Shown here piece after piece: positions 1 through 64,000 of a stretch of 64,000 nucleotides of DNA. A model generated the notes under the pieces. It ran no database searches. It saw only the letters and a list, made by a program, of their open reading frames with translations, and was not told where the DNA came from. The DNA is taken from the NCBI GenBank assembly GCA_002404835.1, contig DHKM01000035.1, forward strand, positions 96,921-160,920. The letters are read 5' to 3'. Position numbers and translations under genes: made by a program. Position 1 is the stretch's first letter, and every line of letters starts with the position of its first letter. This DNA comes from Bacillales bacterium UBA4694. Lineage in GTDB: Bacteria; Bacillota_I; Bacilli_A; RFN20; CAG-288.

Positions 1-1319
1 CCCGTGGTATCTTCTTTTCTAAGTTCGATGGTCGGATTTTCAAGCATCATTTTTTCGACCGCAGGGAAAAGTTTATCCGAATCCTTCTTTGTGTCACAGA
101 CAATCGCTTTGAAATAAACCGGGGTGGGATAATTCACGGACTTGAACAGGACCGGTTTTTCTTTTGACGACAGGGTATAGGAGAGATGCATATCATCAAG
201 TCTGTTGGTGCAGGCAATGTCTCCGGCACTGGCTTCCTCGATTGGAATGAGCTTTTCTCCCTGGATGCTGAAAAGAGAGTTGATCTTGTATTCTTTCTGG
301 TTGTTCAGGCAGATGAATTCGTCTCCGGGATGTACTTTTCCTGATTGAACTTTGAAAATGGAAATCAGACCTTGGTATGGATTATAGGAATTCTTGAACA
401 CAGTGAGAGATGTACTCTCTTCTGTATCCGTCTTCACCTCGATCTCGTTTCCGTCTTGGTCTACGGCCGGAATCGGTTTGAGATCTTTCGGCGATGGGAG
501 ATAATCGATCAGCATAGACAAAGTCGTATTGATGCCGATGTCCTTGGTTGCCGAACCGACGATAAGAGGATAAAGTTCGCCGTTCAGTACTCCGTCTCGA
601 AGTCCTTTTTTGATTTCATCATTTGTCAAAGGCTCTCCGGAGAAGAACTTCTCAAGCATTTCGTCGTTTGTAGTGGCAACTGCTTCGCAGAGCCTATTAT
701 GGAGCTCGAAGACAATCTGCCTCTTGTCCTCGTAAATGATATCGTCTACACATTCTTTTCCGTTGTACTTCCTGGCTTTGAGTTCCACGACGTTGACGAA
801 ACCGTCAAAATTCTGCTCATGACCGGTAGGATAACAGAAGGGAACGATTTTCTTGTTATCGAGTTTTTCCGTGATTTCCTTCAGGATGGAGGAAAAATCG
901 ACATTCTCTTTATCCATCTTGTTGAGGAAGATGAATATCGGCACACCTCTTTTCCGGAGAAGATTGAAGTTCTTGATGGTTCCTATCTGCACGCCTTTGG
1001 ATGCATCAATGACAAGAATGGCTCCTTTGATAAGTCTCGTTATGCCGATGGTCTCAAAAATGAAATCGTCGTTGCCTGGGACATCGATTAAGTTGATTTT
1101 GTATCCCCTATATTCTAAAGGAATGATACTTGAGGATAGGGAAGACTGTTTTTTCTTCTCCTCTTCGAGGAAATCCGATAAGGTGTTTTTGGTTTCGATA
1201 CTTCCCTTCTTGTTAATAAGACCTGCTTTCAAGGCTAATGATTCGGCAAGGCTTGTTTTTCCGCTTCCCTGATGACCGACAATGGCTACGTTTCTGATTT
1301 TCTCTGGTAAATAGGTCAT
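1..1319 (-). CDS. Elongation factor G family translational GTPase (EF-G2-like paralogue), N-terminal ~440 codons; the C-terminus lies beyond the window start
   Basis: Absent from the ORF track because it runs off the window. The reverse complement of 1201-1319 reads MTYLPEKIRNVAIVGHQGSGKTSLAESLALKAGLINKKG (G1 P-loop). Further in is KINLIDVPGNDDF (G3 DxPG). AAGGAG lies ~10 nt upstream of the ATG at 1319. The + strand ORFs 345..1091 and 853..1272 are its antisense shadows. Confidence 0.8.
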   Translation of the reverse strand, partial: MTYLPEKIRNVAIVGHQGSGKTSLAESLALKAGLINKKGSIETKNTLSDFLEEEKKKQSSLSSSIIPLEYRGYKINLIDVPGNDDFIFETIGITRLIKGAILVIDASKGVQIGTIKNFNLLRKRGVPIFIFLNKMDKENVDFSSILKEITEKLDNKKIVPFCYPTGHEQNFDGFVNVVELKARKYNGKECVDDIIYEDKRQIVFELHNRLCEAVATTNDEMLEKFFSGEPLTNDEIKKGLRDGVLNGELYPLIVGSATKDIGINTTLSMLIDYLPSPKDLKPIPAVDQDGNEIEVKTDTEESTSLTVFKNSYNPYQGLISIFKVQSGKVHPGDEFICLNNQKEYKINSLFSIQGEKLIPIEEASAGDIACTNRLDDMHLSYTLSSKEKPVLFKSVNYPTPVYFKAIVCDTKKDSDKLFPAVEKMMLENPTIELRKEDTT

Positions 1320-1493
1320 ATTCCTTTCTCCTTGTAATCGCTTACAATATAATTAGAGTATATCATGAAATAACTAAAATGAATATAAAATGTTGTCTTT
1401 TGAATTTTATTTCATTTTATGCGACTAATTTACTGAACATCTAATCAGAAGATAAACGACAAAATGTAAGCGGTATCCAATTATAAAAAAGAA

Positions 1494-1519
1494 AAAGTGC
1501 TGTTTTTTTTCAGCACTTT
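1494..1519 (-). terminator. Rho-independent terminator after the MarR-ABC exporter operon
   Basis: 9-bp stem AAAGTGCTG (1494-1502) / CAGCACTTT (1511-1519). On the minus strand it is followed by a U-run (TTCTTTTTTATAA). It sits 5 nt after the stop at 1524. Confidence 0.6.
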
Positions 1520-1523
1520 ATCG

Positions 1524-3332
1524 TCATTCAAATGCGAACTGAGAGTTGTAAAGGGAAGCATAGAACCCATTCTTTTTCATGAGTTCTTCATGATTTCCAA
1601 CTTCGATGATGTTTCCATCCTTCATGACGAGAATCATATCGGCATTCTTGATGGTACTGAGTCTGTGGGCGATGACAAAGCTTGTTTTCTTGGCTGTAAG
1701 CTTGTCCATGGCTTCCTGTATTTCCTCTTCTGTTCTGGTATCCACGTTGGATGTGGCTTCATCTAGAATCATCATCGGCGTTTTTCTAAGCATGGCTCGG
1801 CATATGGTGATAAGCTGTCTTTGTCCGGCAGAGAGAGAATTGGAATCCTTGATGACATAATCGAGTTTTCCCGGCAAGGTCTCGACGAAATGGTAGAGGT
1901 TTGCTTCTTTGCAGGCCTGAAGGATTTCTTCATCTGTCACTCCCTGAGTGGAATAGACCAGGTTGTCCCTTAAAGTACCTTCGAAGATCCAGGTATCCTG
2001 GAGCACCATGCCGAACAGGCTGTGGATTTCGCTTCTAGGCATATCGTGGATGTTTATTCCATCGATGGTGATTTTTCCCTGACTGATTTCATAGAAACGC
2101 ATCAGAAGATTGACCATCGTGGTTTTTCCGGCACCGGTCGGACCGACGATGGCGACTTTCATACCAGGTTTGACGTGGGCAGAAAAGTCGTGGATGATTT
2201 CTCTTGATGGATCATAGGAGAAATGGACGTGATCGAATATGATTTCGCCCTGGATGGTTTTATTGTTGTTTTCAAAGAGCTTGTTTGTTTTGCCATCCTC
2301 GTTTTCCATCTCCTTCTCGGCAAGGAAGTCGAAGACACGTTTGCTGGCTGCTCCGGCACTTTGAAGACTGTTCATGGCCTGGCCTAGTTGTGCTAGCGGA
2401 GACTGGAAGAGGTTGACATAGATGGTGAAGGCTGTGATGGTGCCATAAGTGATTCCGGAAACGTTGTTGGCAAGGAGGAGGCCTCCGGAAAGGAAAACTC
2501 CTGCCATGACAAGATAACTAACGAAGGAGTTGATCGGCATGATGAACCCACCGCAGATTTGGGCTTTTGTCATGGTAGTCCCCAGTTCTGTATTGTTCTT
2601 TTCGAAATAGGAGTCCATCTTCTTTTCGGCATTGAAGAGCTTGATGACCGTCTGACCGGAATATTTTTCTTCCACGATACCGTTTACCATACCGATTTCT
2701 TCTTGTCTCTTGATGAACAGAGGCGAGGCGATTTTCATGATGAACATCAGGAGAATCAGCATCAGAGGAAGAGAAATCAGTGCAACGAGCGCCATCTGCC
2801 AGGAAGTGTAGAACATACCGATCAACGAACCGACTAGCATGAATACTGAGGAGATGACCATGGAAATGGCTTGGTCAAGGGACTGGGCCAAAGTATCCAC
2901 ATCGTTGGTGACACGGCTCAGGATATCGCCGATAGTGGTCCTATCGAAATAACTCAGAGGGATCCGGTTGATTTTCTCGGAGATGGTTTTCCTTAGGTTA
3001 TAGGCATAATGCTGTGAGACACTTGTAAGGATGAAGGATGCTAGATAATTCGTGATGATATATGCGGCATAAATGATGATAAGAATGAACAGATAATGGG
3101 TAACCTGGTCGATGTCGATCTTTGTTCCGTTTCCGCCCAAGGCAATCAGATTCGTCATGTCCTTCAGGTATTGAGGGGAGATGATCTGAAGAACGACGGA
3201 AGTCAGAAGAAGGAGACTTGCAATGATGAAATAAGGTAAGAATTTCTTGGCGGAAGACATGTATTTCGCCATGGATTTTTTGTCGAATTCCGGTTTTCCG
3301 TTTGCTCTTTGGAATACGCTTTTGCGATTCAT
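1524..3332 (-). CDS. ABC exporter, fused permease/ATPase half-transporter (canonical NBD partner of a heterodimer)
   Basis: 602 aa. A six-TM exporter domain is followed by an NBD with Walker A GPTGAGKTT, Walker B MMILDEATS, H-loop FVIAHRLST and signature LSAGQRQL (Gly to Ala). ATGA overlap with the upstream partner gene. Confidence 0.9.
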   Translation of the reverse strand: MNRKSVFQRANGKPEFDKKSMAKYMSSAKKFLPYFIIASLLLLTSVVLQIISPQYLKDMTNLIALGGNGTKIDIDQVTHYLFILIIIYAAYIITNYLASFILTSVSQHYAYNLRKTISEKINRIPLSYFDRTTIGDILSRVTNDVDTLAQSLDQAISMVISSVFMLVGSLIGMFYTSWQMALVALISLPLMLILLMFIMKIASPLFIKRQEEIGMVNGIVEEKYSGQTVIKLFNAEKKMDSYFEKNNTELGTTMTKAQICGGFIMPINSFVSYLVMAGVFLSGGLLLANNVSGITYGTITAFTIYVNLFQSPLAQLGQAMNSLQSAGAASKRVFDFLAEKEMENEDGKTNKLFENNNKTIQGEIIFDHVHFSYDPSREIIHDFSAHVKPGMKVAIVGPTGAGKTTMVNLLMRFYEISQGKITIDGINIHDMPRSEIHSLFGMVLQDTWIFEGTLRDNLVYSTQGVTDEEILQACKEANLYHFVETLPGKLDYVIKDSNSLSAGQRQLITICRAMLRKTPMMILDEATSNVDTRTEEEIQEAMDKLTAKKTSFVIAHRLSTIKNADMILVMKDGNIIEVGNHEELMKKNGFYASLYNSQFAFE

Positions 3333-5236
3333 AAACCCAATTCCTCCTTGGAAAGCTGAGAGAGTGCGATATCCAGATAAGTCTTGCAGTTTTTGAGAAG
3401 TTCCTTATGGGTTCCCTGACCGACTACTTTTCCGTTTTCAAGGACGAGGATTTCATCCGCGTCCATGATGGTACCGATTCTCTGGGCTACGATGACTTTT
3501 GTTACATCTGGCATCTGCTCTTTGATGTTTTGTCTGACTTTTAGATCTGTTTTGAAATCCAGGGCAGAGAAAGAATCATCGAAGACGACGATTTCCGGGT
3601 GGATGGCCAAAGCTCTTGCAATGCAGAGTCGCTGTCTTTGCCCTCCGGATACATTTGTTCCACCTTGCGCTATCGGTGAATCGAATTTTTCAGGCATTTT
3701 TTCAATGAACTCGTCGGCACAGCTGATCTTGGCGACTTGTTCCATCTCATCTTGTTTCAGATCATCGTTTCCGAGCATTAGGTTCGACTTGATGGTTCCG
3801 GTGAAGAGAAGACCTTTTTGGGGAATGAATCCGATTTTGGAATGAAGGGTCTTCTGGTTCAGGTCTTTGACGTTGATGCCGTCGATCAGGACTTCGCCTT
3901 GTGTGGCATCATAGAGTCTTGGTATTAGGTTGATGAGCGTTGTTTTTCCGCATCCTGTTGCGCCGATGATGGCGACTGTCATGCCTTTTTCCGCTTTGAA
4001 GCTGACGTTGGAGAAAATGTCCTTTTCGGCATCCGGGTAGCGGAAGGAAACGTTTCTGAATTCGATGCTGCCTTTTTCTTTGGAGATTTTTTCCTTCACT
4101 GGATCCAGAATGTCGTTTTTGCTTTCGAGGACTTCGTTGATACGTTTGGCTGAGACACTAGCTCTCGGATACATGACGAAGAGCATCAAAAGCATCATGA
4201 AGGCCATGATAATCTGGGAAGAAAGCTGGGCAAATGAAACTAAATCTGCATAATAAAGTTGATTATCGTTGATGAGGATTGCTCCTACATAATACAAAGC
4301 AAGAGTGACTCCGTTCATGACGAGGGTCATAAGCGGCGACATCAGAGCCATAGCATGACCGGTGAAGAGGTTTAGATGCATGAGGTCGGAGTTGGCATTG
4401 TCGAATTTTCTTTCTTGGTATTTTTCTGCATTGAAGGCTCTGACGACTCTGACACCGCTGAGGCTTTCTTCGGTTATTCCGTTGAGCCTATCGATATATT
4501 TCTGGGAAACCTTGAATTTCGGAAGAACAAGAATCATCAAAACGATAAGGCAGGCTACCATGCAGATGATGCTGATTGCTGTTACAAGCGTGAGCTGTGT
4601 GGAACTCGCCTGGATTTTGAGAATGGCCCAAATGGCCGTTACAGGAGCGGCAAAGAACATTCTTGTGATGAGAAGAATGGTCATCTGGACGTTTTCGAGG
4701 TCATTTGAGGTTCTCGTGATTAAGGAAGGTATGGAGAAGGAGTTGATGTTGTTCAAAGACATCGAAGAAACCTTGCTGTTGATTTCGGAACGTACACGAG
4801 TGGCAAAGCTGGCAGCGATGATGGAAGCTAAGGTGCATATGACCATCTGGACTAAGACATAGCCGACGGCGTTTAGAATGATCATTCCGCCATTGAACCA
4901 GATGTCGTTTACTGTTGCAATCGCAATATTATGGACGATAGGCTGAATCGTAGCCAATTGGTCGGATGGAATCATCGGAAACTGACTTGGATTGGATAGG
5001 GCACTATCAAACTGTGCCCAAGACATCTGACTTGGTATGATTGCTCCCAGGTTGAAGCTTCCCATGGAAATCAATTCTGGATGGTTCTGATAATTGATAT
5101 AGGTTATGGCGGTCATGATCCCACTGATATAGTCTGTCATATTCATGACACAATATACCTGCAGAACGGTTAAACCGAGTATGATGACGATGAGCGCCCA
5201 ATCGACTTTTCTTAGTTTTTTCAGAAGTTTGAACAT
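3329..5236 (-). CDS. ABC exporter, fused permease/ATPase half-transporter (degenerate NBD partner)
   Basis: 635 aa. TMD plus NBD with Walker A GATGCGKTT and signature VSGGQRQR. Walker B is IVVFDDS (catalytic Glu replaced by Asp) and the H-loop is VAQRIGT (His replaced by Gln). Confidence 0.9.
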   Translation of the reverse strand: MFKLLKKLRKVDWALIVIILGLTVLQVYCVMNMTDYISGIMTAITYINYQNHPELISMGSFNLGAIIPSQMSWAQFDSALSNPSQFPMIPSDQLATIQPIVHNIAIATVNDIWFNGGMIILNAVGYVLVQMVICTLASIIAASFATRVRSEINSKVSSMSLNNINSFSIPSLITRTSNDLENVQMTILLITRMFFAAPVTAIWAILKIQASSTQLTLVTAISIICMVACLIVLMILVLPKFKVSQKYIDRLNGITEESLSGVRVVRAFNAEKYQERKFDNANSDLMHLNLFTGHAMALMSPLMTLVMNGVTLALYYVGAILINDNQLYYADLVSFAQLSSQIIMAFMMLLMLFVMYPRASVSAKRINEVLESKNDILDPVKEKISKEKGSIEFRNVSFRYPDAEKDIFSNVSFKAEKGMTVAIIGATGCGKTTLINLIPRLYDATQGEVLIDGINVKDLNQKTLHSKIGFIPQKGLLFTGTIKSNLMLGNDDLKQDEMEQVAKISCADEFIEKMPEKFDSPIAQGGTNVSGGQRQRLCIARALAIHPEIVVFDDSFSALDFKTDLKVRQNIKEQMPDVTKVIVAQRIGTIMDADEILVLENGKVVGQGTHKELLKNCKTYLDIALSQLSKEELGL

Positions 5237-5751
5237 TTTTCTTTGTCCTTTCTATCCGGCATGACTTCAATGCCTTTGCTTTTTTCGAGAATTTCCTTCT
5301 TCATCTTGTAGTAGTCTGTCGATTCTTTGGCAATGATTTCGGCAAGACGGTTTGCTTCTTTCAGCTCTTCTTCTCCGATTTTCTTCTTTAGAGAAAGGAA
5401 GTAAGAGTCGATATCGGATTCGATGAGATTGGCCAGCCCTTGACCTTTTTTGGTCAGGGAAAAGTATTTTTTCCGTCTATCCTTTTCGTCTATGATATGG
5501 ATCAGATATCCTTTTTCTTCCATATCCCTGGTGGCATTGGCAATTCGACTTTTGCTGACTTTGTGCGTAGCCGCAGCTTCAGCCGGAGAGATTTTTTTGT
5601 CTGGAAAGAGGTTGAGAAGGAAGAATAACTGACCTGGCCCTAAATCATCGACTAAATCGGAAAGAGGATTGATCGACCAAAAATAGAAATAAATCTGGCA
5701 TAAAAGGAATTGGGAGATTCCACAATCATTAAAAGAAGAGTTGCTATCCAT
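5221..5751 (-). CDS. MarR family transcriptional regulator, first gene of the exporter operon
   Basis: 176 aa. Winged-HTH segment ISPAEAAATHKVSKSRIANATRDMEEKGYLIHIIDEKDRRKKYFSLTKKG is typical of MarR. It overlaps the following ABC gene by 16 nt. The exact start is uncertain. Confidence 0.75.
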   Translation of the reverse strand: MDSNSSFNDCGISQFLLCQIYFYFWSINPLSDLVDDLGPGQLFFLLNLFPDKKISPAEAAATHKVSKSRIANATRDMEEKGYLIHIIDEKDRRKKYFSLTKKGQGLANLIESDIDSYFLSLKKKIGEEELKEANRLAEIIAKESTDYYKMKKEILEKSKGIEVMPDRKDKEKCSNF

Positions 5752-5865
5752 AGTTCACCTCGTGAAATATTTTTACATTCAAAAATTATACGAATCATTT
5801 ACCAAAATTCAATAGAAAAAGATAAAATATTTTACTCTGTGAATCAATTTATAGATAAAGCGGTT

Positions 5866-6150
5866 TCAATCTTCGTATTCGTCACCATATTTGTGATTAT
5901 CTGTTTCGTGATGAATATTGAGATTTCTATATCCGTTCTTGCTTCCACCCCAACGAAAAAGGATTTCGTCCCTTTGGGAATCGTCAATGGCATAGTAGCC
6001 ATCATTGCCATTCAAAATCTTCTCTTTTTCCTCATAATCTAATATATCCCAGTCTGTAGTTCTGTGTCTTATGAAGTAATTTCCGTTATCTTCTACGATG
6101 ATTTCTTCGGGATCAGAAAAATCCCCTTTTCCGATATAAATATAGTTCAT
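5866..6150 (-). CDS. Hypothetical small acidic protein (94 aa)
   Basis: The track ORF 5866..6228 overlaps the upstream permease gene, so I use the internal ATG at 6150 (MNYIYIGKGDFSDPEE...). No recognisable motif. The tail is acidic and His-rich (HHETDNHKYGDEYED). Confidence 0.4.
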   Translation of the reverse strand: MNYIYIGKGDFSDPEEIIVEDNGNYFIRHRTTDWDILDYEEKEKILNGNDGYYAIDDSQRDEILFRWGGSKNGYRNLNIHHETDNHKYGDEYED

Positions 6151-6182
6151 AGCTATATTATAAAGGAAAGGGGACTGATTTT

Positions 6183-7235
6183 TCAGAAAATCGGAAGCGT
6201 CAGACAAAGTTTGATGAGAATGAAGCAAAGAGGAATCGAGATGACACAGAAGACCGTAGACAGGAAAATGGAATCACTGGCAAGATAGCCTTCCTTCTGG
6301 AAATTGACACAATAAGCTGCAACAACGGCGCCGACAGGAGCTCCGTTTCCGATGACTAAAGCAGCTAATTGATATTCGTTGAAGGTGAACAAATGTGTGG
6401 CTTGAAGGACTAGACAAAGAGAAAGGATAATGAGAGGTACGACAATCGTTCTAAGGGCGGCTATGAACCAGGCAAGTTTGTTTTTGATGGCTGAAAGGAA
6501 ATCGCATTCTCCTAAGGTAACACCAATCATCAGCATGCAGGTCGGTGTAGCCATGCTGTCTCCGAATTGAAATATTTTATATAAAGCAGGACAAGTTTTA
6601 TCAATACGAAGAAACCCGTAATTCGTTCCATTGATATTGACTTGGAAAATATGGTTCTGTATCAACCAAATTAACAAACCTGAGAACATGCAAATCATAA
6701 TCGGATTAATAAAGATGCTTTTTATTGTTTTTCCAGCTGTTTCTTTTGTCATCTTGATACCTGAAATCGTAAGGTAAGCATAAATATATGTCATAAAGCG
6801 GAAGGCGATTGTCATCAAGGATGCTGGAATGAGGACGTCAGATATATGATTGGCATAGATAGCTTTCAAAATCGGAGTAGAAACAAATGTAAGTTGACCG
6901 ATGGCAACGAAGATTCCAATGATTCTTCGTTTGTTTTTATTGACTTTGATGAAAATCAATTCAGAAAGGAGCAAGGCGATAAGATAGAATACGAAATCAA
7001 AAACAAGAATCAGGATGTTACCGAGGAATTCTTCTTCATGGAAATCACTCATAAAGGCACAAAAAGCCATGCAGGGAATTGCAACATACATGATGATGGC
7101 ATTGATGACTTTTTTGCCATGTTCATTGATGATGTTTTTTCTTCGCAAGATGAATCCGATGAGAATAAATACGATCGAGGCGATGATTGCCCCAAGGAAA
7201 TTCTGATCTGTGAAAATTTGTTTTATGATTTCCAT
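6183..7235 (-). CDS. Auxin-efflux-carrier (AEC) family permease
   Basis: 350 aa, about 10 TM segments. The overall pattern, with two hydrophobic halves around a central loop, resembles AEC/malate-permease-type transporters. GGAGG lies 6 nt upstream of the ATG at 7235. Confidence 0.65.
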   Translation of the reverse strand: MEIIKQIFTDQNFLGAIIASIVFILIGFILRRKNIINEHGKKVINAIIMYVAIPCMAFCAFMSDFHEEEFLGNILILVFDFVFYLIALLLSELIFIKVNKNKRRIIGIFVAIGQLTFVSTPILKAIYANHISDVLIPASLMTIAFRFMTYIYAYLTISGIKMTKETAGKTIKSIFINPIMICMFSGLLIWLIQNHIFQVNINGTNYGFLRIDKTCPALYKIFQFGDSMATPTCMLMIGVTLGECDFLSAIKNKLAWFIAALRTIVVPLIILSLCLVLQATHLFTFNEYQLAALVIGNGAPVGAVVAAYCVNFQKEGYLASDSIFLSTVFCVISIPLCFILIKLCLTLPIF

Positions 7236-7331
7236 AATGACCTCCGAAATACATTATGGATTGTACTCTTTTTTTTCTATATTAAGGCCTTGTAATTTTC
7301 CAATTGAAGCGTTTTCTCAGGGTCAAACCAC

Positions 7332-7370
7332 AAAAAAACTCCAAACGCATTGAAAACGTTCGGAGTTTTT
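7332..7370 (-). terminator. Probable terminator downstream of htpG
   Basis: Imperfect hairpin AAAACTCCAAACG (7335-7347) / CGTTCGGAGTTTT (7357-7369) with one mismatch and A/T runs on both sides. It lies 12 nt past the htpG stop. Confidence 0.5.
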
Positions 7371-7381
7371 ATCCTTATACG

Positions 7382-9319
7382 TTATTTCTTCAAAGAGAGG
7401 ATGAGTTCGTTGAGATCCTTGACAAACTTTGCTTTGTCGTCGATTTCAAAACCTTCGGCAAGCATGGCTTCATTGTAGAGAACATTGCTTAAAAGGGATA
7501 CCTTGTGAGAATCTGTCTCGCCTTTGACGGCCTGGAAGAGGGCATTGTCCGGATTGATCTGGAGTACCTTTCTTGCTTTGGCTCTTTCATCCGGATTGTT
7601 CTTTGCTTCTGGATTTTCGGAATTGAGTACATTCTCCATGTTGAGGGAAAGACCATCCATGGTAGCGATACTGACAGGGTTTTCTCCGAGATTCAATGCG
7701 AAGCTTACATCATCCACTTTATCCTTCAAAGAATCTTTCATCATATCAATCAAGGCTTTGTTGTCTTTTTCCAAAGTCTCAACTTGTTTTTTCTCTTCAG
7801 CGCTCAAAGATTCTTTATCAAGCGTAGTGATGTTCTTGAATTCGACATCATCATATTTCTGCATCATGGTCAGGGCGAATTCGTCCACATTTTCGTCCAA
7901 AAGAAGGACATCCATTCCGTTCTTTCTGAAGCGTTCCATTTCCGGAAGCATCTTGATGCTTTCCAAAGTCTTTCCGGATGCGAAGTAGATGGCTTTCTGG
8001 TCCTTTAGCATATTCTCTTTATATGTTTTGAGGGAAATCGGCTTTTCGTTCTTGAGTGTGTGGAAGACAAGAAGATCTTGGAGCATGTCTTTCTTCATTC
8101 CATAAGTGGAATAGATACCGAATTTGATGAAATTTCCGTATTCTTTGAAGAAGGTGAGGTACTTCTCATAATCTTCGTCCTTAAGTTGTTTAAGACGGTC
8201 GACAATCTTCTTTTCCAATGCGGTAGAAATCTTAGAGAGTATCGGAGATTTCTGAAGCATTTCTCTGGAGATATTGAGGGAAAGATCTTCGCTGTCGATA
8301 AGTCCGCGGACAAACTTGAGATAATCCGGAACTAATTCCTTGTTTTTCTCTTCGATGAAGATGCCTTTGGCATATAAAGCTAGACCTTTTTCGTAATCCT
8401 GGGCATAGAGATTATATGGAGCATGGCTTGGAATATAAATCAAAGCATTGTACTCCAACATACCTTCTGCTTTGATGTTCATTGAAATGAGAGGATCTTC
8501 GTAATCGTTGAATCTTGTTTTATAGAAATCAGCTAAATCCTTGTCGGTAACATCCTTCCTTGGCTTATTCCAAAGCGGAATCATGGAATTCAACGTGTCC
8601 AATGAATATTCGTCATGGAATTTCCCTTCGATTTCTTTTCCATCCTTGTCTTTATCCGGAACGGAATGCTTGCAATTCATGACAATAGGATAACGGATGA
8701 AATCAGAATACTTTTTGACAAGTTCCTTGATTTCGTATTCTTCGAGATATTTGGAATATTTTTCATCGTCCTCATCATCTTTTAGATATACTCGAACGGC
8801 TGTTCCGCTATCTTTTAAGAAATCAATCGGCTTGTCTTCGATGGAATAAGTCTCAATGCCATCAGAAGAGAAGACATAGCTTTTACCTTCCAGATCTTTA
8901 GTATAGACTTCAATCTTTTTGGCAACCATGAAAGCAGAATAGAAACCGACACCGAACTGACCTATGAGATCGACATCTTTATTCTTATCTTTGGCTTCCT
9001 TGTATTTTTCCAGGAACTCCTTGGTTCCGGATTTGGCAATGGTACCGAGGTTCTTCTCGATATCCTCTTTGCTCATACCGATACCATTATCCTGGATTTG
9101 AATCCATTTTTCCTTATCATCTTTTTGAAGAAGGATTTCATAATCCTTGGTTGGGTATTTTCCGGAACTGGATAATGCCAGGATTTTGTATTTGTCAATG
9201 GCATCCGATGCATTGGAAATAAGTTCACGAAGGAACACTTCCTTGTTGGAATAGATGGAATTGATCATCAGGTTCAGCAACTCTTTGGATTCTGTTTTGA
9301 ATTTTTTCTCTTCAATCAT
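7382..9319 (-). CDS. htpG: Molecular chaperone HtpG (Hsp90)
   Basis: Hsp90 signatures ELISNASDAIDK and GQFGVGFYSAFMVA. Start moved from 9352 to the ATG at 9319 (MIEEKKFKTESKEL...), which has AAGGAG 9 nt upstream. Confidence 0.95.
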   Translation of the reverse strand: MIEEKKFKTESKELLNLMINSIYSNKEVFLRELISNASDAIDKYKILALSSSGKYPTKDYEILLQKDDKEKWIQIQDNGIGMSKEDIEKNLGTIAKSGTKEFLEKYKEAKDKNKDVDLIGQFGVGFYSAFMVAKKIEVYTKDLEGKSYVFSSDGIETYSIEDKPIDFLKDSGTAVRVYLKDDEDDEKYSKYLEEYEIKELVKKYSDFIRYPIVMNCKHSVPDKDKDGKEIEGKFHDEYSLDTLNSMIPLWNKPRKDVTDKDLADFYKTRFNDYEDPLISMNIKAEGMLEYNALIYIPSHAPYNLYAQDYEKGLALYAKGIFIEEKNKELVPDYLKFVRGLIDSEDLSLNISREMLQKSPILSKISTALEKKIVDRLKQLKDEDYEKYLTFFKEYGNFIKFGIYSTYGMKKDMLQDLLVFHTLKNEKPISLKTYKENMLKDQKAIYFASGKTLESIKMLPEMERFRKNGMDVLLLDENVDEFALTMMQKYDDVEFKNITTLDKESLSAEEKKQVETLEKDNKALIDMMKDSLKDKVDDVSFALNLGENPVSIATMDGLSLNMENVLNSENPEAKNNPDERAKARKVLQINPDNALFQAVKGETDSHKVSLLSNVLYNEAMLAEGFEIDDKAKFVKDLNELILSLKK

Positions 9320-9341
9320 GTTTTTTATCTCCTTGAAAGAT

Positions 9342-9369
9342 ATTATAGTCACAAATTTGGCACTTTCAA
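9342..9369 (-). promoter_or_regulatory. Sigma-70-type promoter of htpG overlapping CIRCE
   Basis: On the minus strand: TTGAAA (9369-9364), a 16-nt spacer, then TATAAT (9347-9342). The -35 box lies inside the CIRCE spacer. Confidence 0.5.
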
Positions 9370-9383
9370 GTATTGAGTGCTAA
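9357..9383 (-). promoter_or_regulatory. CIRCE operator (HrcA binding site) upstream of htpG
   Basis: The + strand reads TTGGCACTT-N9-GAGTGCTAA. The minus strand reads TTAGCACTC-N9-AAGTGCCAA. Compared with the consensus TTAGCACTC-N9-GAGTGCTAA, one half-site is perfect and the other has 2 mismatches. Confidence 0.8.
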
Positions 9384-9408
9384 ATAAAAGATCCCTTTTA
9401 TAGGGATC
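9381..9408 (-). terminator. Rho-independent terminator after the hypB/135-aa gene pair
   Basis: Stem GATCCCT (9390-9396) / AGGGATC (9402-9408). On the minus strand it is followed by TTTTATTTA. It overlaps the TAG stop of the 135-aa gene. Confidence 0.6.
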
Positions 9409-9815
9409 TATTCGCTGTAGTCATTAAGCACTCTTCGGAATTCTCTTTCTGGACTGTCTCCATCTAGATTCCAGGCATAGGGTTTGAATTCACAGGAGAA
9501 GATTTCTTCGTATAGTCCCTGGATTTTCTCTTCGAACAGGTCTTCAGGGGTTCCGTCTTTTTCATGGTAGAGAAAAACAGGCATGACTTTTAGGTGATGG
9601 ATGGAGGATTCCATATACTGGTTTTTCAACCAAGGATTGAATTTAAGTATATTTTCCTTGTTCGAATAGAGCGTTAGAGCCAGGAGGATAACGTGTTCTT
9701 TTTGGATGCTTTCTTCAATCGGTATCATCCGATATCCGAGCTTTTCAAGGGCAAGAATAAGGTTCTTGGCTTCTTGCTCTTCCAAAGAGGTGAAGGAAAT
9801 CGAGAGTTCTTTCAT
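9408..9815 (-). CDS. Hypothetical 135-aa protein translationally coupled to hypB
   Basis: ATGA start/stop overlap with hypB (9812-9815). No CxxC pairs, so it is not HypA. The beta-alpha-beta-like N-terminus (SISFTSLEEQEAKNLILALEKLGYRMIP) gives a weak flavodoxin/TIR-like impression only. Confidence 0.6.
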   Translation of the reverse strand: MKELSISFTSLEEQEAKNLILALEKLGYRMIPIEESIQKEHVILLALTLYSNKENILKFNPWLKNQYMESSIHHLKVMPVFLYHEKDGTPEDLFEEKIQGLYEEIFSCEFKPYAWNLDGDSPEREFRRVLNDYSE

Positions 9816-10483
9816 TTTTGGTATTCTTTGACGGTTTCGATAAGATAGTCTTCCAGCTTATCGATGCCTTCGCCTGTTTTTGCAGAAAGGGGAAAGAATT
9901 TTGCATTTGGATTCAATTTCAAGATCCGTTCCTTGGCTTTGGAGACATCGAAATCAAAGACAATCTTGGTATCCATCTTTGTAAAGACGAAGATGTCCCC
10001 TTTTTCGAACATAAGAGGATATTTGAGAGGCTTGTCATCGCCTTCTGGAACGGAAAGGATGACTAGTTTTAGATTTGCTCCAGTATCGAATTCGGCCGGG
10101 CAAACCAAATTTCCGATATTCTCCAAAAAAACGAGATCAAGATTGTCTTCGCCAAGAAAATCCATGGCTTCGTCGACCATTTTGGCATCTAGATGGCATT
10201 CCCCCGATGTATGTAGCTGGATGGTTTTCACTCCGGTTTTCTCTTTGATGGTATTTGCGTCGACGATGGCATCCATATCGGCTTCGATTACTCCGATTCT
10301 AAGTTTGTCCTTGAGGCAGTTGATGAGGTTAACAAGAAGAGTTGTCTTTCCTGATCCTGGACTGGACATGATGTTGACTAAGAAGACCCTCTTCTCTTTG
10401 AGCTTTTCACGGAGTTTGTTTGCTCGTTGATCATTGTTGGCAAAGACGGATTGTTTTACTTTGATAATTCTGGTTTTGTCCAT
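9812..10483 (-). CDS. hypB: Nickel-incorporation GTPase HypB (G3E family)
   Basis: 223 aa. Contains P-loop SSPGSGKTTLL, GECHLDA and ENIGNLVCPAEFDTGA, the characteristic HypB motifs. Confidence 0.9.
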   Translation of the reverse strand: MDKTRIIKVKQSVFANNDQRANKLREKLKEKRVFLVNIMSSPGSGKTTLLVNLINCLKDKLRIGVIEADMDAIVDANTIKEKTGVKTIQLHTSGECHLDAKMVDEAMDFLGEDNLDLVFLENIGNLVCPAEFDTGANLKLVILSVPEGDDKPLKYPLMFEKGDIFVFTKMDTKIVFDFDVSKAKERILKLNPNAKFFPLSAKTGEGIDKLEDYLIETVKEYQK

Positions 10484-10513
10484 TTTTTTGTTCCTCGTTG
10501 TTCTTATTGTACT

Positions 10514-12193
10514 TTAAAACGAAGTTAAAGTGTTATCATTCGGCTGATTTACCAAGCAGTCTAAGTAATCGATCTTGACGCTATTGAATCCCGTATAACT
10601 GTATTTTTGATTGTAATATTGTGTGGATGAATCATCGCTTACTGTAAAGATTCCACCTAACAAGACTTCAGAATTCGAGGTATTTTTTGAATCGTAACTT
10701 ATGGTAAGGAGGATACCGGCAGAGGTCAGTCCTCCTAAAGAGAGAATAGACTGGAATAGCTGTGTGGTTAGATATTTTGCAAGTGGACCATCATTGTAGA
10801 ACATGGATGTCTTTTTTGCTTCGTCATCACCAGTATTTAGGACGAAACGGAACATTTCATTTTGGAGATAATCGAAAATCAATGTGATGTTTTCGTAAGA
10901 ATCATAATAATGGTCGTAAGTTCTACCTTCATCAATATATTTATCTTTTACAATGACTTCCATATTTCCGTCTTCTTTATTTACTTCGAAATTGTAAACA
11001 CCATCATAGGAATTGTTATGAAGTTCTATCAGTCCATGACGTGTAACGGAAAAAGTTTCATCATCCTTGTTTTCTTCTATGTATTCATCGGAATAATCGA
11101 AATAAATGTAATTTTTCGTATAATAGCATTTTCCTATCGGAATTTTTGTGCCATCCCTTTTGGTAAAAGTTCCCAAATCCCGGTAATAGTTGTGGTTCTT
11201 ACTTAACTTGTAGATATTTTCAATGGCAGGAAGTAGTTCAGGTTTTTGTATATGATTGGTCTTTAGGTATTCTTCCAGCCTTGTATCGTTCTTTGTGTCA
11301 TTTTTCCTGAATGTAAGAAAAGCATAATCGGAATCATTGAAATAAAGCGAAACTTTGAATTCTGTTGGGGATATGACTTCAAAATCTCCTCTGGTGGTAC
11401 TTTTCAGCACATTCTGGATTTCTTCTGTTGTGAAGGATTCAAACTGGGCGACCTGAAGGAAAAAAGACTGGATCAAAGTCGAGTTGTTCTCGATAGGATA
11501 GAAATTATCTTCGGATAATGTCTTTGGAAAAGAAAAGCCGGAAAGGTTGGCTAAGGTGATGAACATGCTCTGATAATTTTCATAATAATTTCTTAAAAGC
11601 ACAGGATTTTGAATCTGATCATTCACAATTTCATAGGTGAAAACTCCATCATCGGAATTGCCAAAGCCATGACTTTCCGTATCGTTTTTATAGATGATAC
11701 TATCCTGATAATATTGGATATAGGATGTGACATTGTTCAAAGACTGTATGTTCCAGTCTGTTTGGATGGTATATGTTTTTTCGCGGATGAAATTTTTGAT
11801 AACATTGTCAGGTACCATGGATTCAGTGACTTCGATTTCCTTGGTTGCTTTTACGGAATTGTCTTTTTTATATTTGGCCGTTACTATTGCTTTTCCCAAC
11901 GCGATTCCTTTGACAATACCAGTTGAAGAAATTGTGAGGATGGATTTATCCGAAGAAGTGAATTCAACCATGGAAGAATCGAGTTTCTCTCCATCCAGCA
12001 AAACAGAAAATGTAAAATATTCCCCTTTGCCGATGTTGTCTCGTCCTTCCAGGGCAAGTTTCTTTTTTATTGTTTCCGTTTGAGAATTTTGGGAACTCGT
12101 ATTTGTTTTTTTGTTAGATGCAGTGCTGTTTTTTCCACAGGAACTAAGCAAAATAGCCAAGGAAAGAAGAATTCCCTGTTTAAAGTGCTTCAT
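10514..12193 (-). CDS. Surface lipoprotein with an N-terminal Big_2 (bacterial Ig-like) domain
   Basis: Signal peptide plus lipobox (LAILLSSC). Big_2-like FTSSDKSILTISSTGIVKGIALGKAIVTAKY. 559 aa, Tyr/Asn-rich. Overlaps the upstream gene by 14 nt. Confidence 0.8.
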   Translation of the reverse strand: MKHFKQGILLSLAILLSSCGKNSTASNKKTNTSSQNSQTETIKKKLALEGRDNIGKGEYFTFSVLLDGEKLDSSMVEFTSSDKSILTISSTGIVKGIALGKAIVTAKYKKDNSVKATKEIEVTESMVPDNVIKNFIREKTYTIQTDWNIQSLNNVTSYIQYYQDSIIYKNDTESHGFGNSDDGVFTYEIVNDQIQNPVLLRNYYENYQSMFITLANLSGFSFPKTLSEDNFYPIENNSTLIQSFFLQVAQFESFTTEEIQNVLKSTTRGDFEVISPTEFKVSLYFNDSDYAFLTFRKNDTKNDTRLEEYLKTNHIQKPELLPAIENIYKLSKNHNYYRDLGTFTKRDGTKIPIGKCYYTKNYIYFDYSDEYIEENKDDETFSVTRHGLIELHNNSYDGVYNFEVNKEDGNMEVIVKDKYIDEGRTYDHYYDSYENITLIFDYLQNEMFRFVLNTGDDEAKKTSMFYNDGPLAKYLTTQLFQSILSLGGLTSAGILLTISYDSKNTSNSEVLLGGIFTVSDDSSTQYYNQKYSYTGFNSVKIDYLDCLVNQPNDNTLTSF

Positions 12194-13871
12194 ATTGGCT
12201 CCTTGTTATAGAATAACTGACGGTGGAACGGCTGTCGTCGTAATGGAACATGGTGTCTTTGCCATAGGCATTTTCAAACTTGTCTGCCTCAAAACAGATA
12301 TGGATTTGTTTGGCTTCTTTTGTGGTAGAACAGAAAGCCATGGTTCCGATACTCTTTATGGATTTCGGAAGATAGACTTTGCTGAGATTGACGAATTCAG
12401 CAAAAGCATATTCCCCAATCGTTTCGATTCCGTCGTTGAAACTGATTGGTGATATTTTTGGGCAGCTTTCGAAGGCATGATTACCGACTTCTTTTAAAGA
12501 TGACGGGAATTTTACAATTGTTAGCCCAGAGCATGAATAGAAGGCACTTTCTTGAATCTTTACCAAAGACGAAGTGGAAAAGTCCATCTCTTTTAGTCCA
12601 TAACAATTGATAAAGGCACGGCTTTCGATTTCTTTTAAACTGGATGGAATATTTACGCTTGTCAAAGACTGACAGTTACTGAAACAAGCTTCTTGGATCT
12701 TCTCAAGTCCATTTGGTAGGACAAGGGAAGTAAAAGCACGGCAGTTATCAAAGGCTCTGCTTCCTATTTCGGTAACAGTCGATGGGATATTGATTTTTGT
12801 AAGGCTAAGACAGCCTCGATAGGCATTGGAACCTATTTTTGTAAGATTGGAAGGAAGTGCCGAGACCGTGGTCAACTTGGAACAATTTTCATACGTAGAG
12901 TCCGGTAGAATTTCATAATCGAAATTCAGTTTAGCTAAAACTAGATTTTTGTCGTTCTTCAAAACACCTTTTCCAAATTCTTGGATGGATGACGGGAGAG
13001 TGATTGATGTCAGGCCTTCGTTTTCGCTTAGAGAAAGATCCTTGAGTATTTTTAAATTATTGGCTTTATTCAAATTGAGGGTTGTCATATTCTTCAATGC
13101 GGCTAGACCACGATATCCGATTTCTTTAAGGGAAGAAGGAAGAGAGACACTTTGGAGAGACATATTACCATAAATGGCATAGTCTCCTAGTATCTCTACT
13201 CCATTTGGAATATCAAATGTCGTGTTTGTTAAGGCAGTGGGATAGTAAAGGAGTTTTTTTCCGTCTTTTGTGTAAAGGATACTATGATCGACTTTGAAAT
13301 AATTGCTATCTTTTTCCAGTTTGAATCTTTCTAGACTAGTACAAAGATGGAAAGCATCGCTTCCGATTGTCTTCAAAGTTGATGGGATGACAATTGTTTT
13401 TAAACTCGGACAATCATCGAAAGCAGATTCTTGTATTTCTTCTAATCCCTCTGGAAGATCAAGCTCTGTTAATTCGCTGTCAACTATCATTCCACGAAAA
13501 GCATTCTTCTGGATGACTCTCAGTGATATTGGAAGAGTGAGCTTGTCGATTTGGAGATCTTGGAAGACACTTTCTTTGATTTCTCTTACTGGAAGCCCAT
13601 TATATAGTTCCGGTATTACGATTTCTGTGTCTGGACTTAAATATTGGCTTACAATATAGCCGTCTTTGCTTTTATTCAATTCAAATTCTAAGCCGTCTGT
13701 ATAATACGTTTTGGAGTAATGATCACTAGTTTTGCTTGGTGTGGTTTTCTGACTGGTTTTGCTTGTCTGGGAAGTATTCTGTGAGGGAGAGGAAATGGGA
13801 TTTTTCTGACATCCAGTCAGTGAAATGGTAGCTAGTACTACTACGAATAATAGTTTATTTGCTTTTTTCAT
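12180..13871 (-). CDS. Surface lipoprotein with BspA-type leucine-rich repeats (LRR_5)
   Basis: Lipobox ISLTGC. About 10 repeats of the IPSS(L/V)xxIGxxAFxxCxxLTS(V/I) type, e.g. INIPSTVTEIGSRAFDNCRAFTSLVLP. Confidence 0.85.
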   Translation of the reverse strand: MKKANKLLFVVVLATISLTGCQKNPISSPSQNTSQTSKTSQKTTPSKTSDHYSKTYYTDGLEFELNKSKDGYIVSQYLSPDTEIVIPELYNGLPVREIKESVFQDLQIDKLTLPISLRVIQKNAFRGMIVDSELTELDLPEGLEEIQESAFDDCPSLKTIVIPSTLKTIGSDAFHLCTSLERFKLEKDSNYFKVDHSILYTKDGKKLLYYPTALTNTTFDIPNGVEILGDYAIYGNMSLQSVSLPSSLKEIGYRGLAALKNMTTLNLNKANNLKILKDLSLSENEGLTSITLPSSIQEFGKGVLKNDKNLVLAKLNFDYEILPDSTYENCSKLTTVSALPSNLTKIGSNAYRGCLSLTKINIPSTVTEIGSRAFDNCRAFTSLVLPNGLEKIQEACFSNCQSLTSVNIPSSLKEIESRAFINCYGLKEMDFSTSSLVKIQESAFYSCSGLTIVKFPSSLKEVGNHAFESCPKISPISFNDGIETIGEYAFAEFVNLSKVYLPKSIKSIGTMAFCSTTKEAKQIHICFEADKFENAYGKDTMFHYDDSRSTVSYSITRSQYEAL

Positions 13872-15337
13872 TTTGTTTCTCCAAGTTGGTAGTTCAAAAG
13901 ATAATCTGGAATGGTTGTTTTTGATAAGTCTTTATAGGTTATTGTTCTTACAAGTTTTGTCTTAGTGGATTCTCCCACGGTAACGTTTCCTTCCATTGTA
14001 ATCTTGGATATATTTTCTTTTGAACTGTCAAGATATACTTTAAGTTCATATCCCGAACTTTGCTCAAATATAGGAACCAAAGCACCGATACAATATTCAT
14101 AGGTGGAAAGATAAGTGGTGAAATATCCATCTTCCTCTTTGAAGCAGTCAGGAGAAAGATAGGAAAAATAAGGAAGAAGGTCGATAAAATGATAAGTATC
14201 GTCTTCTGCCCCTAAGTAAGAATTGAGTTCTTTGGACTGAAGAACGCTGTGCGGTTCCATTGCATCGAAAGAGATAACATAAGGTTTCTTGCCTTCCGAC
14301 GTCATTAGATTTTTATAGCAAAGGTAATAATCGTATTCTTTAGTTGTTGTTTCTCCGCTTTCGTCCTTCAGGGTGAATTCCCTGGACCTCTTTGCATTGC
14401 AGAAGATGTTATTGTTATCTATACGATATTGATAGGATTCGTCTTCGTTTGGCGCAGACAGATAATGGTCATTGAATTCGATGGTATAGTTTGATGCATT
14501 TTTGATTTTGTCTAAAGCGGATTTAAGATAGGCATGGTTTTCGCTATGAGCATATGGCTTTATGGTTCTAGGGGTCGTGGAGCCGATATTATAGGCATCT
14601 AGTTCAAAAAGAAATTGATAGGCGCTTTGATAATCGTCGTCATCGTTAGATGCGTCAAGTTGAATTCTAAAACGATCTATTTGATCGCCGTCATAATGGA
14701 ATGCCAATTGTGTGACAACCAACGTCATCCCACCTTCTAATGGTTTTGTAACTTCATACCCAGTGAGGAAATAAGCCAGGTTCTTTTTGTCGGTATTATT
14801 CACGAATTCATACCAGTCCGGCATTTTCCGGATACCTTTTATGTTCTTCACTTCCAAGTCTTGGAATGGATTCTTCATCTTCTCACTGTATAGGTCATTG
14901 CTTGGAATGTCTAATACTTCATTGGTTAGGAGATTTAATTCATGGGAATGGAATTTCCCGTCTTTTCCCTGATAAAAAGATTCGCTTGTCAAAAGATCAT
15001 CGGTCGTTTGATCTGATTCTTCGTAATAATAGGAACTTTGGTTTACTTCAAGAAGGCAGTTGTTTGTTTCTTGATTTTCGCTGGAAGACCCTTGAGAAGA
15101 ATAACTGGATGTAGATATGACTGTACCCTTTAAGGTAAAACTAGTCGTAAAGGCTTCAAGTCCTTCTTTTAATTTTGTATAGGTCCCTTTGGTGGATACG
15201 ATACTAGGTTGCTGTTGTTGGCTGTTCGAAGTTTTTTCACTCGGATTCGAAGGGGATGATGGTGCACTTTGGCTTGGTGAGCAAGACGCTAACAAGGCCA
15301 AAGATAACGATAAGATAAAGCTAGTTTTGTGATTCAT
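13868..15337 (-). CDS. Lipoprotein, function unknown (distant paralogue of 10514..12193?)
   Basis: Lipobox LALLASC followed by a Ser/Pro/Gln-rich linker. 489 aa, Tyr/Asp-rich. ATGA-type 4-nt overlap with the next gene. Confidence 0.75.
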   Translation of the reverse strand: MNHKTSFILSLSLALLASCSPSQSAPSSPSNPSEKTSNSQQQQPSIVSTKGTYTKLKEGLEAFTTSFTLKGTVISTSSYSSQGSSSENQETNNCLLEVNQSSYYYEESDQTTDDLLTSESFYQGKDGKFHSHELNLLTNEVLDIPSNDLYSEKMKNPFQDLEVKNIKGIRKMPDWYEFVNNTDKKNLAYFLTGYEVTKPLEGGMTLVVTQLAFHYDGDQIDRFRIQLDASNDDDDYQSAYQFLFELDAYNIGSTTPRTIKPYAHSENHAYLKSALDKIKNASNYTIEFNDHYLSAPNEDESYQYRIDNNNIFCNAKRSREFTLKDESGETTTKEYDYYLCYKNLMTSEGKKPYVISFDAMEPHSVLQSKELNSYLGAEDDTYHFIDLLPYFSYLSPDCFKEEDGYFTTYLSTYEYCIGALVPIFEQSSGYELKVYLDSSKENISKITMEGNVTVGESTKTKLVRTITYKDLSKTTIPDYLLNYQLGETK

Positions 15338-15473
15338 TATTTTTCCTCATTGAACAATATGTTTATTTTACAATTTTTCAGTATTTAAAAATACATTTTT
15401 GTTTATTATTTTTCTTTTGGTTCGAATTTGTATGAATTTTCTATAGTATAATAAAAAGGACTGGAGAGTATAT

Positions 15474-18143
15474 ATGAAAAAAATCGTTGCGTTGATGATG
15501 CTTCCATTTGTTTTATGTAGTTCTTGTATGGCCCATTCTGATGATTCAAATTTTAGCAAACAATCCTACCATTCAAGTCAGGTCTCTAAAGACTTTTTAC
15601 TTTTTGTCAATCAAAATAATATTGGAAAATTTTCTGTTAATAATGGCGTTTTTTCTATAGATAACATTCTTCTAGAAAAAGGAGATGTTGTAAGTATTAA
15701 AAATAACGGAATTAATTATTTTTCTGCTGATTCGTATTCTAAGTCCTCTTACTTCATTAAAAAGCAAAATGCTGTAGAAATGTCTATAGAAGGCATATAT
15801 CGGATAACAATTGAAAATGATTCGGTGATTTTTACCCGTATATCCTCTATTTATCAGTCGTTTACGATTAAGTTTTCAGATGGAAGTGAGAAAAGTGGTA
15901 ACAAGATTGACGATTTTTCTTTCCAGATTTTATCTGTTCATATTTCCTTCCGACAAACCTTTTCTTTATATTTGAATCAAAAAAAGGTTACTGATGCAGA
16001 TATAGATTTAAAGGAACTGGAAAATTGTATTTCTATTTCCTCGGATGGTATGTTTTCTCCTCTACAATCAGGTGACTTCTCATTCTTCTATGACGCCAGA
16101 AAGGAAAAGTGCGTTTATCTTACTTCGGACTCTCTTTGTCCGCCTGCTTCTTTATTGACGAATAAAGAAGATTATCGACAACTTGTTTCTTCTTTTTCGG
16201 ATTCCAAGAATGATATCGTATCTATTGAATCAAAAAGTCTTGTAGAAGATAAAATCAACAAGACCAAAGAAGAAAAAGAAATTCGTCAGGAAAGTTATAT
16301 CAATGAATCGTCTTATTCTGTTTCTACAAGGCAGAATCCTATCGGGAACGACTTTCTCAGTACTACTATCGTTCGATGTTTCGATAGCGATAATTATTAT
16401 AGTTTAGAACAAGATGATGATACGGTTTCACTTCTAGACGCAAAAGTCATTTCTCAACCGATTAGAGAATATCCAAATGGATATGCTTCTATTGTTGATG
16501 ATGTGATTAGTCTACAGGAAGCAAAAAAACAGGTATCTTCTTTTTCACCTGAATTTGATACTTTGTCTTCCATTCTTTCTTCTCTTTTGGTTTCCAAGCA
16601 TATTTCTTCTTCTAATCCGATGACAGAGGAAGAGACAAAAATGTTTGAATCATCTTTTTTTCTTTCATCTCAGTATGTTGGTGAAAATGGCTCTTCTCAA
16701 AAAATCCAGGCTTTTGTTTTTGAAAAATCCAAAGGATTGACGACATCAAGTGCTGTGAAAGATGAAGTGTCTCTCCTTCTTTCCGAAGATGGTACTTTGA
16801 TTTCCGGAGATTATTGTCTTACCTATTATCAGGACAGTCCATCTCTTCTTCTTGAAGATTATTCTTTGTCCAGTTCAGCGAAAATCAGCAAAATTGAGTC
16901 CGGAAGTTTTTCTGTTACCTATGGGACAAGAACTCAGACACAGAATTTTAAGTTGAATCCGAAGGATTATGTTGCTACTGTATCTTCTTTGACTTTTGCG
17001 GAAGATATTTCACTTAAAGCTGGTGGCGAACTTTTTGATATACAGAATAGTATCTTTCTTTCTTCCGGTTCTTTTATCAACAAGGGGGATTTCCGTGTCA
17101 TGGCTTATGATCCGGAATTTTTCTATCCTGGTGTTGGAAATGACAAATATCTTTATACAAGAAACAAAGGCGGAAAAACTAAAATTTATGTCGGAACGAA
17201 ATATGATCCGGATATTATGGAACTTGATGTCGAGATACTGCTGAATGATGCAACCTCCGTTTCTTTAAAGGGACAGGATGGGAGAACTGATTTTTCGGAT
17301 GTAAGCTTTGAGATATCCACTGAATACAAGATCGAAGCGAGTGCCTTTTCCGGTCAGAATCCATGTTTTTCCGTGTCAAGCAATCACGACGATATTGTCA
17401 AGGTTAAGGAATGCTCTTCCAGAGATGAGTCTTTGGAAAACCAAAAAACTACTTTTACTTTGAGTTTCCTTAAGGAGGGAACAGCTAGTGTTACCGTCCA
17501 GAGTTTGTCAAATGCCAATGTTAAAAAGGTAATGAATATTACGGTAACAAAGCCGGTTTCTTTGGAAAAATACAAGGGAACCTATTACAGTAGTTCTTAT
17601 GGTACTCTTAAGATTTCCGAGGATGGAAATGCTATCTATATCAAAGACGGAAAGACTTACGGACTTCGCCTATCTCTTGTCAAGGATATGTTGGTTTTAG
17701 TCTCATCGGATGAGATCACGACTTTCGAAGCCAGTATTTCTATCTATAATGAAAAATTATCACTTCCCAAATTTTTGGTAAAATTAAAGACGAAGGATGG
17801 GAAGATTGATTTCTCCTATGTTTCCTTCTATCAGGGATTTCCATTGTTCGAAAATGAATGTCTTAAGAGTGGTGAAGCTACCTTGATGATTCAGAACTAT
17901 AAGGTCAGTTATTCTACCAGCAAGTTCCATGGAATATTGAAAGATGATGGCCATACGTTGGAATTTGATTTCAACATGGATTCTACAAGTAGCTGCTATA
18001 TGGATGATTCTTATGTCTTGGACGGAAACGAAGAATCCTACCAACTGAAAATTTCTTCTTATGAAGTAAAGCCGGAATTTATTTCTCTTTCCTTTTCCGG
18101 AAGTGGATACTTTGCTGAGAAGTCTTATTCCTTTGGTAAATGA
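15474..18143 (+). CDS. Large lipoprotein (889 aa) with a C-proximal Big_2-like domain
   Basis: MKKIVALMMLPFVLCSSC signal/lipobox with GGAGAG upstream. Ser-rich. An Ig-like segment reads ...DDIVKVKE...GTASVTVQSLSNANVKKVMNITV. Transcribed divergently from the three-lipoprotein operon. Confidence 0.8.
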   Translation: MKKIVALMMLPFVLCSSCMAHSDDSNFSKQSYHSSQVSKDFLLFVNQNNIGKFSVNNGVFSIDNILLEKGDVVSIKNNGINYFSADSYSKSSYFIKKQNAVEMSIEGIYRITIENDSVIFTRISSIYQSFTIKFSDGSEKSGNKIDDFSFQILSVHISFRQTFSLYLNQKKVTDADIDLKELENCISISSDGMFSPLQSGDFSFFYDARKEKCVYLTSDSLCPPASLLTNKEDYRQLVSSFSDSKNDIVSIESKSLVEDKINKTKEEKEIRQESYINESSYSVSTRQNPIGNDFLSTTIVRCFDSDNYYSLEQDDDTVSLLDAKVISQPIREYPNGYASIVDDVISLQEAKKQVSSFSPEFDTLSSILSSLLVSKHISSSNPMTEEETKMFESSFFLSSQYVGENGSSQKIQAFVFEKSKGLTTSSAVKDEVSLLLSEDGTLISGDYCLTYYQDSPSLLLEDYSLSSSAKISKIESGSFSVTYGTRTQTQNFKLNPKDYVATVSSLTFAEDISLKAGGELFDIQNSIFLSSGSFINKGDFRVMAYDPEFFYPGVGNDKYLYTRNKGGKTKIYVGTKYDPDIMELDVEILLNDATSVSLKGQDGRTDFSDVSFEISTEYKIEASAFSGQNPCFSVSSNHDDIVKVKECSSRDESLENQKTTFTLSFLKEGTASVTVQSLSNANVKKVMNITVTKPVSLEKYKGTYYSSSYGTLKISEDGNAIYIKDGKTYGLRLSLVKDMLVLVSSDEITTFEASISIYNEKLSLPKFLVKLKTKDGKIDFSYVSFYQGFPLFENECLKSGEATLMIQNYKVSYSTSKFHGILKDDGHTLEFDFNMDSTSSCYMDDSYVLDGNEESYQLKISSYEVKPEFISLSFSGSGYFAEKSYSFGK

Positions 18144-18151
18144 TTCAAACA

Positions 18152-18178
18152 AAAAAACGGGTTTTGGCCCGTTTTATT
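18152..18178. terminator. Bidirectional terminator between convergent genes
   Basis: AAAACGGG (18154-18161) / CCCGTTTT (18168-18175), flanked by an A-run and a T-run. It lies between the 889-aa lipoprotein gene and the MATE gene. Confidence 0.6.
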
Positions 18179-19598
18179 TTGATTCTTTTCGATCCTGTTT
18201 CTGAATGATGTGCTCAACAGGATGCTCCTCTAGTCGTTTTCTGAAAATCTTCGGAGTGACAATCAAATAGAAGATGAGTGCAAAGATTCCGGAGCAGGCA
18301 TCGGCTATTGGTTCAGCTAGGAAAGCGAAACTTGCTTCTTTGGTCAATAAGGGCAGCAAGATGGTCAAAGGAACAAGAATGAAGAGTTTTCTGTTGATGG
18401 ATAACCAGATGGAATAGTTTGCCTGTCCCATTCCGGTGAGGCCATCCACATAGACATATTGGAAAGCTAAAGGAATAATGCCCATCATGTACCAACGTAT
18501 GAATTTTATGCTGGCATTGATGATTTCTTCGGATGCTTGAGTCTTGGTGCCAAGTCCGACGAATATGGTTGAAAACGGTTTGGCTAGAATAAACGACAAT
18601 CCGAAACAAGCAGTACAGAAACACAGAGCAAATAGAGTAAGTTGTTTTTCGGCTTTCTTTATGATATCAATTCTCTTGGCTCCGTAATTGTAACCAAGAA
18701 TGGGTTGGGTACCTGAGGAAATTCCAAGAAGGGGACCTGTAATCAATGATTCGAATGCTTGGACGATGGTTGCTACTTCAATATAGAAATCCCCGTTTCC
18801 GTTTCCGAATTTTTGAAGCATGGCATTTAGAAGGATGATGATAACGCTGTCTGTGCCCATGATGATAAAAGGTGAAAAGCCGAGCTTTAGAATGTTTGCC
18901 ATGATTTTTAAATCGTAATTTCCGAAGGAAAGCTTGATTTTGCACCCCTTTAGAAGAAAGAGGATGGCAAGTAGGAAGGAAAGGAATTGACAAGAAATCG
19001 TAGCAAGTGCAGCTCCTTTTATTCCCATGTTGAATACATACATGAACAAAGGGTCTAATCCGATATTCAATAGACAGGCAAGACAGGTTGTTATCATTGC
19101 CTTGAAGGATTCACCTTGTGCGGTCAGAAACTGGTTCAGACCGAAAGAGATGATGGAGAAGTAGGTTCCTAGAAGATAGATCGTTAGGTAATCTCGAGCA
19201 TAAGGATATGACGTTTCTGATGCACCGAATGCGAACAACATCGGTCTCATAACGCTATAGAAGAGAATCATCAGGAAAGTGGAAAGAAGAATCAGCATCA
19301 ATAAAGCGTTGCTTAGTATTTTCTTTGCTTTCTCTTCGTTCTTTTCCCCTAGAGCGATTGAGAATAGAGGAGAACCTCCAAGTCCAATCAGGAAGGCAAA
19401 AGAGGTGATGAAGCTAGTGATTGGAGCAACAACTCCGATTCCGACAAGAGCCTGTTGACCATTGACGGGCATATTGGATACGTAAATTCTGTCTACGATG
19501 TTATATAGTACTGAAACAACCTGCGCAAACATGGCTGGTAGAGCAAGTCTGAGAATTGTCGGCCATGTTTTTTCACTTCCTAAATCCGTTTTCTTCAT
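18174..19598 (-). CDS. MATE family efflux transporter
   Basis: 12-TM protein with the N-terminus MKKTDLGSEKTWPTILRLALPAMFAQVVSVLYNIVDRIYV typical of MATE. The track start at 19649 is a TTG, so the ATG at 19598 is preferred. Confidence 0.85.
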   Translation of the reverse strand: MKKTDLGSEKTWPTILRLALPAMFAQVVSVLYNIVDRIYVSNMPVNGQQALVGIGVVAPITSFITSFAFLIGLGGSPLFSIALGEKNEEKAKKILSNALLMLILLSTFLMILFYSVMRPMLFAFGASETSYPYARDYLTIYLLGTYFSIISFGLNQFLTAQGESFKAMITTCLACLLNIGLDPLFMYVFNMGIKGAALATISCQFLSFLLAILFLLKGCKIKLSFGNYDLKIMANILKLGFSPFIIMGTDSVIIILLNAMLQKFGNGNGDFYIEVATIVQAFESLITGPLLGISSGTQPILGYNYGAKRIDIIKKAEKQLTLFALCFCTACFGLSFILAKPFSTIFVGLGTKTQASEEIINASIKFIRWYMMGIIPLAFQYVYVDGLTGMGQANYSIWLSINRKLFILVPLTILLPLLTKEASFAFLAEPIADACSGIFALIFYLIVTPKIFRKRLEEHPVEHIIQKQDRKESK

Positions 19599-19689
19599 TT
19601 TTTGATTTTCCGCGGAAAATAATATACGTTTAATTTTCGAATAAAACAAGATAAATCTTATAGAATTGAATATCCAAAAAGGGAAGGAG

Positions 19690-20202
19690 TCAGTCTTCGG
19701 CTCTCTTCCTCAAAATGATTTCGCTGTCTTGGTAGTTGATTTTATAATATCCTTCTTTTAAGTAGGCTTTGGATAGGGATTCTTCGAAAATCGGAATAAT
19801 CTGGTTTCCGTTGTCGTCTTTGTACACTGCCTTTTCCTTCTTTTCCTTGGAGATGTCCTTTAAATTATGGAACGTCAGAATTTCGGATAACTGGTCGCTT
19901 CTTTTCTTTTTGAAAGACAGAGAGAGGTAATTGGGACGTTGGCTTGTCACGCTATCGAAAAGGACATTGATTCCGGATGCATCATGGTATTCGCTCTTCT
20001 GGATTCTCTTTACCACAAGGGAATAGGAAATCCCCTCTTCTAAAATCTTTCCATCCTTTTCCTGGTAACCAGAAAATGTTCCGACCCGGAATATATTTTT
20101 TCTTTCGTTTGTTTTGCAGGAAGAGAGAGAGGAGGAAAATAGAAATAGGAAAAGACAAATACTGGTTTTCTTCTGAAACGAAAAAACTTTTCCAAACTTC
20201 AT
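19690..20202 (-). CDS. Small lipoprotein (170 aa), unknown function
   Basis: Signal plus lipobox (FSSSLSSC), with GAGGA upstream of the ATG. No terminator separates it from the upstream operon. Confidence 0.7.
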   Translation of the reverse strand: MKFGKVFSFQKKTSICLFLFLFSSSLSSCKTNERKNIFRVGTFSGYQEKDGKILEEGISYSLVVKRIQKSEYHDASGINVLFDSVTSQRPNYLSLSFKKKRSDQLSEILTFHNLKDISKEKKEKAVYKDDNGNQIIPIFEESLSKAYLKEGYYKINYQDSEIILRKRAED

Positions 20203-20262
20203 TTTTCAATCCTCATTCTTTCTAGACATATTCTATCAAAAACTGTATCGAAAACAAATGAA

Positions 20263-20973
20263 CTATTTTATACTCTCCTTTTGATGGAGTTCTTTCATGC
20301 CATCAACTGTGTCGCAGATTTCCTTGAAAGAGCAGGTGCTGCAATCCATTTTAAGATTTTTCATGATATGGTCTAAGGCAACGGTGATTCCTTCGCTTTT
20401 CTTTGACAACGATTCCAACGTTTTATAATCAAAGGCCGGATCCGTAATGAAAATTTGCTTTACGGATTTGACTTCATTTTGACTTTTGTAATGGTCTAAG
20501 AAAAGTTTGCCGATGTCTTTGAAAGAAATTCCTCTTTGCAGAGCATCATAGGAAATACGTATGCTCTCCTTAAGAAGACCGGTGTGGAATTTCAACATGA
20601 CTCCATCGGGATTGATTTTGTATCTTGTATATTCTACATTCCTTATGGTTCGGTAAAGTTCCTGTTCTTTTTTTTCACATTCTTTTAGAAAAACAAATGA
20701 AATATGGGCATAAGATAAGTGGCTTTTTAGGTCCTTGATATCATTTCCTATAAGTAAGATTTCATCTTCCAAAGAATGGTCGATTCCTTGTTCGTAGCAC
20801 ATCAGATAAGGTGAAGGGACTAGGGAAGAGCCGAGTGTTAAAGCAGTATCGGAAGCAAAAAGAAAGGTTTTTTCGTTTCCTTCCGGATAAGTTGAATTTA
20901 TATCCAGTCGTGTACTATTGAATTTTCCAACTAGAAGATCGGCTTCCTTGATAATTGATTCGTATAATTTCAT
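20263..20973 (-). CDS. 236-aa Cys-motif protein resembling the central domain of acetyl-CoA synthase (AcsB/CdhC-like fragment); last gene of the operon
   Basis: ATGA overlap with the preceding micro-ORF. Segments ILLIGNDIKDL, IRISYDALQRGISFKDIGKLFLDHYKSQNEVKSVKQIFITD and the C-terminal MDCSTCSFKEICD (C-x2-C-x5-C) match my recollection of the AcsB region just before and at the first A-cluster cysteines. The family call is unverified. Confidence 0.55.
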   Translation of the reverse strand: MKLYESIIKEADLLVGKFNSTRLDINSTYPEGNEKTFLFASDTALTLGSSLVPSPYLMCYEQGIDHSLEDEILLIGNDIKDLKSHLSYAHISFVFLKECEKKEQELYRTIRNVEYTRYKINPDGVMLKFHTGLLKESIRISYDALQRGISFKDIGKLFLDHYKSQNEVKSVKQIFITDPAFDYKTLESLSKKSEGITVALDHIMKNLKMDCSTCSFKEICDTVDGMKELHQKESIK

Positions 20974-21149
20974 TCAAGATGACGGTTTCTCTTTCTTTTA
21001 TCGTATTTTTTATTTATCCATTTTTGAATAACGGCTAATAATTTGCTATCAAGATTGAAAAAATATACGATGAAAAGAAGAATCAGCATAAGAAGAATGA
21101 ATCCGAAAAGTGAGCCTAATACAATGAGTAGAATCTGCCACCATGACAT
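20970..21149 (-). CDS. 59-aa single-pass membrane peptide (not in the ORF track)
   Basis: Hand translation gives MSWWQILLIVLGSLFGFILLMLILLFIVYFFNLDSKLLAVIQKWINKKYDKRKRNRHLE. GAGGTG lies 7 nt upstream. It starts 1 nt after the activase stop, and its TGA overlaps the next ATG. Confidence 0.55.
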   Translation of the reverse strand: MSWWQILLIVLGSLFGFILLMLILLFIVYFFNLDSKLLAVIQKWINKKYDKRKRNRHLE

Positions 21150-21150
21150 A

Positions 21151-21954
21151 TCAGTTCACCTCGTTTAATCCTTTCTGACGAGCATATTCTGCAGCACCCA
21201 AGGCCCCCATGAGCTGAGGATCAATAGGAAGATCTTTCACCTTAAGATGCAAAACACGTTCGATTGCCTGCTTCAGTCCGAGGTTTTTCGCACAGCCACC
21301 GGTTAATGCGATGGAATCTGTGGCTCCAGCTTTTTTAGCCATGACGAAACATCTTTTGGCAACAGAGGTCATGATTCCTGCTGCGATTTCTTCCATCGGC
21401 TTTCCTTCGCCAACCAATGAAATGACTTCCGATTCACAGAAAACCGTACATTGAGAAGTGATGGGGATGACGTTCTTTGCTTTAAGGGATAAGGAACAGA
21501 ATTCATCCAAATCCATTTCAAAACTTCTTGCCATGGCCTCAAAGAATCTTCCTGTTCCGGCAGAACATTTATCGTTCATGGCAAAGTTCATGACAGTGCC
21601 ATCTTTTGGGTCAATGGCTATTCCCTTTATATCTTGGCCCCCGATATCGATAATGGAAGTGATGCTAGGGTCAGTGATATGGACACCCATGCAATGGCAG
21701 GAGATTTCCGATATGTTTTCATCAGCAAAAGGCACTTTATTTCTTCCATATCCTGTTCCAATCAGATAATCGAGATCTTCGATTTTGTTCAGTCCATCGA
21801 CTTGGGAAATGGTTTCTTCTAAAGCGATTCTTGCACTTTCGACTGGATTGATTTTCGATTTCAAAGTTGTATGGGCGACCATTTTTCCTTTTTCATCAAG
21901 AATGACGCATTTTGTATAGGTAGAGCCAGCGTCGCAACCGCCAAAGTATTTCAT
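21151..21954 (-). CDS. ATP-dependent activase of 2-hydroxyacyl-CoA dehydratase / BcrAD-BadFG family (ASKHA ATPase)
   Basis: MKYFGGCDAGSTYTKCVILDEKG... and IDIGGQDIKGI, CAGTGRF, LTGGCAKN motifs. The track start at 21975 is a TTG, so I use the ATG at 21954 with an AGAAAGGA SD. Confidence 0.9.
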   Translation of the reverse strand: MKYFGGCDAGSTYTKCVILDEKGKMVAHTTLKSKINPVESARIALEETISQVDGLNKIEDLDYLIGTGYGRNKVPFADENISEISCHCMGVHITDPSITSIIDIGGQDIKGIAIDPKDGTVMNFAMNDKCSAGTGRFFEAMARSFEMDLDEFCSLSLKAKNVIPITSQCTVFCESEVISLVGEGKPMEEIAAGIMTSVAKRCFVMAKKAGATDSIALTGGCAKNLGLKQAIERVLHLKVKDLPIDPQLMGALGAAEYARQKGLNEVN

Positions 21955-21968
21955 GTTATTTTTCCTTT

Positions 21969-23525
21969 CTACCAACGTTCGGTATCGTCAAAATCGACAA
22001 GGCTGTCATCCAAAGGCGTTTCTCTCATGACGGTCTTCATATATCGGTTGACATCTTCACGCATGTCTTTTCTTGAGGCTTTTGTCGGATTCATCAAGGC
22101 ATGGTAAACCCAAACGATATGGATACCTCTTTTTCTTCCTTCTTCTTCCAATAATCCATGATAACCGGCCATGGATTTACATCCGATATGTTCGTACATA
22201 ATGACCATGTCTGCGTTATATTCTTCGCAGTACTGCCAGAGCTGTTCGACACCGACTTCATAGCCGCCATTGGAATGATTTCTCATGATCATATTCATGT
22301 TGTATTCACCAAGATCCAATAAAGCTTGCTCATGGTCCTCGTAATGAATTGGTTTGGTCAAGGTAAAAGAAAGCATATCACAAAGGCAGACGATACCCCA
22401 GCAATTGCTTAACCACTGATTGAAAGCAGTGTAATATTGGGCATGAACGCCCCAAACCAAAGCCCTATGACGGATTTCCTTACAAGGAAGGACATGATTC
22501 TTATATCCTTCTTTTGCAAGTTGAGTAATCTTTTGATCGTATTTTAGGAATGAAGCATCTCTTCCTGAAATGACCATATATTCTGCATCACGGTAGAGCA
22601 TGACGTTGTTGTTGACGACTTGCGGATAGTTTGTTTTGTTCATTTCCATCCATTCTTCGAACAAGGCATTCTGAGCATTGTAGGTCTTCATGTTTTTGCT
22701 AAAGGCATCCCAGTCCCATTTTTCACCGGTATGTTTTTCGATGAAATGTATTGCTTCAACAATTTGATCTCTTGAATAAGCCAAAACGGATTTCTGCTGA
22801 TGCCTCATCGGAGCAGCCATCGTAAAGGATGGCAAATCGTCGTGTCTATCTTCGATCTGGTTTCCCATAAGCGAACCGTCGCAGGTCGTATTGCAATGAA
22901 TGGCACAGACTCCGCAGATCGGATAGTCTTCGTCGATGGCACAGCCGAGTTCTGCACAGGGCATAGGACAGACATCCCCTGGAATCTGGAATTCTTCCGC
23001 TACTTCGATGTAATGCATGACTCCAGTCTGACTGATAGTAGAACCGGTATAAATAGCCGGGACTTCCTTGGATAGGAACTTCAAATTTGGGAATCCGGTA
23101 GCAATGACCATCATTCCGTTTTCGTCCATAATGACGAGTTTCTTGTTCAATTCATCGTATTTTCCGTTTTTGTTTCCGATTCTCTTGTCACATTTGAACA
23201 AAGTATCCATGGTCTGGGTAAGATGCTCAACGATGGAATCGTATTCGATATGTCCGATTCTCAGCTGCGGACCTCGTACTCCCTCCATGTGTCTATCGAT
23301 ATAATCGAAAGCTGCAAGGTAGTTTCCAAACCATCGATAAGTGAACATGGCTTTTAACGTAGTCGGTTTCATAATGAACTTTCCCATGACAAGAAGGTTA
23401 TGCAACCATCTCGAGAAATCATACATGGTGTCTTTGAATCCGCGCCATTCACGATGTTTATATGTTTTCTTGCCAGGATTTTGTAGCTTTCCGAGCTTTT
23501 GTTTCTGTGTCCTAGTGTCTTTCAT
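21969..23525 (-). CDS. 2-hydroxyacyl-CoA dehydratase / benzoyl-CoA reductase BcrBC family (HGD-D) protein, large subunit
   Basis: 518 aa from the ATG at 23525, 2 nt after the upstream stop, with an AAGGAGA SD. It carries a Cys-dense loop GDVCPMPCAELGCAIDEDYPICGVCAIHCNTTCDGS. The C-terminal ADMVIMYEHIGCKSMAGY is typical of the family. Confidence 0.75.
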   Translation of the reverse strand: MKDTRTQKQKLGKLQNPGKKTYKHREWRGFKDTMYDFSRWLHNLLVMGKFIMKPTTLKAMFTYRWFGNYLAAFDYIDRHMEGVRGPQLRIGHIEYDSIVEHLTQTMDTLFKCDKRIGNKNGKYDELNKKLVIMDENGMMVIATGFPNLKFLSKEVPAIYTGSTISQTGVMHYIEVAEEFQIPGDVCPMPCAELGCAIDEDYPICGVCAIHCNTTCDGSLMGNQIEDRHDDLPSFTMAAPMRHQQKSVLAYSRDQIVEAIHFIEKHTGEKWDWDAFSKNMKTYNAQNALFEEWMEMNKTNYPQVVNNNVMLYRDAEYMVISGRDASFLKYDQKITQLAKEGYKNHVLPCKEIRHRALVWGVHAQYYTAFNQWLSNCWGIVCLCDMLSFTLTKPIHYEDHEQALLDLGEYNMNMIMRNHSNGGYEVGVEQLWQYCEEYNADMVIMYEHIGCKSMAGYHGLLEEEGRKRGIHIVWVYHALMNPTKASRKDMREDVNRYMKTVMRETPLDDSLVDFDDTERW

Positions 23526-23527
23526 AG

Positions 23528-24721
23528 TCAAGCATTCTCCTTACCCTGGATTTTCTTGATTTCCAGAGCTTCGATGAAGGCCTGGATTCTTGTTCTCAGC
23601 TGGCCGGATTGGCCTACATTGTAGGGTCTATCGATACTAAGTGTTTTGTAGTGATATTGGTTTTGCATGACAGCATTCATGAACGCTCTTCCATATCCCC
23701 AATAGTCACAGAATTTGATCTGTTCGATGATTATTCCGTCGACTTTGTATTCTTTGGCAATTTTATCGATATAGGCATGTCTTTCGTTGACTTTTTCTGT
23801 TGTTAAGAATCGTGGACATTGTCCAGATTCCATATAGTATCTACAGACTTGGGTCAAGGCATCTTCTTCAGCGTTCAGCTTTATTTCTTGTCTTCCTGGT
23901 AAGGAACCGAAACAATATCTGTCTGCAACGATGATCAAACCGCATTCTTCAGCCAATTTCAGAAGCTGTGGATCATCGATTTCGGATCCGACTAGGGCTA
24001 CTCTGGCACGATAGGTCCCTTTTTTGTCCGGAATTCTAGTCTTAAGTTCTTCGCATGTTTCTTCGAGTTTCTGAATCAGCTTGTCTTTTGGACAACAGTA
24101 TGTGCTAAGACAAAGGACAGCAAACTCGTATCCTGTGATTCGGGGTTGTTCATCTTTTCTGTATTCCCCGATTTCTGTAATCAGTCTGGAAATGATATTC
24201 TGTTCCTCTACTGCCTTTCTGATGGCATTATCGGAAATGTCGATATGAAAGTGTTCGTTGAGAGGCTTAAGAACATGTTCCTTCATCTGGAGAACATAAT
24301 GCTTCAATGTCGTTTCATCGGATTTCATCGGTACATCGACGTATGAAGCAAAGAAACCTTCATTAGGACAGCAGTCTAGGTGTTCAATGTTTTCAACGCA
24401 TCGGTTCATCATGGCACAAGCTTCTGGAGCGATAATGGCATTTAGAAAGTTGAATCCCCCTTCCAATGCTCTTTCCAGGATGGCTCGACAAGCTTCGCAG
24501 AAAATCGGAGACAAATAATAGTTTCCCATTTCGGTCGTTCCCGTTCTGGGTGCTCTAAGGCGAACAGAAAAAATGCCCGGAAGATTCAAAAGCGGTTCCG
24601 GAATCTGATAACAGACGTGTCCGATTGCTTTTCTTCCTTCCGCCTGAGCTTCCGAAATGAGGTCGTTATAGGAGTTTTCGAGAAGCTTTTCGAAATAGTA
24701 CAAGTGTTTTAAATCTCTCAT
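23528..24721 (-). CDS. 2-hydroxyacyl-CoA dehydratase / BcrBC family (HGD-D) protein, small subunit
   Basis: 397 aa. Family-typical LVGSEIDDPQLLKLAEECGLIIVADRYCFGS and VDGIIIEQIKFCDYWGY (KFCD motif). A TAGGAGA SD overlaps the stop of the upstream gene. Confidence 0.8.
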   Translation of the reverse strand: MRDLKHLYYFEKLLENSYNDLISEAQAEGRKAIGHVCYQIPEPLLNLPGIFSVRLRAPRTGTTEMGNYYLSPIFCEACRAILERALEGGFNFLNAIIAPEACAMMNRCVENIEHLDCCPNEGFFASYVDVPMKSDETTLKHYVLQMKEHVLKPLNEHFHIDISDNAIRKAVEEQNIISRLITEIGEYRKDEQPRITGYEFAVLCLSTYCCPKDKLIQKLEETCEELKTRIPDKKGTYRARVALVGSEIDDPQLLKLAEECGLIIVADRYCFGSLPGRQEIKLNAEEDALTQVCRYYMESGQCPRFLTTEKVNERHAYIDKIAKEYKVDGIIIEQIKFCDYWGYGRAFMNAVMQNQYHYKTLSIDRPYNVGQSGQLRTRIQAFIEALEIKKIQGKENA

Positions 24722-24730
24722 ATTTATCTC

Positions 24731-25498
24731 CTAGAGAACATGAATCTTTTCCAAGGCTTCTTTTGCTCCTTTGACAATGTAGCTGTCATCATCGAGGAAA
24801 AACACATTTTCGCCATCCATATCGTAACGAGCAAGTTTGTCATCCATAGGAATTCTACTGAGGAGAGGCAAAGGTGATAGATCGAAATCTTCCTTCATTG
24901 CCAAAGGTGAGAGACGATTTGCAATCACTCCGATTTCTTTGTACATGACAAGGGAGTCGGCTACTGATTTGATGGTCTTGACTACCTGAATGCCTTTTTT
25001 GCTTTGATCTGTGACAAGAATCAAATGGGTTACCTTTTCCATGACTCGGCGATTGATTTGTTCGATACCAGCTTCACCATCGATTACCACATAATCATAA
25101 TGAGAGGAAATCTGAGCAATGACTTCTTTTAAATAGGTATTGATTTTGCAGTAGCATCCGCTAGCTTCCGGCCTTCCTATTGCCATGAAGGAAAAACCGT
25201 TTTTCTCGACTAGGGCTTCTTCAATCGAATAGCTTGCGTTGCCAAGAACTTCCACAACGGCATTTTTACCGCCATCTTCGCTGGCTTTTATAGCCTCTTT
25301 TCTTACGTCATCAATGGTCTTGCTTGGTTCGATTCCTAAAGCTGTGGACAGACCGATGGCAGGATCAGCGTCGATGGCAAGGATCCTCTTTTCTTTTTTG
25401 TTTTCGACCAAAAGTTTTACGATTACGGCTGCAAGAGATGTTTTACCAACTCCTCCTTTTCCTGCGACTGCGATGATGCACGGTTGATTGTTTTCCAT
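24731..25498 (-). CDS. CooC/AcsF-type (MinD/ParA superfamily) metallocluster-maturation ATPase, first gene of the operon
   Basis: Deviant Walker A AVAGKGGVGKTSLAA plus a Cys pair in EASGCYCKINTYL (the CxC motif of CooC-type proteins). The track start at 25552 is a TTG, so I use the ATG at 25498 (MENNQPCIIAVAGKGG). Confidence 0.75.
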   Translation of the reverse strand: MENNQPCIIAVAGKGGVGKTSLAAVIVKLLVENKKEKRILAIDADPAIGLSTALGIEPSKTIDDVRKEAIKASEDGGKNAVVEVLGNASYSIEEALVEKNGFSFMAIGRPEASGCYCKINTYLKEVIAQISSHYDYVVIDGEAGIEQINRRVMEKVTHLILVTDQSKKGIQVVKTIKSVADSLVMYKEIGVIANRLSPLAMKEDFDLSPLPLLSRIPMDDKLARYDMDGENVFFLDDDSYIVKGAKEALEKIHVL

Positions 25499-25599
25499 AT
25501 TTTGCCTTTCTGTATAAAAACACGTAAATATTTTAATGGATTGGCCTCTCAAAAGAAAGCGCTTCCTAATGAAACGGGAAATGTTATATACGACTAATC

Positions 25600-25631
25600 A
25601 AAGAAAAACAGTCGGTATTAGCCGACTGTTT
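25600..25631 (-). terminator. Rho-independent terminator after the 229-aa lipoprotein gene
   Basis: ACAGTCGG (25608-25615) / CCGACTGT (25622-25629). On the minus strand it is followed by TTTTTCTTTG. Confidence 0.6.
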
Positions 25632-25638
25632 AATTATT

Positions 25639-26328
25639 TCAGGATTTGGTCAACGTGAAGAGAGTATCAGTCTTTAAATTTTCAAGAACCATCTTGGTTT
25701 CGACAAGGCTCTTCGAGACAATGCGGCCGATAGATGTCCAAGTGTCCTCTTGTTTTGTCAGAGGAAAAATTAGTTCTTTTCCGTTTTTCATACCGATTTC
25801 CAAGGGGAGAAGGGAATTCTTTTCATCTTCGATGAGGAAAGCATCTGTGTTTGATAATTTCAAAGAAACAGAATCCGTAGAAAGAAAAGAGAGATCCTTT
25901 TTTTGAAGCAAAGAGTTTATTTGTCTTGTTGTATTGTTTTCATAGAATTCGAAATCAAATTTTATCGATGAAGAATCATTTTCCAGAATCGCATGTTTTT
26001 TTGAATTATCGCGTTTACCAATCCAGTTTGCTGTCAGAGTCATGTTGGTAGAAACGACTCCAGTTTTGAAATCCCATGGGCTATCGTCAAAATACCATCC
26101 AAGGAATTCATATCCAGAGCGCACTGGATTTTTTATTTCCGATATCTTATCTCCACGATTTAGGTTCTCGTAACTATCTTCCTCTCCATTTTCATAGGAG
26201 AAGGTGACTTTTATGATATCCGTATGAGCATCTTCGGTATAGCTTTTTTGATTGATGAAATACGTTCTGCTTGCGCAGGAGCATAGCAACAAAAATGGTA
26301 AGACATAAAGGAATTTTCTGGATTTCAT
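25639..26328 (-). CDS. Lipoprotein with a Listeria-Bacteroides repeat (Flg_new) domain
   Basis: Lipobox FLLLCSC. The motif NPVRSGYEFLGWYFDDSPWDFKTGVVSTNMTLTANW is the GYxFxGWY...TLxAxW repeat. Confidence 0.7.
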   Translation of the reverse strand: MKSRKFLYVLPFLLLCSCASRTYFINQKSYTEDAHTDIIKVTFSYENGEEDSYENLNRGDKISEIKNPVRSGYEFLGWYFDDSPWDFKTGVVSTNMTLTANWIGKRDNSKKHAILENDSSSIKFDFEFYENNTTRQINSLLQKKDLSFLSTDSVSLKLSNTDAFLIEDEKNSLLPLEIGMKNGKELIFPLTKQEDTWTSIGRIVSKSLVETKMVLENLKTDTLFTLTKS

Positions 26329-26602
26329 GGCTTTAATTCTGTTTTATGTAATTTATACATGTATTAAATAGCAAAAAAAGAATATCTCAATATTGAAAGA
26401 AATTCAAGAAATATTATTTCCTTTTCGCAATTGCTTTTCATTTGTCAAAAAAGCTTTTTTTCGTGATTAACACCATTTTCTAGTTTGATGATTTGGTATG
26501 AAAACTGGTTTTATCTTTTCAAAAAAAGTTGTTTTTTTAAATATTAGATTTTTTGTTTTTTCTTTATTTGAAAGCTATGATACTGATTATTATGGTTTTA
26601 AA

Positions 26603-26631
26603 TTGAGCAAAAAGTATTTTTGTGCTATACT
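26603..26631 (+). promoter_or_regulatory. Candidate sigma-70 promoter of the second MATE gene
   Basis: TTGAGC (26603-26608), a 17-nt spacer, then TATACT (26626-26631), 30 nt upstream of the ATG at 26661. Confidence 0.4.
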
Positions 26632-26660
26632 TAAATAACTAAAATTTGAGAGGGCAGTCT

Positions 26661-27995
26661 ATGTCTGAGTATGATAAGCATTTTTCATTGGGCGCATTAT
26701 TTAAAATGGCTTTTCCAAGCATCATTATGATGATTTTTTCCAGTATTTATGGGGTGGTGGATGGACTTTTCATTTCGAATGTGGAAGGGAATACAGCCTT
26801 CAGTGCCATCAATTTTATCATGCCTTATCTTATGCTTCTTGGCGTATTTGGCTTCATGTTCGGTTCTGGCGGCGCTGCTCTAGTCAGTAAGACTTTTGGT
26901 GAAAAGGATGATAAGAGAGCTAATCGTTATTTTACTATGCTCATGATTGTGCTTTTTATTCTTGGAATTGTGGCAACGATTTTTGGTTTCTTTACGGTAA
27001 AGCCAATGGCAAGCCTTCTTGGCGCCGATGCTGAAATGCTTCCCTATTGTGAAGTGTATGGGCATGCCATGATGTTCTTTGTTCTGTTCTTCATGTTCCA
27101 AAATGCATTTCAGTCCTTTATGGTTGTTGCACGAAAACCGATGCTTGGCTTCTTTTTTACTTTTTGTGCGGGTGTTACCAATATTTTAGGAGATTTTCTT
27201 CTCGTTTATGTTTTCCGTTATGGCGTTTTTGGCGCTGCAATCGCTACTGGTTTGAGTCAGATTATTGGCTCACTTCTTCCTTTTTTGTATTTGGTTTTGT
27301 TTCCTCACAAAACCCCACTACACTTTGAAAAGACAAGGTTGGAATTCAAACCGATTATCAAGGCAATGTCCAATGGGCTATCTGAGATGGTCAGCAACGT
27401 TTCGATGTCCCTAGTCAATATGCTTTTTAATGCTCAGCTGATGAAATTCATCGGGCAAAATGGTGTTTCGGCTTTTGGAATCATTATGTATGCCAGTTTT
27501 GTTTTTGTCGGAGTATATTTTGGCTATTCGGTCGGTGTTTCCAGTGTGATTTCCTATCATTATGGAGCACAAAATTGTGAGGAACTTGGATCTCTTCTCC
27601 GGAAATGTCTTTTGACCTATTGTATTTTTTCGGTCATTTTATCGACAAGTGCTATCCTTTTGGCTAAGCCAATAGCCTTGATATTCGTAAGAGAGAATCC
27701 TGAACTTGTCGCTCTCAGTGAGAGGGCGATTCGTTTTTATTCCATATCTTTCTATTTTTCAGGATTTAATATCTTTGCTTCTTCTTTCTTCACGGATCTT
27801 AATGATGGATTTGTAAGTGGTGTCATTTCTTTTGCCCGGACTTTTTTCTTCCAAGTGATTGCGATTCTTGTCTTTCCTGTTTTGTTTGGTCCGGATTCTT
27901 TATGGTTTGCAGTTCTTTTTGCGGAACTTTGTTCTTTGGGTTTGTCTGTTGCATTTTTATTTGCTAAGGAAAAGAAATACCACTATTTTGCCTAG
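26661..27995 (+). CDS. MATE family efflux transporter
   Basis: 12 TM, with MATE-type N-terminus FKMAFPSIIMMIFSSIYGVVDGLFISN. The track start at 26646 is a TTG. The ATG at 26661 follows GAGAGGG. Confidence 0.85.
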   Translation: MSEYDKHFSLGALFKMAFPSIIMMIFSSIYGVVDGLFISNVEGNTAFSAINFIMPYLMLLGVFGFMFGSGGAALVSKTFGEKDDKRANRYFTMLMIVLFILGIVATIFGFFTVKPMASLLGADAEMLPYCEVYGHAMMFFVLFFMFQNAFQSFMVVARKPMLGFFFTFCAGVTNILGDFLLVYVFRYGVFGAAIATGLSQIIGSLLPFLYLVLFPHKTPLHFEKTRLEFKPIIKAMSNGLSEMVSNVSMSLVNMLFNAQLMKFIGQNGVSAFGIIMYASFVFVGVYFGYSVGVSSVISYHYGAQNCEELGSLLRKCLLTYCIFSVILSTSAILLAKPIALIFVRENPELVALSERAIRFYSISFYFSGFNIFASSFFTDLNDGFVSGVISFARTFFFQVIAILVFPVLFGPDSLWFAVLFAELCSLGLSVAFLFAKEKKYHYFA

Positions 27996-28030
27996 ATTGA
28001 GACAAGAAGAAAGATATACTTTTGCAAATA

Positions 28031-28106
28031 AAAAGAGTCATCTTCAGTTTCGTTAGATTCTTTCGTATAAGGAATCTTTTTTTCGATTTTTGGGGATGAC
28101 TCTTTT
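28031..28106. terminator. Nested double hairpin acting as a bidirectional terminator
   Basis: The inner stem AGATTCTTT (28055-28063) / AAGGAATCT (28069-28077) is followed by T7. The outer 12-bp stem AAAAGAGTCATC (28031-28042) / GATGACTCTTTT (28095-28106) is flanked by T-runs on either strand. Confidence 0.55.
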
Positions 28107-28148
28107 ATTTAAGTTTTTGACTATTCGACCGATTGAAGTGCTTTGGCT

Positions 28149-28493
28149 TTACTTATAGAAGAAAAAGATAAGAAGCGAGGAAAGCACAAGCGTAAGTGCT
28201 GCAATTGAGAGAATGGTCTGGTTATGGACATATCTTACGTGGTCTATGCTTTCCCTGTATTCCTCTTTGTTTTTGTATTTGTTTTTCCGGTAGACGAGAT
28301 TGTCTTTCCGTTTAAGCTGAATCAGGAGAAGGAAAAAATAGGCCAGGCTGAAAAGACAGGTGATGGTTTCGAACAGGGAATTCCGTTTCAGAAAATAAGA
28401 AAGCAGAAAACCTAGAAGAAGTGGAATCACGATCATGAAAAAGCAGATTAAGATTCCTTTCGCTAGTTTCTTTTTGTCTAGGTCTATCCTCAT
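28149..28493 (-). CDS. Small membrane protein (114 aa, ~3 TM) at the distal end of the opp operon
   Basis: AAGGAG lies 7 nt upstream of the ATG at 28493, and the gene starts 13 nt after the oppF stop. The protein has hydrophobic segments and a Lys/Tyr-rich loop. No known motif. Confidence 0.5.
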   Translation of the reverse strand: MRIDLDKKKLAKGILICFFMIVIPLLLGFLLSYFLKRNSLFETITCLFSLAYFFLLLIQLKRKDNLVYRKNKYKNKEEYRESIDHVRYVHNQTILSIAALTLVLSSLLIFFFYK

Positions 28494-28506
28494 AGTTGAC
28501 TCCTTT

Positions 28507-31101
28507 TTAGACGATACTCAAGTATTTGTTTTCGATTTCTCCCTTTTCCCACAATCCTTTCTTGGATTCTGGAACAAGGACGAAATGACCGGGTTTCATT
28601 TCACACCAATGGCATTTCTCATAGTCCAGATTTGCCTTGTGATAGACATATTTCTGTTTGCTGCCGTTGGTTTTCGGATCGGGCTGGGGGATTGCAGTAA
28701 GAAGAGCTTTAGTATAAGGGTGGATTGGATCTTTATAAATGTCTTCTGCATTTCCTAATTCTACGATATGCCCCTGATGCATGACTGCAATTCTATCTGA
28801 AATGTAGCGGATAATGCTTAGATCATGGGCGATAAATAGATAAGTAAGGTTCTTTTCTTCCTGCAATTTTCTGAGAAGATTCAGAACTTGTGCTCGGATA
28901 CTGACATCAAGTGCAGAAATCGGTTCATCGGCAAGAATGAGTTCGGGTTCGATGACTAGTGCTCTTGCGATTCCGATACGCTGCCTTTGACCACCGGAGA
29001 ATTCATGTGGGTAACGGCTTAGGTGTTCGGGAAGAAGGCCGACAGATTCCATTATCTCAGTCACCTTACTGATTCTTTCTTCTTTGCTTTTGAACAGATG
29101 GAAATTGTATAGTCCCTCACTGACAATATAGTCGATGTTTGCTCTTTCGTTCAAAGAAGCTGCAGGGTCCTGGAAAATCATCTGGATATTCTTTTTCGAC
29201 TGCTTTTCTTCTTGTTTTGTGAGCTTTTTGGAGATGAGTTTTCCTTTGAAGTAGATGGCACCGCTATGGAGTTTGTTTATGCCAAGGATTGCTCTGGAAA
29301 TGGTTGTTTTCCCGGAACCGGATTCTCCGACTAAGCCGAAAGTCTCTCCGACATGGATATCGAAATTAAGATTCTGCGAGGCTTTAACTACGTTCTTTCC
29401 GCTACCGAAGTAAATGTTTGCGCTGACGACCGAAAGGAGGATTTCTTTTCCTGTACGATCTGTTGTCGGGAAATACTCCAACATTCCGGTCTTCTTATCA
29501 ACGCGGTATTTATACTGTTGAATTGGATTTTTCTTTATTTCGCTGAGCGTTTTCTCATCTAGGATTTTTTCCAGGAATTCCTTTTTGAATCTATTCTTTC
29601 TGAACTTGCTTGGAAGGATGTTTGAACCTTTGTAGTATATGGCACCTCGGATTTTTACATCTTTGGAGTAGAATGCTCGGACAATATAGATGAGTGCTTC
29701 GGATTTTTTGTCTTCGAATTTATCCCCTTTCTTATAGTCCATGGAGAAATCGTGATCGAATATATAATCTCCATCTTCGGATACGATATTCACACGGTCG
29801 AATCTAACTAGGATGTCCGAATGCTTCATTCCGTTTAGACTTTGTGGAATAAAGGTGAGGTTATCGGGGTAGTATTGATCAAAATAGTCTGTTAGTTGAA
29901 GAAGGCGGAATCGATCTTCGACCGTGAATCTACTATTGATTCGAATAAAATCTTCATTGTCATTTAAATAGATTCCTGTTGCATTTTCAGCTTTGATTCG
30001 TCGTCTTTCCACTTCGCTTTTTGACATCGAGGATGGAATCAACATTCCATCTAGATATAAAGCGCCAGTTAGTATTGTTTTATGGAAAAACAGAGATTGG
30101 ACGATTTTTAGTTTGATCTTGTCTTCTTCATCTTTAAGGTTGAAGGAATGGTCGGCAATGATATTGAAATTGGAGAATTTTTTATCATACCCCAATAATT
30201 CAACATCTGCGTTGAGGACACTGATGGAGATGGGATGGTTTTGTCTATCTCTCATCGGATAGAAAAGTGGATATCCGGTTTGTCTGTCTTTGGTTACATT
30301 CATAAGGATGTAATCTTTGTCTTCGACGCTGAAATTCTTTTTGACGAAAGATTTTTCTAGATAAAGTCGGAATTCTTCTGTTAGGGAAGAGGGAAGTAGT
30401 TTTCCTTTGTAATAGAATCCTTTTACTTCCTTGTCTTTATCCAAAAGGGATTTGATTACGGTGATTTTGCTGATGTCATCCTTTGAATTTAAATCAAAAA
30501 GATCGCCTTGGAATATTTCGAAAGTGTAACTATCTTTGGCTAGATTTTTGTTTTGCTTGTCCTGGATTGTTGCTTTATAAGCTCGGAAGATGACTTTCTT
30601 TCCGCTTTTTGTTTTGGTTGGAAGATAACAGAGTGGGACATCTGCCTTAAGGGAACAGGACTCAATGATTTCCTTGTCTTCGCTGTGAAAATAGCGATCC
30701 ATGAATAACCACATAAGGTTTGTCTTGAATTTTCTATCAATTTTATCTGTGCAGAATTTCCCTTTGAAGTAGATGGCACCACCTGTCTTTCTTTCCTGTG
30801 AGAACAATGCGAAGAGAAAATCGAGTTTTGCAAGCTGCTCTTTGTTTTCGGAATCGAATTCTTCGCTTTCCAAAACATCGAAGCAGTAGGATTTGTTCGA
30901 CAATGACTGCCCTTTTAGGTTGCTTATTTTTCCGTCTACGACCTTGATAAGAACATTTTTGGCAAATTTGTTCTTCAAAGGTATACTTAGAGGAAAACCG
31001 TATTTGTTCAAGGGGGCTCTTTTGCGGATTTCGTCGAAATCGTCACTTGTCAGCATGGAAAGCGCGTCATCATTCCTGGGCTGTTTTATGTTGTCCTTCA
31101 T
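28507..31101 (-). CDS. oppF: Oligopeptide ABC transporter ATPase OppF with a ~550-aa N-terminal extension
   Basis: The canonical NBD occupies residues ~553-864: Walker A GESGSGKT, signature FSGGQRQR, Walker B LILADEPISALD, H-loop FIAHDL, and an oligopeptide C-terminal domain. GGAGG lies upstream of the ATG at 31101. The extension is internally repetitive (see findings). Confidence 0.9.
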   Translation of the reverse strand: MKDNIKQPRNDDALSMLTSDDFDEIRKRAPLNKYGFPLSIPLKNKFAKNVLIKVVDGKISNLKGQSLSNKSYCFDVLESEEFDSENKEQLAKLDFLFALFSQERKTGGAIYFKGKFCTDKIDRKFKTNLMWLFMDRYFHSEDKEIIESCSLKADVPLCYLPTKTKSGKKVIFRAYKATIQDKQNKNLAKDSYTFEIFQGDLFDLNSKDDISKITVIKSLLDKDKEVKGFYYKGKLLPSSLTEEFRLYLEKSFVKKNFSVEDKDYILMNVTKDRQTGYPLFYPMRDRQNHPISISVLNADVELLGYDKKFSNFNIIADHSFNLKDEEDKIKLKIVQSLFFHKTILTGALYLDGMLIPSSMSKSEVERRRIKAENATGIYLNDNEDFIRINSRFTVEDRFRLLQLTDYFDQYYPDNLTFIPQSLNGMKHSDILVRFDRVNIVSEDGDYIFDHDFSMDYKKGDKFEDKKSEALIYIVRAFYSKDVKIRGAIYYKGSNILPSKFRKNRFKKEFLEKILDEKTLSEIKKNPIQQYKYRVDKKTGMLEYFPTTDRTGKEILLSVVSANIYFGSGKNVVKASQNLNFDIHVGETFGLVGESGSGKTTISRAILGINKLHSGAIYFKGKLISKKLTKQEEKQSKKNIQMIFQDPAASLNERANIDYIVSEGLYNFHLFKSKEERISKVTEIMESVGLLPEHLSRYPHEFSGGQRQRIGIARALVIEPELILADEPISALDVSIRAQVLNLLRKLQEEKNLTYLFIAHDLSIIRYISDRIAVMHQGHIVELGNAEDIYKDPIHPYTKALLTAIPQPDPKTNGSKQKYVYHKANLDYEKCHWCEMKPGHFVLVPESKKGLWEKGEIENKYLSIV

Positions 31102-32209
31102 GTTTTTTACCTCCCTGGTAAAGTTCCATCACTCTTGAATGGATTTCTTTGATGATTTCTGGCATTTCGGTTTTTGGAGCTCGCTCATCCAATAACCAGG
31201 TCTTTGCATAATGGGTCTCGCTGACTTTGAACATCGGCGGCTCTTTTACGAAATCAACGGCTAGAGCATAGGGGTTTCTGCTTGCAAAGGCATCGCCTTT
31301 GATTTCGTTGAAAAGCGACGGCGGGGTGCCTGGAATGGAATAAAGGTTTTCTCCTTTTTTTCCTAACTGTGGTAGTGAGGAAAGAAGAGCCCAAGTATAG
31401 GGATGTTTTGGATCGTAGAAGATATCCTCTGCCGTTCCAAGCTCAACGATTTGTCCCGCGTAGACTACGGCAATCCTGTCAGCTATCTCGCTGACTACCC
31501 CAAGATCGTGCGTGATGAAGATGACGGTGAATCCATATTCTTTTTTCAAATCCTTGATCAGGTTGATGATCTGGGCCTGGATGGTGACGTCAAGTGCTGT
31601 GGTAGGTTCGTCGCAGATCAGAATATCCGGTCTGCAGGCCAGAGCGATAGCTATGACAACACGTTGTCTCATGCCACCTGAATATTGGAACGGATAGTCG
31701 TTGAATCTTTTTTCGGGTTCCGATATTCCGACTCTTTTCAGCAACTGAATCGCTTCTTCTTTGGCCTCTTTCTTGTTCAGACCTCGATGAAGCTTGATGA
31801 CTTCTGTAATCTGACTTCCGATTTTCCTTAATGGGTCCAATGAAGTCATCGGATCCTGGAAGATTGTCGCGATTCTTTTTCCACGAATGTTCAGCCATTC
31901 TTCATTCTTCTTGACTTTACTCAGGTCGATTCCGGAATATAGGATGGAGGAATGATCATCGATGCTTCCGTTCTGTTCAAGCATGCCGGTGAAGCATTTG
32001 GTGAAGACGGATTTTCCGGAACCGGATTCGCCGACAATGGCCAATGTTTCGCCTTTATAAATATCAAGGGAAATATTCCTAATGGCAGTCAAAGTCCGGT
32101 TTCTTACCTGGAATCTTACGATAAGATTCTTTACGGAAAGAATGACTTCTCCCTCTTTGACTTCTTCTTTGCCCTTCAGCTTCAATGTTTCTTTTTTTGA
32201 CATGCTCAT
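31070..32209 (-). CDS. oppD: Oligopeptide ABC transporter ATPase OppD
   Basis: Walker A GESGSGKS, signature YSGGMRQRV, Walker B LICDEPTTALD, H-loop FITHDLG, and a C-terminal DPKHPYTWALL motif. Confidence 0.9.
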   Translation of the reverse strand: MSMSKKETLKLKGKEEVKEGEVILSVKNLIVRFQVRNRTLTAIRNISLDIYKGETLAIVGESGSGKSVFTKCFTGMLEQNGSIDDHSSILYSGIDLSKVKKNEEWLNIRGKRIATIFQDPMTSLDPLRKIGSQITEVIKLHRGLNKKEAKEEAIQLLKRVGISEPEKRFNDYPFQYSGGMRQRVVIAIALACRPDILICDEPTTALDVTIQAQIINLIKDLKKEYGFTVIFITHDLGVVSEIADRIAVVYAGQIVELGTAEDIFYDPKHPYTWALLSSLPQLGKKGENLYSIPGTPPSLFNEIKGDAFASRNPYALAVDFVKEPPMFKVSETHYAKTWLLDERAPKTEMPEIIKEIHSRVMELYQGGKKHEGQHKTAQE

Positions 32210-32216
32210 GTCCTCC

Positions 32217-33173
32217 TCAACGATGTTTCTTTGGATCTAATGCGTCTGAGAATGTAGTTCCAAGGATGAAGAATGCAAAGATGATGACGGCAAGCAGCAA
32301 TCCCGGTGCAAGGATTTCCCAAGGATAGAGAGAATAGTTGGTAATGCCAAGCTCTAGAATGGCGCCTAATGAAATATCTCTGGTCTGAAGTCCTACCCCG
32401 AAATAAGACATGGCAACTTCGGAGGAAATCATTCCTGGGATGATCAAAGAGAATTCGGTAATGATGACTCCGAGAAGATAAGGCAGATAGTTTTTGACCA
32501 TGATTCTCATCGGAGGTGTCCCTAGCGTTTTGCTGGCGACATTGTATTCCCTATTGTCGATGATCAGCACTTGGTTTCGTATCATGAGAGCCAACGACAG
32601 CCAACCTAACAATGTCAAAGATAGCACAAGCCTGGCTTCGACTGGAACGTCAGGAAGAGAGTAGGTAAAGATTACGGATAGAAGCATATAAATCAGAAGT
32701 GAGGGAATGTTTGAGACGAAGTTGTAGATTTCCACAAAAAGTCCATCGAGTTTTTTGAAATACCCCCAACAAAGGCCTCCTAATGTCCCAATGAAAAGGA
32801 CGATGAGAGATTCGATAATGGCAAGAAGCAATGATTTTCCAGCTCCTTTCCAAGTCAAGAACCAAAGATCCCTTCCAATGATATCTGTACCAAAAAAATG
32901 CTTTGAAGAAGGCGCTAAGTTGATATTCGACATATTGATGGTGTAAGCATCCTCTGGAGCAAACAAAGGTATGATGATGATTCCCAGGATTAATAAAGTC
33001 AAGACGGATAGGGCTATGATTGTAGCAGGTCTTTTGATGAAAATCCTAAAGACGCTTTTCCAATAAGAATAGGGTTCCGAGGCAAGCATTTCGGATTCTT
33101 CGTTTTTGATGTCGACGTGGACAAACAGGTCGTCCAGTCCATCATTTTTCTTGATTGATATGGATTGATTCAT
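32217..33173 (-). CDS. oppC: Oligopeptide ABC transporter permease OppC
   Basis: EAA-loop-like EYNVASKTLGTPPMRIMVKNYLPYL. Start moved to the ATG at 33173, which has AAGGAGG 7 nt upstream and lies 13 nt after the oppB stop. Confidence 0.85.
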   Translation of the reverse strand: MNQSISIKKNDGLDDLFVHVDIKNEESEMLASEPYSYWKSVFRIFIKRPATIIALSVLTLLILGIIIIPLFAPEDAYTINMSNINLAPSSKHFFGTDIIGRDLWFLTWKGAGKSLLLAIIESLIVLFIGTLGGLCWGYFKKLDGLFVEIYNFVSNIPSLLIYMLLSVIFTYSLPDVPVEARLVLSLTLLGWLSLALMIRNQVLIIDNREYNVASKTLGTPPMRIMVKNYLPYLLGVIITEFSLIIPGMISSEVAMSYFGVGLQTRDISLGAILELGITNYSLYPWEILAPGLLLAVIIFAFFILGTTFSDALDPKKHR

Positions 33174-33186
33174 GGATGACCTCCTT

Positions 33187-34374
33187 TTATTTTGATGTGA
33201 GTCTGATTCTTGGATCATAGAGAGCGGTGATTATGTCGCCAAGAAGGAATGCTAACATGGAAAGGGCAGCGTATAACACGGTGAGTCCTTGAATGACAGG
33301 GATATCCGGTGTTCCCTGAAGGGCGGTGACTAGTTCTCTACCGGTTCCCGGAATGACCCAAATATCTTCTACGAAATATGAACCTACCATAGCTGTAAGG
33401 ATTGTTATCGGTATATTTCGAATTAATGGCACGGATGCATTTCTGAGGACGTGGGTGTACATGATTCTATTTTCGCTTAATCCCTTAGATCTTGCGAATT
33501 TGACATAATCGGAATTCAGCTCATCTACCATGAACCTTCTGACCCAAATGACAAGACCGGGAATAGACAAGAAGAAAATAACGAATACAGGTATGAAAAG
33601 GGTTTGGAAATGTCTTTCACTATCATATTGATAGCCAAAACCGGCGAATCCGAAGATGCCGTTCTTGTCTCCTGTCCAACTCTTCATGAACAAATAGAAG
33701 ACAAGAGCCGGGATGGCGTAGTTCAAAACGATGAATGCGTTGCCGACTTTATCCCAGAAACCACCTGGTTTTTTTGCCATGCTAACGCCAAGTGGGAAGC
33801 CTACTAGATAGGTCAACAAGACGGAAATCAATGAGATTTCCATGGATATTCCCATCTCGCTTGCCACGATATCAGTAATGAATTTGTGCTTTTTGACGCT
33901 TCTTCCCAAATAGATGAATCCTTCCCAGCTTGCTTTTACCACTGTATAGGAACTATCGAACTGGTATGGGATTTTCTTATAAATCGGAAGAATATAATAA
34001 ATATATTGACCGATGTTCTCCCAAACGGAGATTTCATTGCCGTTGATATCCCTAAGACCATAAAGGAAAAGCTGTTTGTTCTTGTAGTTTTCTGCCAGGA
34101 CTTTGCCTTTTGCCAATAGCTTGTTGTATGTCTGAAGGTCATAGAATTTTTCTTCTGGGAGAAGTCTGATCAATATGGCAACGAAAGCAACAAGAACCAT
34201 CAAAGTCAGAAAGGATGTCAGGATTCTTCTTAAAATATAGATTAAGGTCCTATTTGTCAGGACTTTTTTTGCTTTGGACAGGAATTTCAATGTTTTTGTT
34301 TTCCATGCCGGATCCTCCTTTATGAGAGGATTGAGTATTTCGCACTCTTCTACGTGGATGATTTTCTGCTCCAT
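33187..34374 (-). CDS. oppB: Oligopeptide ABC transporter permease OppB (expanded extracytoplasmic loop)
   Basis: EAA loop DYVKFARSKGLSENRIMYTHVLRNASVPLI. At 395 aa it is longer than typical OppB, owing to a loop after TM1. Confidence 0.85.
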   Translation of the reverse strand: MEQKIIHVEECEILNPLIKEDPAWKTKTLKFLSKAKKVLTNRTLIYILRRILTSFLTLMVLVAFVAILIRLLPEEKFYDLQTYNKLLAKGKVLAENYKNKQLFLYGLRDINGNEISVWENIGQYIYYILPIYKKIPYQFDSSYTVVKASWEGFIYLGRSVKKHKFITDIVASEMGISMEISLISVLLTYLVGFPLGVSMAKKPGGFWDKVGNAFIVLNYAIPALVFYLFMKSWTGDKNGIFGFAGFGYQYDSERHFQTLFIPVFVIFFLSIPGLVIWVRRFMVDELNSDYVKFARSKGLSENRIMYTHVLRNASVPLIRNIPITILTAMVGSYFVEDIWVIPGTGRELVTALQGTPDIPVIQGLTVLYAALSMLAFLLGDIITALYDPRIRLTSK

Positions 34375-34441
34375 GTGTTTTCCTTTCTCTCATTAACCGA
34401 AAAGATGATGAGTACCCCCATCATCTTTTCTTTCGATGAGA

Positions 34442-36622
34442 TTATTTGTGTGTCTTATAATCTTTTTCGATGGCTTCTCTCTGTGCTCTGGTAATGGCGG
34501 CAGAAGAAACTACAGTATTGACAAACTTGTCCGAATTGTTTCCGTAGTTTGCCTGAGATCCTTGATGTGGAATTACTTTACCGACTACATTGTAGATTCC
34601 GCTTCTTGTATACCACGGAAGAACGATTGCATCTTCGTAGATAAGGTCGTATTCAGCTTTGGCGAAAGCACTAAGACGTTCAGAATAATTTTCTTTGGTG
34701 TTGAATTTGATGGCTTCATTATAAAGGTTGGTGTAATTTCCCAAAAGCTTATCCGAAAGTTCCTTTTCGGATTTGTCTCCTGTAAATCCGAGGTAACTTA
34801 GATTATCGCCGATGTCGATGCAGTTTCCTTCGCTATCGAATGTTTCACCGACTAAGGTATGTAGGAAGGACTTAGGATCGCCATAATCGGCACCCCATCC
34901 CATCTGCATGGAGAAGTCGTAATTGTTGTCCTTGTTTCCCCATTTGGAATCCTGGTCATTGCTGGTCGGAGTAGAGACATTCATGACAATCCAGCCGTCG
35001 CTGTTATTTTCAATGGACTTGAACATAGCCTGCTGATAACCGAATTCTGTCGGATCCATGGCTCCTATGACATCGATGTAGATATGTTCTGCTGTGACTC
35101 CTTCTTGAGCAAGAGCTTCTTTGGCTTTATGGAAGTATTCTTTTGCTTTTTCGGCATTGTAGATTGGATCTTCAGAACTTCCGGATTCTGATATATCCGT
35201 TCCGATGAGCTTGACATCTGTCGTTCCCTGCTGTTTATTGAATTCATCTTCTACATAAGAGGTGTAGTCTTTGCCGTTTTTATCCTGTGCGAGACCTTTT
35301 ACCGTATAGGTTCTGTTGAGCCTTTGGACAGGATCGCCCTGGTTATAATATTTGAGGTATTCCATGACATTGAGTCCATAGAGGAATCCTTTTCTGAAAT
35401 CGGTATTGAGGATGGCTTTCTGTGTATCTTCTTTTTCGGATGAGGTTTTCTTGTGGGCAACGTTGTCATATTCATAGTTCGTTCGGATGTAGTTGAAATA
35501 GGCGATAAAGCAGAATTGGTCAGTGGATGCTACCGGTGAACAATTCGGATCGACCGGATTATTCGTTGATCCGCTTCCATCTGTTCCGGTGACGTATTTG
35601 GTATATCCTTCCGTATCTGTGGATTGTACATTGAAGGAATCTATCGTTCCGTTTTCATAAAGTTTTCTAGCTTGATCAATGGAAGCACTTTTACCTATAA
35701 AAGCAAGATTGACATTATCGACGTAGACATGCTCCACATCATAATAATATGGGTTTTTCGTAAATACGGATTTTGAGGATGCAACATGGTTTGTCAGTCT
35801 AAAGGCACCATTGACAAGAATGTCGTTTTGAGTCTCGCCGAAAGCGGATCCTTTTTCGTCAAGCCAAGAACGGCTTACTGGATAATAAACGGAATAAGTT
35901 AGGCAGGTGAGGAAATATGGTGTAGGTTCAACCAAAGTGTATTCAATTGTGTAATCGTCGACTGCCTTGATTCCTACTTCCGAGAAATCCATTACCTTTA
36001 CAGTCGGGTCCTTCAAGTAAGCTGCTTTGGAAGAATAGTAATCCTGTGCGTTCTTGATGACTCCACAGGGAAGATAGGCAAATTCGGAAGAATTGATCGG
36101 ATCTAGAACATATTCAAGTCCGCAGACAAAGTCATCTGCCTTTACTTCACCGTATACTTTTCCATCTTCGTTGTTGATCCACTTGACCCCTTCTTTCAGT
36201 TGGAATGTCCAGGTTTCGCTGCCATCGGCATTTTCGGTGACTTTATAACCGAGAGCAAGTCCACCATATGTGCTTCCGTACTGGTTGTTACTGATGAGTC
36301 CATCAACCATATTGACAAAATGCAAAGCGTTGTACTGCCAAGGAGTGGATAGATAGTTATAACTGTCCGGTTCGGTTTGGAAGATACTGTTGTAGGTGTT
36401 TTTGGTCGAGAAGGTTTGTCCGGCAACCGTGTAGTTTCCGCTTTCATCGATTTGGGGATTTGCAGCTTGATTTTCCAAGGAAGTGTATCCTTCTTTCAAT
36501 GTTCCGTACCAGTTAGGGGTATCCGGTTTTGCAGAATTGCTTGCCGTTGTCTTTTTACATGCTCCAAGTAAGGATAGTAAGGAAACGATAGTCAGTGTCT
36601 TTAAAAGTCTTTTCTGTTTCAT
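34442..36622 (-). CDS. oppA: Oligopeptide-binding lipoprotein OppA (family 5 solute-binding protein)
   Basis: Start moved to the ATG at 36622 (MKQKRLLKTLTIVSLLSLLGAC lipobox) with GGAGGA 9 nt upstream. About 725 aa, heading the oppBCDF genes. Confidence 0.8.
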   Translation of the reverse strand: MKQKRLLKTLTIVSLLSLLGACKKTTASNSAKPDTPNWYGTLKEGYTSLENQAANPQIDESGNYTVAGQTFSTKNTYNSIFQTEPDSYNYLSTPWQYNALHFVNMVDGLISNNQYGSTYGGLALGYKVTENADGSETWTFQLKEGVKWINNEDGKVYGEVKADDFVCGLEYVLDPINSSEFAYLPCGVIKNAQDYYSSKAAYLKDPTVKVMDFSEVGIKAVDDYTIEYTLVEPTPYFLTCLTYSVYYPVSRSWLDEKGSAFGETQNDILVNGAFRLTNHVASSKSVFTKNPYYYDVEHVYVDNVNLAFIGKSASIDQARKLYENGTIDSFNVQSTDTEGYTKYVTGTDGSGSTNNPVDPNCSPVASTDQFCFIAYFNYIRTNYEYDNVAHKKTSSEKEDTQKAILNTDFRKGFLYGLNVMEYLKYYNQGDPVQRLNRTYTVKGLAQDKNGKDYTSYVEDEFNKQQGTTDVKLIGTDISESGSSEDPIYNAEKAKEYFHKAKEALAQEGVTAEHIYIDVIGAMDPTEFGYQQAMFKSIENNSDGWIVMNVSTPTSNDQDSKWGNKDNNYDFSMQMGWGADYGDPKSFLHTLVGETFDSEGNCIDIGDNLSYLGFTGDKSEKELSDKLLGNYTNLYNEAIKFNTKENYSERLSAFAKAEYDLIYEDAIVLPWYTRSGIYNVVGKVIPHQGSQANYGNNSDKFVNTVVSSAAITRAQREAIEKDYKTHK

Positions 36623-36987
36623 AATAATAAGTCCTCCGTTTGATTTGGGACAACATGATAAGAAAAGAGTCATTTAAGTAGCAAGAGACTTTATGTGAAA
36701 AGAGCTTTCATAGATATGCGTAAGCGGTTCCACAAAAAGAAAAACAAAAAAATGATCAGATATTGATATTTCAAAATTTTATTTAAAAACCAATTTTAAA
36801 ATAAAAAATAAATAAGACTCCAATTTTGAAGCTATAATAAATACGATTTTTGATTTTCTTTTTTAATTAAAAAATAAATCAAAAAAGAACTTATGTATGC
36901 CCTTTCAAATGAAAGTGTGTGTTTTTCCTGTTTGCTTTTTAGTTTGAATTAAGGTTGGGATGATAAATGGAATTTAGGAGGAAAAGT

Positions 36988-37665
36988 ATGAAAGTTTTGC
37001 TTGTGGATGATGAAAAAAGTTTTGTATTGGCTTTGAAGGAAATTCTAGAACGGAATTTTTATACAGTAGATTATGCAAACGACGGTATAGAGGCATTAGA
37101 ATATTTGGACATGAATTCTTATGACTGCATTCTCTTGGATGTTATGATGCCTAGACTAGATGGCTATTCTGTGATTCGGACGATTCGTCAGAAAAACGAT
37201 AATACGCCGGTTATTTTTCTTTCTGCAAAAGGAGATGTCGAGGACCGAATCAAAGGCTTCTCCCTTGGTGGAGATGATTATCTGCCAAAACCCTTTTCCT
37301 CCGAAGAACTTCTTCTTAGGCTACGAGCGATTTTACGAAGAAAAGATGGTATCAGAAAAGAAAGTCTATCTTTTGAAGGGCTGATTCTCGATGAAAAGGA
37401 TTTTACTCTGAAGTATGAAGGACAAAGTGTTCCTTTATCTAGCAAAGAATATCAGCTTATGGAATCTTTATTAAGAAAACCTGATCATGTCCACTCTGGG
37501 GAAAGTCTAATGAAGGAAGCATGGAGTATTTTGGATGACTCGGACATTTCCACTCTATGGGTTTTTATTTCGAATTTGAGAAAAAAACTAAAATTCCTGA
37601 ATTGTCCCATCGCTATCAAATCTGAACGCGGATTGGGATATAGATTGGAGAAAATCGATGTTTAA
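36988..37665 (+). CDS. OmpR-family response regulator
   Basis: REC motifs LLVDDE, LLDVMMPRLDG, FLSAKG and PKPF, followed by a winged helix (ERGLGYRLE). AGGAGG lies 6 nt upstream of the ATG at 36988. Confidence 0.9.
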   Translation: MKVLLVDDEKSFVLALKEILERNFYTVDYANDGIEALEYLDMNSYDCILLDVMMPRLDGYSVIRTIRQKNDNTPVIFLSAKGDVEDRIKGFSLGGDDYLPKPFSSEELLLRLRAILRRKDGIRKESLSFEGLILDEKDFTLKYEGQSVPLSSKEYQLMESLLRKPDHVHSGESLMKEAWSILDDSDISTLWVFISNLRKKLKFLNCPIAIKSERGLGYRLEKIDV

Positions 37666-38761
37666 AAAGATGCGGAGGAAGTTTTCCTTGCTTGTAACTG
37701 TGGTGACTTTTTCTGTTCTGTTTCTTATTGTAGCGGTACTAAATATTTTCACCTTCGCCATAACAGAAAATCGTCTCTGCAAAAATGCAAAGGAAATATT
37801 CCAAGTGGAACAAAATCAGCAGAGGCCACCGTTTAATAGGCCCGCTTTTTCTACAAGGTTCTTTTTTGTCGAAGAAGCGGATGGCACATACACCTTTTCG
37901 GGAAATGATGTCCATTATTATTCAGAAGAAGATAAAAAAGAAGTTCCCGAGAAGATTTTTGCCTCAAAAAACGATTATGGTTTTGTTCGTTTCCTTTTTT
38001 ACTATAAGCAAGGAAGTAAAGCAATTGTGATAGATGGCAGAAGTGATTATGAGTCTTTACGTTCCACTTTATGGATTTCATGTTTGATTTCATTATCCGC
38101 TTTTGCCTTGATTTCCTTGTCTTCGATCTTTCTTTCCAAAATTGTAGTGAAGCCTTATGAAAAAATGTATCATTCCCAAAGAAGGTTTCTTACCGATGCC
38201 TCGCATGAACTGAAGACTCCTATTAGCATTCTTTCAGCGAATTTAGAAATCATGGAAAAGGAATACGGGAAAAAGGATAAATGGCTTTCTTCTTCTCTGG
38301 TTCAAATTAAAAGAATGAAGAATCTTGTTCAAGAACTTGTTACGCTGAATAAAGTAGAAGAGATGGGAAAGGGATTATCGAAAGAATGTTTTGATATTGG
38401 CACTGCCCTTGTCGAGGCTTGTGGATTCTATGCTTCTATTGCCATGAAGAAAAATGTTAAAGTAGAGACAAGCATTCCGGAACACCTGACATTTGTCGGC
38501 GATGAAAGTATGATTCTAAAACTTTTTGGAATCCTTCTTGACAATGCCTTCAAATATGTCAGTGAGAATGGTTTCGTATTTGTGTCTATGAAGGAAGAAA
38601 AAAAGAAAATCATCCTCCTGTTCCAGAACAGTTCTGAGAGTCTTGATGAAGACAAAATACGTCACTGTTTCGAAAGGTTCTATACGATGGATGAGTCTCA
38701 CTCCCATCAAAGCAGTGGATTTGGAATCGGACTCGCCATTGCCAAAGCAATGGTTGAATAG
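37658..38761 (+). CDS. Sensor histidine kinase, C-terminally truncated by an in-frame TAG
   Basis: Two TM segments, H-box FLTDASHELKTPISIL, N-box LLDNAFKYV and G2 SSGFGIGLAIAK. The position of the G1 box reads FQNSSESL. The ORF ends at TAG 38759-38761, before the last strands of the HATPase_c domain. Confidence 0.85.
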   Translation: MFKKMRRKFSLLVTVVTFSVLFLIVAVLNIFTFAITENRLCKNAKEIFQVEQNQQRPPFNRPAFSTRFFFVEEADGTYTFSGNDVHYYSEEDKKEVPEKIFASKNDYGFVRFLFYYKQGSKAIVIDGRSDYESLRSTLWISCLISLSAFALISLSSIFLSKIVVKPYEKMYHSQRRFLTDASHELKTPISILSANLEIMEKEYGKKDKWLSSSLVQIKRMKNLVQELVTLNKVEEMGKGLSKECFDIGTALVEACGFYASIAMKKNVKVETSIPEHLTFVGDESMILKLFGILLDNAFKYVSENGFVFVSMKEEKKKIILLFQNSSESLDEDKIRHCFERFYTMDESHSHQSSGFGIGLAIAKAMVE

Positions 38762-38839
38762 ATGAATTCTAGTATTGAAGCAAGAATCAATCAAAAGAAA
38801 AAAGCGGTCGAATTTGAAATTGTTTTGAAAAATTCTTGA
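38762..38839 (+). other. In-frame continuation of the kinase gene after the TAG (orphaned C-terminal 25 codons)
   Basis: The same frame reads MNSSIEARINQKKKAVEFEIVLKNS then TGA. This matches the usual ...GG-I-x-h-x-S...F-x-h-x-L end of HATPase_c domains. Confidence 0.6.
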
Positions 38840-38899
38840 TTTAAGGTTTAATTAAGTTTCGTTTTCTATGATGTTACCATTAATAGGAGGAAACTTATT

Positions 38900-40792
38900 A
38901 TGAAATCAAGAAAAAATAAGCTTATTCTTTTGCTTTCCATCTTTGCACTTTCCGGTTGTACGGGTGGAGGGGAAAATGGAGGAATAGCAAAATCGAATTC
39001 CAACTCGTTATCCGTAAGTAATCCTTCTTCCAATACTGATGTAGGCGAAGATGCTTTTCACCGTAATGAAGTTGACACATTTGTCGAGGAAAATCGAATC
39101 GATATTGAAACGGATTTTGAATCACAATCGGCAGAAAGCAATATCGATGGAAATCCGATAGATGTTTCTACTATCCAAGAAGGAGAAATCTATTCCATTG
39201 TCGATGGTGGTACTTATGTTCTTTTCGGAACTAACAGCAATGCTAGAATTGTTGTTAATACAACCCAGGATGTCATATTGAAACTGAATGGAGTCAATTT
39301 AACATCTATGATGGATTCTCCTTTGGAAGTGAAAAATGCCTCTTCTTTCAAACTTGTGGCTCTTCCAAAGACGAAAAATACATTTGAAGATAGCACCAAT
39401 AACACACTCGAAAGTACAATTCTTGTTAAAAAAGTGAAATTGGAAATTGAAGGCGAAGGTTTTCTTTATGTTCAAGGAAAAGGTCTAAATGATGATACGA
39501 TAGATTCAGGTGTCGCAATACAGGCGGCAAAAGGAATTAGTGTAAAAAATACTCATATTGTCGTTTCTTCTTCGACGTCACATGCTTTGAACTCCAAAGC
39601 TGGATTTGTATTTGAGCACGCGAGTATGAAACTGGATTCAGAGAAAGATGCCATCCATTCTAAGGAAGGTGGTGTCGAAATGATTTCTTCCGTTCTTGAT
39701 TCAGACACCTATGGGGATTCCGTTGACGCTTTTGGCAACGTGAAAATCCAGAATTCGAAGACTCATGTTCTTACACATGGGGAGTATATAAAATATGATA
39801 AGAGCCTGGATACGGATGGAAGTCTATATGAGGATTCAAAATATATTCTCGAAAACGGGTCCTATCGCAAGATTTCAAGCGACGATATGAATCGTTACAA
39901 TACAAGGTATTATCTTTCACAAAAGTGTAAAGGATTTAAAACGGAATCCTCGTTGATACTTGAAGAAAATGATTCTTATTTTGTTACCGATGATGATTGT
40001 TTAGCAAGTGATACCAGAATCGATGTTCTGACTGGCGATTATTCATTCTATACATTGGATCAGGCTATAAATTGTGATCAATTGCTTAATGTTGTAAACG
40101 AAAATGAAGAAGGTCCCTCTATCCATATCTATCATTCTTATGAGGGAATTCAAGGAGGAAATATTGCCTTTTATTCCGGAGATGTGACGATTTCAAGCAC
40201 AGATGATGGTATTAATGCAACTAGCGACACCTTAGCAGACGTAACAATGGGTTTTTATGGGGCAAATGTCTATGTTGATGCTTCGGGAGATGGTATAGAT
40301 TCCAATGGGACGATTACCATGACAAGTGGAAAACTATTTGTTTTTGGGCCGACATCCGGGAATAATAGTGCTCTGGATTTCGACAATGCTTTTACCTATG
40401 TTGGTGGAGAAATCTTTGCCCTTTCACAGCAAGGTATGATTCAGATTCCGAGTTATGATAAAGTGAATGTGGCAAGTCTGAATTTGGATTCTTATTCCTC
40501 TGGTGATATTTTATCGTTTGTTGTTGACGGATATGAGTTCTCTACGATTCTTGTTAAAGACTATTCAAGGCTTGATGTGATTTTGGGAAGTGAGAAACTG
40601 ATTTCCAATAAAACTCTTTCCATTCAAAAAAAGACAAGTCTCTCTCAGGATTACATCAATGGGTTCTATGTAGGAGAGTCCACTGCTTCTGGTGATTCTA
40701 TAAACGAAGTGACTATCAGTTCTGGTCTTACTTCTTTAAATGCTGGTTTTGGTGAAAATCCATTCCGGCCAGGTAGACCTGGACGTCCATAA
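38900..40792 (+). CDS. Lipoprotein with a Cthe_2159-like carbohydrate-binding beta-helix domain
   Basis: Lipobox FALSGC. Pattern GGTYVLFGTNSNARIVVNTTQDVILKLNGVNLTSMMDSPLEV..., with repeated DGI/DSNGTIT turns (ISSTDDGINATSD, VDASGDGIDSNGTITMTSG). 630 aa. Confidence 0.6.
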   Translation: MKSRKNKLILLLSIFALSGCTGGGENGGIAKSNSNSLSVSNPSSNTDVGEDAFHRNEVDTFVEENRIDIETDFESQSAESNIDGNPIDVSTIQEGEIYSIVDGGTYVLFGTNSNARIVVNTTQDVILKLNGVNLTSMMDSPLEVKNASSFKLVALPKTKNTFEDSTNNTLESTILVKKVKLEIEGEGFLYVQGKGLNDDTIDSGVAIQAAKGISVKNTHIVVSSSTSHALNSKAGFVFEHASMKLDSEKDAIHSKEGGVEMISSVLDSDTYGDSVDAFGNVKIQNSKTHVLTHGEYIKYDKSLDTDGSLYEDSKYILENGSYRKISSDDMNRYNTRYYLSQKCKGFKTESSLILEENDSYFVTDDDCLASDTRIDVLTGDYSFYTLDQAINCDQLLNVVNENEEGPSIHIYHSYEGIQGGNIAFYSGDVTISSTDDGINATSDTLADVTMGFYGANVYVDASGDGIDSNGTITMTSGKLFVFGPTSGNNSALDFDNAFTYVGGEIFALSQQGMIQIPSYDKVNVASLNLDSYSSGDILSFVVDGYEFSTILVKDYSRLDVILGSEKLISNKTLSIQKKTSLSQDYINGFYVGESTASGDSINEVTISSGLTSLNAGFGENPFRPGRPGRP

Positions 40793-40839
40793 AAAACATC
40801 TTCTGAATGCAGTATTTTACTACGTTCAGAAGATGTTTT
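40793..40839. terminator. Bidirectional terminator between convergent genes
   Basis: 15-bp stem AAAACATCTTCTGAA (40793-40807) / TTCAGAAGATGTTTT (40825-40839). Confidence 0.7.
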
Positions 40840-40842
40840 GAT

Positions 40843-41628
40843 TTAAATGCAGGTATAACCGCCGTCGACGGCTAGAATCTGTCCTGTAACGTAGGATGAT
40901 TCTTCGGCACCTAAGAAGCAGGCTGCGGAGTTGAGTTCGCCTTCTTTTCCGTATCTTTGCATCGGAACAGAAGCATGGGCAAAGTTCTGGAAGTATTCGC
41001 TGTTCAATGTTTCGGTTGTCAATTCAGTATAGAAATAGCCTGGGCAGATTGCGTTGACCGTAATTTTGCTTGTGGCAAGTTCGGCAGCCAAAGCTCTGGT
41101 GAAGTTGACGACTGCGCCTTTTGAAGTATGATAGGCAATGGTTGGGATTGCGGTATTTCCAACAAGACCATAGATGGAGGCAATGTTGATGATTCTTCCA
41201 TAACCCTGTTTTCCGTTTTCAATGTTTTCCTTCATGAATCCGCCGAAGGCTTTGGAAACCTTGAATACGGAAGTAAGGTCAAGATTTAAAGTGAATTCCC
41301 AGTCTGATTCCTTATAATCCAAGGCTTTAGTTCCGGTTCCTTTTTCACCGCCAGCATCATTGACAAGAACTTCAGCATGACCGAAATGTTCCTTTACGGT
41401 TTTGACGGCTGCTTCGATTGATTCATTGTCAGTGACATCACAACGAACCGGAAGAACATCGACACCATATACTTTCTTTAAGTTTTCGGCTGTCGCTTCG
41501 AGTCTTTCGATTCTTCTAGCAAGAAGAACAAGGTTTGCGTGCTGCTTTGCAAATCCTTCTGCCATCTGCTTTCCTAATCCGGAGCTGGCACCGGTAATTA
41601 CGACGACTTTTCCTGTGTAATCAAACAT
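40843..41628 (-). CDS. Short-chain dehydrogenase/reductase (SDR) family oxidoreductase
   Basis: TGxxxGxG (VVVITGASSGLGKQ), NDAG and YxxxK (YHTSKGAV). Confidence 0.85.
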   Translation of the reverse strand: MFDYTGKVVVITGASSGLGKQMAEGFAKQHANLVLLARRIERLEATAENLKKVYGVDVLPVRCDVTDNESIEAAVKTVKEHFGHAEVLVNDAGGEKGTGTKALDYKESDWEFTLNLDLTSVFKVSKAFGGFMKENIENGKQGYGRIINIASIYGLVGNTAIPTIAYHTSKGAVVNFTRALAAELATSKITVNAICPGYFYTELTTETLNSEYFQNFAHASVPMQRYGKEGELNSAACFLGAEESSYVTGQILAVDGGYTCI

Positions 41629-41675
41629 TATTTACACCTCCCTTTCTTTTATTATTTTAGAATTATTGTTTTTTT

Positions 41676-43370
41676 CTAGCAAGTAGAGGGATAAATGATT
41701 TTTTCTTCCAAAATTGTTCTTAGCTTTTGTTCTTTGTCTTTGGCATTGCTTTCGGAATCACTTTGGATGGAAAAATAGAGCTTAAGTTTCGGCTCCGTAC
41801 CGCTGGGACGCACGACAAATGTTGTAGAGTCTTTCAAAACTACCTTCAGCACGTTGCTTTTTGGTAAACCGTTGATTCCTTCTGAGTAGTCGTACATTGT
41901 TTCTATAGGGATATCTTTATCATGAAGCGATTCTTTTTTGAATCGATTCATGATATCCTGCATTTTATCGAAGCCTTCTTTTCCCTCGAATTGGTAGGAA
42001 TGAAGTGTGTTCAGACAATACCCGTACATTTTGTAAAGTTCATTCAGTTTATCTAAAAGGGTGATGCCTTTGGTTCTGTAATAAGAATACATTTCGACGA
42101 TAAGCATACTTCCTACTACGGCATCCTTGTCCCTGACATAGGTTCCGCTGAGGCAACCATAGGATTCTTCGAATCCGAAAATGAATCTGTTTTCCTCATT
42201 CTTTTTTTCCAATTTCGAAATCTGTTCTCCGATGTATTTGAAACCGGTCAGGACGTTTATGACTTCGACATGGTAATGCTTTGCTATTTTCTCCACTAGG
42301 TCGGTTGTGACGATTGTTTTGACCAAAATCGGATTTTTTGGCATTTTATGGTACTGTATTCTTCGTTGACAAATGTAATCGAAAAGAAGAAGGAAAGTTT
42401 CGTTTCCGGTAAGAAGCCTGAATTCTCCTGCTTTGTCTTTGACAGCAATTCCGACACGGTCACAATCGGGATCGGTGGCTATAAGAAGATCTGCGTTCTT
42501 CTCTTTGGCATATTTAATACCCAGAGCCATGGCTTCCTTTATTTCCGGATTGGGATAGGGACAAGTCGGGAAATATCCGTTTGGAAATTCTTGTTCTTTT
42601 ACAATCTCGATGTTGGTGTAACCTTCTTCTTCGAGAATCCTTTTGACCGGGACAAGCCCTGTTCCATTCAAAGGGGTATAAATGATTGATGCACTTTTGT
42701 CGATGCTTTCACCGTAAAGCTGGGATTGCTTCTTGACCTCTTCAAGAAATGAGGTTAGAACTCCTGGAAGAATATAAGATATCAGTCCTTTGTTGAATCC
42801 ATCTTCGGCTTTAAGTTTCTTGACGTCGGAAAAAGGATTTATTTTTTCGATGTCATCTAACAGGATTTTTGCTATATGGTCTGTGATTTGGCATCCATCT
42901 TCCCCATAGACTTTATATCCGTTGTATTTGCTTGGATTATGACTTGCCGTGATCATGATTCCGAAAGCGCAGCCTAGATATCTTGTCGCATATGACAAAG
43001 TGGGAACCGGAGAGAGATTCGGATAAATGAATGCTTGAATTCCGTTTCCGGAAAGCACTCTTGCTACCATCAATGCAAAATCGATGCTTTTGAGTCTCGA
43101 GTCGTAGGAAATGGCTACTTTTCTTTTTCCTTCAGAAACATGTCCATTGATATAATTGGCGATTCCCTGGGTTGCTTTGGAGACGGTATAGATGTTCATA
43201 CGATTTGTTCCTGCTCCGATTACGCCCCGCAAACCCCCAGTCCCAAATTCCAAATCTTTGTAGAATGCATCTTCTTTTGTCTTCTCATCCATCTGATTAA
43301 GTTCTTTTATTAGGTCGATGTCTTCTTTGGCATTGTTCAACCAGATATCATAAATCTTTGAATCATTCAT
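41676..43370 (-). CDS. Alpha-D-phosphohexomutase (phosphoglucomutase/phosphomannomutase, PgcA-like)
   Basis: Active-site loop ITASHNPSKYNGYKVY, metal loop ATDPDCDR, sugar loop GFEESYG. 564 aa. Confidence 0.9.
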   Translation of the reverse strand: MNDSKIYDIWLNNAKEDIDLIKELNQMDEKTKEDAFYKDLEFGTGGLRGVIGAGTNRMNIYTVSKATQGIANYINGHVSEGKRKVAISYDSRLKSIDFALMVARVLSGNGIQAFIYPNLSPVPTLSYATRYLGCAFGIMITASHNPSKYNGYKVYGEDGCQITDHIAKILLDDIEKINPFSDVKKLKAEDGFNKGLISYILPGVLTSFLEEVKKQSQLYGESIDKSASIIYTPLNGTGLVPVKRILEEEGYTNIEIVKEQEFPNGYFPTCPYPNPEIKEAMALGIKYAKEKNADLLIATDPDCDRVGIAVKDKAGEFRLLTGNETFLLLFDYICQRRIQYHKMPKNPILVKTIVTTDLVEKIAKHYHVEVINVLTGFKYIGEQISKLEKKNEENRFIFGFEESYGCLSGTYVRDKDAVVGSMLIVEMYSYYRTKGITLLDKLNELYKMYGYCLNTLHSYQFEGKEGFDKMQDIMNRFKKESLHDKDIPIETMYDYSEGINGLPKSNVLKVVLKDSTTFVVRPSGTEPKLKLYFSIQSDSESNAKDKEQKLRTILEEKIIYPSTC

Positions 43371-43371
43371 T

Positions 43372-44370
43372 TTATCCCACCACTTTCAATAGTTTTGCTT
43401 TCCCGTGAAGCTTTATTTCCCCGCTTTCTGCGGGAATAAAAATACAATCTCCTTTAAAGAAAGGCAAATAAGCATTATTTTCTTTATTCGTCAATATACC
43501 GCATCCTTCATAGCATAGAAGTACTTCAAAACTTTCTTTTGTAGATTGATAGGAAGCCATCGATTTAACCTTACTTGTATCCAAATTCAACTGATAAGTG
43601 GTGAAATATTGGCATTGTTCTAACATCTTTATTGCATATCCGGGATGTTTCTCGATTTTTTTAATAGCCTTGTAATCCGTTTTGCTCTTTTTTAGATTCA
43701 TTACTTCCAGTGCTTTTTCAACATGAAGTTCTCGTGGCTTTCCATTTTTCTGTAAACGTCCGTAATCATAAAGTCGATACGTTAGATTGCTGTTTTCCTG
43801 AATTTCTGCGATAAGATTTCCTTTCCCGATGGCATGTATTGTTCCTGATGGAATGAAAAAGGCTTCCCCATTTTTGACTTCGATTTTGTTCAGATAATCT
43901 TCTAATGTGTTTTCCTTTAGACATTTCCGGATTTCTGTTTTTGTCATGTCTTTTTTTAATCCGACGACCAGTGTTGCTTTTCTTTCATGAGACAGGACAA
44001 ACCACATTTCCGTTTTACCAAGCTGTCCGCCTTCGTGTTCGTTTGCGTATTTGTCGCTTGGGTGGACTTGTACGGACAAATCATGTTTGGCATCGATGAA
44101 TTTGATCAAGATGGGAATTTGTCCCTGGTTGTTGTAGTTTTTCTCACCTAGGTATTCTGGATGAATCTTCAAAATTTCCTCAAGTGTCAGTCCTTTGTAT
44201 TTCCCACTAGATACATAGCTTGGACCGTCTTTATGAGTGGAGCATTCCCAGGTTTCGCTTAACGGATCTAGATTGAGTGTTTTGTTGAATTCTTTTTTTA
44301 GTTTGTTGCCACCCCAGAGATAATCTTTGCCGGATGGAGAAAGTAGAAATGGAGTAAATGTCTCTTTCAT
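43372..44370 (-). CDS. manA: Mannose-6-phosphate isomerase, class I
   Basis: ETWECSTH, LSVQVHPSDKYA and IPSGTIHAIGKGNLIAEIQENSNLTYRLYDYGR...RELH are type I PMI motifs. Confidence 0.85.
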   Translation of the reverse strand: MKETFTPFLLSPSGKDYLWGGNKLKKEFNKTLNLDPLSETWECSTHKDGPSYVSSGKYKGLTLEEILKIHPEYLGEKNYNNQGQIPILIKFIDAKHDLSVQVHPSDKYANEHEGGQLGKTEMWFVLSHERKATLVVGLKKDMTKTEIRKCLKENTLEDYLNKIEVKNGEAFFIPSGTIHAIGKGNLIAEIQENSNLTYRLYDYGRLQKNGKPRELHVEKALEVMNLKKSKTDYKAIKKIEKHPGYAIKMLEQCQYFTTYQLNLDTSKVKSMASYQSTKESFEVLLCYEGCGILTNKENNAYLPFFKGDCIFIPAESGEIKLHGKAKLLKVVG

Positions 44371-44385
44371 GATTTCGTTCCTTTC

Positions 44386-44415
44386 ATTAAAAACTGCCGG
44401 GATTTTTCCCGGCAG
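44386..44415 (-). terminator. Rho-independent terminator after the ABC importer genes
   Basis: CTGCCGGG (44394-44401) / CCCGGCAG (44408-44415). On the minus strand it is followed by TTTTTA. Confidence 0.65.
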
Positions 44416-44424
44416 ACGTGTACT

Positions 44425-46077
44425 TTAATTTTCCAGCACTAATTCACCGGATGCGATGAGTCTTTGACTATGTCTGTCAAATAGAAGGATTTCTTTTCCT
44501 AGAATGTTGACTTTGGCCTTGGCATTGACTTTGTAGTCGATTCCTCCGAAAACAACGGAAGTAAGAAGGAATTCTCCGACTCTGAGCTTAACGGTTGTTT
44601 CCATACCACTAGGCATGGCGGAATAAACTTCCGTCTCCAACTTTCCATTATCCTCGATGTGGAGGAATTCCGGTCGGATTCCGATTACATAGTCATCATC
44701 TTCGATGTTCTTTTCGTCTTTGGCTTCCAATGTCTGGTTGATAGTCGGAATCTTATAGTTGAAAGGTTTGTCGGCATTTCCCTTGACAACATAACCTTTG
44801 GTCTTCAGCTTTTCCTGATAAAGGGATTTAGTCTTTTCTTCATCTTCTTTGATTTCTTCTTTGAATTTGTTGAGATCTACATAGGTATTTGGAATGAACT
44901 TGGCTTTTACCTGGTTTTTGAGAAGAGATAGATGGATTCCGTCTCCATCCTGCTTTCCCTTGGCCTCGATGAGATTGATGGCTGGATTTCCAACGAAATC
45001 AGCCACGAAGAGATTATTCGGTCTTTTATAGACATCAAGTGGTGGATCATACTGTTGGACTACACCATTGTTGATGAGACAAATCTGAGTCGCCAATGTC
45101 ATGGCTTCGAGCTGATCGTGGGTGACATAGACGAAAGTTGCCCCAGTATCATGGTGTAGACGTTTTAGTTCCGAGCGCATTTCAAGTCTCAGTTTTGCAT
45201 CGAGGTTGCTTAAAGGCTCATCCATGAAGAGGACTTTCGGACCAGGAGCAAGTGTTCTTGCGATTGCTACTCTTTGCTGCTGCCCTCCAGATAATTCGTT
45301 TGGATAACGGTCCATGAATTCTCCGATTTTGACTATTCTTGAAACTCTTCGAATGGAAAGGTCGATTTCTTCTTTGTCCAGATGTCTCTTCTTGATGACT
45401 TCTTTTCCGCCTTGTGTGAGGATGAAATTATCATTTACTTCGAATCCTTTTCCTTCTATTGCCTGAAGTTCGCTTTCGGCTTTCTTCTGATATTCACCAA
45501 CCAAATCTTCGATGGTCTTTTCACCTTTGTATTCGCCGGTTGAATTGAAGAGCTGTAGGATTTCCTTGGCACTGTACATGGAGATTTCAAATCCGTCGAT
45601 AAGGTTCAGAAGAGCTTTCTTTTCTTCGATTTTTCCTTTCTTATCTAAAGAATTATGAATACATTCACTGATCAGACTTTGGTTTTCGAATACTTTGGAC
45701 ATCTTGAGAAGTCTTTGGTATTCACTAGCCTTGACGGCCATTTCTTGATTTACGTTGGCAAGACCGAACTGGATGTTCTTGTAGACTGTCATATGAGGCC
45801 ATAGGGCGTAGTTTTGGAACAAGAATCCGACATGACGCTTGTTGGCTGGAACATTGATTCCGTTTTCAGAATCAAAGACGGTTTCCCCGTTGATGGTTAT
45901 TTTTCCGCTTGTCGGTGTTTCCAATCCTGCAATCATTCTTAGTGTCGTTGTCTTTCCGCATCCACTAGGACCAAGAAGCGTTATGAACGAACTATCCTTG
46001 ATGGTCAGGTTCATGTTTTCTACAGCATAGAAATCTCCCCAACGTTTCGTGACATTTGTCAATACGATTTCGGGCAT
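44425..46077 (-). CDS. MalK/UgpC/MsmK-type ABC importer ATPase with a ~115-aa insert in the helical subdomain
   Basis: Walker A GPSGCGKTT, Q-loop FQNYALWPH, signature LSGGQQQRV, Walker B VLFMDEPLSNLD, H-loop VTHDQ, and TOBE-like FVADFVGNPAINL. Start moved to the ATG at 46077 (GGAGG 8 nt upstream, 1 nt after the permease stop). Confidence 0.9.
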   Translation of the reverse strand: MPEIVLTNVTKRWGDFYAVENMNLTIKDSSFITLLGPSGCGKTTTLRMIAGLETPTSGKITINGETVFDSENGINVPANKRHVGFLFQNYALWPHMTVYKNIQFGLANVNQEMAVKASEYQRLLKMSKVFENQSLISECIHNSLDKKGKIEEKKALLNLIDGFEISMYSAKEILQLFNSTGEYKGEKTIEDLVGEYQKKAESELQAIEGKGFEVNDNFILTQGGKEVIKKRHLDKEEIDLSIRRVSRIVKIGEFMDRYPNELSGGQQQRVAIARTLAPGPKVLFMDEPLSNLDAKLRLEMRSELKRLHHDTGATFVYVTHDQLEAMTLATQICLINNGVVQQYDPPLDVYKRPNNLFVADFVGNPAINLIEAKGKQDGDGIHLSLLKNQVKAKFIPNTYVDLNKFKEEIKEDEEKTKSLYQEKLKTKGYVVKGNADKPFNYKIPTINQTLEAKDEKNIEDDDYVIGIRPEFLHIEDNGKLETEVYSAMPSGMETTVKLRVGEFLLTSVVFGGIDYKVNAKAKVNILGKEILLFDRHSQRLIASGELVLEN

Positions 46078-46078
46078 A

Positions 46079-47938
46079 TTATTTTCCTCCGATACCTTTA
46101 TCGATGCTTGCACCGGTCAGGAGATTGACGAGCCAGTTCACAAGCAGGATGATGACAACAAGAATTAGGTTAGCTGCATTTTCCAAAGCAGCGATACCTG
46201 TATCTTCCAATAGGAACATGAATTTTGTAAGAATCATATAGTTGTCTCCGATGAACAAGAAGAGGGACAACTCTCTCATACAGCTGGTGAAGGGAAGAAG
46301 ATAACCACTTAAGAATGCGGATTTCTGAATTGGGAATATGATTCTTATCATTCTCTTCCACCATGGAACATTTTGGATTACTGCTGCTTCTTCGATTTCT
46401 CCGGATAGCTGCATCATGGCATTAAGAGAAGAACGTGATGCGAAGGGTATATATTTCAGTGTTCCTAGGATAACGCAGGTTAAAAAAGGAAGTGCATAGA
46501 GCCATTTGATTTTCATGGAAAGCAACATGAAGGTTGCGGAAAGGGAGATGGAAGGAAGTAGATATGGGAAGAATGCGAGTCCGTTTACCGCATTGGCAAA
46601 TTTTGATTTTCGTTTTTTGCTGACAGCATAACCAATCAGTAGACCAATGGTTCCTGCAAGAATGGCACAGAGGAAGGAGAGAAGAACAGACCCTTTCAAG
46701 GCTTCCCAAACCTTTGGTTCGTAGAAAATACCATGGTAGTCGTTTCGTATGACATCTTTGCTAATCCAATATTTAAATGTGAATCCGGAAGAATAGTCCC
46801 CTGGATTTGGAAGCAAGGATTCAAAGAAGAACGAAATCATAGGTCCGATACAGAAGAATACGACGCAGATAGAAAGGACAGTGGCAATGATCCATTTTCC
46901 TACTTTTCCGAGATTGACTTTGCTACTTTGACCGGATTTTCCTGAGACAGTAGTAAACTGCTTTCTTGAACTTGTTGCTACTTGGTTCATCATTAGAATG
47001 ACGATTCCAATAAGAATTAGTAAAATGGAAATAATTGCACCTTCTCCTCGGTAGGCTCCTTGTGAACCTTGAAGATCCGTTTTCATCTGTGTAGCAAGTG
47101 TATTCAATTTGAGAGTAATCGGAACTGGATATGAAGACATAGCAGAGGAGAAGACAAGAAGAATCGTTGAGAGTAAGGCAGGCTTGAGAATCGGAACGGT
47201 CACATGGAAGAACACTTTACGTTTAGGAATGTTCAATATAGTTGCAGCTTCTTCCAAATTGGCGTCCATATTCCTTAGGACGCCTCCAATAAGGATGTAG
47301 GCAAATGGGGCATAATGTAGACCTAGTACGATAGAAGTCGGAAGCCATCCGTAAACCCACCATTCGGGGCAGGCAATATGGAAGAGATGCTGAAACTCCC
47401 CGACATAGCCACCCTTGAAGGCATCAGATATGAAGAAGTTCTTCCAAAAAAGGGCTAAAGTCCATTGAGGCATGATGTAAGGAAAAATGAAAACGGCGGA
47501 AATGAATTTTTTGAACGGCATATTCGTTCTGGTAATTAGATAGGCTGACATTCCTCCGAAGATGATGGCAAAGGCACAACTCAATACTGAGATGATAAGA
47601 GAATTCAGCAAAGGCTTGTAAAAGAATCCAATTGATGTTTCGTCGGCGAATACTCTATACCAATGATAAATAGTGTATTGTCCTTCTTTTAGATAATAGG
47701 CATCGTCAGCGAATGGATCCATTCCGATATATCCCGGTATGACTTCACCGCTATGGACGAGGAAAGAATCTTCAATCAATGTGATTGTCGGAGCCACATT
47801 CAGTACCAAAAGCATGATACCAAAGAGAATCAAAATGGTATTGGCAGGGACACCGAAAAAAGTCAGTACTCTTCTTCCGTCACGTTCGATGACCTGAATG
47901 AATTTTCTTTTTCCGTTCTGGTTTATTGTTTCATCCAT
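46079..47938 (-). CDS. Fused double-domain ABC importer permease
   Basis: 619 aa, ~12 TM, with two EAA loops (LEEAATILNIPKRKVFFHVTVPILKP and IEEAAVIQNVPWWKRMIRIIFPIQKS). Confidence 0.85.
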   Translation of the reverse strand: MDETINQNGKRKFIQVIERDGRRVLTFFGVPANTILILFGIMLLVLNVAPTITLIEDSFLVHSGEVIPGYIGMDPFADDAYYLKEGQYTIYHWYRVFADETSIGFFYKPLLNSLIISVLSCAFAIIFGGMSAYLITRTNMPFKKFISAVFIFPYIMPQWTLALFWKNFFISDAFKGGYVGEFQHLFHIACPEWWVYGWLPTSIVLGLHYAPFAYILIGGVLRNMDANLEEAATILNIPKRKVFFHVTVPILKPALLSTILLVFSSAMSSYPVPITLKLNTLATQMKTDLQGSQGAYRGEGAIISILLILIGIVILMMNQVATSSRKQFTTVSGKSGQSSKVNLGKVGKWIIATVLSICVVFFCIGPMISFFFESLLPNPGDYSSGFTFKYWISKDVIRNDYHGIFYEPKVWEALKGSVLLSFLCAILAGTIGLLIGYAVSKKRKSKFANAVNGLAFFPYLLPSISLSATFMLLSMKIKWLYALPFLTCVILGTLKYIPFASRSSLNAMMQLSGEIEEAAVIQNVPWWKRMIRIIFPIQKSAFLSGYLLPFTSCMRELSLFLFIGDNYMILTKFMFLLEDTGIAALENAANLILVVIILLVNWLVNLLTGASIDKGIGGK

Positions 47939-48018
47939 GTTGTTACCTTTCTTCTCTTTCGTTTATGGAAAGAGAAAGAAAGCCAGCCATGGCCGGCTTT
48001 CTTTGTAAAGATGCTCGA

Positions 48019-49437
48019 TTATTGTTGTTTCTTGGCTATGGCCTTGTCGATGAAGTCCTTAACGCTATTATATCTTGTTCCGATATAGCTTGGATCTTCG
48101 ACGATGGCACCGCCTTTGTTGATCCACCAATCTGCGGAAGGATCGTTTTTGCAGGCGAATACGTTATCAGCATTGTTATCCTGCGTCCAAACAAGTTTGT
48201 TCGGATCTTCTGGATCTGCAGACAAAGTTCCGTGTCCGGCTTTGGAACGGTCGATATTGATGCTTGGCATTGTCGGATAGTCGCCGACATCTTTTGCCCA
48301 AGCAGAATATCCTTCTGTAGTGGTTGAAAGGACATTGAAATAGGCACAGGTTGCATATGGATATTTGCAGTTAGGCATGATGGACATATAATGCTTATAC
48401 ATGAATCCTGCAAATCCCTTCATGCTAGATGTCTGTAATGTGGAACCATCAGTGTTGTTTTCGCCTAAAGCTCCGATCACAAGGTTCTTTTTAGAAATCT
48501 TGTTTGTTTCATTTATGTTTTCGAGTTTGGAATAAACAATCCATCCGATATTTCCAGGAACATTGTTCAGGTTATCTACTGCCTTTCCGTCATCCTGGTA
48601 GAAAACGGCATTTTCGATGAACTTGTCGATAAATGCAAAGGCATATTTTCTTGTTCCGTATTTTTCGTACTGAGAAAAGTCGATTTCATTTTTGGCATCG
48701 TTTGTACTATCTTCGAAAGCGGCCTTTAAGTTATTGCATTCTTTGTCGGATGTTAACATGATAAGCCAGTCCATGTTGACGTTTTCGTTTCTCGGATCCA
48801 TCGTATCGAGCTTTCCTTTGTATTTCGAAGCCGTGATATCCCAGACGTTGTCGATTGTTGTGTCATGGTTCTTATTGTTTACCATCCAAGTCTTGAAGTT
48901 GTACTGAAGAGTGAAAGGATCCTTTGCGTTTTTATCACTTCCGGTATCGTCGGCCCATTCTTTAGGAATGTAATTGGTAAAATAATTCTTGTCGATGAAT
49001 TTTGTCTGGAGTTGGTAACCATCCTGGAGAATTGCACCAGTGTAGTTCTGGACATCATTTTCGATTTCGGCACAAAGGGTCGTATAGATGGTTCCGTCTA
49101 CGGTAGAATCATATTTGATTGGATCGGCATTTTTGCATCCTGCTTCTTTAAGAAGTTCCTTGAATTTGTTCTTAGGTGCATCTTTTCCACCACGAGATGT
49201 CGTTGCAAGAATCTTTACTTGTGCACCGGTAGTGGCGTCAAGTTCAGCGGCAGCCTTCTTGAAGAGTTCTGTTCTAGACAAGGTCATTGCATCCTGAACG
49301 GCCTTTTCTACTTGAGTCAATTCCTTTGTATTGGAATTTCCACTGTCGGTTCCCTTGTTTGAAGCAGAAGACTGACCACATCCGACAAGACTCATGATGG
49401 ATAGAGCTGAGAGAGCGACTAAACCAAATTTCTTCAT
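48019..49437 (-). CDS. ABC transporter substrate-binding lipoprotein (family 1-like), substrate unknown
   Basis: Lipobox MSLVGCGQ. 472 aa. First gene of the binding protein/permease/ATPase operon. Confidence 0.75.
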   Translation of the reverse strand: MKKFGLVALSALSIMSLVGCGQSSASNKGTDSGNSNTKELTQVEKAVQDAMTLSRTELFKKAAAELDATTGAQVKILATTSRGGKDAPKNKFKELLKEAGCKNADPIKYDSTVDGTIYTTLCAEIENDVQNYTGAILQDGYQLQTKFIDKNYFTNYIPKEWADDTGSDKNAKDPFTLQYNFKTWMVNNKNHDTTIDNVWDITASKYKGKLDTMDPRNENVNMDWLIMLTSDKECNNLKAAFEDSTNDAKNEIDFSQYEKYGTRKYAFAFIDKFIENAVFYQDDGKAVDNLNNVPGNIGWIVYSKLENINETNKISKKNLVIGALGENNTDGSTLQTSSMKGFAGFMYKHYMSIMPNCKYPYATCAYFNVLSTTTEGYSAWAKDVGDYPTMPSINIDRSKAGHGTLSADPEDPNKLVWTQDNNADNVFACKNDPSADWWINKGGAIVEDPSYIGTRYNSVKDFIDKAIAKKQQ

Positions 49438-49716
49438 AAAATTTTATCCCCCTTTAGGTTTAAAGGAATCGTTAAGATTTCCTTGACAAGAATAATGTAA
49501 TATGAAAGCTCTTACAAGTCAATAAAATCTTTGCAAATTTAAATTTTATGTTTGAACGAATATTGAAAAATAATGATAATTATCGAAATTTTCAGAAAAA
49601 TGAATAAAAAAGAAAAATTAATTATTTTATTTACAATTAATCGCTTGTAATGGTTTCCTTTGTAAAATCAACTAGAATGTGATGAATTTTTTGACATATT
49701 ATGGTATAGTAAAAAT

Positions 49717-50427
49717 ATGCCGATGAAAGATTATTTGATTTATTCCATCGAAGATGATCCAGACATCTCGGATATTCTTGAAATTGCTTTAAAAGGGCAA
49801 GGCTATTTAATTTCTAGTTTTGCTTCTGGCGAGGATTTTCTTGAGGCATTCAAAAACAAAAAACCGGATATGATTCTTTTGGATATGATGCTTCCAGGAA
49901 TACAGGGAAGAGATCTTTTGAAAATGGTCCGCAAGGATGAATCCAATAAAGGTATCATTGTTATCATCGTTTCTGCGAAATCCTTGGTCAGCGATAAAAT
50001 AGATGGACTGAATCTTGGTGCTGATGATTATATTGCCAAACCGTTTGATATAAATGAATTCATTTCAAGAATTAACGCTCATTATCGAAGATGCATTCAA
50101 TCCATGCCAATAAACGATAATCTACTTCAAGTGAGAAACTGCGTTATTGACTTCTCAAATAAGACCTTAAAACAAGAAGGAATCCTCGTTAATCTGACGC
50201 CCAGTGAGTTTTCGATTGCTGAGGTTTTGTTTTCGAATCATGGAAAAATCGTCTCTAAAAATCAAATTGCGGAAGTTCTCTATGGAGAGAATTCTAACGA
50301 GGATAAACTGAAAAAACAGTTCCGTACCATTGATATGATGATAAAGGAACTGAGAAGAAAACTTAAAGACGAGAACAAGAACTTCATCCAGACCGTTTTC
50401 GGTAGTGGATATCTTTTAAATGAATAA
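49717..50427 (+). CDS. OmpR-family response regulator
   Basis: IEDDPDI, LLDMMLPGIQG, VSAKS, AKPFD and a winged-helix C-terminus (FGSGYLL). Confidence 0.9.
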   Translation: MPMKDYLIYSIEDDPDISDILEIALKGQGYLISSFASGEDFLEAFKNKKPDMILLDMMLPGIQGRDLLKMVRKDESNKGIIVIIVSAKSLVSDKIDGLNLGADDYIAKPFDINEFISRINAHYRRCIQSMPINDNLLQVRNCVIDFSNKTLKQEGILVNLTPSEFSIAEVLFSNHGKIVSKNQIAEVLYGENSNEDKLKKQFRTIDMMIKELRRKLKDENKNFIQTVFGSGYLLNE

Positions 50428-52117
50428 GAAGAATCATTTTCTTAGGAATTTTTTAGTCTTCATCTTTGATTTTCTTCTTTTTTTCAGTGTTTCAATTCCG
50501 TGGTTTGTATTTAGCAGAAATCAAGAGATAGATGAAACAAAAGAAACAGCAGATTATATAGTTTCTTTGTATCAGGAAAAGGAAAATCTTACATTTTCGG
50601 ATATTTACGGTTCCTTGCTTCATTGTAGTAATATCCGTATTTCCGTCTATGACAAGACGAAAGATAACTTTTTGCTTTTTGATTCCCATCAGGAAGCTTA
50701 TATAAAAGACACTTCAATCGATAGAAAAGAGCTGAACCCGATTTTCTTAAAGGATCCATATTTGGGGAACTCATGTACTATGTATCAAGATATCAACCAA
50801 TCTTATTTGGTGAAAGTGTCGAAAAGAGTCTCTGGTTCTTATTCGATTTCCAAATTGTTTCTTATTTATGGACCGTTAGGATGCCTCATTTGGTCTATTC
50901 TGATTTGCGTGTTTTTGTCCTATAACAATAAGAGAACTCTCAGGCCTTTGAAACTTCAAATCAGCAAACTACAGGATCTGACTAGTATTCATCGAACTAT
51001 GGATTATGAGGATGATCTGAATTATCTGACGATGGTTTTGAGAGATTCAAGACATAAACTGAGAAAAGAACTGGAAGTAAACCGAATTTCGGATCAGAAA
51101 ATGAATTTTATTTTGGATTCTTTCTCGGAAGGCCTAATCGTCATTGATTCATCTTATAAGGTCGTTCTTATCAATAAAAAGGCTTTGCAGATTTTCTCTT
51201 ATCAAAAAGAAGATATTCAGGATCGTCATTTAGAGAATCTTAATGCACCTCATGAACTGGAAGTCAACTTTTCCATGGTAATTCATACAAATACTTCCCT
51301 GTCTTTTGTGGAAAAAATAAACTCAAGGGTCTATCAGTGTGATATTAATCCGATTGATTATTCCTGGACAAGAGGAATCACAAATGAAAAGAACGGTGCT
51401 TCCTTGGTTCTGATCGATATCACCGATGACTACAATTCCGGAAGCATGAAGAAGGAATTTTTTGCCAATGCTTCGCATGAACTGAAATCGCCACTAACTA
51501 GTATTCTAGGTTATCTTCAACTGATTGAAAGTCATGCGATTCAAGGAGAGGAAAATGTCGATAGGGCCATTTCTAAATGTGTTTTTGAAAGCAAGAGAAT
51601 GAATAAGATTATTTCCGATATGCTGACTCTCTCTTCTTTGGAGAGTCAAAACCTCAAGAGTATCGAAGAAATTCAGGTTGCTAATGCAACTGACAATATT
51701 CTTTCTTCTTTGGAACCACAGATTCGGGAAAAGAAAATCAGTGTTATCAAAGATTATTGTTCGTTCAACATTAAAATGAATTTGGAGGATTTTGACAAGC
51801 TTGTGAGGAATCTCTTGGATAACGCAATAAAATACAATAAACAGGAAGGGTCTTTATATGTGATCGTGAAAGACCGCAAGATTACAATCAGAGATACAGG
51901 TATTGGAATTTCCCTGGAAAATCAGTCCCGTGTTTTCGAACGTTTTTTCCGGGTAGATAAAGCCAGATCCAAAAAGAGCGGCGATACTGGACTCGGACTT
52001 GCTATTGTCAAACATATCTGCAATTATTATGACCTTCATATTTCTCTTGAATCGTCACTAGGTGTTGGAAGTGAGTTCACTGTCAGTTTTCCTATCGACA
52101 AGGATTTTTCTTCCTGA
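50420..52117 (+). CDS. Sensor histidine kinase (two TM, PAS-like, HisKA, HATPase_c)
   Basis: H-box FFANASHELKSPLTSI, N-box LLDNAIKYN, G1 IRDTGIGI, G2 GDTGLGLAIVK. Its start overlaps the regulator gene by 8 nt. Confidence 0.9.
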   Translation: MNKKNHFLRNFLVFIFDFLLFFSVSIPWFVFSRNQEIDETKETADYIVSLYQEKENLTFSDIYGSLLHCSNIRISVYDKTKDNFLLFDSHQEAYIKDTSIDRKELNPIFLKDPYLGNSCTMYQDINQSYLVKVSKRVSGSYSISKLFLIYGPLGCLIWSILICVFLSYNNKRTLRPLKLQISKLQDLTSIHRTMDYEDDLNYLTMVLRDSRHKLRKELEVNRISDQKMNFILDSFSEGLIVIDSSYKVVLINKKALQIFSYQKEDIQDRHLENLNAPHELEVNFSMVIHTNTSLSFVEKINSRVYQCDINPIDYSWTRGITNEKNGASLVLIDITDDYNSGSMKKEFFANASHELKSPLTSILGYLQLIESHAIQGEENVDRAISKCVFESKRMNKIISDMLTLSSLESQNLKSIEEIQVANATDNILSSLEPQIREKKISVIKDYCSFNIKMNLEDFDKLVRNLLDNAIKYNKQEGSLYVIVKDRKITIRDTGIGISLENQSRVFERFFRVDKARSKKSGDTGLGLAIVKHICNYYDLHISLESSLGVGSEFTVSFPIDKDFSS

Positions 52118-52133
52118 TTTTTGTTTCCAATAT

Positions 52134-52166
52134 AAAAGCTGGGGAAATAACCCCAGCTGGTTTTTT
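52134..52166. terminator. Bidirectional terminator
   Basis: AGCTGGGG (52137-52144) / CCCCAGCT (52151-52158), followed by GGTTTTTT. It lies between convergent genes. Confidence 0.65.
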
Positions 52167-53331
52167 AGTCTAAAAGTCCAATCAAATCGTCCCAATCAGA
52201 GTCGAATTCTATTTTTTTATAACTATCTTTATCCTTGACTTCTTCGACTTTTGTATTTTTTCCAGAAGCAAATTCTAACTTGACATCAAGTTTGTACTCC
52301 ATTGTGACATCCGTTTTGAAAGTCATGTTATTTACTGTAGAAGTACTGGTAAAGGTGTAATTGCAATCAATGGTTGTACCGATAGAACGGATAGAGGTGG
52401 TATCGAATACGAAGGCAATGGCGAATGTGTTGACATTGAAATGATGTTCTTTTTTCGTTTCTACGATATTGGAGAAAATATCGGAGAAATCTGTATTTTC
52501 GTATCCGAATATTTCATCATCGACAGGAACATCATCCATTAATTTTTCATTGTCCTTCAGATTTTTAAGATCTACGCTGTAGGAATAAGTCCCATCATCA
52601 TGCTGCTGAGCTTGGACTTGTCCATTGTTGGAAGCTATTTTCTCAATTTCAGTTGTGATTTCCTTGACGAAGGAATCGATGTTTTCTTGGGAAGTGATGG
52701 GAAGGTTTTCATCCGAGAGACCATTGTCGAAATAGAACTTGTTGTCTAGACTGAATGTGGTATTGATGTTTTTGTCATAGTTCTTTTCGTCGTCTTTTAG
52801 ATTGAGTTTTGCTGAAATGGCGCTTTGGAGTTTCGTATCAGAAAGATCGACATAGGTATTGAACCCTTCTGTATAGATGTTCAATCCCATAGTCCCGGAA
52901 GGAGCAGAATAGGTCTTTTCGAAGTTGTCGGATTTTACGTTTCCTTTGATATCGACATCGGCTTTGATTCCTGCGTTGGACTTTAGATCGTTAAGATTGT
53001 CTGAACTTAGTCCGGTTGCCTGAAGATTCATTTTGATATTCTTGAAATCTGTGCTGTCTTCCTTCTTATAGGTTCCTGTTTCGGTTTTGGATTTCGGATA
53101 GTTGTTCTCTATTTTGGATGCATAGTGATAACTTCCGTCTTTCATGGTCAGGGAGAGTGTGTCTTCGTTTGCCATGTTTTCGGCAGCATCGTCCATGATT
53201 TCCTTTGCCTCTTCGACGGTAATGGCTTTCCCTTTCTTTACTTGTCCGGCAAGCGGCTGGGCATTATTGTTGCATCCCGTCAATAGGAATGCGACAAGCA
53301 GAAACGGCATCTTTTTCAACGTTTTTTTCAT
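52165..53331 (-). CDS. Lipoprotein (388 aa), last gene of the ECF sigma operon
   Basis: Lipobox AFLLTGC. Asp/Asn/Lys-rich with no known motif. Confidence 0.7.
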   Translation of the reverse strand: MKKTLKKMPFLLVAFLLTGCNNNAQPLAGQVKKGKAITVEEAKEIMDDAAENMANEDTLSLTMKDGSYHYASKIENNYPKSKTETGTYKKEDSTDFKNIKMNLQATGLSSDNLNDLKSNAGIKADVDIKGNVKSDNFEKTYSAPSGTMGLNIYTEGFNTYVDLSDTKLQSAISAKLNLKDDEKNYDKNINTTFSLDNKFYFDNGLSDENLPITSQENIDSFVKEITTEIEKIASNNGQVQAQQHDDGTYSYSVDLKNLKDNEKLMDDVPVDDEIFGYENTDFSDIFSNIVETKKEHHFNVNTFAIAFVFDTTSIRSIGTTIDCNYTFTSTSTVNNMTFKTDVTMEYKLDVKLEFASGKNTKVEEVKDKDSYKKIEFDSDWDDLIGLLD

Positions 53332-53389
53332 TTTATTTTCCTCTTTTCACTCTATATACAGTTTGGATTTCTTTTTTATTGGTGAAATT

Positions 53390-54418
53390 TCAATTTTTTT
53401 CAAAATCGTAAATCAAATTGCCACTGCTATCCTTCGTGAAAGAAAAATCCGATTTCAATAATGATACAGGAGAATAGTTCAGTTCGAAATATTCTACATT
53501 GTAATTGTTCTCGACTTTTTTGTGTGAAGTCTTGGTCTTGATGATTCCAGTCGGTTTGCTGTGGACAAAATTGCATTCGTCTATGCCTTTTTCTTTTTCG
53601 AATGTTGTCGTAAGTTTGTAGAATTCAGTATCGACAAAGATTCTATCTTTCTTTTCACTGATTTTATAGAATAAACCTTTTCCATCCTCGTCTTCGTCCT
53701 GCATGATGGCTATTAGTTTGTCGTTGCTGGAAAAGACGGAACGTATTCTTTTTTCGTCTTCTTCATTGTCAACATAGATGTATCCTTTGTATACATTATC
53801 ATTCAGAACATAAACCGCTTCATTGATGCTTTCCCCTTTTTGAATGTCTTTTTTGGTATATACTTTGTTTTCTCCCTGGAAGAGAACGTAGGAATAGGTT
53901 TCGTTTTGATAGACAAATTCAGTTTTTCCATAGGTGATGGATAAGGTGTCCTCTGTGGCCAAGAATGCGTCGATATAAGGGAAAAGATTACTATATGTGT
54001 TTTTAATTTTTTCTTGTTTGTTTGTAACGTTTAAGCTGATGTCGATATCTGTGGATATCAACCTCTTTACTTGTTTCTCAGGAATTGGTTTTTCACCAAG
54101 ACTTGCGCCATAAAATAATTCCAATCCCGTTTGGGAAAGAAGGGAATTATCATTTAAGGAGACATCCTTGGTCAGAATCGGATCATATTTGACATCTTGA
54201 ATCGGAGTGTCTGACTTTCTATAGTTGAGTACAGGAATGACAATTGCGATTGTGGTACAGGCTAAAGCCGAAAGTGAAGCTATTAAGGGAATGAAATATC
54301 TTTTCTTTTTCTTGCTTTTTTCTTTCTGGATTTGGTTGTATTTTTCTAGAATCATGTTGGAAGTGGTATGGATTTTTAATTCTTGTAGTTCTTTTTTGAT
54401 TTCAGTTTCAATATCCAT
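53390..54418 (-). CDS. Putative anti-sigma factor (single-pass membrane protein)
   Basis: A short cytoplasmic N-terminus, one TM (YFIPLIASLSALACTTIAIVIPVL) and a ~280-aa external domain. Overlaps the sigma gene by 11 nt. No HxxxCxxC zinc motif. Confidence 0.5.
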   Translation of the reverse strand: MDIETEIKKELQELKIHTTSNMILEKYNQIQKEKSKKKKRYFIPLIASLSALACTTIAIVIPVLNYRKSDTPIQDVKYDPILTKDVSLNDNSLLSQTGLELFYGASLGEKPIPEKQVKRLISTDIDISLNVTNKQEKIKNTYSNLFPYIDAFLATEDTLSITYGKTEFVYQNETYSYVLFQGENKVYTKKDIQKGESINEAVYVLNDNVYKGYIYVDNEEDEKRIRSVFSSNDKLIAIMQDEDEDGKGLFYKISEKKDRIFVDTEFYKLTTTFEKEKGIDECNFVHSKPTGIIKTKTSHKKVENNYNVEYFELNYSPVSLLKSDFSFTKDSSGNLIYDFEKN

Positions 54419-54929
54419 CTTTTTCTAATGCCTCCTTCATTTTCTTAATCGCATTGTTGTATTTCCAGGTTATTGTTCCTAGGGGTTTATTCAATGCTGA
54501 AGAGATTTCTTTGTGCGTCATATCATATAGACAGTGCATGATAACGATTTGGTTTTCTTCATCGTCCAAAACCTCTTTCATTTTTGTTAAAACGTAATCA
54601 TCAGAGTTATCGATGCCTTTGTCTTCGATTTGGGACATATCTACGTCTCTCTGAATCCTTTTGTATTTTTCCAGAATGTTCAAGGACAAATTTTTTGCTG
54701 TCTGCATCAAGTATGCTAGTATGGAGCGATTTAAATCGATATCTTTTAGCTTTTCAAGAAATTTCAGATAGGTATCCTGGAGAACATTCTCAGCTTCTTC
54801 TTTACTTCTTAGCATCTGATACGCCATTGAATAGACGCCTCGGTAAGTAAGTCTGTAAAACTCATCGAAATATTCCATTCGACCAGACTGTAGATAGGAT
54901 ACCAATTCGACAAGATGATGTTCATTCAT
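54408..54929 (-). CDS. ECF-type sigma-70 family RNA polymerase sigma factor
   Basis: 173 aa. Region 2 (FDEFYRLTYRGVYSMAYQML) and region 4 HTH (MTHKEISSALNKPLGTITWKYNNAIKKMKE). Confidence 0.8.
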   Translation of the reverse strand: MNEHHLVELVSYLQSGRMEYFDEFYRLTYRGVYSMAYQMLRSKEEAENVLQDTYLKFLEKLKDIDLNRSILAYLMQTAKNLSLNILEKYKRIQRDVDMSQIEDKGIDNSDDYVLTKMKEVLDDEENQIVIMHCLYDMTHKEISSALNKPLGTITWKYNNAIKKMKEALEKDGY

Positions 54930-55144
54930 GGCTTTATTCTCACTATATATACAAATAATATTATTGTTTTATTGGTAAGAAATAAATAAATTTTATTAAT
55001 TTGATTAATCGGTGTTTTTCTTCGTTATATTACAAGTGTAAAAGGAAAGGACGTGAATTTTAAGCAAAATGCAATTTTTCGTCTTTGAAGCTTTTATCAA
55101 AAGGTTTCCTGAGTATAATTTAACATGTAAGGAGAACATCAATC

Positions 55145-55372
55145 ATGAAATGGTTCAACAGTCTTCCAAGACTTGTCCAACTCATCCTTCTTTTGATTCC
55201 CGGTGTCAACTGGGTTGTCGAAATCATCGTGCGTGTTACTGCCTTGATCGAAAAGCCTAATCTCAATCATCTTTTGGGATTTATCTTCGGTCTTTGCATT
55301 CCATGCATTGCTGGATGGGTCGACTTCGTTTGGTGCTTGCTTTTCAAGCATCTCTTCCTTGCTGCTAACTAG
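55145..55372 (+). CDS. Small membrane protein (75 aa, 2 TM)
   Basis: AAGGAGA lies 8 nt upstream, and a terminator follows. MKWFNSLPRLVQLILLLIPGVNWVVEIIVR... has two hydrophobic helices. Confidence 0.5.
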   Translation: MKWFNSLPRLVQLILLLIPGVNWVVEIIVRVTALIEKPNLNHLLGFIFGLCIPCIAGWVDFVWCLLFKHLFLAAN

Positions 55373-55387
55373 TACTAGTAGCGGATG

Positions 55388-55415
55388 CCACATCCTCATG
55401 GGTGTGGTTTTTCTT
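55388..55415 (+). terminator. Rho-independent terminator
   Basis: CCACATCC (55388-55395) / GGGTGTGG (55400-55407) with one G-U pair, followed by TTTTTCTTGTTT. Confidence 0.65.
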
Positions 55416-55436
55416 GTTTAATAAAAAGGAGAAAAA

Positions 55437-56201
55437 ATGGAACAAGTAAAAAAACATTCCAAAAAAAGAGTTTGGATTTTAATCATTTCGGTTCTTTCAT
55501 TCATTCTTGTTCTTTTTAGTGTTTTCTTTGGTTATGTATCTTTTTACAATCATGCAACGCAAAATGCTATTGCTTGTATGGATGATACGTCTTTAAGTCA
55601 AATCCAGGATGAAAAGGATTATGTTTCCTTTGTTCCGAAGAAAGATTCGTTGAAATCGGATAAAGGATTTATTTTCTATCCGGGAGGAAAGGTAGAATAT
55701 AAAAGTTATGCTCCTTTTCTTAGAGGTCTGTCGGATCTTGGTATTACATCGGTATTGGTGAAAATGCCATTTAATCTTGCTGTATTCAATATCAATGGTG
55801 CGGATAATAAGCAAACTCTTTTTCCTGAAATTAAAGAGTGGTTTATCGGAGGACATTCACTTGGTGGTGCAATGGCTTCTAATTATATCTACCGTCATTA
55901 TGATGATTATCATGGTCTTATCTTGTTGGGAAGTTATTCGACAAAGGACTTATCATCCTGTGATAACATTTCTACATTATCTCTTTTAGCAGAACATGAT
56001 CAAGTTCTCGATAAAGAAAAATATGAGAAAAATAAGAAAAATCTTCCGAATTTAACGGAAATTACCGTTGATGGAGGAATCCATTCCTATTTTGGAGATT
56101 ATGGAATCCAATCTGGTGATGGTATACCATCCATATCTTTTGATGAACAGAATCGAAAAATCATTTCTTCGGTAGTTTCGTTTGTGTTTCATATGAACTA
56201 A
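55437..56201 (+). CDS. Membrane-anchored alpha/beta hydrolase
   Basis: N-terminal TM (VWILIISVLSFILVLFSVFF) and the nucleophile elbow GGHSLGGAMAS. Confidence 0.7.
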   Translation: MEQVKKHSKKRVWILIISVLSFILVLFSVFFGYVSFYNHATQNAIACMDDTSLSQIQDEKDYVSFVPKKDSLKSDKGFIFYPGGKVEYKSYAPFLRGLSDLGITSVLVKMPFNLAVFNINGADNKQTLFPEIKEWFIGGHSLGGAMASNYIYRHYDDYHGLILLGSYSTKDLSSCDNISTLSLLAEHDQVLDKEKYEKNKKNLPNLTEITVDGGIHSYFGDYGIQSGDGIPSISFDEQNRKIISSVVSFVFHMN

Positions 56202-56329
56202 TGAATTAAATGTGAATTGCTTGCCTATATTTTGCGATTGTCTAAGATAAAATTCCTCATCTGTTTTTGTGTTGGGGTATAATAAATTTATTAAAGTTCC
56301 ATCTTTTATTCCAAGAGAGGGGGAATTAA

Positions 56330-59300
56330 ATGTTTAGTAAGATATTTATGCTTCTTATTAGTGGATTTATCGGAATCCAAACTTCTGTGCTGTTTTCATT
56401 TAATCACGGAAATATAACTCCGAAGGAAGATATAAAGCAGGAAATTCGCACAAAAAGGCAGCAAATAAAAGTTGCTTTTCCAACTCAGGAAGGTATGAGT
56501 TTCTTTGGCCATTCTGGGAAAGTGACTGGATATAATTATGATTATCTAGAAAAAATCTCCGAATATACGGGATGGGAAATGCAATATATCCCATATGGAA
56601 GTTCTAATGGTAATGAGGCCGTATCTAACGCACTTAATGATGTGAAGGATGGGAAAGCAGATCTTTTAGGACCGATTTTAAAAAACACGGGAACAGAAAA
56701 GATTTTTGAATTTCCTAGTCATAGCTATGGTTCTGTCTAGACGACACTTTGTGCTTTGAAGACCAGCGATTTGAGGGAACATAATCTTTACTCTCAACCA
56801 TTGTTGAAAATAGGTCTTTGGAAAACGGCCACTACTCGTAATTCAGAGGTCTTATCTTATGTCGAATCCGAAAAATTTAACTATGAGATCGTCGAATTTG
56901 AAACTGCCGATGAACAAAAACAGGCTTTACTCGACGGAAAGGTCGATGTGATTTCAAGCGTTTCTCTCTCTCCGATTTCTGGAACAAGAATCGTTGCGAA
57001 TTTTTCCCCTAGACCTTATTACTTTGTTACCAAGAAAGGAAACACGGAACTGGTTCAGAAATTAGACGAAGCCATGACCTTGATGAATCAAGTGGATCCT
57101 AATCTTCAAGATAAGTTATTCGATACTTATTTTCGTACGGCAAGTAATTCTTTCGTTCTCAATGAAGCTCAAAAACAGAAACTTGCCCGTATGAATACGC
57201 TGAGGGTTTTATGCGCCCAATACGCTGCTCCATATATTTATGAAAAAGACAAAAAGGCATGCGGTCTTTTGGCTTCTGTTCTCAACGATTTTTCCAAGGA
57301 AGTTGGTGTCAAGATCTCTTATGAATTCTCCGCTTCTAGAGAAGATATGGTCTCCAAATTGGAAAAAGCGGATTATGATCTCATTCTTGGAATCAACATG
57401 ACTTCTGGTAGATGCTCTCAATATGGGTTTATCAACAGTGTTCCTGTTCTTGAATCTGTTCTTTGTTTTGCACAAAAACCAGAAAACACAGCAACAGCAA
57501 AACGTATTGCGATAATGAAAGGACTTGAGGAGCAGTATCCTGTTTCTGAGTATGAAGAGGTTATTTACTGCGACAGTTCAAAGGATTGTATTAAGGCTGT
57601 CGAACAGGGAAAGGCAGATATTGCTTTTGCATCCCGTGATGCTATGCAATACTATATTTATGAATCCGGAAGTACTTTGGTCACTAGTCTTGTTCCGGGG
57701 CAGACGGTGAATGTTACTTTTCCTGTTTCTAGGAAATCTGATTCCACTCTTCTTACTGCATTGAATGGTTATATTGATAGTATTTCGGAAACGGATTTAA
57801 CTTCGTATATCAGTGAGGCAAACCTTCATAAAGATACCATTTCTATTTCTCTTTTCATTAAGAGAAATCCTCTTTCTGCATCCTTGATTCTAGGTTCTAT
57901 TGTTCTCGTTATAGCTGCTATTATCTTTTTCTTTGTTATTCGTTCGATTAAACAAAAGGAAAAATTGCAGCTGGCACATAATAAGCAACTTTCTGATGCA
58001 TTGGAAATTGCGGATGAAGCAAATAAAGCAAAGACAACGTTCTTATCAAATATGAGCCATGATATAAGAACACCGATGAATGCTGTAATTGGGTTCTCTA
58101 CGCTTCTTGCCAAAAATCCATCAGATGAGACGAAGGTTAAAGAATATTCCAGGAAAATCACGGCTGCCAGCAATCATCTTTTAGGTTTGATCAATGACAT
58201 TCTCGATATTACCAAAATCGAGAACGGAAAAATGTCTTTGCATCAGTCAGTGTTTTCCTTGGATGAACTGGTCAGTTCTGTAAATGTAGTCATTCGTCCT
58301 ATGGCCAACGCGAAGAAACAGGAGCTAAGGATTAATGTAGGAGCCATGAATCATGAGTTGTTCATAGGTGACAAGACAAGATTGAATCAGATTCTTATTA
58401 ATCTTCTTTCTAATTCCATCAAATACACGCCAGAAGGTGGACAAATTATGTTGGAAATTACAGATAATGGTCAGTCCTCCCCTTCTATTGAAAGACTTCG
58501 CTTTGTTGTAGCAGACAATGGTTACGGAATTTCGGATGAATTCAAGAAGGTGATATTTGAGCCATTCACAAGAGCTGAGGACAGTACAATCAACAAAGAA
58601 GTGGGGACTGGTTTAGGTCTTGCGATTACAAAGAATATCATCGATTTGATGGGTGGTACCATTTCCCTGGACAGCAAACTTGGGAAGGGCTCTATTTTCA
58701 CTGTTGATCTTTCTCTAAGGCTCACGCATGAAGAGGAAGATGAGAATTTCTGGGCAAATCACAATGTATCGAGAATTCTTTTGGTAGATGATGAAAAGAG
58801 TATTTGTGATGGAATCAAGGAGACCATGAAGAATACCGGGGTTTCCTTCGATGCATGTTATTCTGGAATGGATGCCATCAAACTTGTCAGGGAACGTTAT
58901 GAAGAACACCAAGAATACAATACGATTATTCTTGATTGGCAGATGCCAGGCATGAACGGCTTGGATACGGCTAAAGAGATAAGAAAAATTGTTCCAGTTG
59001 ACACTCCGATTTTGTTCCTTACCTCCTATGATTGGACGGATATTGAGACTAAAGCTCTGGAAATAGATATCGATGGTTTCTTGGCAAAACCATTTACGGA
59101 AGTAAATTTGAAAGAAAAACTCATCGAAGTGGAACGTTTCAAGAATTCAGTTTCCGAGGACGATTCAGTGATGGATTTAGGCGGGATGCATTTCCTTCTT
59201 GCCGAAGATAATGATCTAAATGCTGAAATTGTTGTCGAACTGCTGAAGTCGGAAGGTGCGGATTGTGTGGTAGCCAAAAACGGAAAAGAAGCCGTTGATC

Positions 59301-59605
59301 TATTCGAAAAATCCGAGCCGAAACATTTCAATGCAATCTTGATGGATGTTATGATGCCGGTTATGGATGGGTATGAAGCGACCAAGGCCATCCGCAGGTC
59401 CTCTCATCAGGATGCCAAGGATATTCCGATTATCGCTATGACGGCCAGTGCTTTTGTCAAGGATGTCCAGGACGCTCTTGATTCGGGAATGAATGCACAT
59501 CTTGCTAAACCAATCCATATCGATGCTTTGAAGAATACCCTTACGTCTTGCAAGAAGAAAATCGAAGCTTCAGAAGAAAAGCAGAAGGAGGGGTTAACGA
59601 AATGA
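56330..59605 (+). pseudogene. Hybrid sensor histidine kinase (two periplasmic solute-binding-like domains, TM, HisKA-HATPase_c, two receiver domains) interrupted by one in-frame TAG at 56738-56740
   Basis: ORFs 56330..56740 and 56756..59605 share a frame (...PSHSYGSV*TTLCALKTSD...). H-box MSHDIRTPMNAVIGF, N-box LLSNSIKYT, G1 DNGYGI, G2 GTGLGLAITK. REC1 has ILLVDDE and DWQMPGMNG. REC2 has LLAEDNDLN and MDVMMPVMDG. Confidence 0.8.
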
Positions 59606-61530
59606 GCAAAGAATCATATTCTTTGAGTGCAAAAGAAGCAGAGGAACAAATAAGACAGTTAAAGAAGGTTTTTTCTGTTGTAAGAATCCTAAAAAAAGAT
59701 GAAATCGGTGCAATCTGCTCAAAAGAGAATGGTTCAAAACTTCAATGTCCATGCTATTCTTTCTGGGAAAAAGATAACCCATGCGATAACTGTACCTCGA
59801 TTAGGGCACTTCATCTTAAATCGGATCAAGTAAAAATCGAATTTTCAAAAGACGGAGCCTATTTTGTTGTTTCTCGTTATCTTGAAATCGATGGCAGGCC
59901 TTGTGTCATGGAATTGTTAAGGGAATTCGATGATTCCAACATCGTAGACATCAGTGGCCAGGAAAAACTGATAAAACATATCAATATGTTCTATGAGAAG
60001 ACATATGTGGATGTTCTTACTGGTTCTTATAATCGCCGTTACTATGAAGAAAAAATCAAAGAAAGTTCGTTTAAATGCTGTGTCGCCATGATCGATTTAG
60101 ATGATTTCAAAGTCTATAATGATGCCTATGGACATATAGCGGGTGACTATGTTTTGAAGGTTTTTGCAAAAGAGCTTCAAAAGAATTTGGAAAGTGAAGA
60201 TCGGCTGATTCGCTATGGTGGGGATGAATTCCTTCTTTTGATACCGAATGTTACAAGAGAAAATTTTGCCATTAGGCTTCAGACGATACTTAAACCTTTG
60301 AAAAATATTGTTTTTCCCGGATATGCGGAAATCAATTTGACTTTCAGCGCAGGGGCCACGTTCTCAGATTCAGAGAATATAGTTGAATCTGTCAAGCGAG
60401 CAGATCGCTTCCTTTATTGCGCCAAGGCCAAAAAGAACACTCTTGTCACGGATGACAATATACAAATTTCGGATTCCAATGATAAGATCAATATATTGGT
60501 TGTCGATGATTCTTCCATCAATAGGGATATTCTTTGTTCTATTCTGAGCAATGAATTTAATGTTATTGAAGCTGACGGAGGAAGAAGTTGCGTTAAGATC
60601 CTTGAACAATCTTCGAATCATATTTCGTTAGTTCTTCTTGATATATTGATGCCTGATATGGACGGGTTTGAGGTCCTAAAATTTATGAGGAATCATCATC
60701 TTCTCGAATCGATTCCAGTCATTACGATTACCGGAGATGAATCGCCTCTTACGATAAGAAGAGCCTATGAGATGGGTGTTTCCGATTTTATCAGCAGACC
60801 ATTCGATGCCAAAGTAGTTTATCGTCGTGTTCTGAATACCATTAATCTATACCAAAAGCAAAGAAGACTTCTTTTTTCTGTTTCAAGCGAAATCCTTCAA
60901 AAAGAAAAGTGCAGCCATATTCTTGTCGATATTTTAAGTCAATTGACGGAGTTCCGTTCTGGGATCGGCAAGGAACATATCACGAACATCAATAAAATTA
61001 CGGAACTTCTCCTTATTCGATTGATGAAGAAGACCGATAAATACAAACTGAAAAAAGAAGATATTTATTTAATTGCTACAGCTTCTGCCTTACATGATAT
61101 CGGAAAAGTTGAGATTGATACCAAGATTTTGAATAAACCCGGAAAACTCACTAAGGAAGAATTCGAAATAGTTAAGAAACATACGGTTCTTGGTGCTGCT
61201 ATGGTGATGAATATCCGGGAATATCAAAATGAGCCATTGGTCAAATATGCTTATCAAATTTGTCTTTACCATCATGAGAAATTTGATGGTAAAGGATATC
61301 CGAAAGGATTGAAGGGGGATGATATCCCAATTGCAGCCCAAGTGGTTTCGATGGCGGATGTCTATGATGCATTGACCGCTGAAAGGGTCTATAAGAAGGC
61401 TTATTCTCAAGATGAGGCATTGAGGATGATATTAGATGGACAGTGTGGTCAATTCAATCCATTACTTGTGGAATGCCTTCTTGAAATCAAGGATTCCCTG
61501 AAAAAGGACAAACACGGTGAAATCATCTGA
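59602..61530 (+). CDS. c-di-GMP turnover protein: Cys-rich N-domain, GGDEF, receiver and HD-GYP
   Basis: RYGGDEFLLL (intact GGDEF), REC (ILVVDDSSINRD, LLDILMPDMDG), HD-GYP (ALHDIGKV, HHEKFDGKGYPKGL). Start at ATG 59602 after AAGGAGGGG, with an ATGA overlap onto the kinase stop. Confidence 0.9.
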   Translation: MSKESYSLSAKEAEEQIRQLKKVFSVVRILKKDEIGAICSKENGSKLQCPCYSFWEKDNPCDNCTSIRALHLKSDQVKIEFSKDGAYFVVSRYLEIDGRPCVMELLREFDDSNIVDISGQEKLIKHINMFYEKTYVDVLTGSYNRRYYEEKIKESSFKCCVAMIDLDDFKVYNDAYGHIAGDYVLKVFAKELQKNLESEDRLIRYGGDEFLLLIPNVTRENFAIRLQTILKPLKNIVFPGYAEINLTFSAGATFSDSENIVESVKRADRFLYCAKAKKNTLVTDDNIQISDSNDKINILVVDDSSINRDILCSILSNEFNVIEADGGRSCVKILEQSSNHISLVLLDILMPDMDGFEVLKFMRNHHLLESIPVITITGDESPLTIRRAYEMGVSDFISRPFDAKVVYRRVLNTINLYQKQRRLLFSVSSEILQKEKCSHILVDILSQLTEFRSGIGKEHITNINKITELLLIRLMKKTDKYKLKKEDIYLIATASALHDIGKVEIDTKILNKPGKLTKEEFEIVKKHTVLGAAMVMNIREYQNEPLVKYAYQICLYHHEKFDGKGYPKGLKGDDIPIAAQVVSMADVYDALTAERVYKKAYSQDEALRMILDGQCGQFNPLLVECLLEIKDSLKKDKHGEII

Positions 61531-61610
61531 GTTTGATTTTGCTAACAGAAAAATCATCCTGGAAATTGAAAGGAGAACAGGCGCCTCCAGGATGTAAGTG
61601 CCAAACAGAT

Positions 61611-61964
61611 ATGACAATCAAACAATTTTATGAAACAATCGATGCAGACTACGAAGAAATATTGACTCGGCTTGGATCCGAAAACCTTGTCAAAAAAATC
61701 GTTCTTCGTTTCCTAACTGATCCTACCTTTGCTGAGTTTGAAAAGGCATATGAGGCAAAGGATGCTTCAAAAGCATTCCTGGAAATACATACGCTGAAAG
61801 GAATAGCAAGCAATCTTGGATTTGATAAACTATATGAACCGGTTTATCGTCTGACTGAGAAACTTCGTCCACGTGATTTTTCCTTAGAGGGCATCGATGC
61901 TCTTTATCAAGAAGTAAAAAATCAGTATTACCTTGTCTTAGATGCCTTGAAACAAGTGAAATGA
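61611..61964 (+). CDS. Hpt (histidine phosphotransfer) domain protein
   Basis: EIHTLKGIASNLGF contains the HxxKG phosphohistidine motif. The track start at 61533 is a TTG. The ATG at 61611 gives a ~117-aa Hpt-sized protein, but the start is uncertain. Confidence 0.7.
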   Translation: MTIKQFYETIDADYEEILTRLGSENLVKKIVLRFLTDPTFAEFEKAYEAKDASKAFLEIHTLKGIASNLGFDKLYEPVYRLTEKLRPRDFSLEGIDALYQEVKNQYYLVLDALKQVK

Positions 61965-61967
61965 TCA

Positions 61968-62004
61968 AAAAGCACTATTCCCGTTTTTGGAAATAGTGCT
62001 TTTC
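61968..62004. terminator. Bidirectional terminator between convergent genes
   Basis: AAAAAGCACTATTCC (61967-61981) / GGAAATAGTGCTTTT (61989-62003), with a one-base bulge. Confidence 0.55.
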
Positions 62005-62037
62005 AGTTATTTTAGCTTAAAGAATCCACTTCTATTC

Positions 62038-62439
62038 TTAAGACATTTCAGTTTCGGTATTCTGAATTTCTTTTGCTTTCGCTTTCAGTTTTTCCATTTG
62101 CTGATGTAGAAGGTAGTTATTGGTTCTGATTTCTTTTTTTTGATTGGCTTTATAGATTGTATATAGGATGCCAGGAATCAGGAACAAAAGGTAGAGAAGA
62201 ATCGTCAGAAGTTCATCCATTTCAATATAGGTACGAAGTTGTACTTTCAAATTCATGTATTTCTCTTGCAAAGCAACAAGTTCAGAATGATTTGGCTGAT
62301 TAAGATCTCTTTCTACAACGATAATTGTCCTTCTACATGATCTTCCCACTTTTTTTGAATAGACGTCTTTGATTTTCCAACCGAATGGAAGATAATCTTC
62401 CTTTTGTTCTTCTTTGATTTCTTTTTGTTCTGTTTTCAT
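62038..62439 (-). CDS. Hypothetical single-pass membrane protein (133 aa)
   Basis: Charged N-terminus, one TM (LLTILLYLLFLIPGILYTIY) and a coiled-coil-like tail. Starts 2 nt after the upstream gene stop. Confidence 0.5.
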   Translation of the reverse strand: MKTEQKEIKEEQKEDYLPFGWKIKDVYSKKVGRSCRRTIIVVERDLNQPNHSELVALQEKYMNLKVQLRTYIEMDELLTILLYLLFLIPGILYTIYKANQKKEIRTNNYLLHQQMEKLKAKAKEIQNTETEMS

Positions 62440-62441
62440 GT

Positions 62442-64000
62442 TTAGTTTATTTTTGTGATATTTCTCGTTTTCAAATTCAACTGGTAATAATGGGCGTCTC
62501 CCAATAGGAGCTTTGGTATATAGTTCAGGAAATAAAGATTTTCATTGCTTATGGCCAGCGAAGTCGCATAGTAGGTTTCTTCATAGGAACAAAGAAGAGT
62601 CTGTGTCCCATCTTTATCCGCGTTTTTGCTTACTTTGTAGAAGCCGGCATTTGACGTAGAAGTGGCTGCATAGGAATAATAGTAAATGTCATTGTTATCG
62701 AGGATGAATTCGCTGGGATTTGTCTTTGATGATGCAATCGGGATGCCTTCCTTTAATGTGCTTAGGTCGGTCTTTTTGATGGAATTGTCCGTTATTCCAT
62801 TATAAATGTAATAGATATTGTCACCATCGAATTCGAATTGTTTGACGTTTTTGATGTTCTTGCTTAGAACATTTGATTTCAGATTGGTGGAATCATCATG
62901 GATCTGACTGAGATCGATGAATTCGATTTTTCCGTTGTCCTGACCTGAGGCGCAGTTGATGAAGTAGAGCTTGTTGTTCTTGATTCTGAAGTTCTTTGCC
63001 CCGTTGATATTGGAGAATTTGACGTATTGGGTTCCATCTGGTTTCATTCGGAAGATTCCGCCACTTGTTCCTAGGAAATTATAATGTGTACCATAGAGAT
63101 AGGTTCCGTCCGAAACGATTTTCCGACAGTCGTTTGAGGTCAATTTTTTTGCTATTCCTCCGTTTTTGAGATCTACGCAATAGAGATCGTTGTTGGTAAG
63201 TGTGGTAACCTGGTTGAAGTAAAGGATATCCCCTATGATTGAGAAATCATCGACTTTGTTGCTGCTCAGTTGAGTGAGTACCTTTGTTTTTTCGTCATAT
63301 CTGTTCAGGGTTTTTCCACGATACATATCTAGGTAGTAGATGCTTCCGTTATAGCTTATGGATTTTCCTCCGATGTTTGTCGGAGTGGTTTCCGGAGGTA
63401 CAAAACCAGGAATAAGATCTTTACTCGTCTTTTCCTGAATCCTGTACTCATAGGGATGCAGATTGTCATTGTCGATGTAAACCAAAGTATTGCTGTCTTT
63501 GACATCAAATGAAGTAAGATTTTTTCCACTCAGGATCTGCGTATTTGTCTTGGATGTTACATCAATCTTCCAAATTCCTTTTCTGCTTTCATCGATTTTT
63601 CCGTAAAGATCATTGTAGGTGTAATAAAGGAAACCGTCTTTCATGATCAGGTTTTTGCCTGAGGCATCGGTCAGTTTTTCGATTTTTCTTTCTGATGAAT
63701 TCAGGTCTATCATACCGATATAATCGTTTAAGGTGGAATGGAAGATTCCATACAGGGAATGATCGGATATCATATATTCTTTGATTTCTTGGTCTAGAAC
63801 AAGTGAAATGCTGTTATTTGTCAGATTTATGCGGTAAAGATGGGAATCCTGTTCCTTGTTTTGAAAGTAAAGATAATTTCCACTTAGGCTGATCTTGTCT
63901 GATCTTCCTTCGAAGATTTTTTCCACCTCCGGTTCCCTCGTGGAGGAATTTTTCACTTTGTAGATTCCGCAGGATTCTTTCAAGAGCGTGTTTTTAGAGT
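62442..64000 (-). CDS. DUF5050-like beta-propeller repeat protein, N-terminus beyond the window end
   Basis: Recurrent ~45-aa blades of the type G(N/D)xLY(F/Y)xN...LY(R/K)(I/M)xL.G (e.g. GNYLYFQNKEQDSHLYRINLTNN, GDILYFNQ, DNIYYIYN, ENLYFLNY). The frame is open to position 64000. The track start is a TTG. Confidence 0.55.
   Translation of the reverse strand, partial: SKNTLLKESCGIYKVKNSSTREPEVEKIFEGRSDKISLSGNYLYFQNKEQDSHLYRINLTNNSISLVLDQEIKEYMISDHSLYGIFHSTLNDYIGMIDLNSSERKIEKLTDASGKNLIMKDGFLYYTYNDLYGKIDESRKGIWKIDVTSKTNTQILSGKNLTSFDVKDSNTLVYIDNDNLHPYEYRIQEKTSKDLIPGFVPPETTPTNIGGKSISYNGSIYYLDMYRGKTLNRYDEKTKVLTQLSSNKVDDFSIIGDILYFNQVTTLTNNDLYCVDLKNGGIAKKLTSNDCRKIVSDGTYLYGTHYNFLGTSGGIFRMKPDGTQYVKFSNINGAKNFRIKNNKLYFINCASGQDNGKIEFIDLSQIHDDSTNLKSNVLSKNIKNVKQFEFDGDNIYYIYNGITDNSIKKTDLSTLKEGIPIASSKTNPSEFILDNNDIYYYSYAATSTSNAGFYKVSKNADKDGTQTLLCSYEETYYATSLAISNENLYFLNYIPKLLLGDAHYYQLNLKTRNITKIN

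Follow-up and report, generated by a model that had tools for sequence, protein, structure and literature searches.

A six-gene operon of a Bacillales bacterium that may encode an ATP-driven metalloreductase of the HGD-D superfamily, with an acetyl-CoA synthase-like protein and a CooC-type ATPase

Six minus-strand genes occupy positions 25498-20263 of the window, the 64-kb stretch of DNA that was analysed. It is rather likely that their product is a metalloreductase not described before, ATP-driven, of low potential and tethered to the membrane, which belongs to the benzoyl-CoA reductase (BCR)/2-hydroxyacyl-CoA dehydratase/double-cubane (HGD-D) superfamily, with a BzdNO-like build, a subunit resembling acetyl-CoA synthase (ACS) and a CooC nickel insertase. 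The system is probably a new, nickel-dependent variant of the ATP-driven BCR/DCCP reductases. No description of it was found in the literature searched. A preliminary description of the same DNA had interpreted the locus as a hybrid, and this interpretation was supported.

An ORF check on the window found all six genes, and separate gene calls on the same contig (locus L001) matched them, confirming the coordinates and spacing first reported. The first four junctions are gaps of 9, 2, 14 and 1 nt; at the fifth, the genes overlap by 4 nt (ATGA). Purine-rich Shine-Dalgarno sequences, which had been described for the set in general, were found before five starts (AGAAAGG, TAGGAGA, AAGGAGAA, AGAAAGGAAAA and ACGAGGTGA); the start of the sixth gene, encoding the ACS-like protein, depends on the ATGA overlap instead. 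The close packing and the overlap indicate co-translation. The 5' boundary of the transcription unit is marked by a terminator-like hairpin on the minus strand (25606-25631; 10-pair stem, T-run) after an upstream lipoprotein gene, and its 3' end is probably a second minus-strand hairpin at 18154-18175, after a MATE efflux transporter gene (18174-19649, minus; PF01554 and TIGR00797). The latter agrees with the terminator placed earlier at 18152-18178; the only other minus-strand matches were two weak ones, the first in the leader upstream of cooC, at 25576-25560, the second at 20091-20079 inside a gene for a 170-aa lipoprotein (19690-20202, minus). As there is no convincing terminator before 18175, co-transcription of the lipoprotein gene and the MATE gene, the latter as last gene of the transcript, is possible, as had been proposed. 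The lipoprotein gene is not conserved with the six-gene cluster, its homologues occurring only in loci identical to the window, and the MATE gene adjoins the cluster in 5 of 41 loci with both flanks (L008, L009, L051, L089 and L091).

To assess conservation, 57 non-identical related loci were used in which the sequence upstream of the ACS-like gene extends for at least 5.5 kb. The activase was present in 51 of these, each of the large and small HGD-D subunits in 52, CooC in 51 and the 59-aa membrane peptide family in 48. All four enzyme and chaperone genes (activase, both HGD-D subunits and CooC) accompanied the ACS-like gene in 48 of the 57 loci, which come from Firmicutes and spirochaetes, so the set is conserved together elsewhere, and the six-gene arrangement is not due to chance. 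In a few loci the set is incomplete: CooC is missing in L051 and L059, the ACS-like gene stands alone in L064 and L074, and CooC and ACS-like genes remain together without HGD-D genes in L055 and L071. The gene set is carried by several hundred genomes of gut and rumen anaerobes; hosts include Lachnospiraceae, Oscillospiraceae, Christensenella, Clostridium, spirochaetes and Mollicutes-like Bacilli, small-genome gut bacteria among the last. Genes for a CoA-transferase, acyl-CoA dehydrogenase, ETF, CODH, corrinoid protein or methyltransferase were absent from the 64 kb, as reported earlier, and, in those related loci that were checked, from the flanks with Pfam annotation, as were genes for a 2-hydroxyacid dehydrogenase, a CoA ligase and the dienoyl-CoA pathway; in the relatives checked, the genes thus did not sit inside a standard amino-acid fermentation cluster.

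The first gene (24731-25498, minus) encodes a 255-aa CooC-type MinD/ParA ATPase (Pfam CbiA/AAA_31), presumed to be a nickel insertase, with a deviant Walker A motif (GKGGVGKT) and a Cys115-x-Cys117 metal motif; the motifs quoted in the preliminary description, AVAGKGGVGKTS and SGCYC, are both present. It has the CbiA/ParA-type P-loop that had been expected, and is closest in the PDB to CooC1 (3kje, E 1.3e-14), over the full length and with CYC aligned to CYC, and C115 and C117 are invariant across 47 orthologues. In sister clusters, the genes inserted beside CooC encode CooT, which starts with Met-Cys (PF10133, E 6e-16), and a DUF8180 protein rich in His; CooT occurs in only about 8 of 92 loci and in 3 of the 41 with both flanks. 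HypA and HypB genes adjoin many related clusters, and a HypB equivalog lies in the window, 10 kb from the operon. Together, the invariant Cys-x-Cys, the CooT and DUF8180 insertions and the HypA and HypB genes point to a role for nickel. As with the AcsF/CooC nickel insertase of ACS, a CooC-family ATPase with Cys-x-Cys is encoded alongside an ACS-type protein, and most likely it would insert nickel at a site on the ACS-like subunit or at an interface with it.

The strongest competing explanation, possible though clearly less probable, dispenses with nickel: the cargo of the ATPase would be iron, zinc or an Fe-S unit, as for its Mrp/NBP35-type relatives, and the complex an all-iron double-cubane reductase. 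The family assignment does not prove nickel, since CooC1 and other CooC-type ATPases bind zinc too and some relatives have Fe-S clusters. Consistent with this alternative, the NCBIfam matches of the ATPase are to generic MinD/ParA/ArsA families, and the window holds no CooT, HypA or recognisable nickel transporter, its ABC system being a Mycoplasma-type Opp. Against it stand the full-length match to CooC1 as closest solved relative, the position of CooT directly beside CooC in sister clusters, and the recurrence of HypA and HypB, HypB being present in the window itself.

The last gene (20263-20973, minus) encodes a 236-aa protein consisting of the middle (A2) domain of ACS followed by an invariant C211-x2-C214-x5-C220 motif; H202 and H230 are conserved too. 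A PF03598 (CdhC) match had been anticipated. The window protein alone scored 18.2 bits, below the gathering score of 24, and the relationship to ACS is established instead by a family profile search against the PDB, which matched ACS only (E 8e-6, M. thermoacetica residues 316-472), and by Foldseek on the AlphaFold model (pLDDT 87), for which the best 23 matches were all ACS (6e-10 to 6e-5) and the next had an E-value of 0.29. The resemblance to the central domain of ACS noticed earlier thus stands, refined to A2 plus only three A-cluster Cys. At ten family-invariant positions (D42, G48, G76, D78, Y118, G124, R139, G148, F151 and G155), M. thermoacetica ACS has the same residue. The C-x2-C-S-[FL] motif sits where ACS (AcsB/CdhC) has C506-x2-C509-Q-S-F, 30 residues after the end of the A2 alignment versus 34 in ACS, and three of the four Cys holding the [4Fe-4S] part of the A-cluster are kept. 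Unlike ACS, the protein has no A1 domain, and its A3 domain is cut off past the third Cys; with neither a fourth cluster Cys nor the Cys-Gly-Cys site for nickel, it can form no true A-cluster, and CODH, corrinoid protein and methyltransferase do not accompany it. In ACS, acetyl-CoA is bound mainly by A2 (bioRxiv 10.1101/2024.08.05.606187). In the profile alignment, the adenine-stacking Trp of A2 (M. thermoacetica W418) is replaced by Lys/Arg in the ACS-like family, so CoA binding is not assured.

The ACS-like gene evolves far faster than its partners (median identity 39%, versus 49-79% for the other four genes; in L008, 58% versus 88-95% for its neighbours), a pattern more in keeping with an accessory factor than with a catalytic subunit. 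This bears on a second alternative, to which we give about a one-in-four standing: CooC and the ACS-like protein would be assembly factors only, a scaffold plus insertase whose task is to assemble a special Fe-S or Ni-Fe-S cluster in the 518-aa subunit; after their departure, the HGD-D heterodimer and its activase would make up the working enzyme. CooC has precedent as a maturation ATPase, the pair persists without HGD-D genes in L055 and L071 and is adjacent in the L004-type gene order, and four extra conserved Cys of the large subunit could take such a cluster. The retention of residues common to the ACS A2 core argues against this alternative, as does translational coupling to the membrane peptide, unusual for a transient chaperone; moreover, no dedicated factors are needed for DCCP and BzdNO to build their clusters in E. 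coli (PMC7317905, PMC11971306).

In 19 of the 41 loci with both flanks, the cluster has an IsrA-family gene and HypA next to it; C. gasigenes and a spirochaete carry two copies each, and the IsrA-family proteins have two CxC motifs 74 residues apart, as in IsrA. In Acetobacterium wieringae, the isr operon comprises IsrA, HypA and HypB and encodes a putative isoprene reductase (PMC10134865). IsrA-family oxidoreductases with HypA and/or HypB adjoin many sister clusters, and both systems pair an Fe-S reductase with nickel chaperones in hosts without a classical nickel enzyme next door; as described, however, the isr operon has no HGD-D, activase, CooC or ACS-like genes, and the window has HypB and no IsrA homologue. 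It is improbable that the module has no substrate of its own and uses ATP to activate reductively, or to feed electrons to, a neighbouring IsrA-family (putative isoprene-reductase-type) nickel Fe-S flavoprotein. The shared neighbourhood and the CxC spacing would suit such a partner, but more than half of the loci, like the 64-kb window, have no IsrA-like gene nearby, and the large HGD-D subunit, with 579 members in its 90%-identity cluster, is better conserved than any other protein of the set and has the fold of a catalytic subunit.

The HGD-D pair reported earlier was recovered with two PF06050 matches. The small subunit (23528-24721, minus; 397 aa, E 2.7e-80) proved to be BzdN/DCCP-like, not HAD-like: its closest PDB match is BzdN (8s02_B, E 8e-22), and its invariant C37/75/102/270/302/338 align one-to-one with the double-cubane ligands C36/73/100/263/293/327 of BzdN (ligand list from PMC11971306). 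An [8Fe-9S] double cubane, serving to store and transfer electrons, is therefore predicted in this subunit. The large, presumed catalytic subunit (21969-23525, minus; 518 aa, E 6.6e-38) has the canonical 3-Cys [4Fe-4S] site (C186, C215 in TTCDG, C449) and four extra conserved, family-specific Cys (C207, C211, C375, C433), giving the pattern C-x20-C-x3-C-x3-C-x159-C-x57-C-x15-C. For its AF2 model (pLDDT 82.7), the best Foldseek matches were BzdO (8s02_C, 3e-14), HadB (3o3m_A, 5e-14) and MbdO, with DCCP lower (1e-11); the modelled fold is closest to these CoA-ester-binding catalytic subunits. The activase (21151-21954, minus; 267 aa), for which the expected PF01869 match was obtained (E 1.8e-52), is of the HgdC/HadI/MbdQ ASKHA type (TIGR00241, 218.7 bits versus a cutoff of 125.4; in the PDB, MbdQ 1e-59, HadI 4e-58, HgdC 2e-55) and would inject electrons at the expense of ATP, its invariant C130 and C169 holding a bridging [4Fe-4S] cluster.

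These proteins share with class I benzoyl-CoA reductase (BzdNO/MbdNO with the BzdPQ/MbdPQ ATPase; PDB 8s02, 9gai) the heterodimer of two HGD-D subunits, the six-Cys N-like subunit, the O-like fold with its 3-Cys site and an ASKHA ATPase with a bridging cluster. With DCCP/DCCP-R (C. hydrogenoformans CHY_0487/0488; PDB 6eno, 7yyl), they share the six [8Fe-9S] ligands, TTCDG and an ATP-dependent reductase partner. DCCP, however, is a homodimer in which each subunit has the complete 7-Cys motif, whereas here six ligands are in the small subunit only, without the seventh Cys, the 7-Cys pattern of the large subunit is a different one, and the NF040772 scores are 132.7 and 45.4 bits versus a cutoff of 350.

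That the enzyme serves dietary aromatic acids, as a class I (Bzd-type) aryl-CoA reductase or another Birch-type reductase of CoA esters, is slightly less probable still than a role as electron feeder for IsrA. The BzdNO architecture, an activase nearest to MbdQ and an A2-type module that would suit a CoA-ester substrate all speak for it, but the scores are far under the curated cutoffs (BzdN 85.9 versus 453.8, BzdO 16.7 versus 448.6) and large-subunit identity to BzdO/MbdO is only 13-16%. The 518-aa subunit also has some 80 extra residues, and Ser218, three past Cys215, takes the place of the catalytic His131 of BzdO (three past Cys128), a positional inference from the Cys ligands. A single activase gene replaces the P/Q pair, no aromatic-degradation genes are nearby, some hosts are small-genome Mollicutes-like bacteria, and BCR has nothing that corresponds to CooC, the ACS-like protein or the membrane peptide. 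An ordinary 2-hydroxyacyl-CoA dehydratase of amino-acid fermentation, to which the two PF06050 matches and HgdC-type activase would correspond, is very unlikely given the six-Cys double-cubane set of the small subunit in place of three Cys, scores of 27 bits for HadB (cutoff 750) and 88 for HadC (cutoff 700), and the lack of fermentation genes in the window and in the annotated flanks that were checked.

In the favoured metalloreductase, an activase homodimer would hydrolyse ATP and drive an electron out of its bridging [4Fe-4S] cluster to the 397-aa subunit, whose double cubane would store electrons and hand them on to the 518-aa subunit, where catalysis would take place at the 3-Cys [4Fe-4S] site with its open iron and four additional Cys. 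The stand-alone A2 domain would join as an extra subunit, CooC placing nickel on it or at its interface, and the single-pass 59-aa peptide (20970-21149, minus), whose stop overlaps the ACS-like start and which has a conserved basic cytoplasmic tail (VYFFNLDSKL...YDKRKRNRHL in the family alignment), would, as a tail anchor, tie the assembly to the membrane. The substrate may, speculatively, be a hard-to-reduce unsaturated or aromatic compound, possibly as a CoA thioester. Both the copy of the ACS A2 domain and the CooC-type ATPase are new to the HGD-D enzyme class.

The six minus-strand open reading frames that the preliminary description had placed at 25498-20263 were all found at exactly those positions, and gene calls made independently on this metagenomic contig (ENA ERZ808299 NODE_317) have the same six starts. 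In order, they encode a CooC-type ATPase, the small and large subunits of an HGD-D (2-hydroxyacyl-CoA dehydratase/BcrBC superfamily) pair, an activase, a membrane peptide and a protein resembling acetyl-CoA synthase (ACS). The genes are separated by 9, 2, 14 and 1 nt; at the last junction the 59-aa peptide gene ends and the 236-aa ACS-like gene begins within a shared ATGA, and clear purine-rich ribosome-binding sites precede five of the starts. Strong terminator-like hairpins were located on the minus strand at 25631-25606, 3' of the upstream lipoprotein gene, and next at 18175-18154, 3' of the MATE gene. Since no strong minus-strand hairpin lies between them, the transcription unit may also take in the genes for the 170-aa lipoprotein and the MATE exporter, and the co-transcription of these genes suggested earlier is thus possible. 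MATE exporters of only 26% mutual identity flank the operon at 18174-19649 (minus strand; the one that may be co-transcribed) and 26646-27995 (plus strand), and such exporters occur occasionally near the cluster in related loci. A search for a riboswitch or another RNA ahead of the operon was negative: at gathering thresholds, Rfam matched only tRNAs in the window and four related loci.

The small subunit (397 aa) matches HGD-D over its full length (E = 3e-80) and is closest to BzdN (E = 8e-22). Its invariant Cys residues 37, 75, 102, 270, 302 and 338 align one-to-one with BzdN Cys36, Cys73, Cys100, Cys263, Cys293 and Cys327, which ligate an [8Fe-9S] double cubane (PMC11971306). The six ligands typical of double-cubane cluster proteins (DCCP; NF040772) are found in the 397-aa subunit only; this subunit lacks the seventh Cys of the DCCP motif, which is not a ligand, and the two operon subunits fall short of the NF040772 cutoff (132.7 and 45.4 bits versus 350). 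The large subunit (HgdL, 518 aa) also belongs to HGD-D (E = 7e-38). Its AlphaFold model (pLDDT 82.7) was nearest to BzdO, HadB and MbdO (3e-14 to 1e-12), all of them catalytic subunits that bind CoA esters, ahead of DCCP and the N/beta subunits. The canonical catalytic-cubane ligands C186, C215 (in TTCDG) and C449 are kept, and the distal-subcluster ligands are missing. Four further Cys (C207, C211, C375 and C433) were invariant or nearly so among 29-46 homologues; judged from the secondary structure of the model, C375 and C433 are predicted at the ends of helices preceding neighbouring C-terminal-domain strands, away from the canonical cluster loops. The activase (267 aa) scored 218.7 bits for TIGR00241 (cutoff 125.4), matched MbdQ, HadI and HgdC in the PDB (1e-59 to 2e-55) and retains both bridging [4Fe-4S] Cys, C130 and C169, as invariant residues; the ASKHA fold, the TIGR00241 score and the two Cys are all shared with HgdC/HadI/BcrAD-type activases.

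Activase and HGD-D fold are common to the 2-hydroxyacyl-CoA dehydratases, but these carry a single cubane per subunit, whereas the operon small subunit has six Cys; the operon scored 27 and 88 bits for HadB and HadC, versus cutoffs of 750 and 700, and the CoA-transferase/dehydrogenase context of the dehydratases is missing around it. The preliminary description was right that CoA-transferase, acyl-CoA dehydrogenase, ETF, CODH, corrinoid protein and methyltransferase are absent from the 64 kb, and fermentation genes were likewise absent where the flanks of the checked related loci carried Pfam annotation. Class I benzoyl-CoA reductases (BCR, Bzd type) combine a double-cubane N subunit with a three-Cys [4Fe-4S]-OH2 O subunit, as the operon pair appears to do. 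However, the curated scores were not reached (85.9 versus 453.8 and 16.7 versus 448.6 bits), the two-gene ATPase module is replaced by one activase gene, and the catalytic His131 of BzdO, three residues after Cys128, becomes Ser218, three after Cys215, if position is taken as the guide. No aromatic-pathway genes were found in the 64-kb window. These curated scores, ligand patterns and context speak against an ordinary dehydratase as well as against a true benzoyl-CoA reductase. Rosetta-stone fusions were also sought; a 690-aa HgdL homologue (P0242) was an assembly duplication, and longer ACS-like matches were mere extensions.

The first gene product (255 aa) carries a deviant Walker A motif (AVAGKGGVGKTS) as in the MinD/ParA class, and its best PDB match, over the full length, was CooC1 of Carboxydothermus hydrogenoformans (3kje, E = 1.3e-14). 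Its C115-Y-C117 aligned to the metal-binding Cys-x-Cys (CYC) of CooC1, and both Cys were invariant in 47 CooC orthologues. It therefore has in common with the CooC/AcsF nickel-insertion ATPases a MinD/ParA fold of ~250 aa with GKGGxGK[ST] and the Cys-x-Cys metal motif at the dimer interface. That family is normally encoded with a CODH or full ACS client, whereas the operon ATPase has neither: no CODH or full ACS was found, either in the 64 kb or in the annotated flanking DNA of those related loci that were checked, and the truncated 236-aa protein was the sole ACS-related gene.

A PF03598 match had been predicted for the 236-aa protein; the score stayed below gathering (18.2 versus 24 bits), and it was by family profile and fold that the relation to ACS held. 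Since a single-sequence PDB search was blind to ACS, giving only a chance match to FosB (E = 0.78), these searches were needed. The sole PDB matches of a 20-sequence family profile were acetyl-CoA synthases (E = 8e-6), aligned over residues 316-472 of the M. thermoacetica enzyme, its middle (A2) domain. With the AlphaFold model (pLDDT 87), the top 23 Foldseek hits were all ACS (6e-10 to 6e-5; next E = 0.29), and ten family-invariant residues are identical in ACS. Beyond A2 the model predicts two helices joined by a loop of low confidence, and it is this tail that carries the invariant C211-x2-C214-x5-C220 together with H202 and H230. The ACS sequence ...YYS-C-LL-C-QSFAPTHV-C...C was verified against the PDB. 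The family consensus DC-xT-C-S[FL]Kx[IV]-C lies at an equivalent distance from the end of A2 and therefore resembles this motif, so that C211, C214 and C220 look like the first three Cys that hold the [4Fe-4S] unit in the A-cluster, the Ni-containing cluster of ACS. Because the protein ends at residue 236, the fourth cluster Cys and the Cys-Gly-Cys nickel site are missing. Thus the fold and sequence of A2 are shared with ACS (AcsB/CdhC), whereas the A3 domain of ACS carries a four-Cys [4Fe-4S] and a Cys-Gly-Cys Ni-Ni site and the operon protein only three Cys; the Wood-Ljungdahl partners CODH, CFeSP and methyltransferase are not in the window. The CoA-binding (adenine-stacking) Trp of A2 is not conserved in the profile alignment, and CoA binding by the ACS-like protein remains, for this reason, an inference. 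The 59-aa membrane peptide is a member of a genuine family; it has a single transmembrane helix and a basic tail that is strongly conserved.

The ACS-like family comprised 779 representatives at 50% identity, nearly all of 230-250 aa, and at least 577 matching stretches in species-representative genomes; the examination of genomic loci covered 80 of the matches. Carriers were mostly gut and rumen Firmicutes, with Treponemataceae and Mollicutes-like Bacilli, and cultured ones include Butyrivibrio (B. fibrisolvens 16/4), Pseudobutyrivibrio (P. xylanivorans DSM 14809), Clostridium gasigenes, Eubacterium sp. 14-2 and mouse-gut Lachnospiraceae. Conservation of the gene set was borne out: among the 57 non-identical loci with enough upstream DNA, 48 had CooC, both HGD-D subunits and the activase, and the membrane peptide was likewise present in 48. 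One subclade has the order DUF8180, small subunit, large subunit, activase, peptide, CooT, CooC, ACS-like. The genes are conserved to very different degrees: the activase has a median identity to the window of 79%, CooC 64%, the small subunit 60%, the large subunit 49% and the ACS-like protein 39%; in close relatives the large subunit was 86-95% identical versus 45-58% for the ACS-like protein, and their 90% clusters held 579 and 4 members, respectively.

The ACS-like gene (20263-20973) diverged far faster than its operon partners in comparisons with related loci L008, L015-L027 and L088-L090. In L008, identities were 88% for CooC, 91% for the small subunit, 95% for the large subunit and activase, and 85% for MATE, but only 58% for the ACS-like protein; relaxed constraint, diversifying selection and gene replacement are candidate causes. 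The activase is at least 75% identical in protein across phyla, which may hint at horizontal spread of the cluster. More than 12 unrelated metagenome contigs end in or just after this gene (L010-L014, L017, L019, L021, L023, L049, L058, L067, L077, L081 and L083), and its high identity probably collapses or breaks assemblies. In L092, a second pair of HGD-D small and large subunit genes, divergently oriented, lies just upstream of CooC (2432-5162, minus strand); therefore two reductase cores may share one activase, CooC and ACS-like set. Degenerate or split variants were L071 (CooC, activase, peptide, ACS-like and HypA, without HGD-D genes), L055 (an isolated ACS-like/CooC pair), L053 (cluster without activase), and L064 and L074 (a lone ACS-like gene, with HypB ~5 kb away in L064).

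The commonest extra neighbours, in 19 of the 41 loci with both flanks, were an IsrA-family Fe-S flavoprotein (~900-960 aa) and HypA. These two, sometimes with HypB and TetR, directly adjoin the cluster in L035, L039, L040, L043-L046, L050, L057, L060, L063, L066, L085, L091, L093, L095 and others, with two copies each in Clostridium gasigenes and a spirochaete. No IsrA-family gene lies in the window. The two CxC motifs of the flavoprotein, 74 residues apart, match those of the putative isoprene reductase IsrA. A 'split ACS', with the IsrA-like N-terminal CxC domain as the missing A3, was considered; neither a single sequence nor a 12-sequence profile gave anything significant in the PDB, ACS included, so this idea is unsupported at the sequence level. 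Isoprene-reducing Acetobacterium wieringae is reported to have an 'additional [CODH/ACS] beta subunit', ISORED2_01878, away from its acs operon (PMC10134865). This protein may belong to the truncated ACS-like family; the available part of the supplements to that paper holds nothing on it.

Around the operon, the window contains transporters, lipoproteins, two-component systems, sugar enzymes, a Mycoplasma-type Opp system and HypB. The last, a nickel-chaperone GTPase at 9812-10483 (minus strand), was assigned at equivalog level (TIGR00073, 235.6 bits versus cutoff 121.2); downstream and overlapping it is a 135-aa ORF without family match (9408-9815, minus strand). No hydrogenase, urease or IsrA-like gene was found in the 64 kb. 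Four large lipoprotein genes run from 10514 to 18143 (559, 563 with BspA-type LRR repeats, 489 and 889 aa), with lipobox-like N-termini and mostly without family assignment. The Opp-type ABC system (28507-36673) was considered as a nickel transporter and rejected, its best matches being Mycoplasma (JCVI-syn) OppA/OppF models and not NikA, in agreement with the 'Mollicutes bacterium' label of identical proteins. Its OppF-type ATPase (28507-31101, minus strand; 864 aa) has a ~550-aa N-terminal extension without Pfam match.

All metal assignments made here derive from sequence. The operon CooC is a putative ATP-dependent nickel binder or inserter, with indirect support from the CooT, HypA and HypB neighbours in sister loci. 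As CooC, CooT, the His-rich DUF8180 protein, HypA and HypB all occur around the cluster, nickel would be the most economical explanation for their clustering.

The core of the operon would work like BzdNO/DCCP, the activase injecting electrons by ATP hydrolysis into the double-cubane subunit, which would feed them to the catalytic subunit with its open-iron cubane. Three further components, namely CooC, the truncated ACS protein and the membrane peptide, are new to this enzyme class. CooC and the ACS-like protein could be maturation factors only, and since the ACS-like protein evolves fast we keep this explanation open. We tentatively propose, as a possibility still well short of probable, a new class of nickel enzyme, with a double-cubane-fed Ni-Fe-S site on the three-Cys 'half A-cluster' of the truncated ACS subunit. 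CooC, with CooT, HypA or HypB in some lineages, would build this site, missing ligands might come from conserved Cys of the 518-aa subunit (e.g. C375, C433), and the double cubane would supply it with ATP-energised electrons. Such an enzyme, often in tandem with IsrA-type reductases, might perform ACS-like thioester/organometallic chemistry or reduce unactivated hydrocarbons or aromatics in widespread anaerobes of gut and rumen.

Full-text literature searches found no paper that describes this gene set; other systems are the subject of the Haft SAO/double-cubane preprint, of the mlp gene-cluster preprint and of the papers on isoprene reductase. Some of the most strongly reducing reactions in biology are carried out by ATP-driven archerases (BCR, HAD, DCCP), and to our knowledge only a few of these have a known physiological role. 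The combination of a reductase with nickel-cluster maturation proteins and an ACS fragment, present in anaerobes of gut and rumen with several hundred species-level genomes, is without described precedent, and there is a realistic chance that the operon encodes a new type of nickel enzyme. If nickel is confirmed, one more nickel enzyme would be added to those known, and the A2/half-A-cluster module of ACS would have a life outside the Wood-Ljungdahl pathway. The frequent pairing with the IsrA family could explain nickel chaperones in organisms without hydrogenase or CODH, and could indicate a reductive sink, so far unrecognised, for compounds from diet or host.

What the first reader, a model, noticed from the sequence alone, without database searches (positions are those of the whole stretch)
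20263..20973. 236-aa protein looks like an excised central domain of acetyl-CoA synthase that stops just after a C-x2-C-x5-C motif
Seen: three segments stand out, ILLIGNDIKDL, IRISYDALQRGISFKDIGKLFLDHYKSQNEVKSVKQIFITD and, 20 residues from the end, MDCSTCSFKEICD. From memory (unverified), the AcsB/CdhC region that precedes the A-cluster has the same pattern: ..IEVIGPDID.., ..RVSKDAVAKGFxFKNYGEIL...V.VTIFTD.., then C-x2-C-x8-C-x9-C. Here the protein ends before any fourth Cys and before the Cys-Gly-Cys that binds the Ni ions in ACS. Inference: this is a stand-alone ACS-derived module. It would retain at most part of a [4Fe-4S] site and would need to complete the cluster at an interface with another subunit (the HGD-D proteins?) or as a dimer.
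Basis: partly seen in the sequence, partly recalled or inferred. Interest (0 to 1): 0.7.

Follow-up and report, generated by a model that had tools for sequence, protein, structure and literature searches.

The report
ACS-derived iron-sulfur module in reductase operon
This 236-residue protein is a stand-alone relative of the middle domain and first metal-binding loop of acetyl-CoA synthase; in hundreds of gut and rumen anaerobes it is encoded beside a nickel-chaperone-like ATPase and an ATP-driven iron-sulfur reductase, an enzyme system that no paper found here describes.

Summary
A 236-aa ORF lies at 20263-20973, on the minus strand, and contains all three quoted segments. Its homology to the central (A2) domain of acetyl-CoA synthase (ACS) is supported three ways. 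A family profile hits only ACS in the PDB. hhalign against 53 real ACS sequences gives 97.9% probability (E 5e-13). The top 23 Foldseek hits are all ACS. C211, C214 and C220 are 99% conserved in 140 diverse members. They align collinearly with the first three cubane cysteines of the A-cluster, but this is only weakly significant (p about 0.05). The protein does not stop before the fourth ligand position. Residue 227 aligns with it and is Cys in 8 members; H230 is 84% conserved; one divergent subgroup has an extra upstream Cys. The Ni-binding Cys-Gly-Cys and the rest of domain A3 are absent.

The gene is last in a tight operon: CooC-like ATPase (Cys-x-Cys motif), two HGD-D subunits, activase, a 59-aa membrane protein, then the ACS-like gene. 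One HGD-D subunit has the six cysteines of a double-cubane [8Fe-9S] site. All four partners occur in 42 of 50 informative loci, and the association persists across phyla with rearranged order. No CODH, AcsC or AcsE genes are nearby.

Best reading: an Fe-S subunit of a new CooC-matured, ATP-driven reductase. The substrate is unknown.

The parts
20263..20973 (-). ACS-like protein, 236 aa: the finding. It comprises an ACS A2-type central domain, a linker helix and a Cys loop.
   Evidence: ORF and translation. Family of 232-260 aa proteins. AF2 model with pLDDT 87. Foldseek top 23 hits are all ACS. hhalign against ACS gives E 5e-13.
20431..20907 (-). Residues 23-181: the region homologous to the ACS central (A2) domain. 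Shared motifs are vELG (46-48), IGxD (75-78) and R-[VI]-S-K (139-142; R-I-S-Y in this protein).
   Evidence: Profile against PDB: query 23-181 matches Moorella ACS 318-472. hhalign confident core is 26-193 against ACS 290-453. PF03598 matches residues 69-179.
20284..20346 (-). Residues 210-230: metal-binding loop D210-C211-x2-C214-x5-C220-D-x-V-D-G-M-K227-E-L-H230. K227 aligns with the fourth A-cluster cubane Cys.
   Evidence: C211/C214/C220 are 99% conserved, D210 90% and H230 84% in 140 members. Alignment to ACS SC-TL-C...HVC...GLC. Shuffle control p about 0.05.
20970..21149 (-). 59-aa single-pass membrane protein. Its stop overlaps the ACS-like start (ATGA).
   Evidence: ORF. Junction sequence. 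Orthologues in 46 loci with conserved Y29, N32, D34, K36, Y49. No Pfam hit.
21151..21975 (-). HgdC/BcrAD-type ATP-dependent activase ('archerase'). The probable true start is the ATG at 21954, giving 267 aa.
   Evidence: PF01869 E 2e-52 and TIGR00241 E 9.5e-65. Cys130 and Cys169 (numbered from the MKYFGG start) are invariant.
21969..23531 (-). HGD-D family large subunit (alpha, 520 aa), BzdO/MbdO/DCCP-like. Invariant C188, C217, C377, C451; C209 is 96% and C213 91% conserved.
   Evidence: PF06050 E 6.6e-38. PDB hits MbdO and DCCP. Cysteine conservation in 47 orthologues.
23528..24721 (-). HGD-D family small subunit (beta, 397 aa), BzdN/DCCP-like, with the six cysteines of a double-cubane [8Fe-9S] site (C37, C75, C102, C270, C302, C338).
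   Evidence: PF06050 E 2.7e-80 and NF040772 double_cubane E 1.7e-38, below cutoff. Residue-by-residue alignment to 6eno and BzdN. Invariance in 42 orthologues. Ligand definition from PMC7317905 and PMC11971306.
24731..25498 (-). CooC/AcsF-type MinD-family ATPase, 255 aa from the ATG at 25498 (the mechanical ORF starts at a TTG at 25552). It has a GKGGVGKT P-loop and an invariant Cys-x-Cys (GCYCK).
   Evidence: Best PDB hit is CooC1 3kje, E 1.4e-14, with GCYCK aligned to QCYCR. The CxC is invariant in 44 orthologues. Start codon and ribosome-binding site.
25606..25631 (-). Terminator-like hairpin of the upstream lipoprotein gene. It marks the 5' boundary of the operon.
   Evidence: Terminator scan: 10 pairs followed by a T run. 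Sequence.

Best explanation
The 236-aa protein belongs to a large, uncharacterised family descended from acetyl-CoA synthase. It keeps the A2 domain, the A2-A3 linker helix and the roughly 20-residue loop that holds the [4Fe-4S] cubane of the A-cluster in ACS. It lacks the rest of A3, including the Ni-binding Cys-Gly-Cys.

I propose that it binds an Fe-S cluster, most likely a [4Fe-4S] cubane. The ligands would be C211, C214, C220 and, in this protein, H230. I further propose that it acts as a dedicated third subunit or docking partner of a heterodimeric, ATP-driven low-potential reductase of the double-cubane/benzoyl-CoA-reductase class. In that scheme, electrons go from the HgdC-type activase (ATP hydrolysis) to the [8Fe-9S] cluster of the beta subunit and then to the alpha subunit. 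The ACS-like module either passes electrons in or out or contributes its cluster to the active site. The CooC-type ATPase, the most constant neighbour, would mature the metal site of the ACS-like module or of the complex, as AcsF does for ACS, probably with nickel. The small membrane protein may tether the complex.

Shown here: the homology, the conserved cysteines, the operon and its conservation, the six-Cys double-cubane signature, and the CxC motif. Inferred: cluster type, physical association, electron path and nickel. The substrate is unknown. It is probably not an amino-acid-derived acyl-CoA, because no CoA-transferase or CoA-ligase was noted among the Pfam-annotated genes or the recurrent neighbour clusters. 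It may be a small or unactivated molecule.
For: Homology to ACS A2. Invariant C-x2-C-x5-C across 140 members that share 19-100% identity with the query. The same Cys-to-A-cluster mapping appears in three independent profile alignments, with position 227 on the fourth cubane Cys, where 8 members have Cys. Four-ligand sets arise in three different ways: H230, C227, or an upstream Cys. One member, P0172, is fused to a 2x[4Fe-4S] ferredoxin, which points to a redox role. The operon is tightly packed, with an ATGA overlap. All four partners occur in 42 of 50 informative loci, and the activase lies directly upstream in 10 of 10 short loci with at least 900 bp of upstream sequence. The association is retained with a different gene order in Deltaproteobacteria-type and other divergent loci, where ACS-like and CooC-like genes are always adjacent. 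The six invariant beta-subunit cysteines align with the DCCP and BzdN double-cubane ligands (PMC7317905; PMC11971306). The CooC-like protein keeps the CxC nickel motif. CooT, a nickel chaperone, is present in one clade.
Against: No metal content, complex formation or activity has been measured, so everything beyond homology and synteny is inference. The C-terminal tail alone does not find the A-cluster region. The Cys mapping has only p about 0.05 in a tail-shuffle control. AF2 confidence in the Cys region is modest (pLDDT 59-69). About 10% of members have only three candidate ligands. A Cys3His site could equally bind Zn or Ni. Eight of 50 loci lack some partners nearby, and three have none within 10 kb. 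CooC-family ATPases are assumed to handle nickel by analogy only. The ACS residues that bind acetyl-CoA (catalytic His, adenine-stacking Trp) are not kept in the query's clade.
Confidence: 0.55

Rival explanations
1. Maturation scaffold. The ACS-like protein and the CooC-like ATPase form an assembly pair. They build or hold a metal centre (Ni or an Fe-S unit) transiently and hand it to the HGD-D subunits. The ACS-like protein would not be part of the working enzyme.
For: ACS-like and CooC-like genes are adjacent in every divergent clade examined and in L052. The exposed, flexible C-terminal Cys loop has lower pLDDT, which suits a transfer site. The alpha subunit has three extra conserved cysteines (C209, C213, C377) that could receive a metal.
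Against: The gene is translationally coupled within the structural operon. One member is fused to an electron-transfer ferredoxin, not to a chaperone domain. Its only known relatives, ACS enzymes, are cluster-bearing catalytic proteins and not chaperones.
Confidence: 0.2
2. Non-redox accessory. The module binds a ligand such as CoA or a nucleotide on the A2 surface, or acts as a regulator or adaptor, and the Cys3(His) site is a structural Zn or Ni site.
For: In ACS, A2 carries most acetyl-CoA contacts (bioRxiv 10.1101/2024.08.05.606187). The RVSK motif and, in 16 of 140 members, the adenine-stacking Trp are retained. CCCH sites are often zinc sites.
Against: The Trp and the catalytic His are lost in the query's clade. 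The Cys loop is collinear with a cubane-binding loop. There is a ferredoxin fusion. The whole operon is otherwise Fe-S redox machinery.
Confidence: 0.12
3. Split or minimal acetyl-CoA synthase. The module still takes part in CO, methyl or acetyl chemistry as part of a non-canonical carbonyl branch.
For: The ancestry is in ACS. A CooC/AcsF-like maturase and, in one clade, CooT are present. A Lachnospiraceae organism shows acetogenesis and CO-dehydrogenase activity without canonical CODH/ACS genes (PMC7000372).
Against: There is no Cys-Gly-Cys and no A3. No CODH, AcsC or AcsE lies in any of the 88 family loci or in the window. The acetyl-CoA residues are not conserved. Hosts include reduced-genome Bacilli and saccharolytic rumen bacteria. 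Whether the organism of PMC7000372 carries the operon was not tested.
Confidence: 0.04
4. Decaying fragment of an ACS gene with no function.
For: It is truncated relative to ACS, and the query scores below the Pfam cutoff.
Against: There are 767 representatives at 50% identity, found in at least 582 species genomes. Length is constant at 232-260 aa. Motifs are invariant despite identity to the query as low as 19%, and synteny is conserved.
Confidence: 0.01

Closest known systems
Acetyl-CoA synthase (AcsB / CdhC; PF03598; for example PDB 1oao, 1ru3, 6ytt)
   Same: The A2 central-domain fold and its motifs (vELG, IGPD, RVSK, IFTD), followed by a linker helix and a C-x2-C...C loop collinear with the first three cubane ligands of the A-cluster. 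There is a CooC/AcsF-type ATPase as neighbour.
   Different: There is no A1 domain and no A3 beyond the first roughly 25 residues. There is no Cys-Gly-Cys, and so no Ni-Ni site of the ACS type. Spacing is x5 instead of x8. The fourth ligand is usually His, or absent. The acetyl-CoA-binding His and Trp are not kept in this clade. It is never next to CODH, CFeSP or methyltransferase genes.
Benzoyl-CoA reductase BzdNO(PQ) and double-cubane cluster protein DCCP with its reductase (BCR I/HAD family; PDB 8s02, 6eno)
   Same: The partner genes are two HGD-D subunits, one of which carries the six Cys of an [8Fe-9S] double cubane, plus an HgdC/BcrAD-type ATP-dependent electron activator.
   Different: In the papers consulted here, those systems have no ACS-like subunit, no CooC-type ATPase and no small membrane protein. 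Here there are no aromatic-degradation or CoA-ligase genes nearby.
AcsF/CooC nickel insertases with their clients (ACS, CODH)
   Same: A MinD-type ATPase with a deviant Walker A motif and a Cys-x-Cys motif, encoded next to a protein that carries A-cluster-type cysteines.
   Different: The client lacks the known Ni ligands of ACS, so what CooC inserts, and where, is unknown.
2-Hydroxyacyl-CoA dehydratases (HgdAB/HadBC with HgdC/HadI)
   Same: The Pfam family (HGD-D) and the activase architecture.
   Different: Dehydratase subunits bind [4Fe-4S] through three Cys each. Here the beta subunit has the six-Cys double-cubane pattern. No CoA-transferase or dehydrogenase genes accompany the operon.

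Membership tests
Acetyl-CoA synthase / CdhC (EC 2.3.1.169) | Central (A2) domain, PF03598 | tested here: met
   The family profile hits only ACS in the PDB. 21 of 26 members hit PF03598. hhalign E 5e-13. Foldseek E 4e-10. The query alone is below the gathering cutoff (18.2 against 24 bits).
Acetyl-CoA synthase / CdhC (EC 2.3.1.169) | Four cysteines binding the A-cluster cubane (C-x2-C-x8-C-x9-C) | tested here: not met
   The query has only three Cys, with x5 spacing. Position 227 (Lys) aligns with the fourth Cys. The mapping itself is weakly supported.
Acetyl-CoA synthase / CdhC (EC 2.3.1.169) | Cys-Gly-Cys motif and A3 domain binding the two Ni ions | tested here: not met
   The protein ends 16 residues after C220 and has no CGC. 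Real ACS has CGC about 90 residues further on.
Acetyl-CoA synthase / CdhC (EC 2.3.1.169) | Genomic association with CODH, corrinoid Fe-S protein and methyltransferase | tested here: not met
   Probes for CODH, AcsC and AcsE from 80 real ACS loci give no hit in 88 family loci or in the window.
Acetyl-CoA synthase / CdhC (EC 2.3.1.169) | Acetyl-CoA-binding residues of A2 (Arg383, His386, Trp405 in C. autoethanogenum numbering) | tested here: not met
   In the alignment, ACS R-R-I-H pairs with query I110-R111-N112-V113, and the Trp pairs with S137. Trp is present in only 16 of 140 members.
Double-cubane / class I BCR-type ATP-dependent reductase (the partner enzyme) | Six cysteines coordinating an [8Fe-9S] cluster in an HGD-D subunit | tested here: met
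   C37, C75, C102, C270, C302 and C338 are invariant in 42 orthologues and align with the DCCP and BzdN cysteines (PMC7317905).
Double-cubane / class I BCR-type ATP-dependent reductase (the partner enzyme) | HgdC/BcrAD-type activase with two cluster-bridging cysteines per monomer | tested here: met
   TIGR00241 E 9.5e-65. Invariant Cys130 and Cys169, 39 residues apart. Their assignment as ligands rests on my recollection of HgdC Cys127/Cys166.
Double-cubane / class I BCR-type ATP-dependent reductase (the partner enzyme) | Actual [8Fe-9S] cluster and ATP-dependent reduction activity | not testable with these tools
   This needs metal analysis, spectroscopy and enzyme assays.
CooC/AcsF nickel insertase (the neighbour) | MinD-type deviant Walker A plus a Cys-x-Cys metal site at the dimer interface | tested here: met
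   GKGGVGKT and GCYCK align to CooC1 3kje. The CxC is invariant in 44 orthologues and present in distant loci.
CooC/AcsF nickel insertase (the neighbour) | Nickel binding and delivery | not testable with these tools
   Only circumstantial evidence: CooT in one clade.

The most novel reading that the evidence does not exclude
The operon encodes a previously unrecognised nickel-iron-sulfur enzyme. The ACS-derived loop holds a cubane. Its second cysteine (C214, the equivalent of the Ni-bridging Cys509 of ACS) bridges to a nickel ion delivered by the CooC-like ATPase. The remaining Ni ligands come from the extra conserved cysteines of the HGD-D alpha subunit. ATP-energised electrons stored in the [8Fe-9S] cluster drive reduction of a difficult substrate at this hybrid site. 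That substrate could be an unactivated alkene or alkyne, or a C1 compound. In some Lachnospiraceae the system could even be the missing non-canonical carbonyl-branch enzyme.
Probability: 0.15. Interest if true: 0.9.

Novelty: new variant of a known kind. Interest (0 to 1): 0.7.

Why it matters
ACS is one of very few enzymes with a Ni-bridged Fe-S active site, and its domains were not known to me to occur outside CODH/ACS. Here a piece of it, including the cluster-binding loop, has been reused in a different enzyme system. That system combines an ATP-driven double-cubane reductase with a CooC-type metal insertase. It is present in at least 582 species, many of them abundant gut and rumen fermenters with small genomes and no CODH or ACS-partner genes near the operon. 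If the complex forms as proposed, it extends the BCR/HAD/DCCP enzyme family with a new subunit type. It may also extend the short list of biological uses of nickel, and it gives CooC-type chaperones a client other than CODH and ACS. In addition, it corrects a recurrent misannotation ('carbon monoxide dehydrogenase', 'CODH/ACS beta subunit') that could inflate counts of Wood-Ljungdahl genes in gut and rumen metagenomes.

Tried and rejected
(1) A single-sequence PDB search with the query found only a chance FosB hit (E 0.78), so a profile was needed.

(2) The C-terminal 54 residues alone against the ACS profile gave no significant hit to the A-cluster region (best hit elsewhere, E 0.032).

(3) A forced global alignment of the tail to the collinear ACS segment, with column shuffles, was poorly posed. 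Free end gaps produced a meaningless overlap, so I discarded it. I replaced it with the fixed-core, shuffled-tail test (p about 0.05).

(4) An Rfam scan of the whole window found no riboswitch or other RNA that could hint at a substrate or metal.

(5) Literature searches for the gene combination found no description. The isoprene-reductase paper (PMC10134865) concerns a different protein, IsrA. The double-cubane review (PMC7317905) and the BzdNO paper (PMC11971306) do not mention nickel, and the review does not mention CooC.

(6) The idea that the module keeps the CoA site of ACS was rejected for this clade, because the catalytic His and the stacking Trp are not conserved.

(7) A search for domain fusions across the family found only the single ferredoxin fusion.

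(8) The accessory proteins of about 440-495 aa in divergent loci have no significant Pfam or PDB match.

(9) HypA, CooT and IsrA-like genes are absent from the 64-kb window.

Full report
**Observation.** The interval 20263-20973 holds a 236-aa ORF on the minus strand. The plus strand is closed by stops. It starts at an ATG that overlaps the stop of the preceding gene (ATGA) and ends at TAG. The cysteines are C211, C214 and C220. Moorella ACS reads IEVIGPDID and RVSKDAVAKGFRFKNYGEIL...VTIFTD. Real ACS sequences read CTLCQSFAPTHVCVIAPERVGLC.

**Homology to ACS.** The query alone gives only weak hits below cutoff, but they are consistent. PF03598 scores E 0.0024 over residues 69-179, and three NCBIfam ACS/CdhC models cover the same region. 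Thirty close homologues of 232-245 aa were found and aligned (A1).
- A profile of A1 hits 14 PDB sequences, all of them ACS, with query 23-181 on Moorella ACS 318-472.
- 21 of 26 members hit PF03598, best E 5e-9.
- An AlphaFold model from A1 is confident (pLDDT 87, pTM 0.81), and less so over the last 35 residues.
- Foldseek against the PDB returns 23 ACS chains at E 4e-10 to 3e-5, and the next hit is at E 0.3.
- I fetched 80 genuine ACS loci from metagenomes, extracted 53 full ACS proteins and ran hhalign against a 140-member family alignment. This gave probability 97.9% and E 5e-13, with a confident core of query 26-193 on ACS 290-453.
- A divergent subgroup of about 260 aa scores above the Pfam cutoff (52 bits) and aligns to ACS at E 9e-15.

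The A2-domain homology is therefore established.

**The cysteine loop.** In 140 members that share 19-100% identity with the query, conservation is 99% for C211, C214 and C220, 90% for D210, and 84% for H230. They are the only invariant columns in a 78-sequence alignment. Greedy hhalign alignments put C211 and C214 on the ACS C-x2-C and C220 on the third cubane Cys after a 3-residue deletion. They put residue 227 on the fourth cubane Cys (ERVGLC against EVEGMK). Eight members have Cys at 227 (EVEALC). The divergent subgroup aligned to ACS gives the same mapping.

The support is limited, however. The tail alone is not significant. With the core fixed and the tail columns shuffled, 8 of 150 shuffles also pair three Cys columns. 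I therefore treat the mapping as likely but not proven.

The fourth ligand varies: H230 in 84% of members, C227 in 8 members, an extra Cys four residues before C211 in the divergent subgroup (C-x3-C-x2-C-x5-C), and nothing obvious in about 10%. The Cys-Gly-Cys and the remainder of A3 are absent.

**Gene context.** The gene is the last of six tightly packed minus-strand genes, which follow a terminator-like hairpin at 25606-25631.
- A CooC-like ATPase. Its best PDB hit is CooC1 (E 1.4e-14), with GCYCK aligned to the Ni-binding QCYCR.
- An HGD-D beta subunit of 397 aa.
- An HGD-D alpha subunit of 520 aa.
- An HgdC-type activase (TIGR00241, E 9.5e-65).
- A 59-aa single-pass membrane protein.
- The ACS-like gene.

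The beta subunit has six invariant cysteines. They align one-for-one with the six double-cubane ligands of DCCP and with BzdN. In BzdN these bind an [8Fe-9S] electron-storage cluster (PMC7317905; PMC11971306). The alpha subunit has four invariant and two nearly invariant cysteines. The partner is therefore a DCCP/BCR-type ATP-driven reductase and not a dehydratase.

**Conservation of the association.** The family has 767 representatives at 50% identity (497 at E <= 1e-10). The best 150 are all stand-alone proteins of about 235 aa, or fragments. At least 582 species genomes encode it. Most are gut and rumen Lachnospiraceae (Pseudobutyrivibrio, Butyrivibrio fibrisolvens 16/4, Roseburia), Christensenella, Oscillospiraceae, Treponemataceae and Bacilli MAGs.
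- In 42 of 50 loci with at least 5.5 kb upstream, all four partners are present. In 10 of 10 truncated loci with at least 900 bp upstream, the activase is directly upstream.
- One clade reorders the genes and adds CooT and a His-rich DUF8180 protein.
- Divergent clades, including a Deltaproteobacteria MAG, have the order HGD-D, HGD-D, two activases, ACS-like, CooC-like.
- The most divergent subgroup has HGD-D, HGD-D, an Ldi-family protein, an unknown protein, ACS-like, CooC-like.
- The ACS-like/CooC-like pair is adjacent in all of these divergent loci, and the CxC motif is retained.
- One member is fused to a 2x[4Fe-4S] ferredoxin and followed by CooC.
- Probes for CODH, AcsC and AcsE taken from real ACS loci find nothing in 88 family loci or in the window.

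**What it most likely does.** The simplest model is that the module carries an Fe-S cluster on its C-terminal loop and works with the alpha/beta reductase. It would act as an electron-transfer subunit or as part of the active site. The CooC-like ATPase would mature a metal site in it or in the complex, by analogy with AcsF and ACS. Rivals are a transient assembly scaffold, a non-redox ligand-binding accessory with a structural metal, and a split ACS. The acetyl-CoA contacts of ACS A2 are not kept in the query's clade. The stacking Trp survives in only 16 of 140 members. The substrate is unknown. Neighbours in other clades (Ldi, IsrA-like oxidoreductase with HypA, GMC oxidoreductase) hint at unactivated organic molecules, but these neighbours are clade-specific.

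**Novelty.** Seven literature searches and several papers read found no description of this gene combination. Public names are 'hypothetical protein', 'carbon monoxide dehydrogenase' or 'CODH/ACS beta subunit'. A Lachnospiraceae organism with acetogenesis and CO-dehydrogenase activity but no canonical CODH/ACS (PMC7000372) is an untested lead for a C1 role.

**Verdict.** The finding is real. The ACS ancestry is supported. The system is a new variant of the ATP-driven Fe-S reductases, with an ACS-derived subunit and a CooC-type maturase. Its chemistry remains open.

Noticed in passing
window 20970-21149 (minus): A conserved 59-aa single-pass membrane protein lies between the activase and the ACS-like gene, with an ATGA overlap onto the ACS-like start. 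Orthologues occur in 46 loci with conserved Y29, N32, D34, K36 and Y49. It has no Pfam match. A membrane tether has not been described for HGD-D or activase systems in the papers consulted.
   Followed up: partly
L054 10916-13798 and L063 13744-14088 (and 17 other Lachnospiraceae loci): An oxidoreductase of about 960 aa (Fer4_20 + Pyr_redox_2 + ferredoxin motifs) has the domain architecture of the putative isoprene reductase IsrA. It is followed by the nickel chaperone HypA, and the pair sits directly downstream of the ACS-like gene. Both are absent from the window.
   Followed up: partly
L165 235-1161 (protein P0172): One family member is fused at its C-terminus to a 2x[4Fe-4S] ferredoxin domain and is followed by a CooC-like gene.
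   Followed up: partly
L169 4803-6557 and 6637-7947: In the most divergent subgroup, a linalool dehydratase/isomerase family gene (PF18566, E 2e-74) and an unannotated 436-aa gene sit between the HGD-D genes and the ACS-like/CooC-like pair. No activase was seen within 8 kb.
   Followed up: partly
L170 2351-3838 and L171 2428-3876: Unannotated proteins of about 490 aa, preceded by a GMC oxidoreductase, lie directly upstream of the HGD-D genes in Deltaproteobacteria-type loci. They have no significant Pfam or PDB match.
   Followed up: partly
L001 5025-5261 and 9035-9223: One clade adds a His-rich 78-aa protein (precomputed PF26551, DUF8180) at the head of the operon and CooT (PF10133, E 6e-16) just before the CooC-like gene. 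The same clade has Cys at position 227 of the ACS-like protein.
   Followed up: partly
window 28507-31101 (minus): An 864-aa protein carries about four repeats of roughly 130 aa, each ending in a '...GAIYFKGK'-like motif, ahead of a C-terminal ABC ATPase domain. The repeats look like serial copies of the start of the ATPase domain.
   Followed up: no
window 10514-15337 (minus) and 19690-20202, 25639-26328 (minus): There are several lipoprotein genes with Cys lipoboxes (LLSSC, LTGC, LASC). Three are consecutive, and one carries a Listeria-Bacteroides repeat (PF09479). They flank the operon but are not conserved next to it in other genomes.
   Followed up: no
L068 8174-11246: Pseudobutyrivibrio sp. 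ACV-2 keeps the CooC-like, activase, TM, ACS-like and HypA genes but lacks both HGD-D genes and the IsrA-like gene at this locus. This is apparently a deleted version of the cluster.
   Followed up: no
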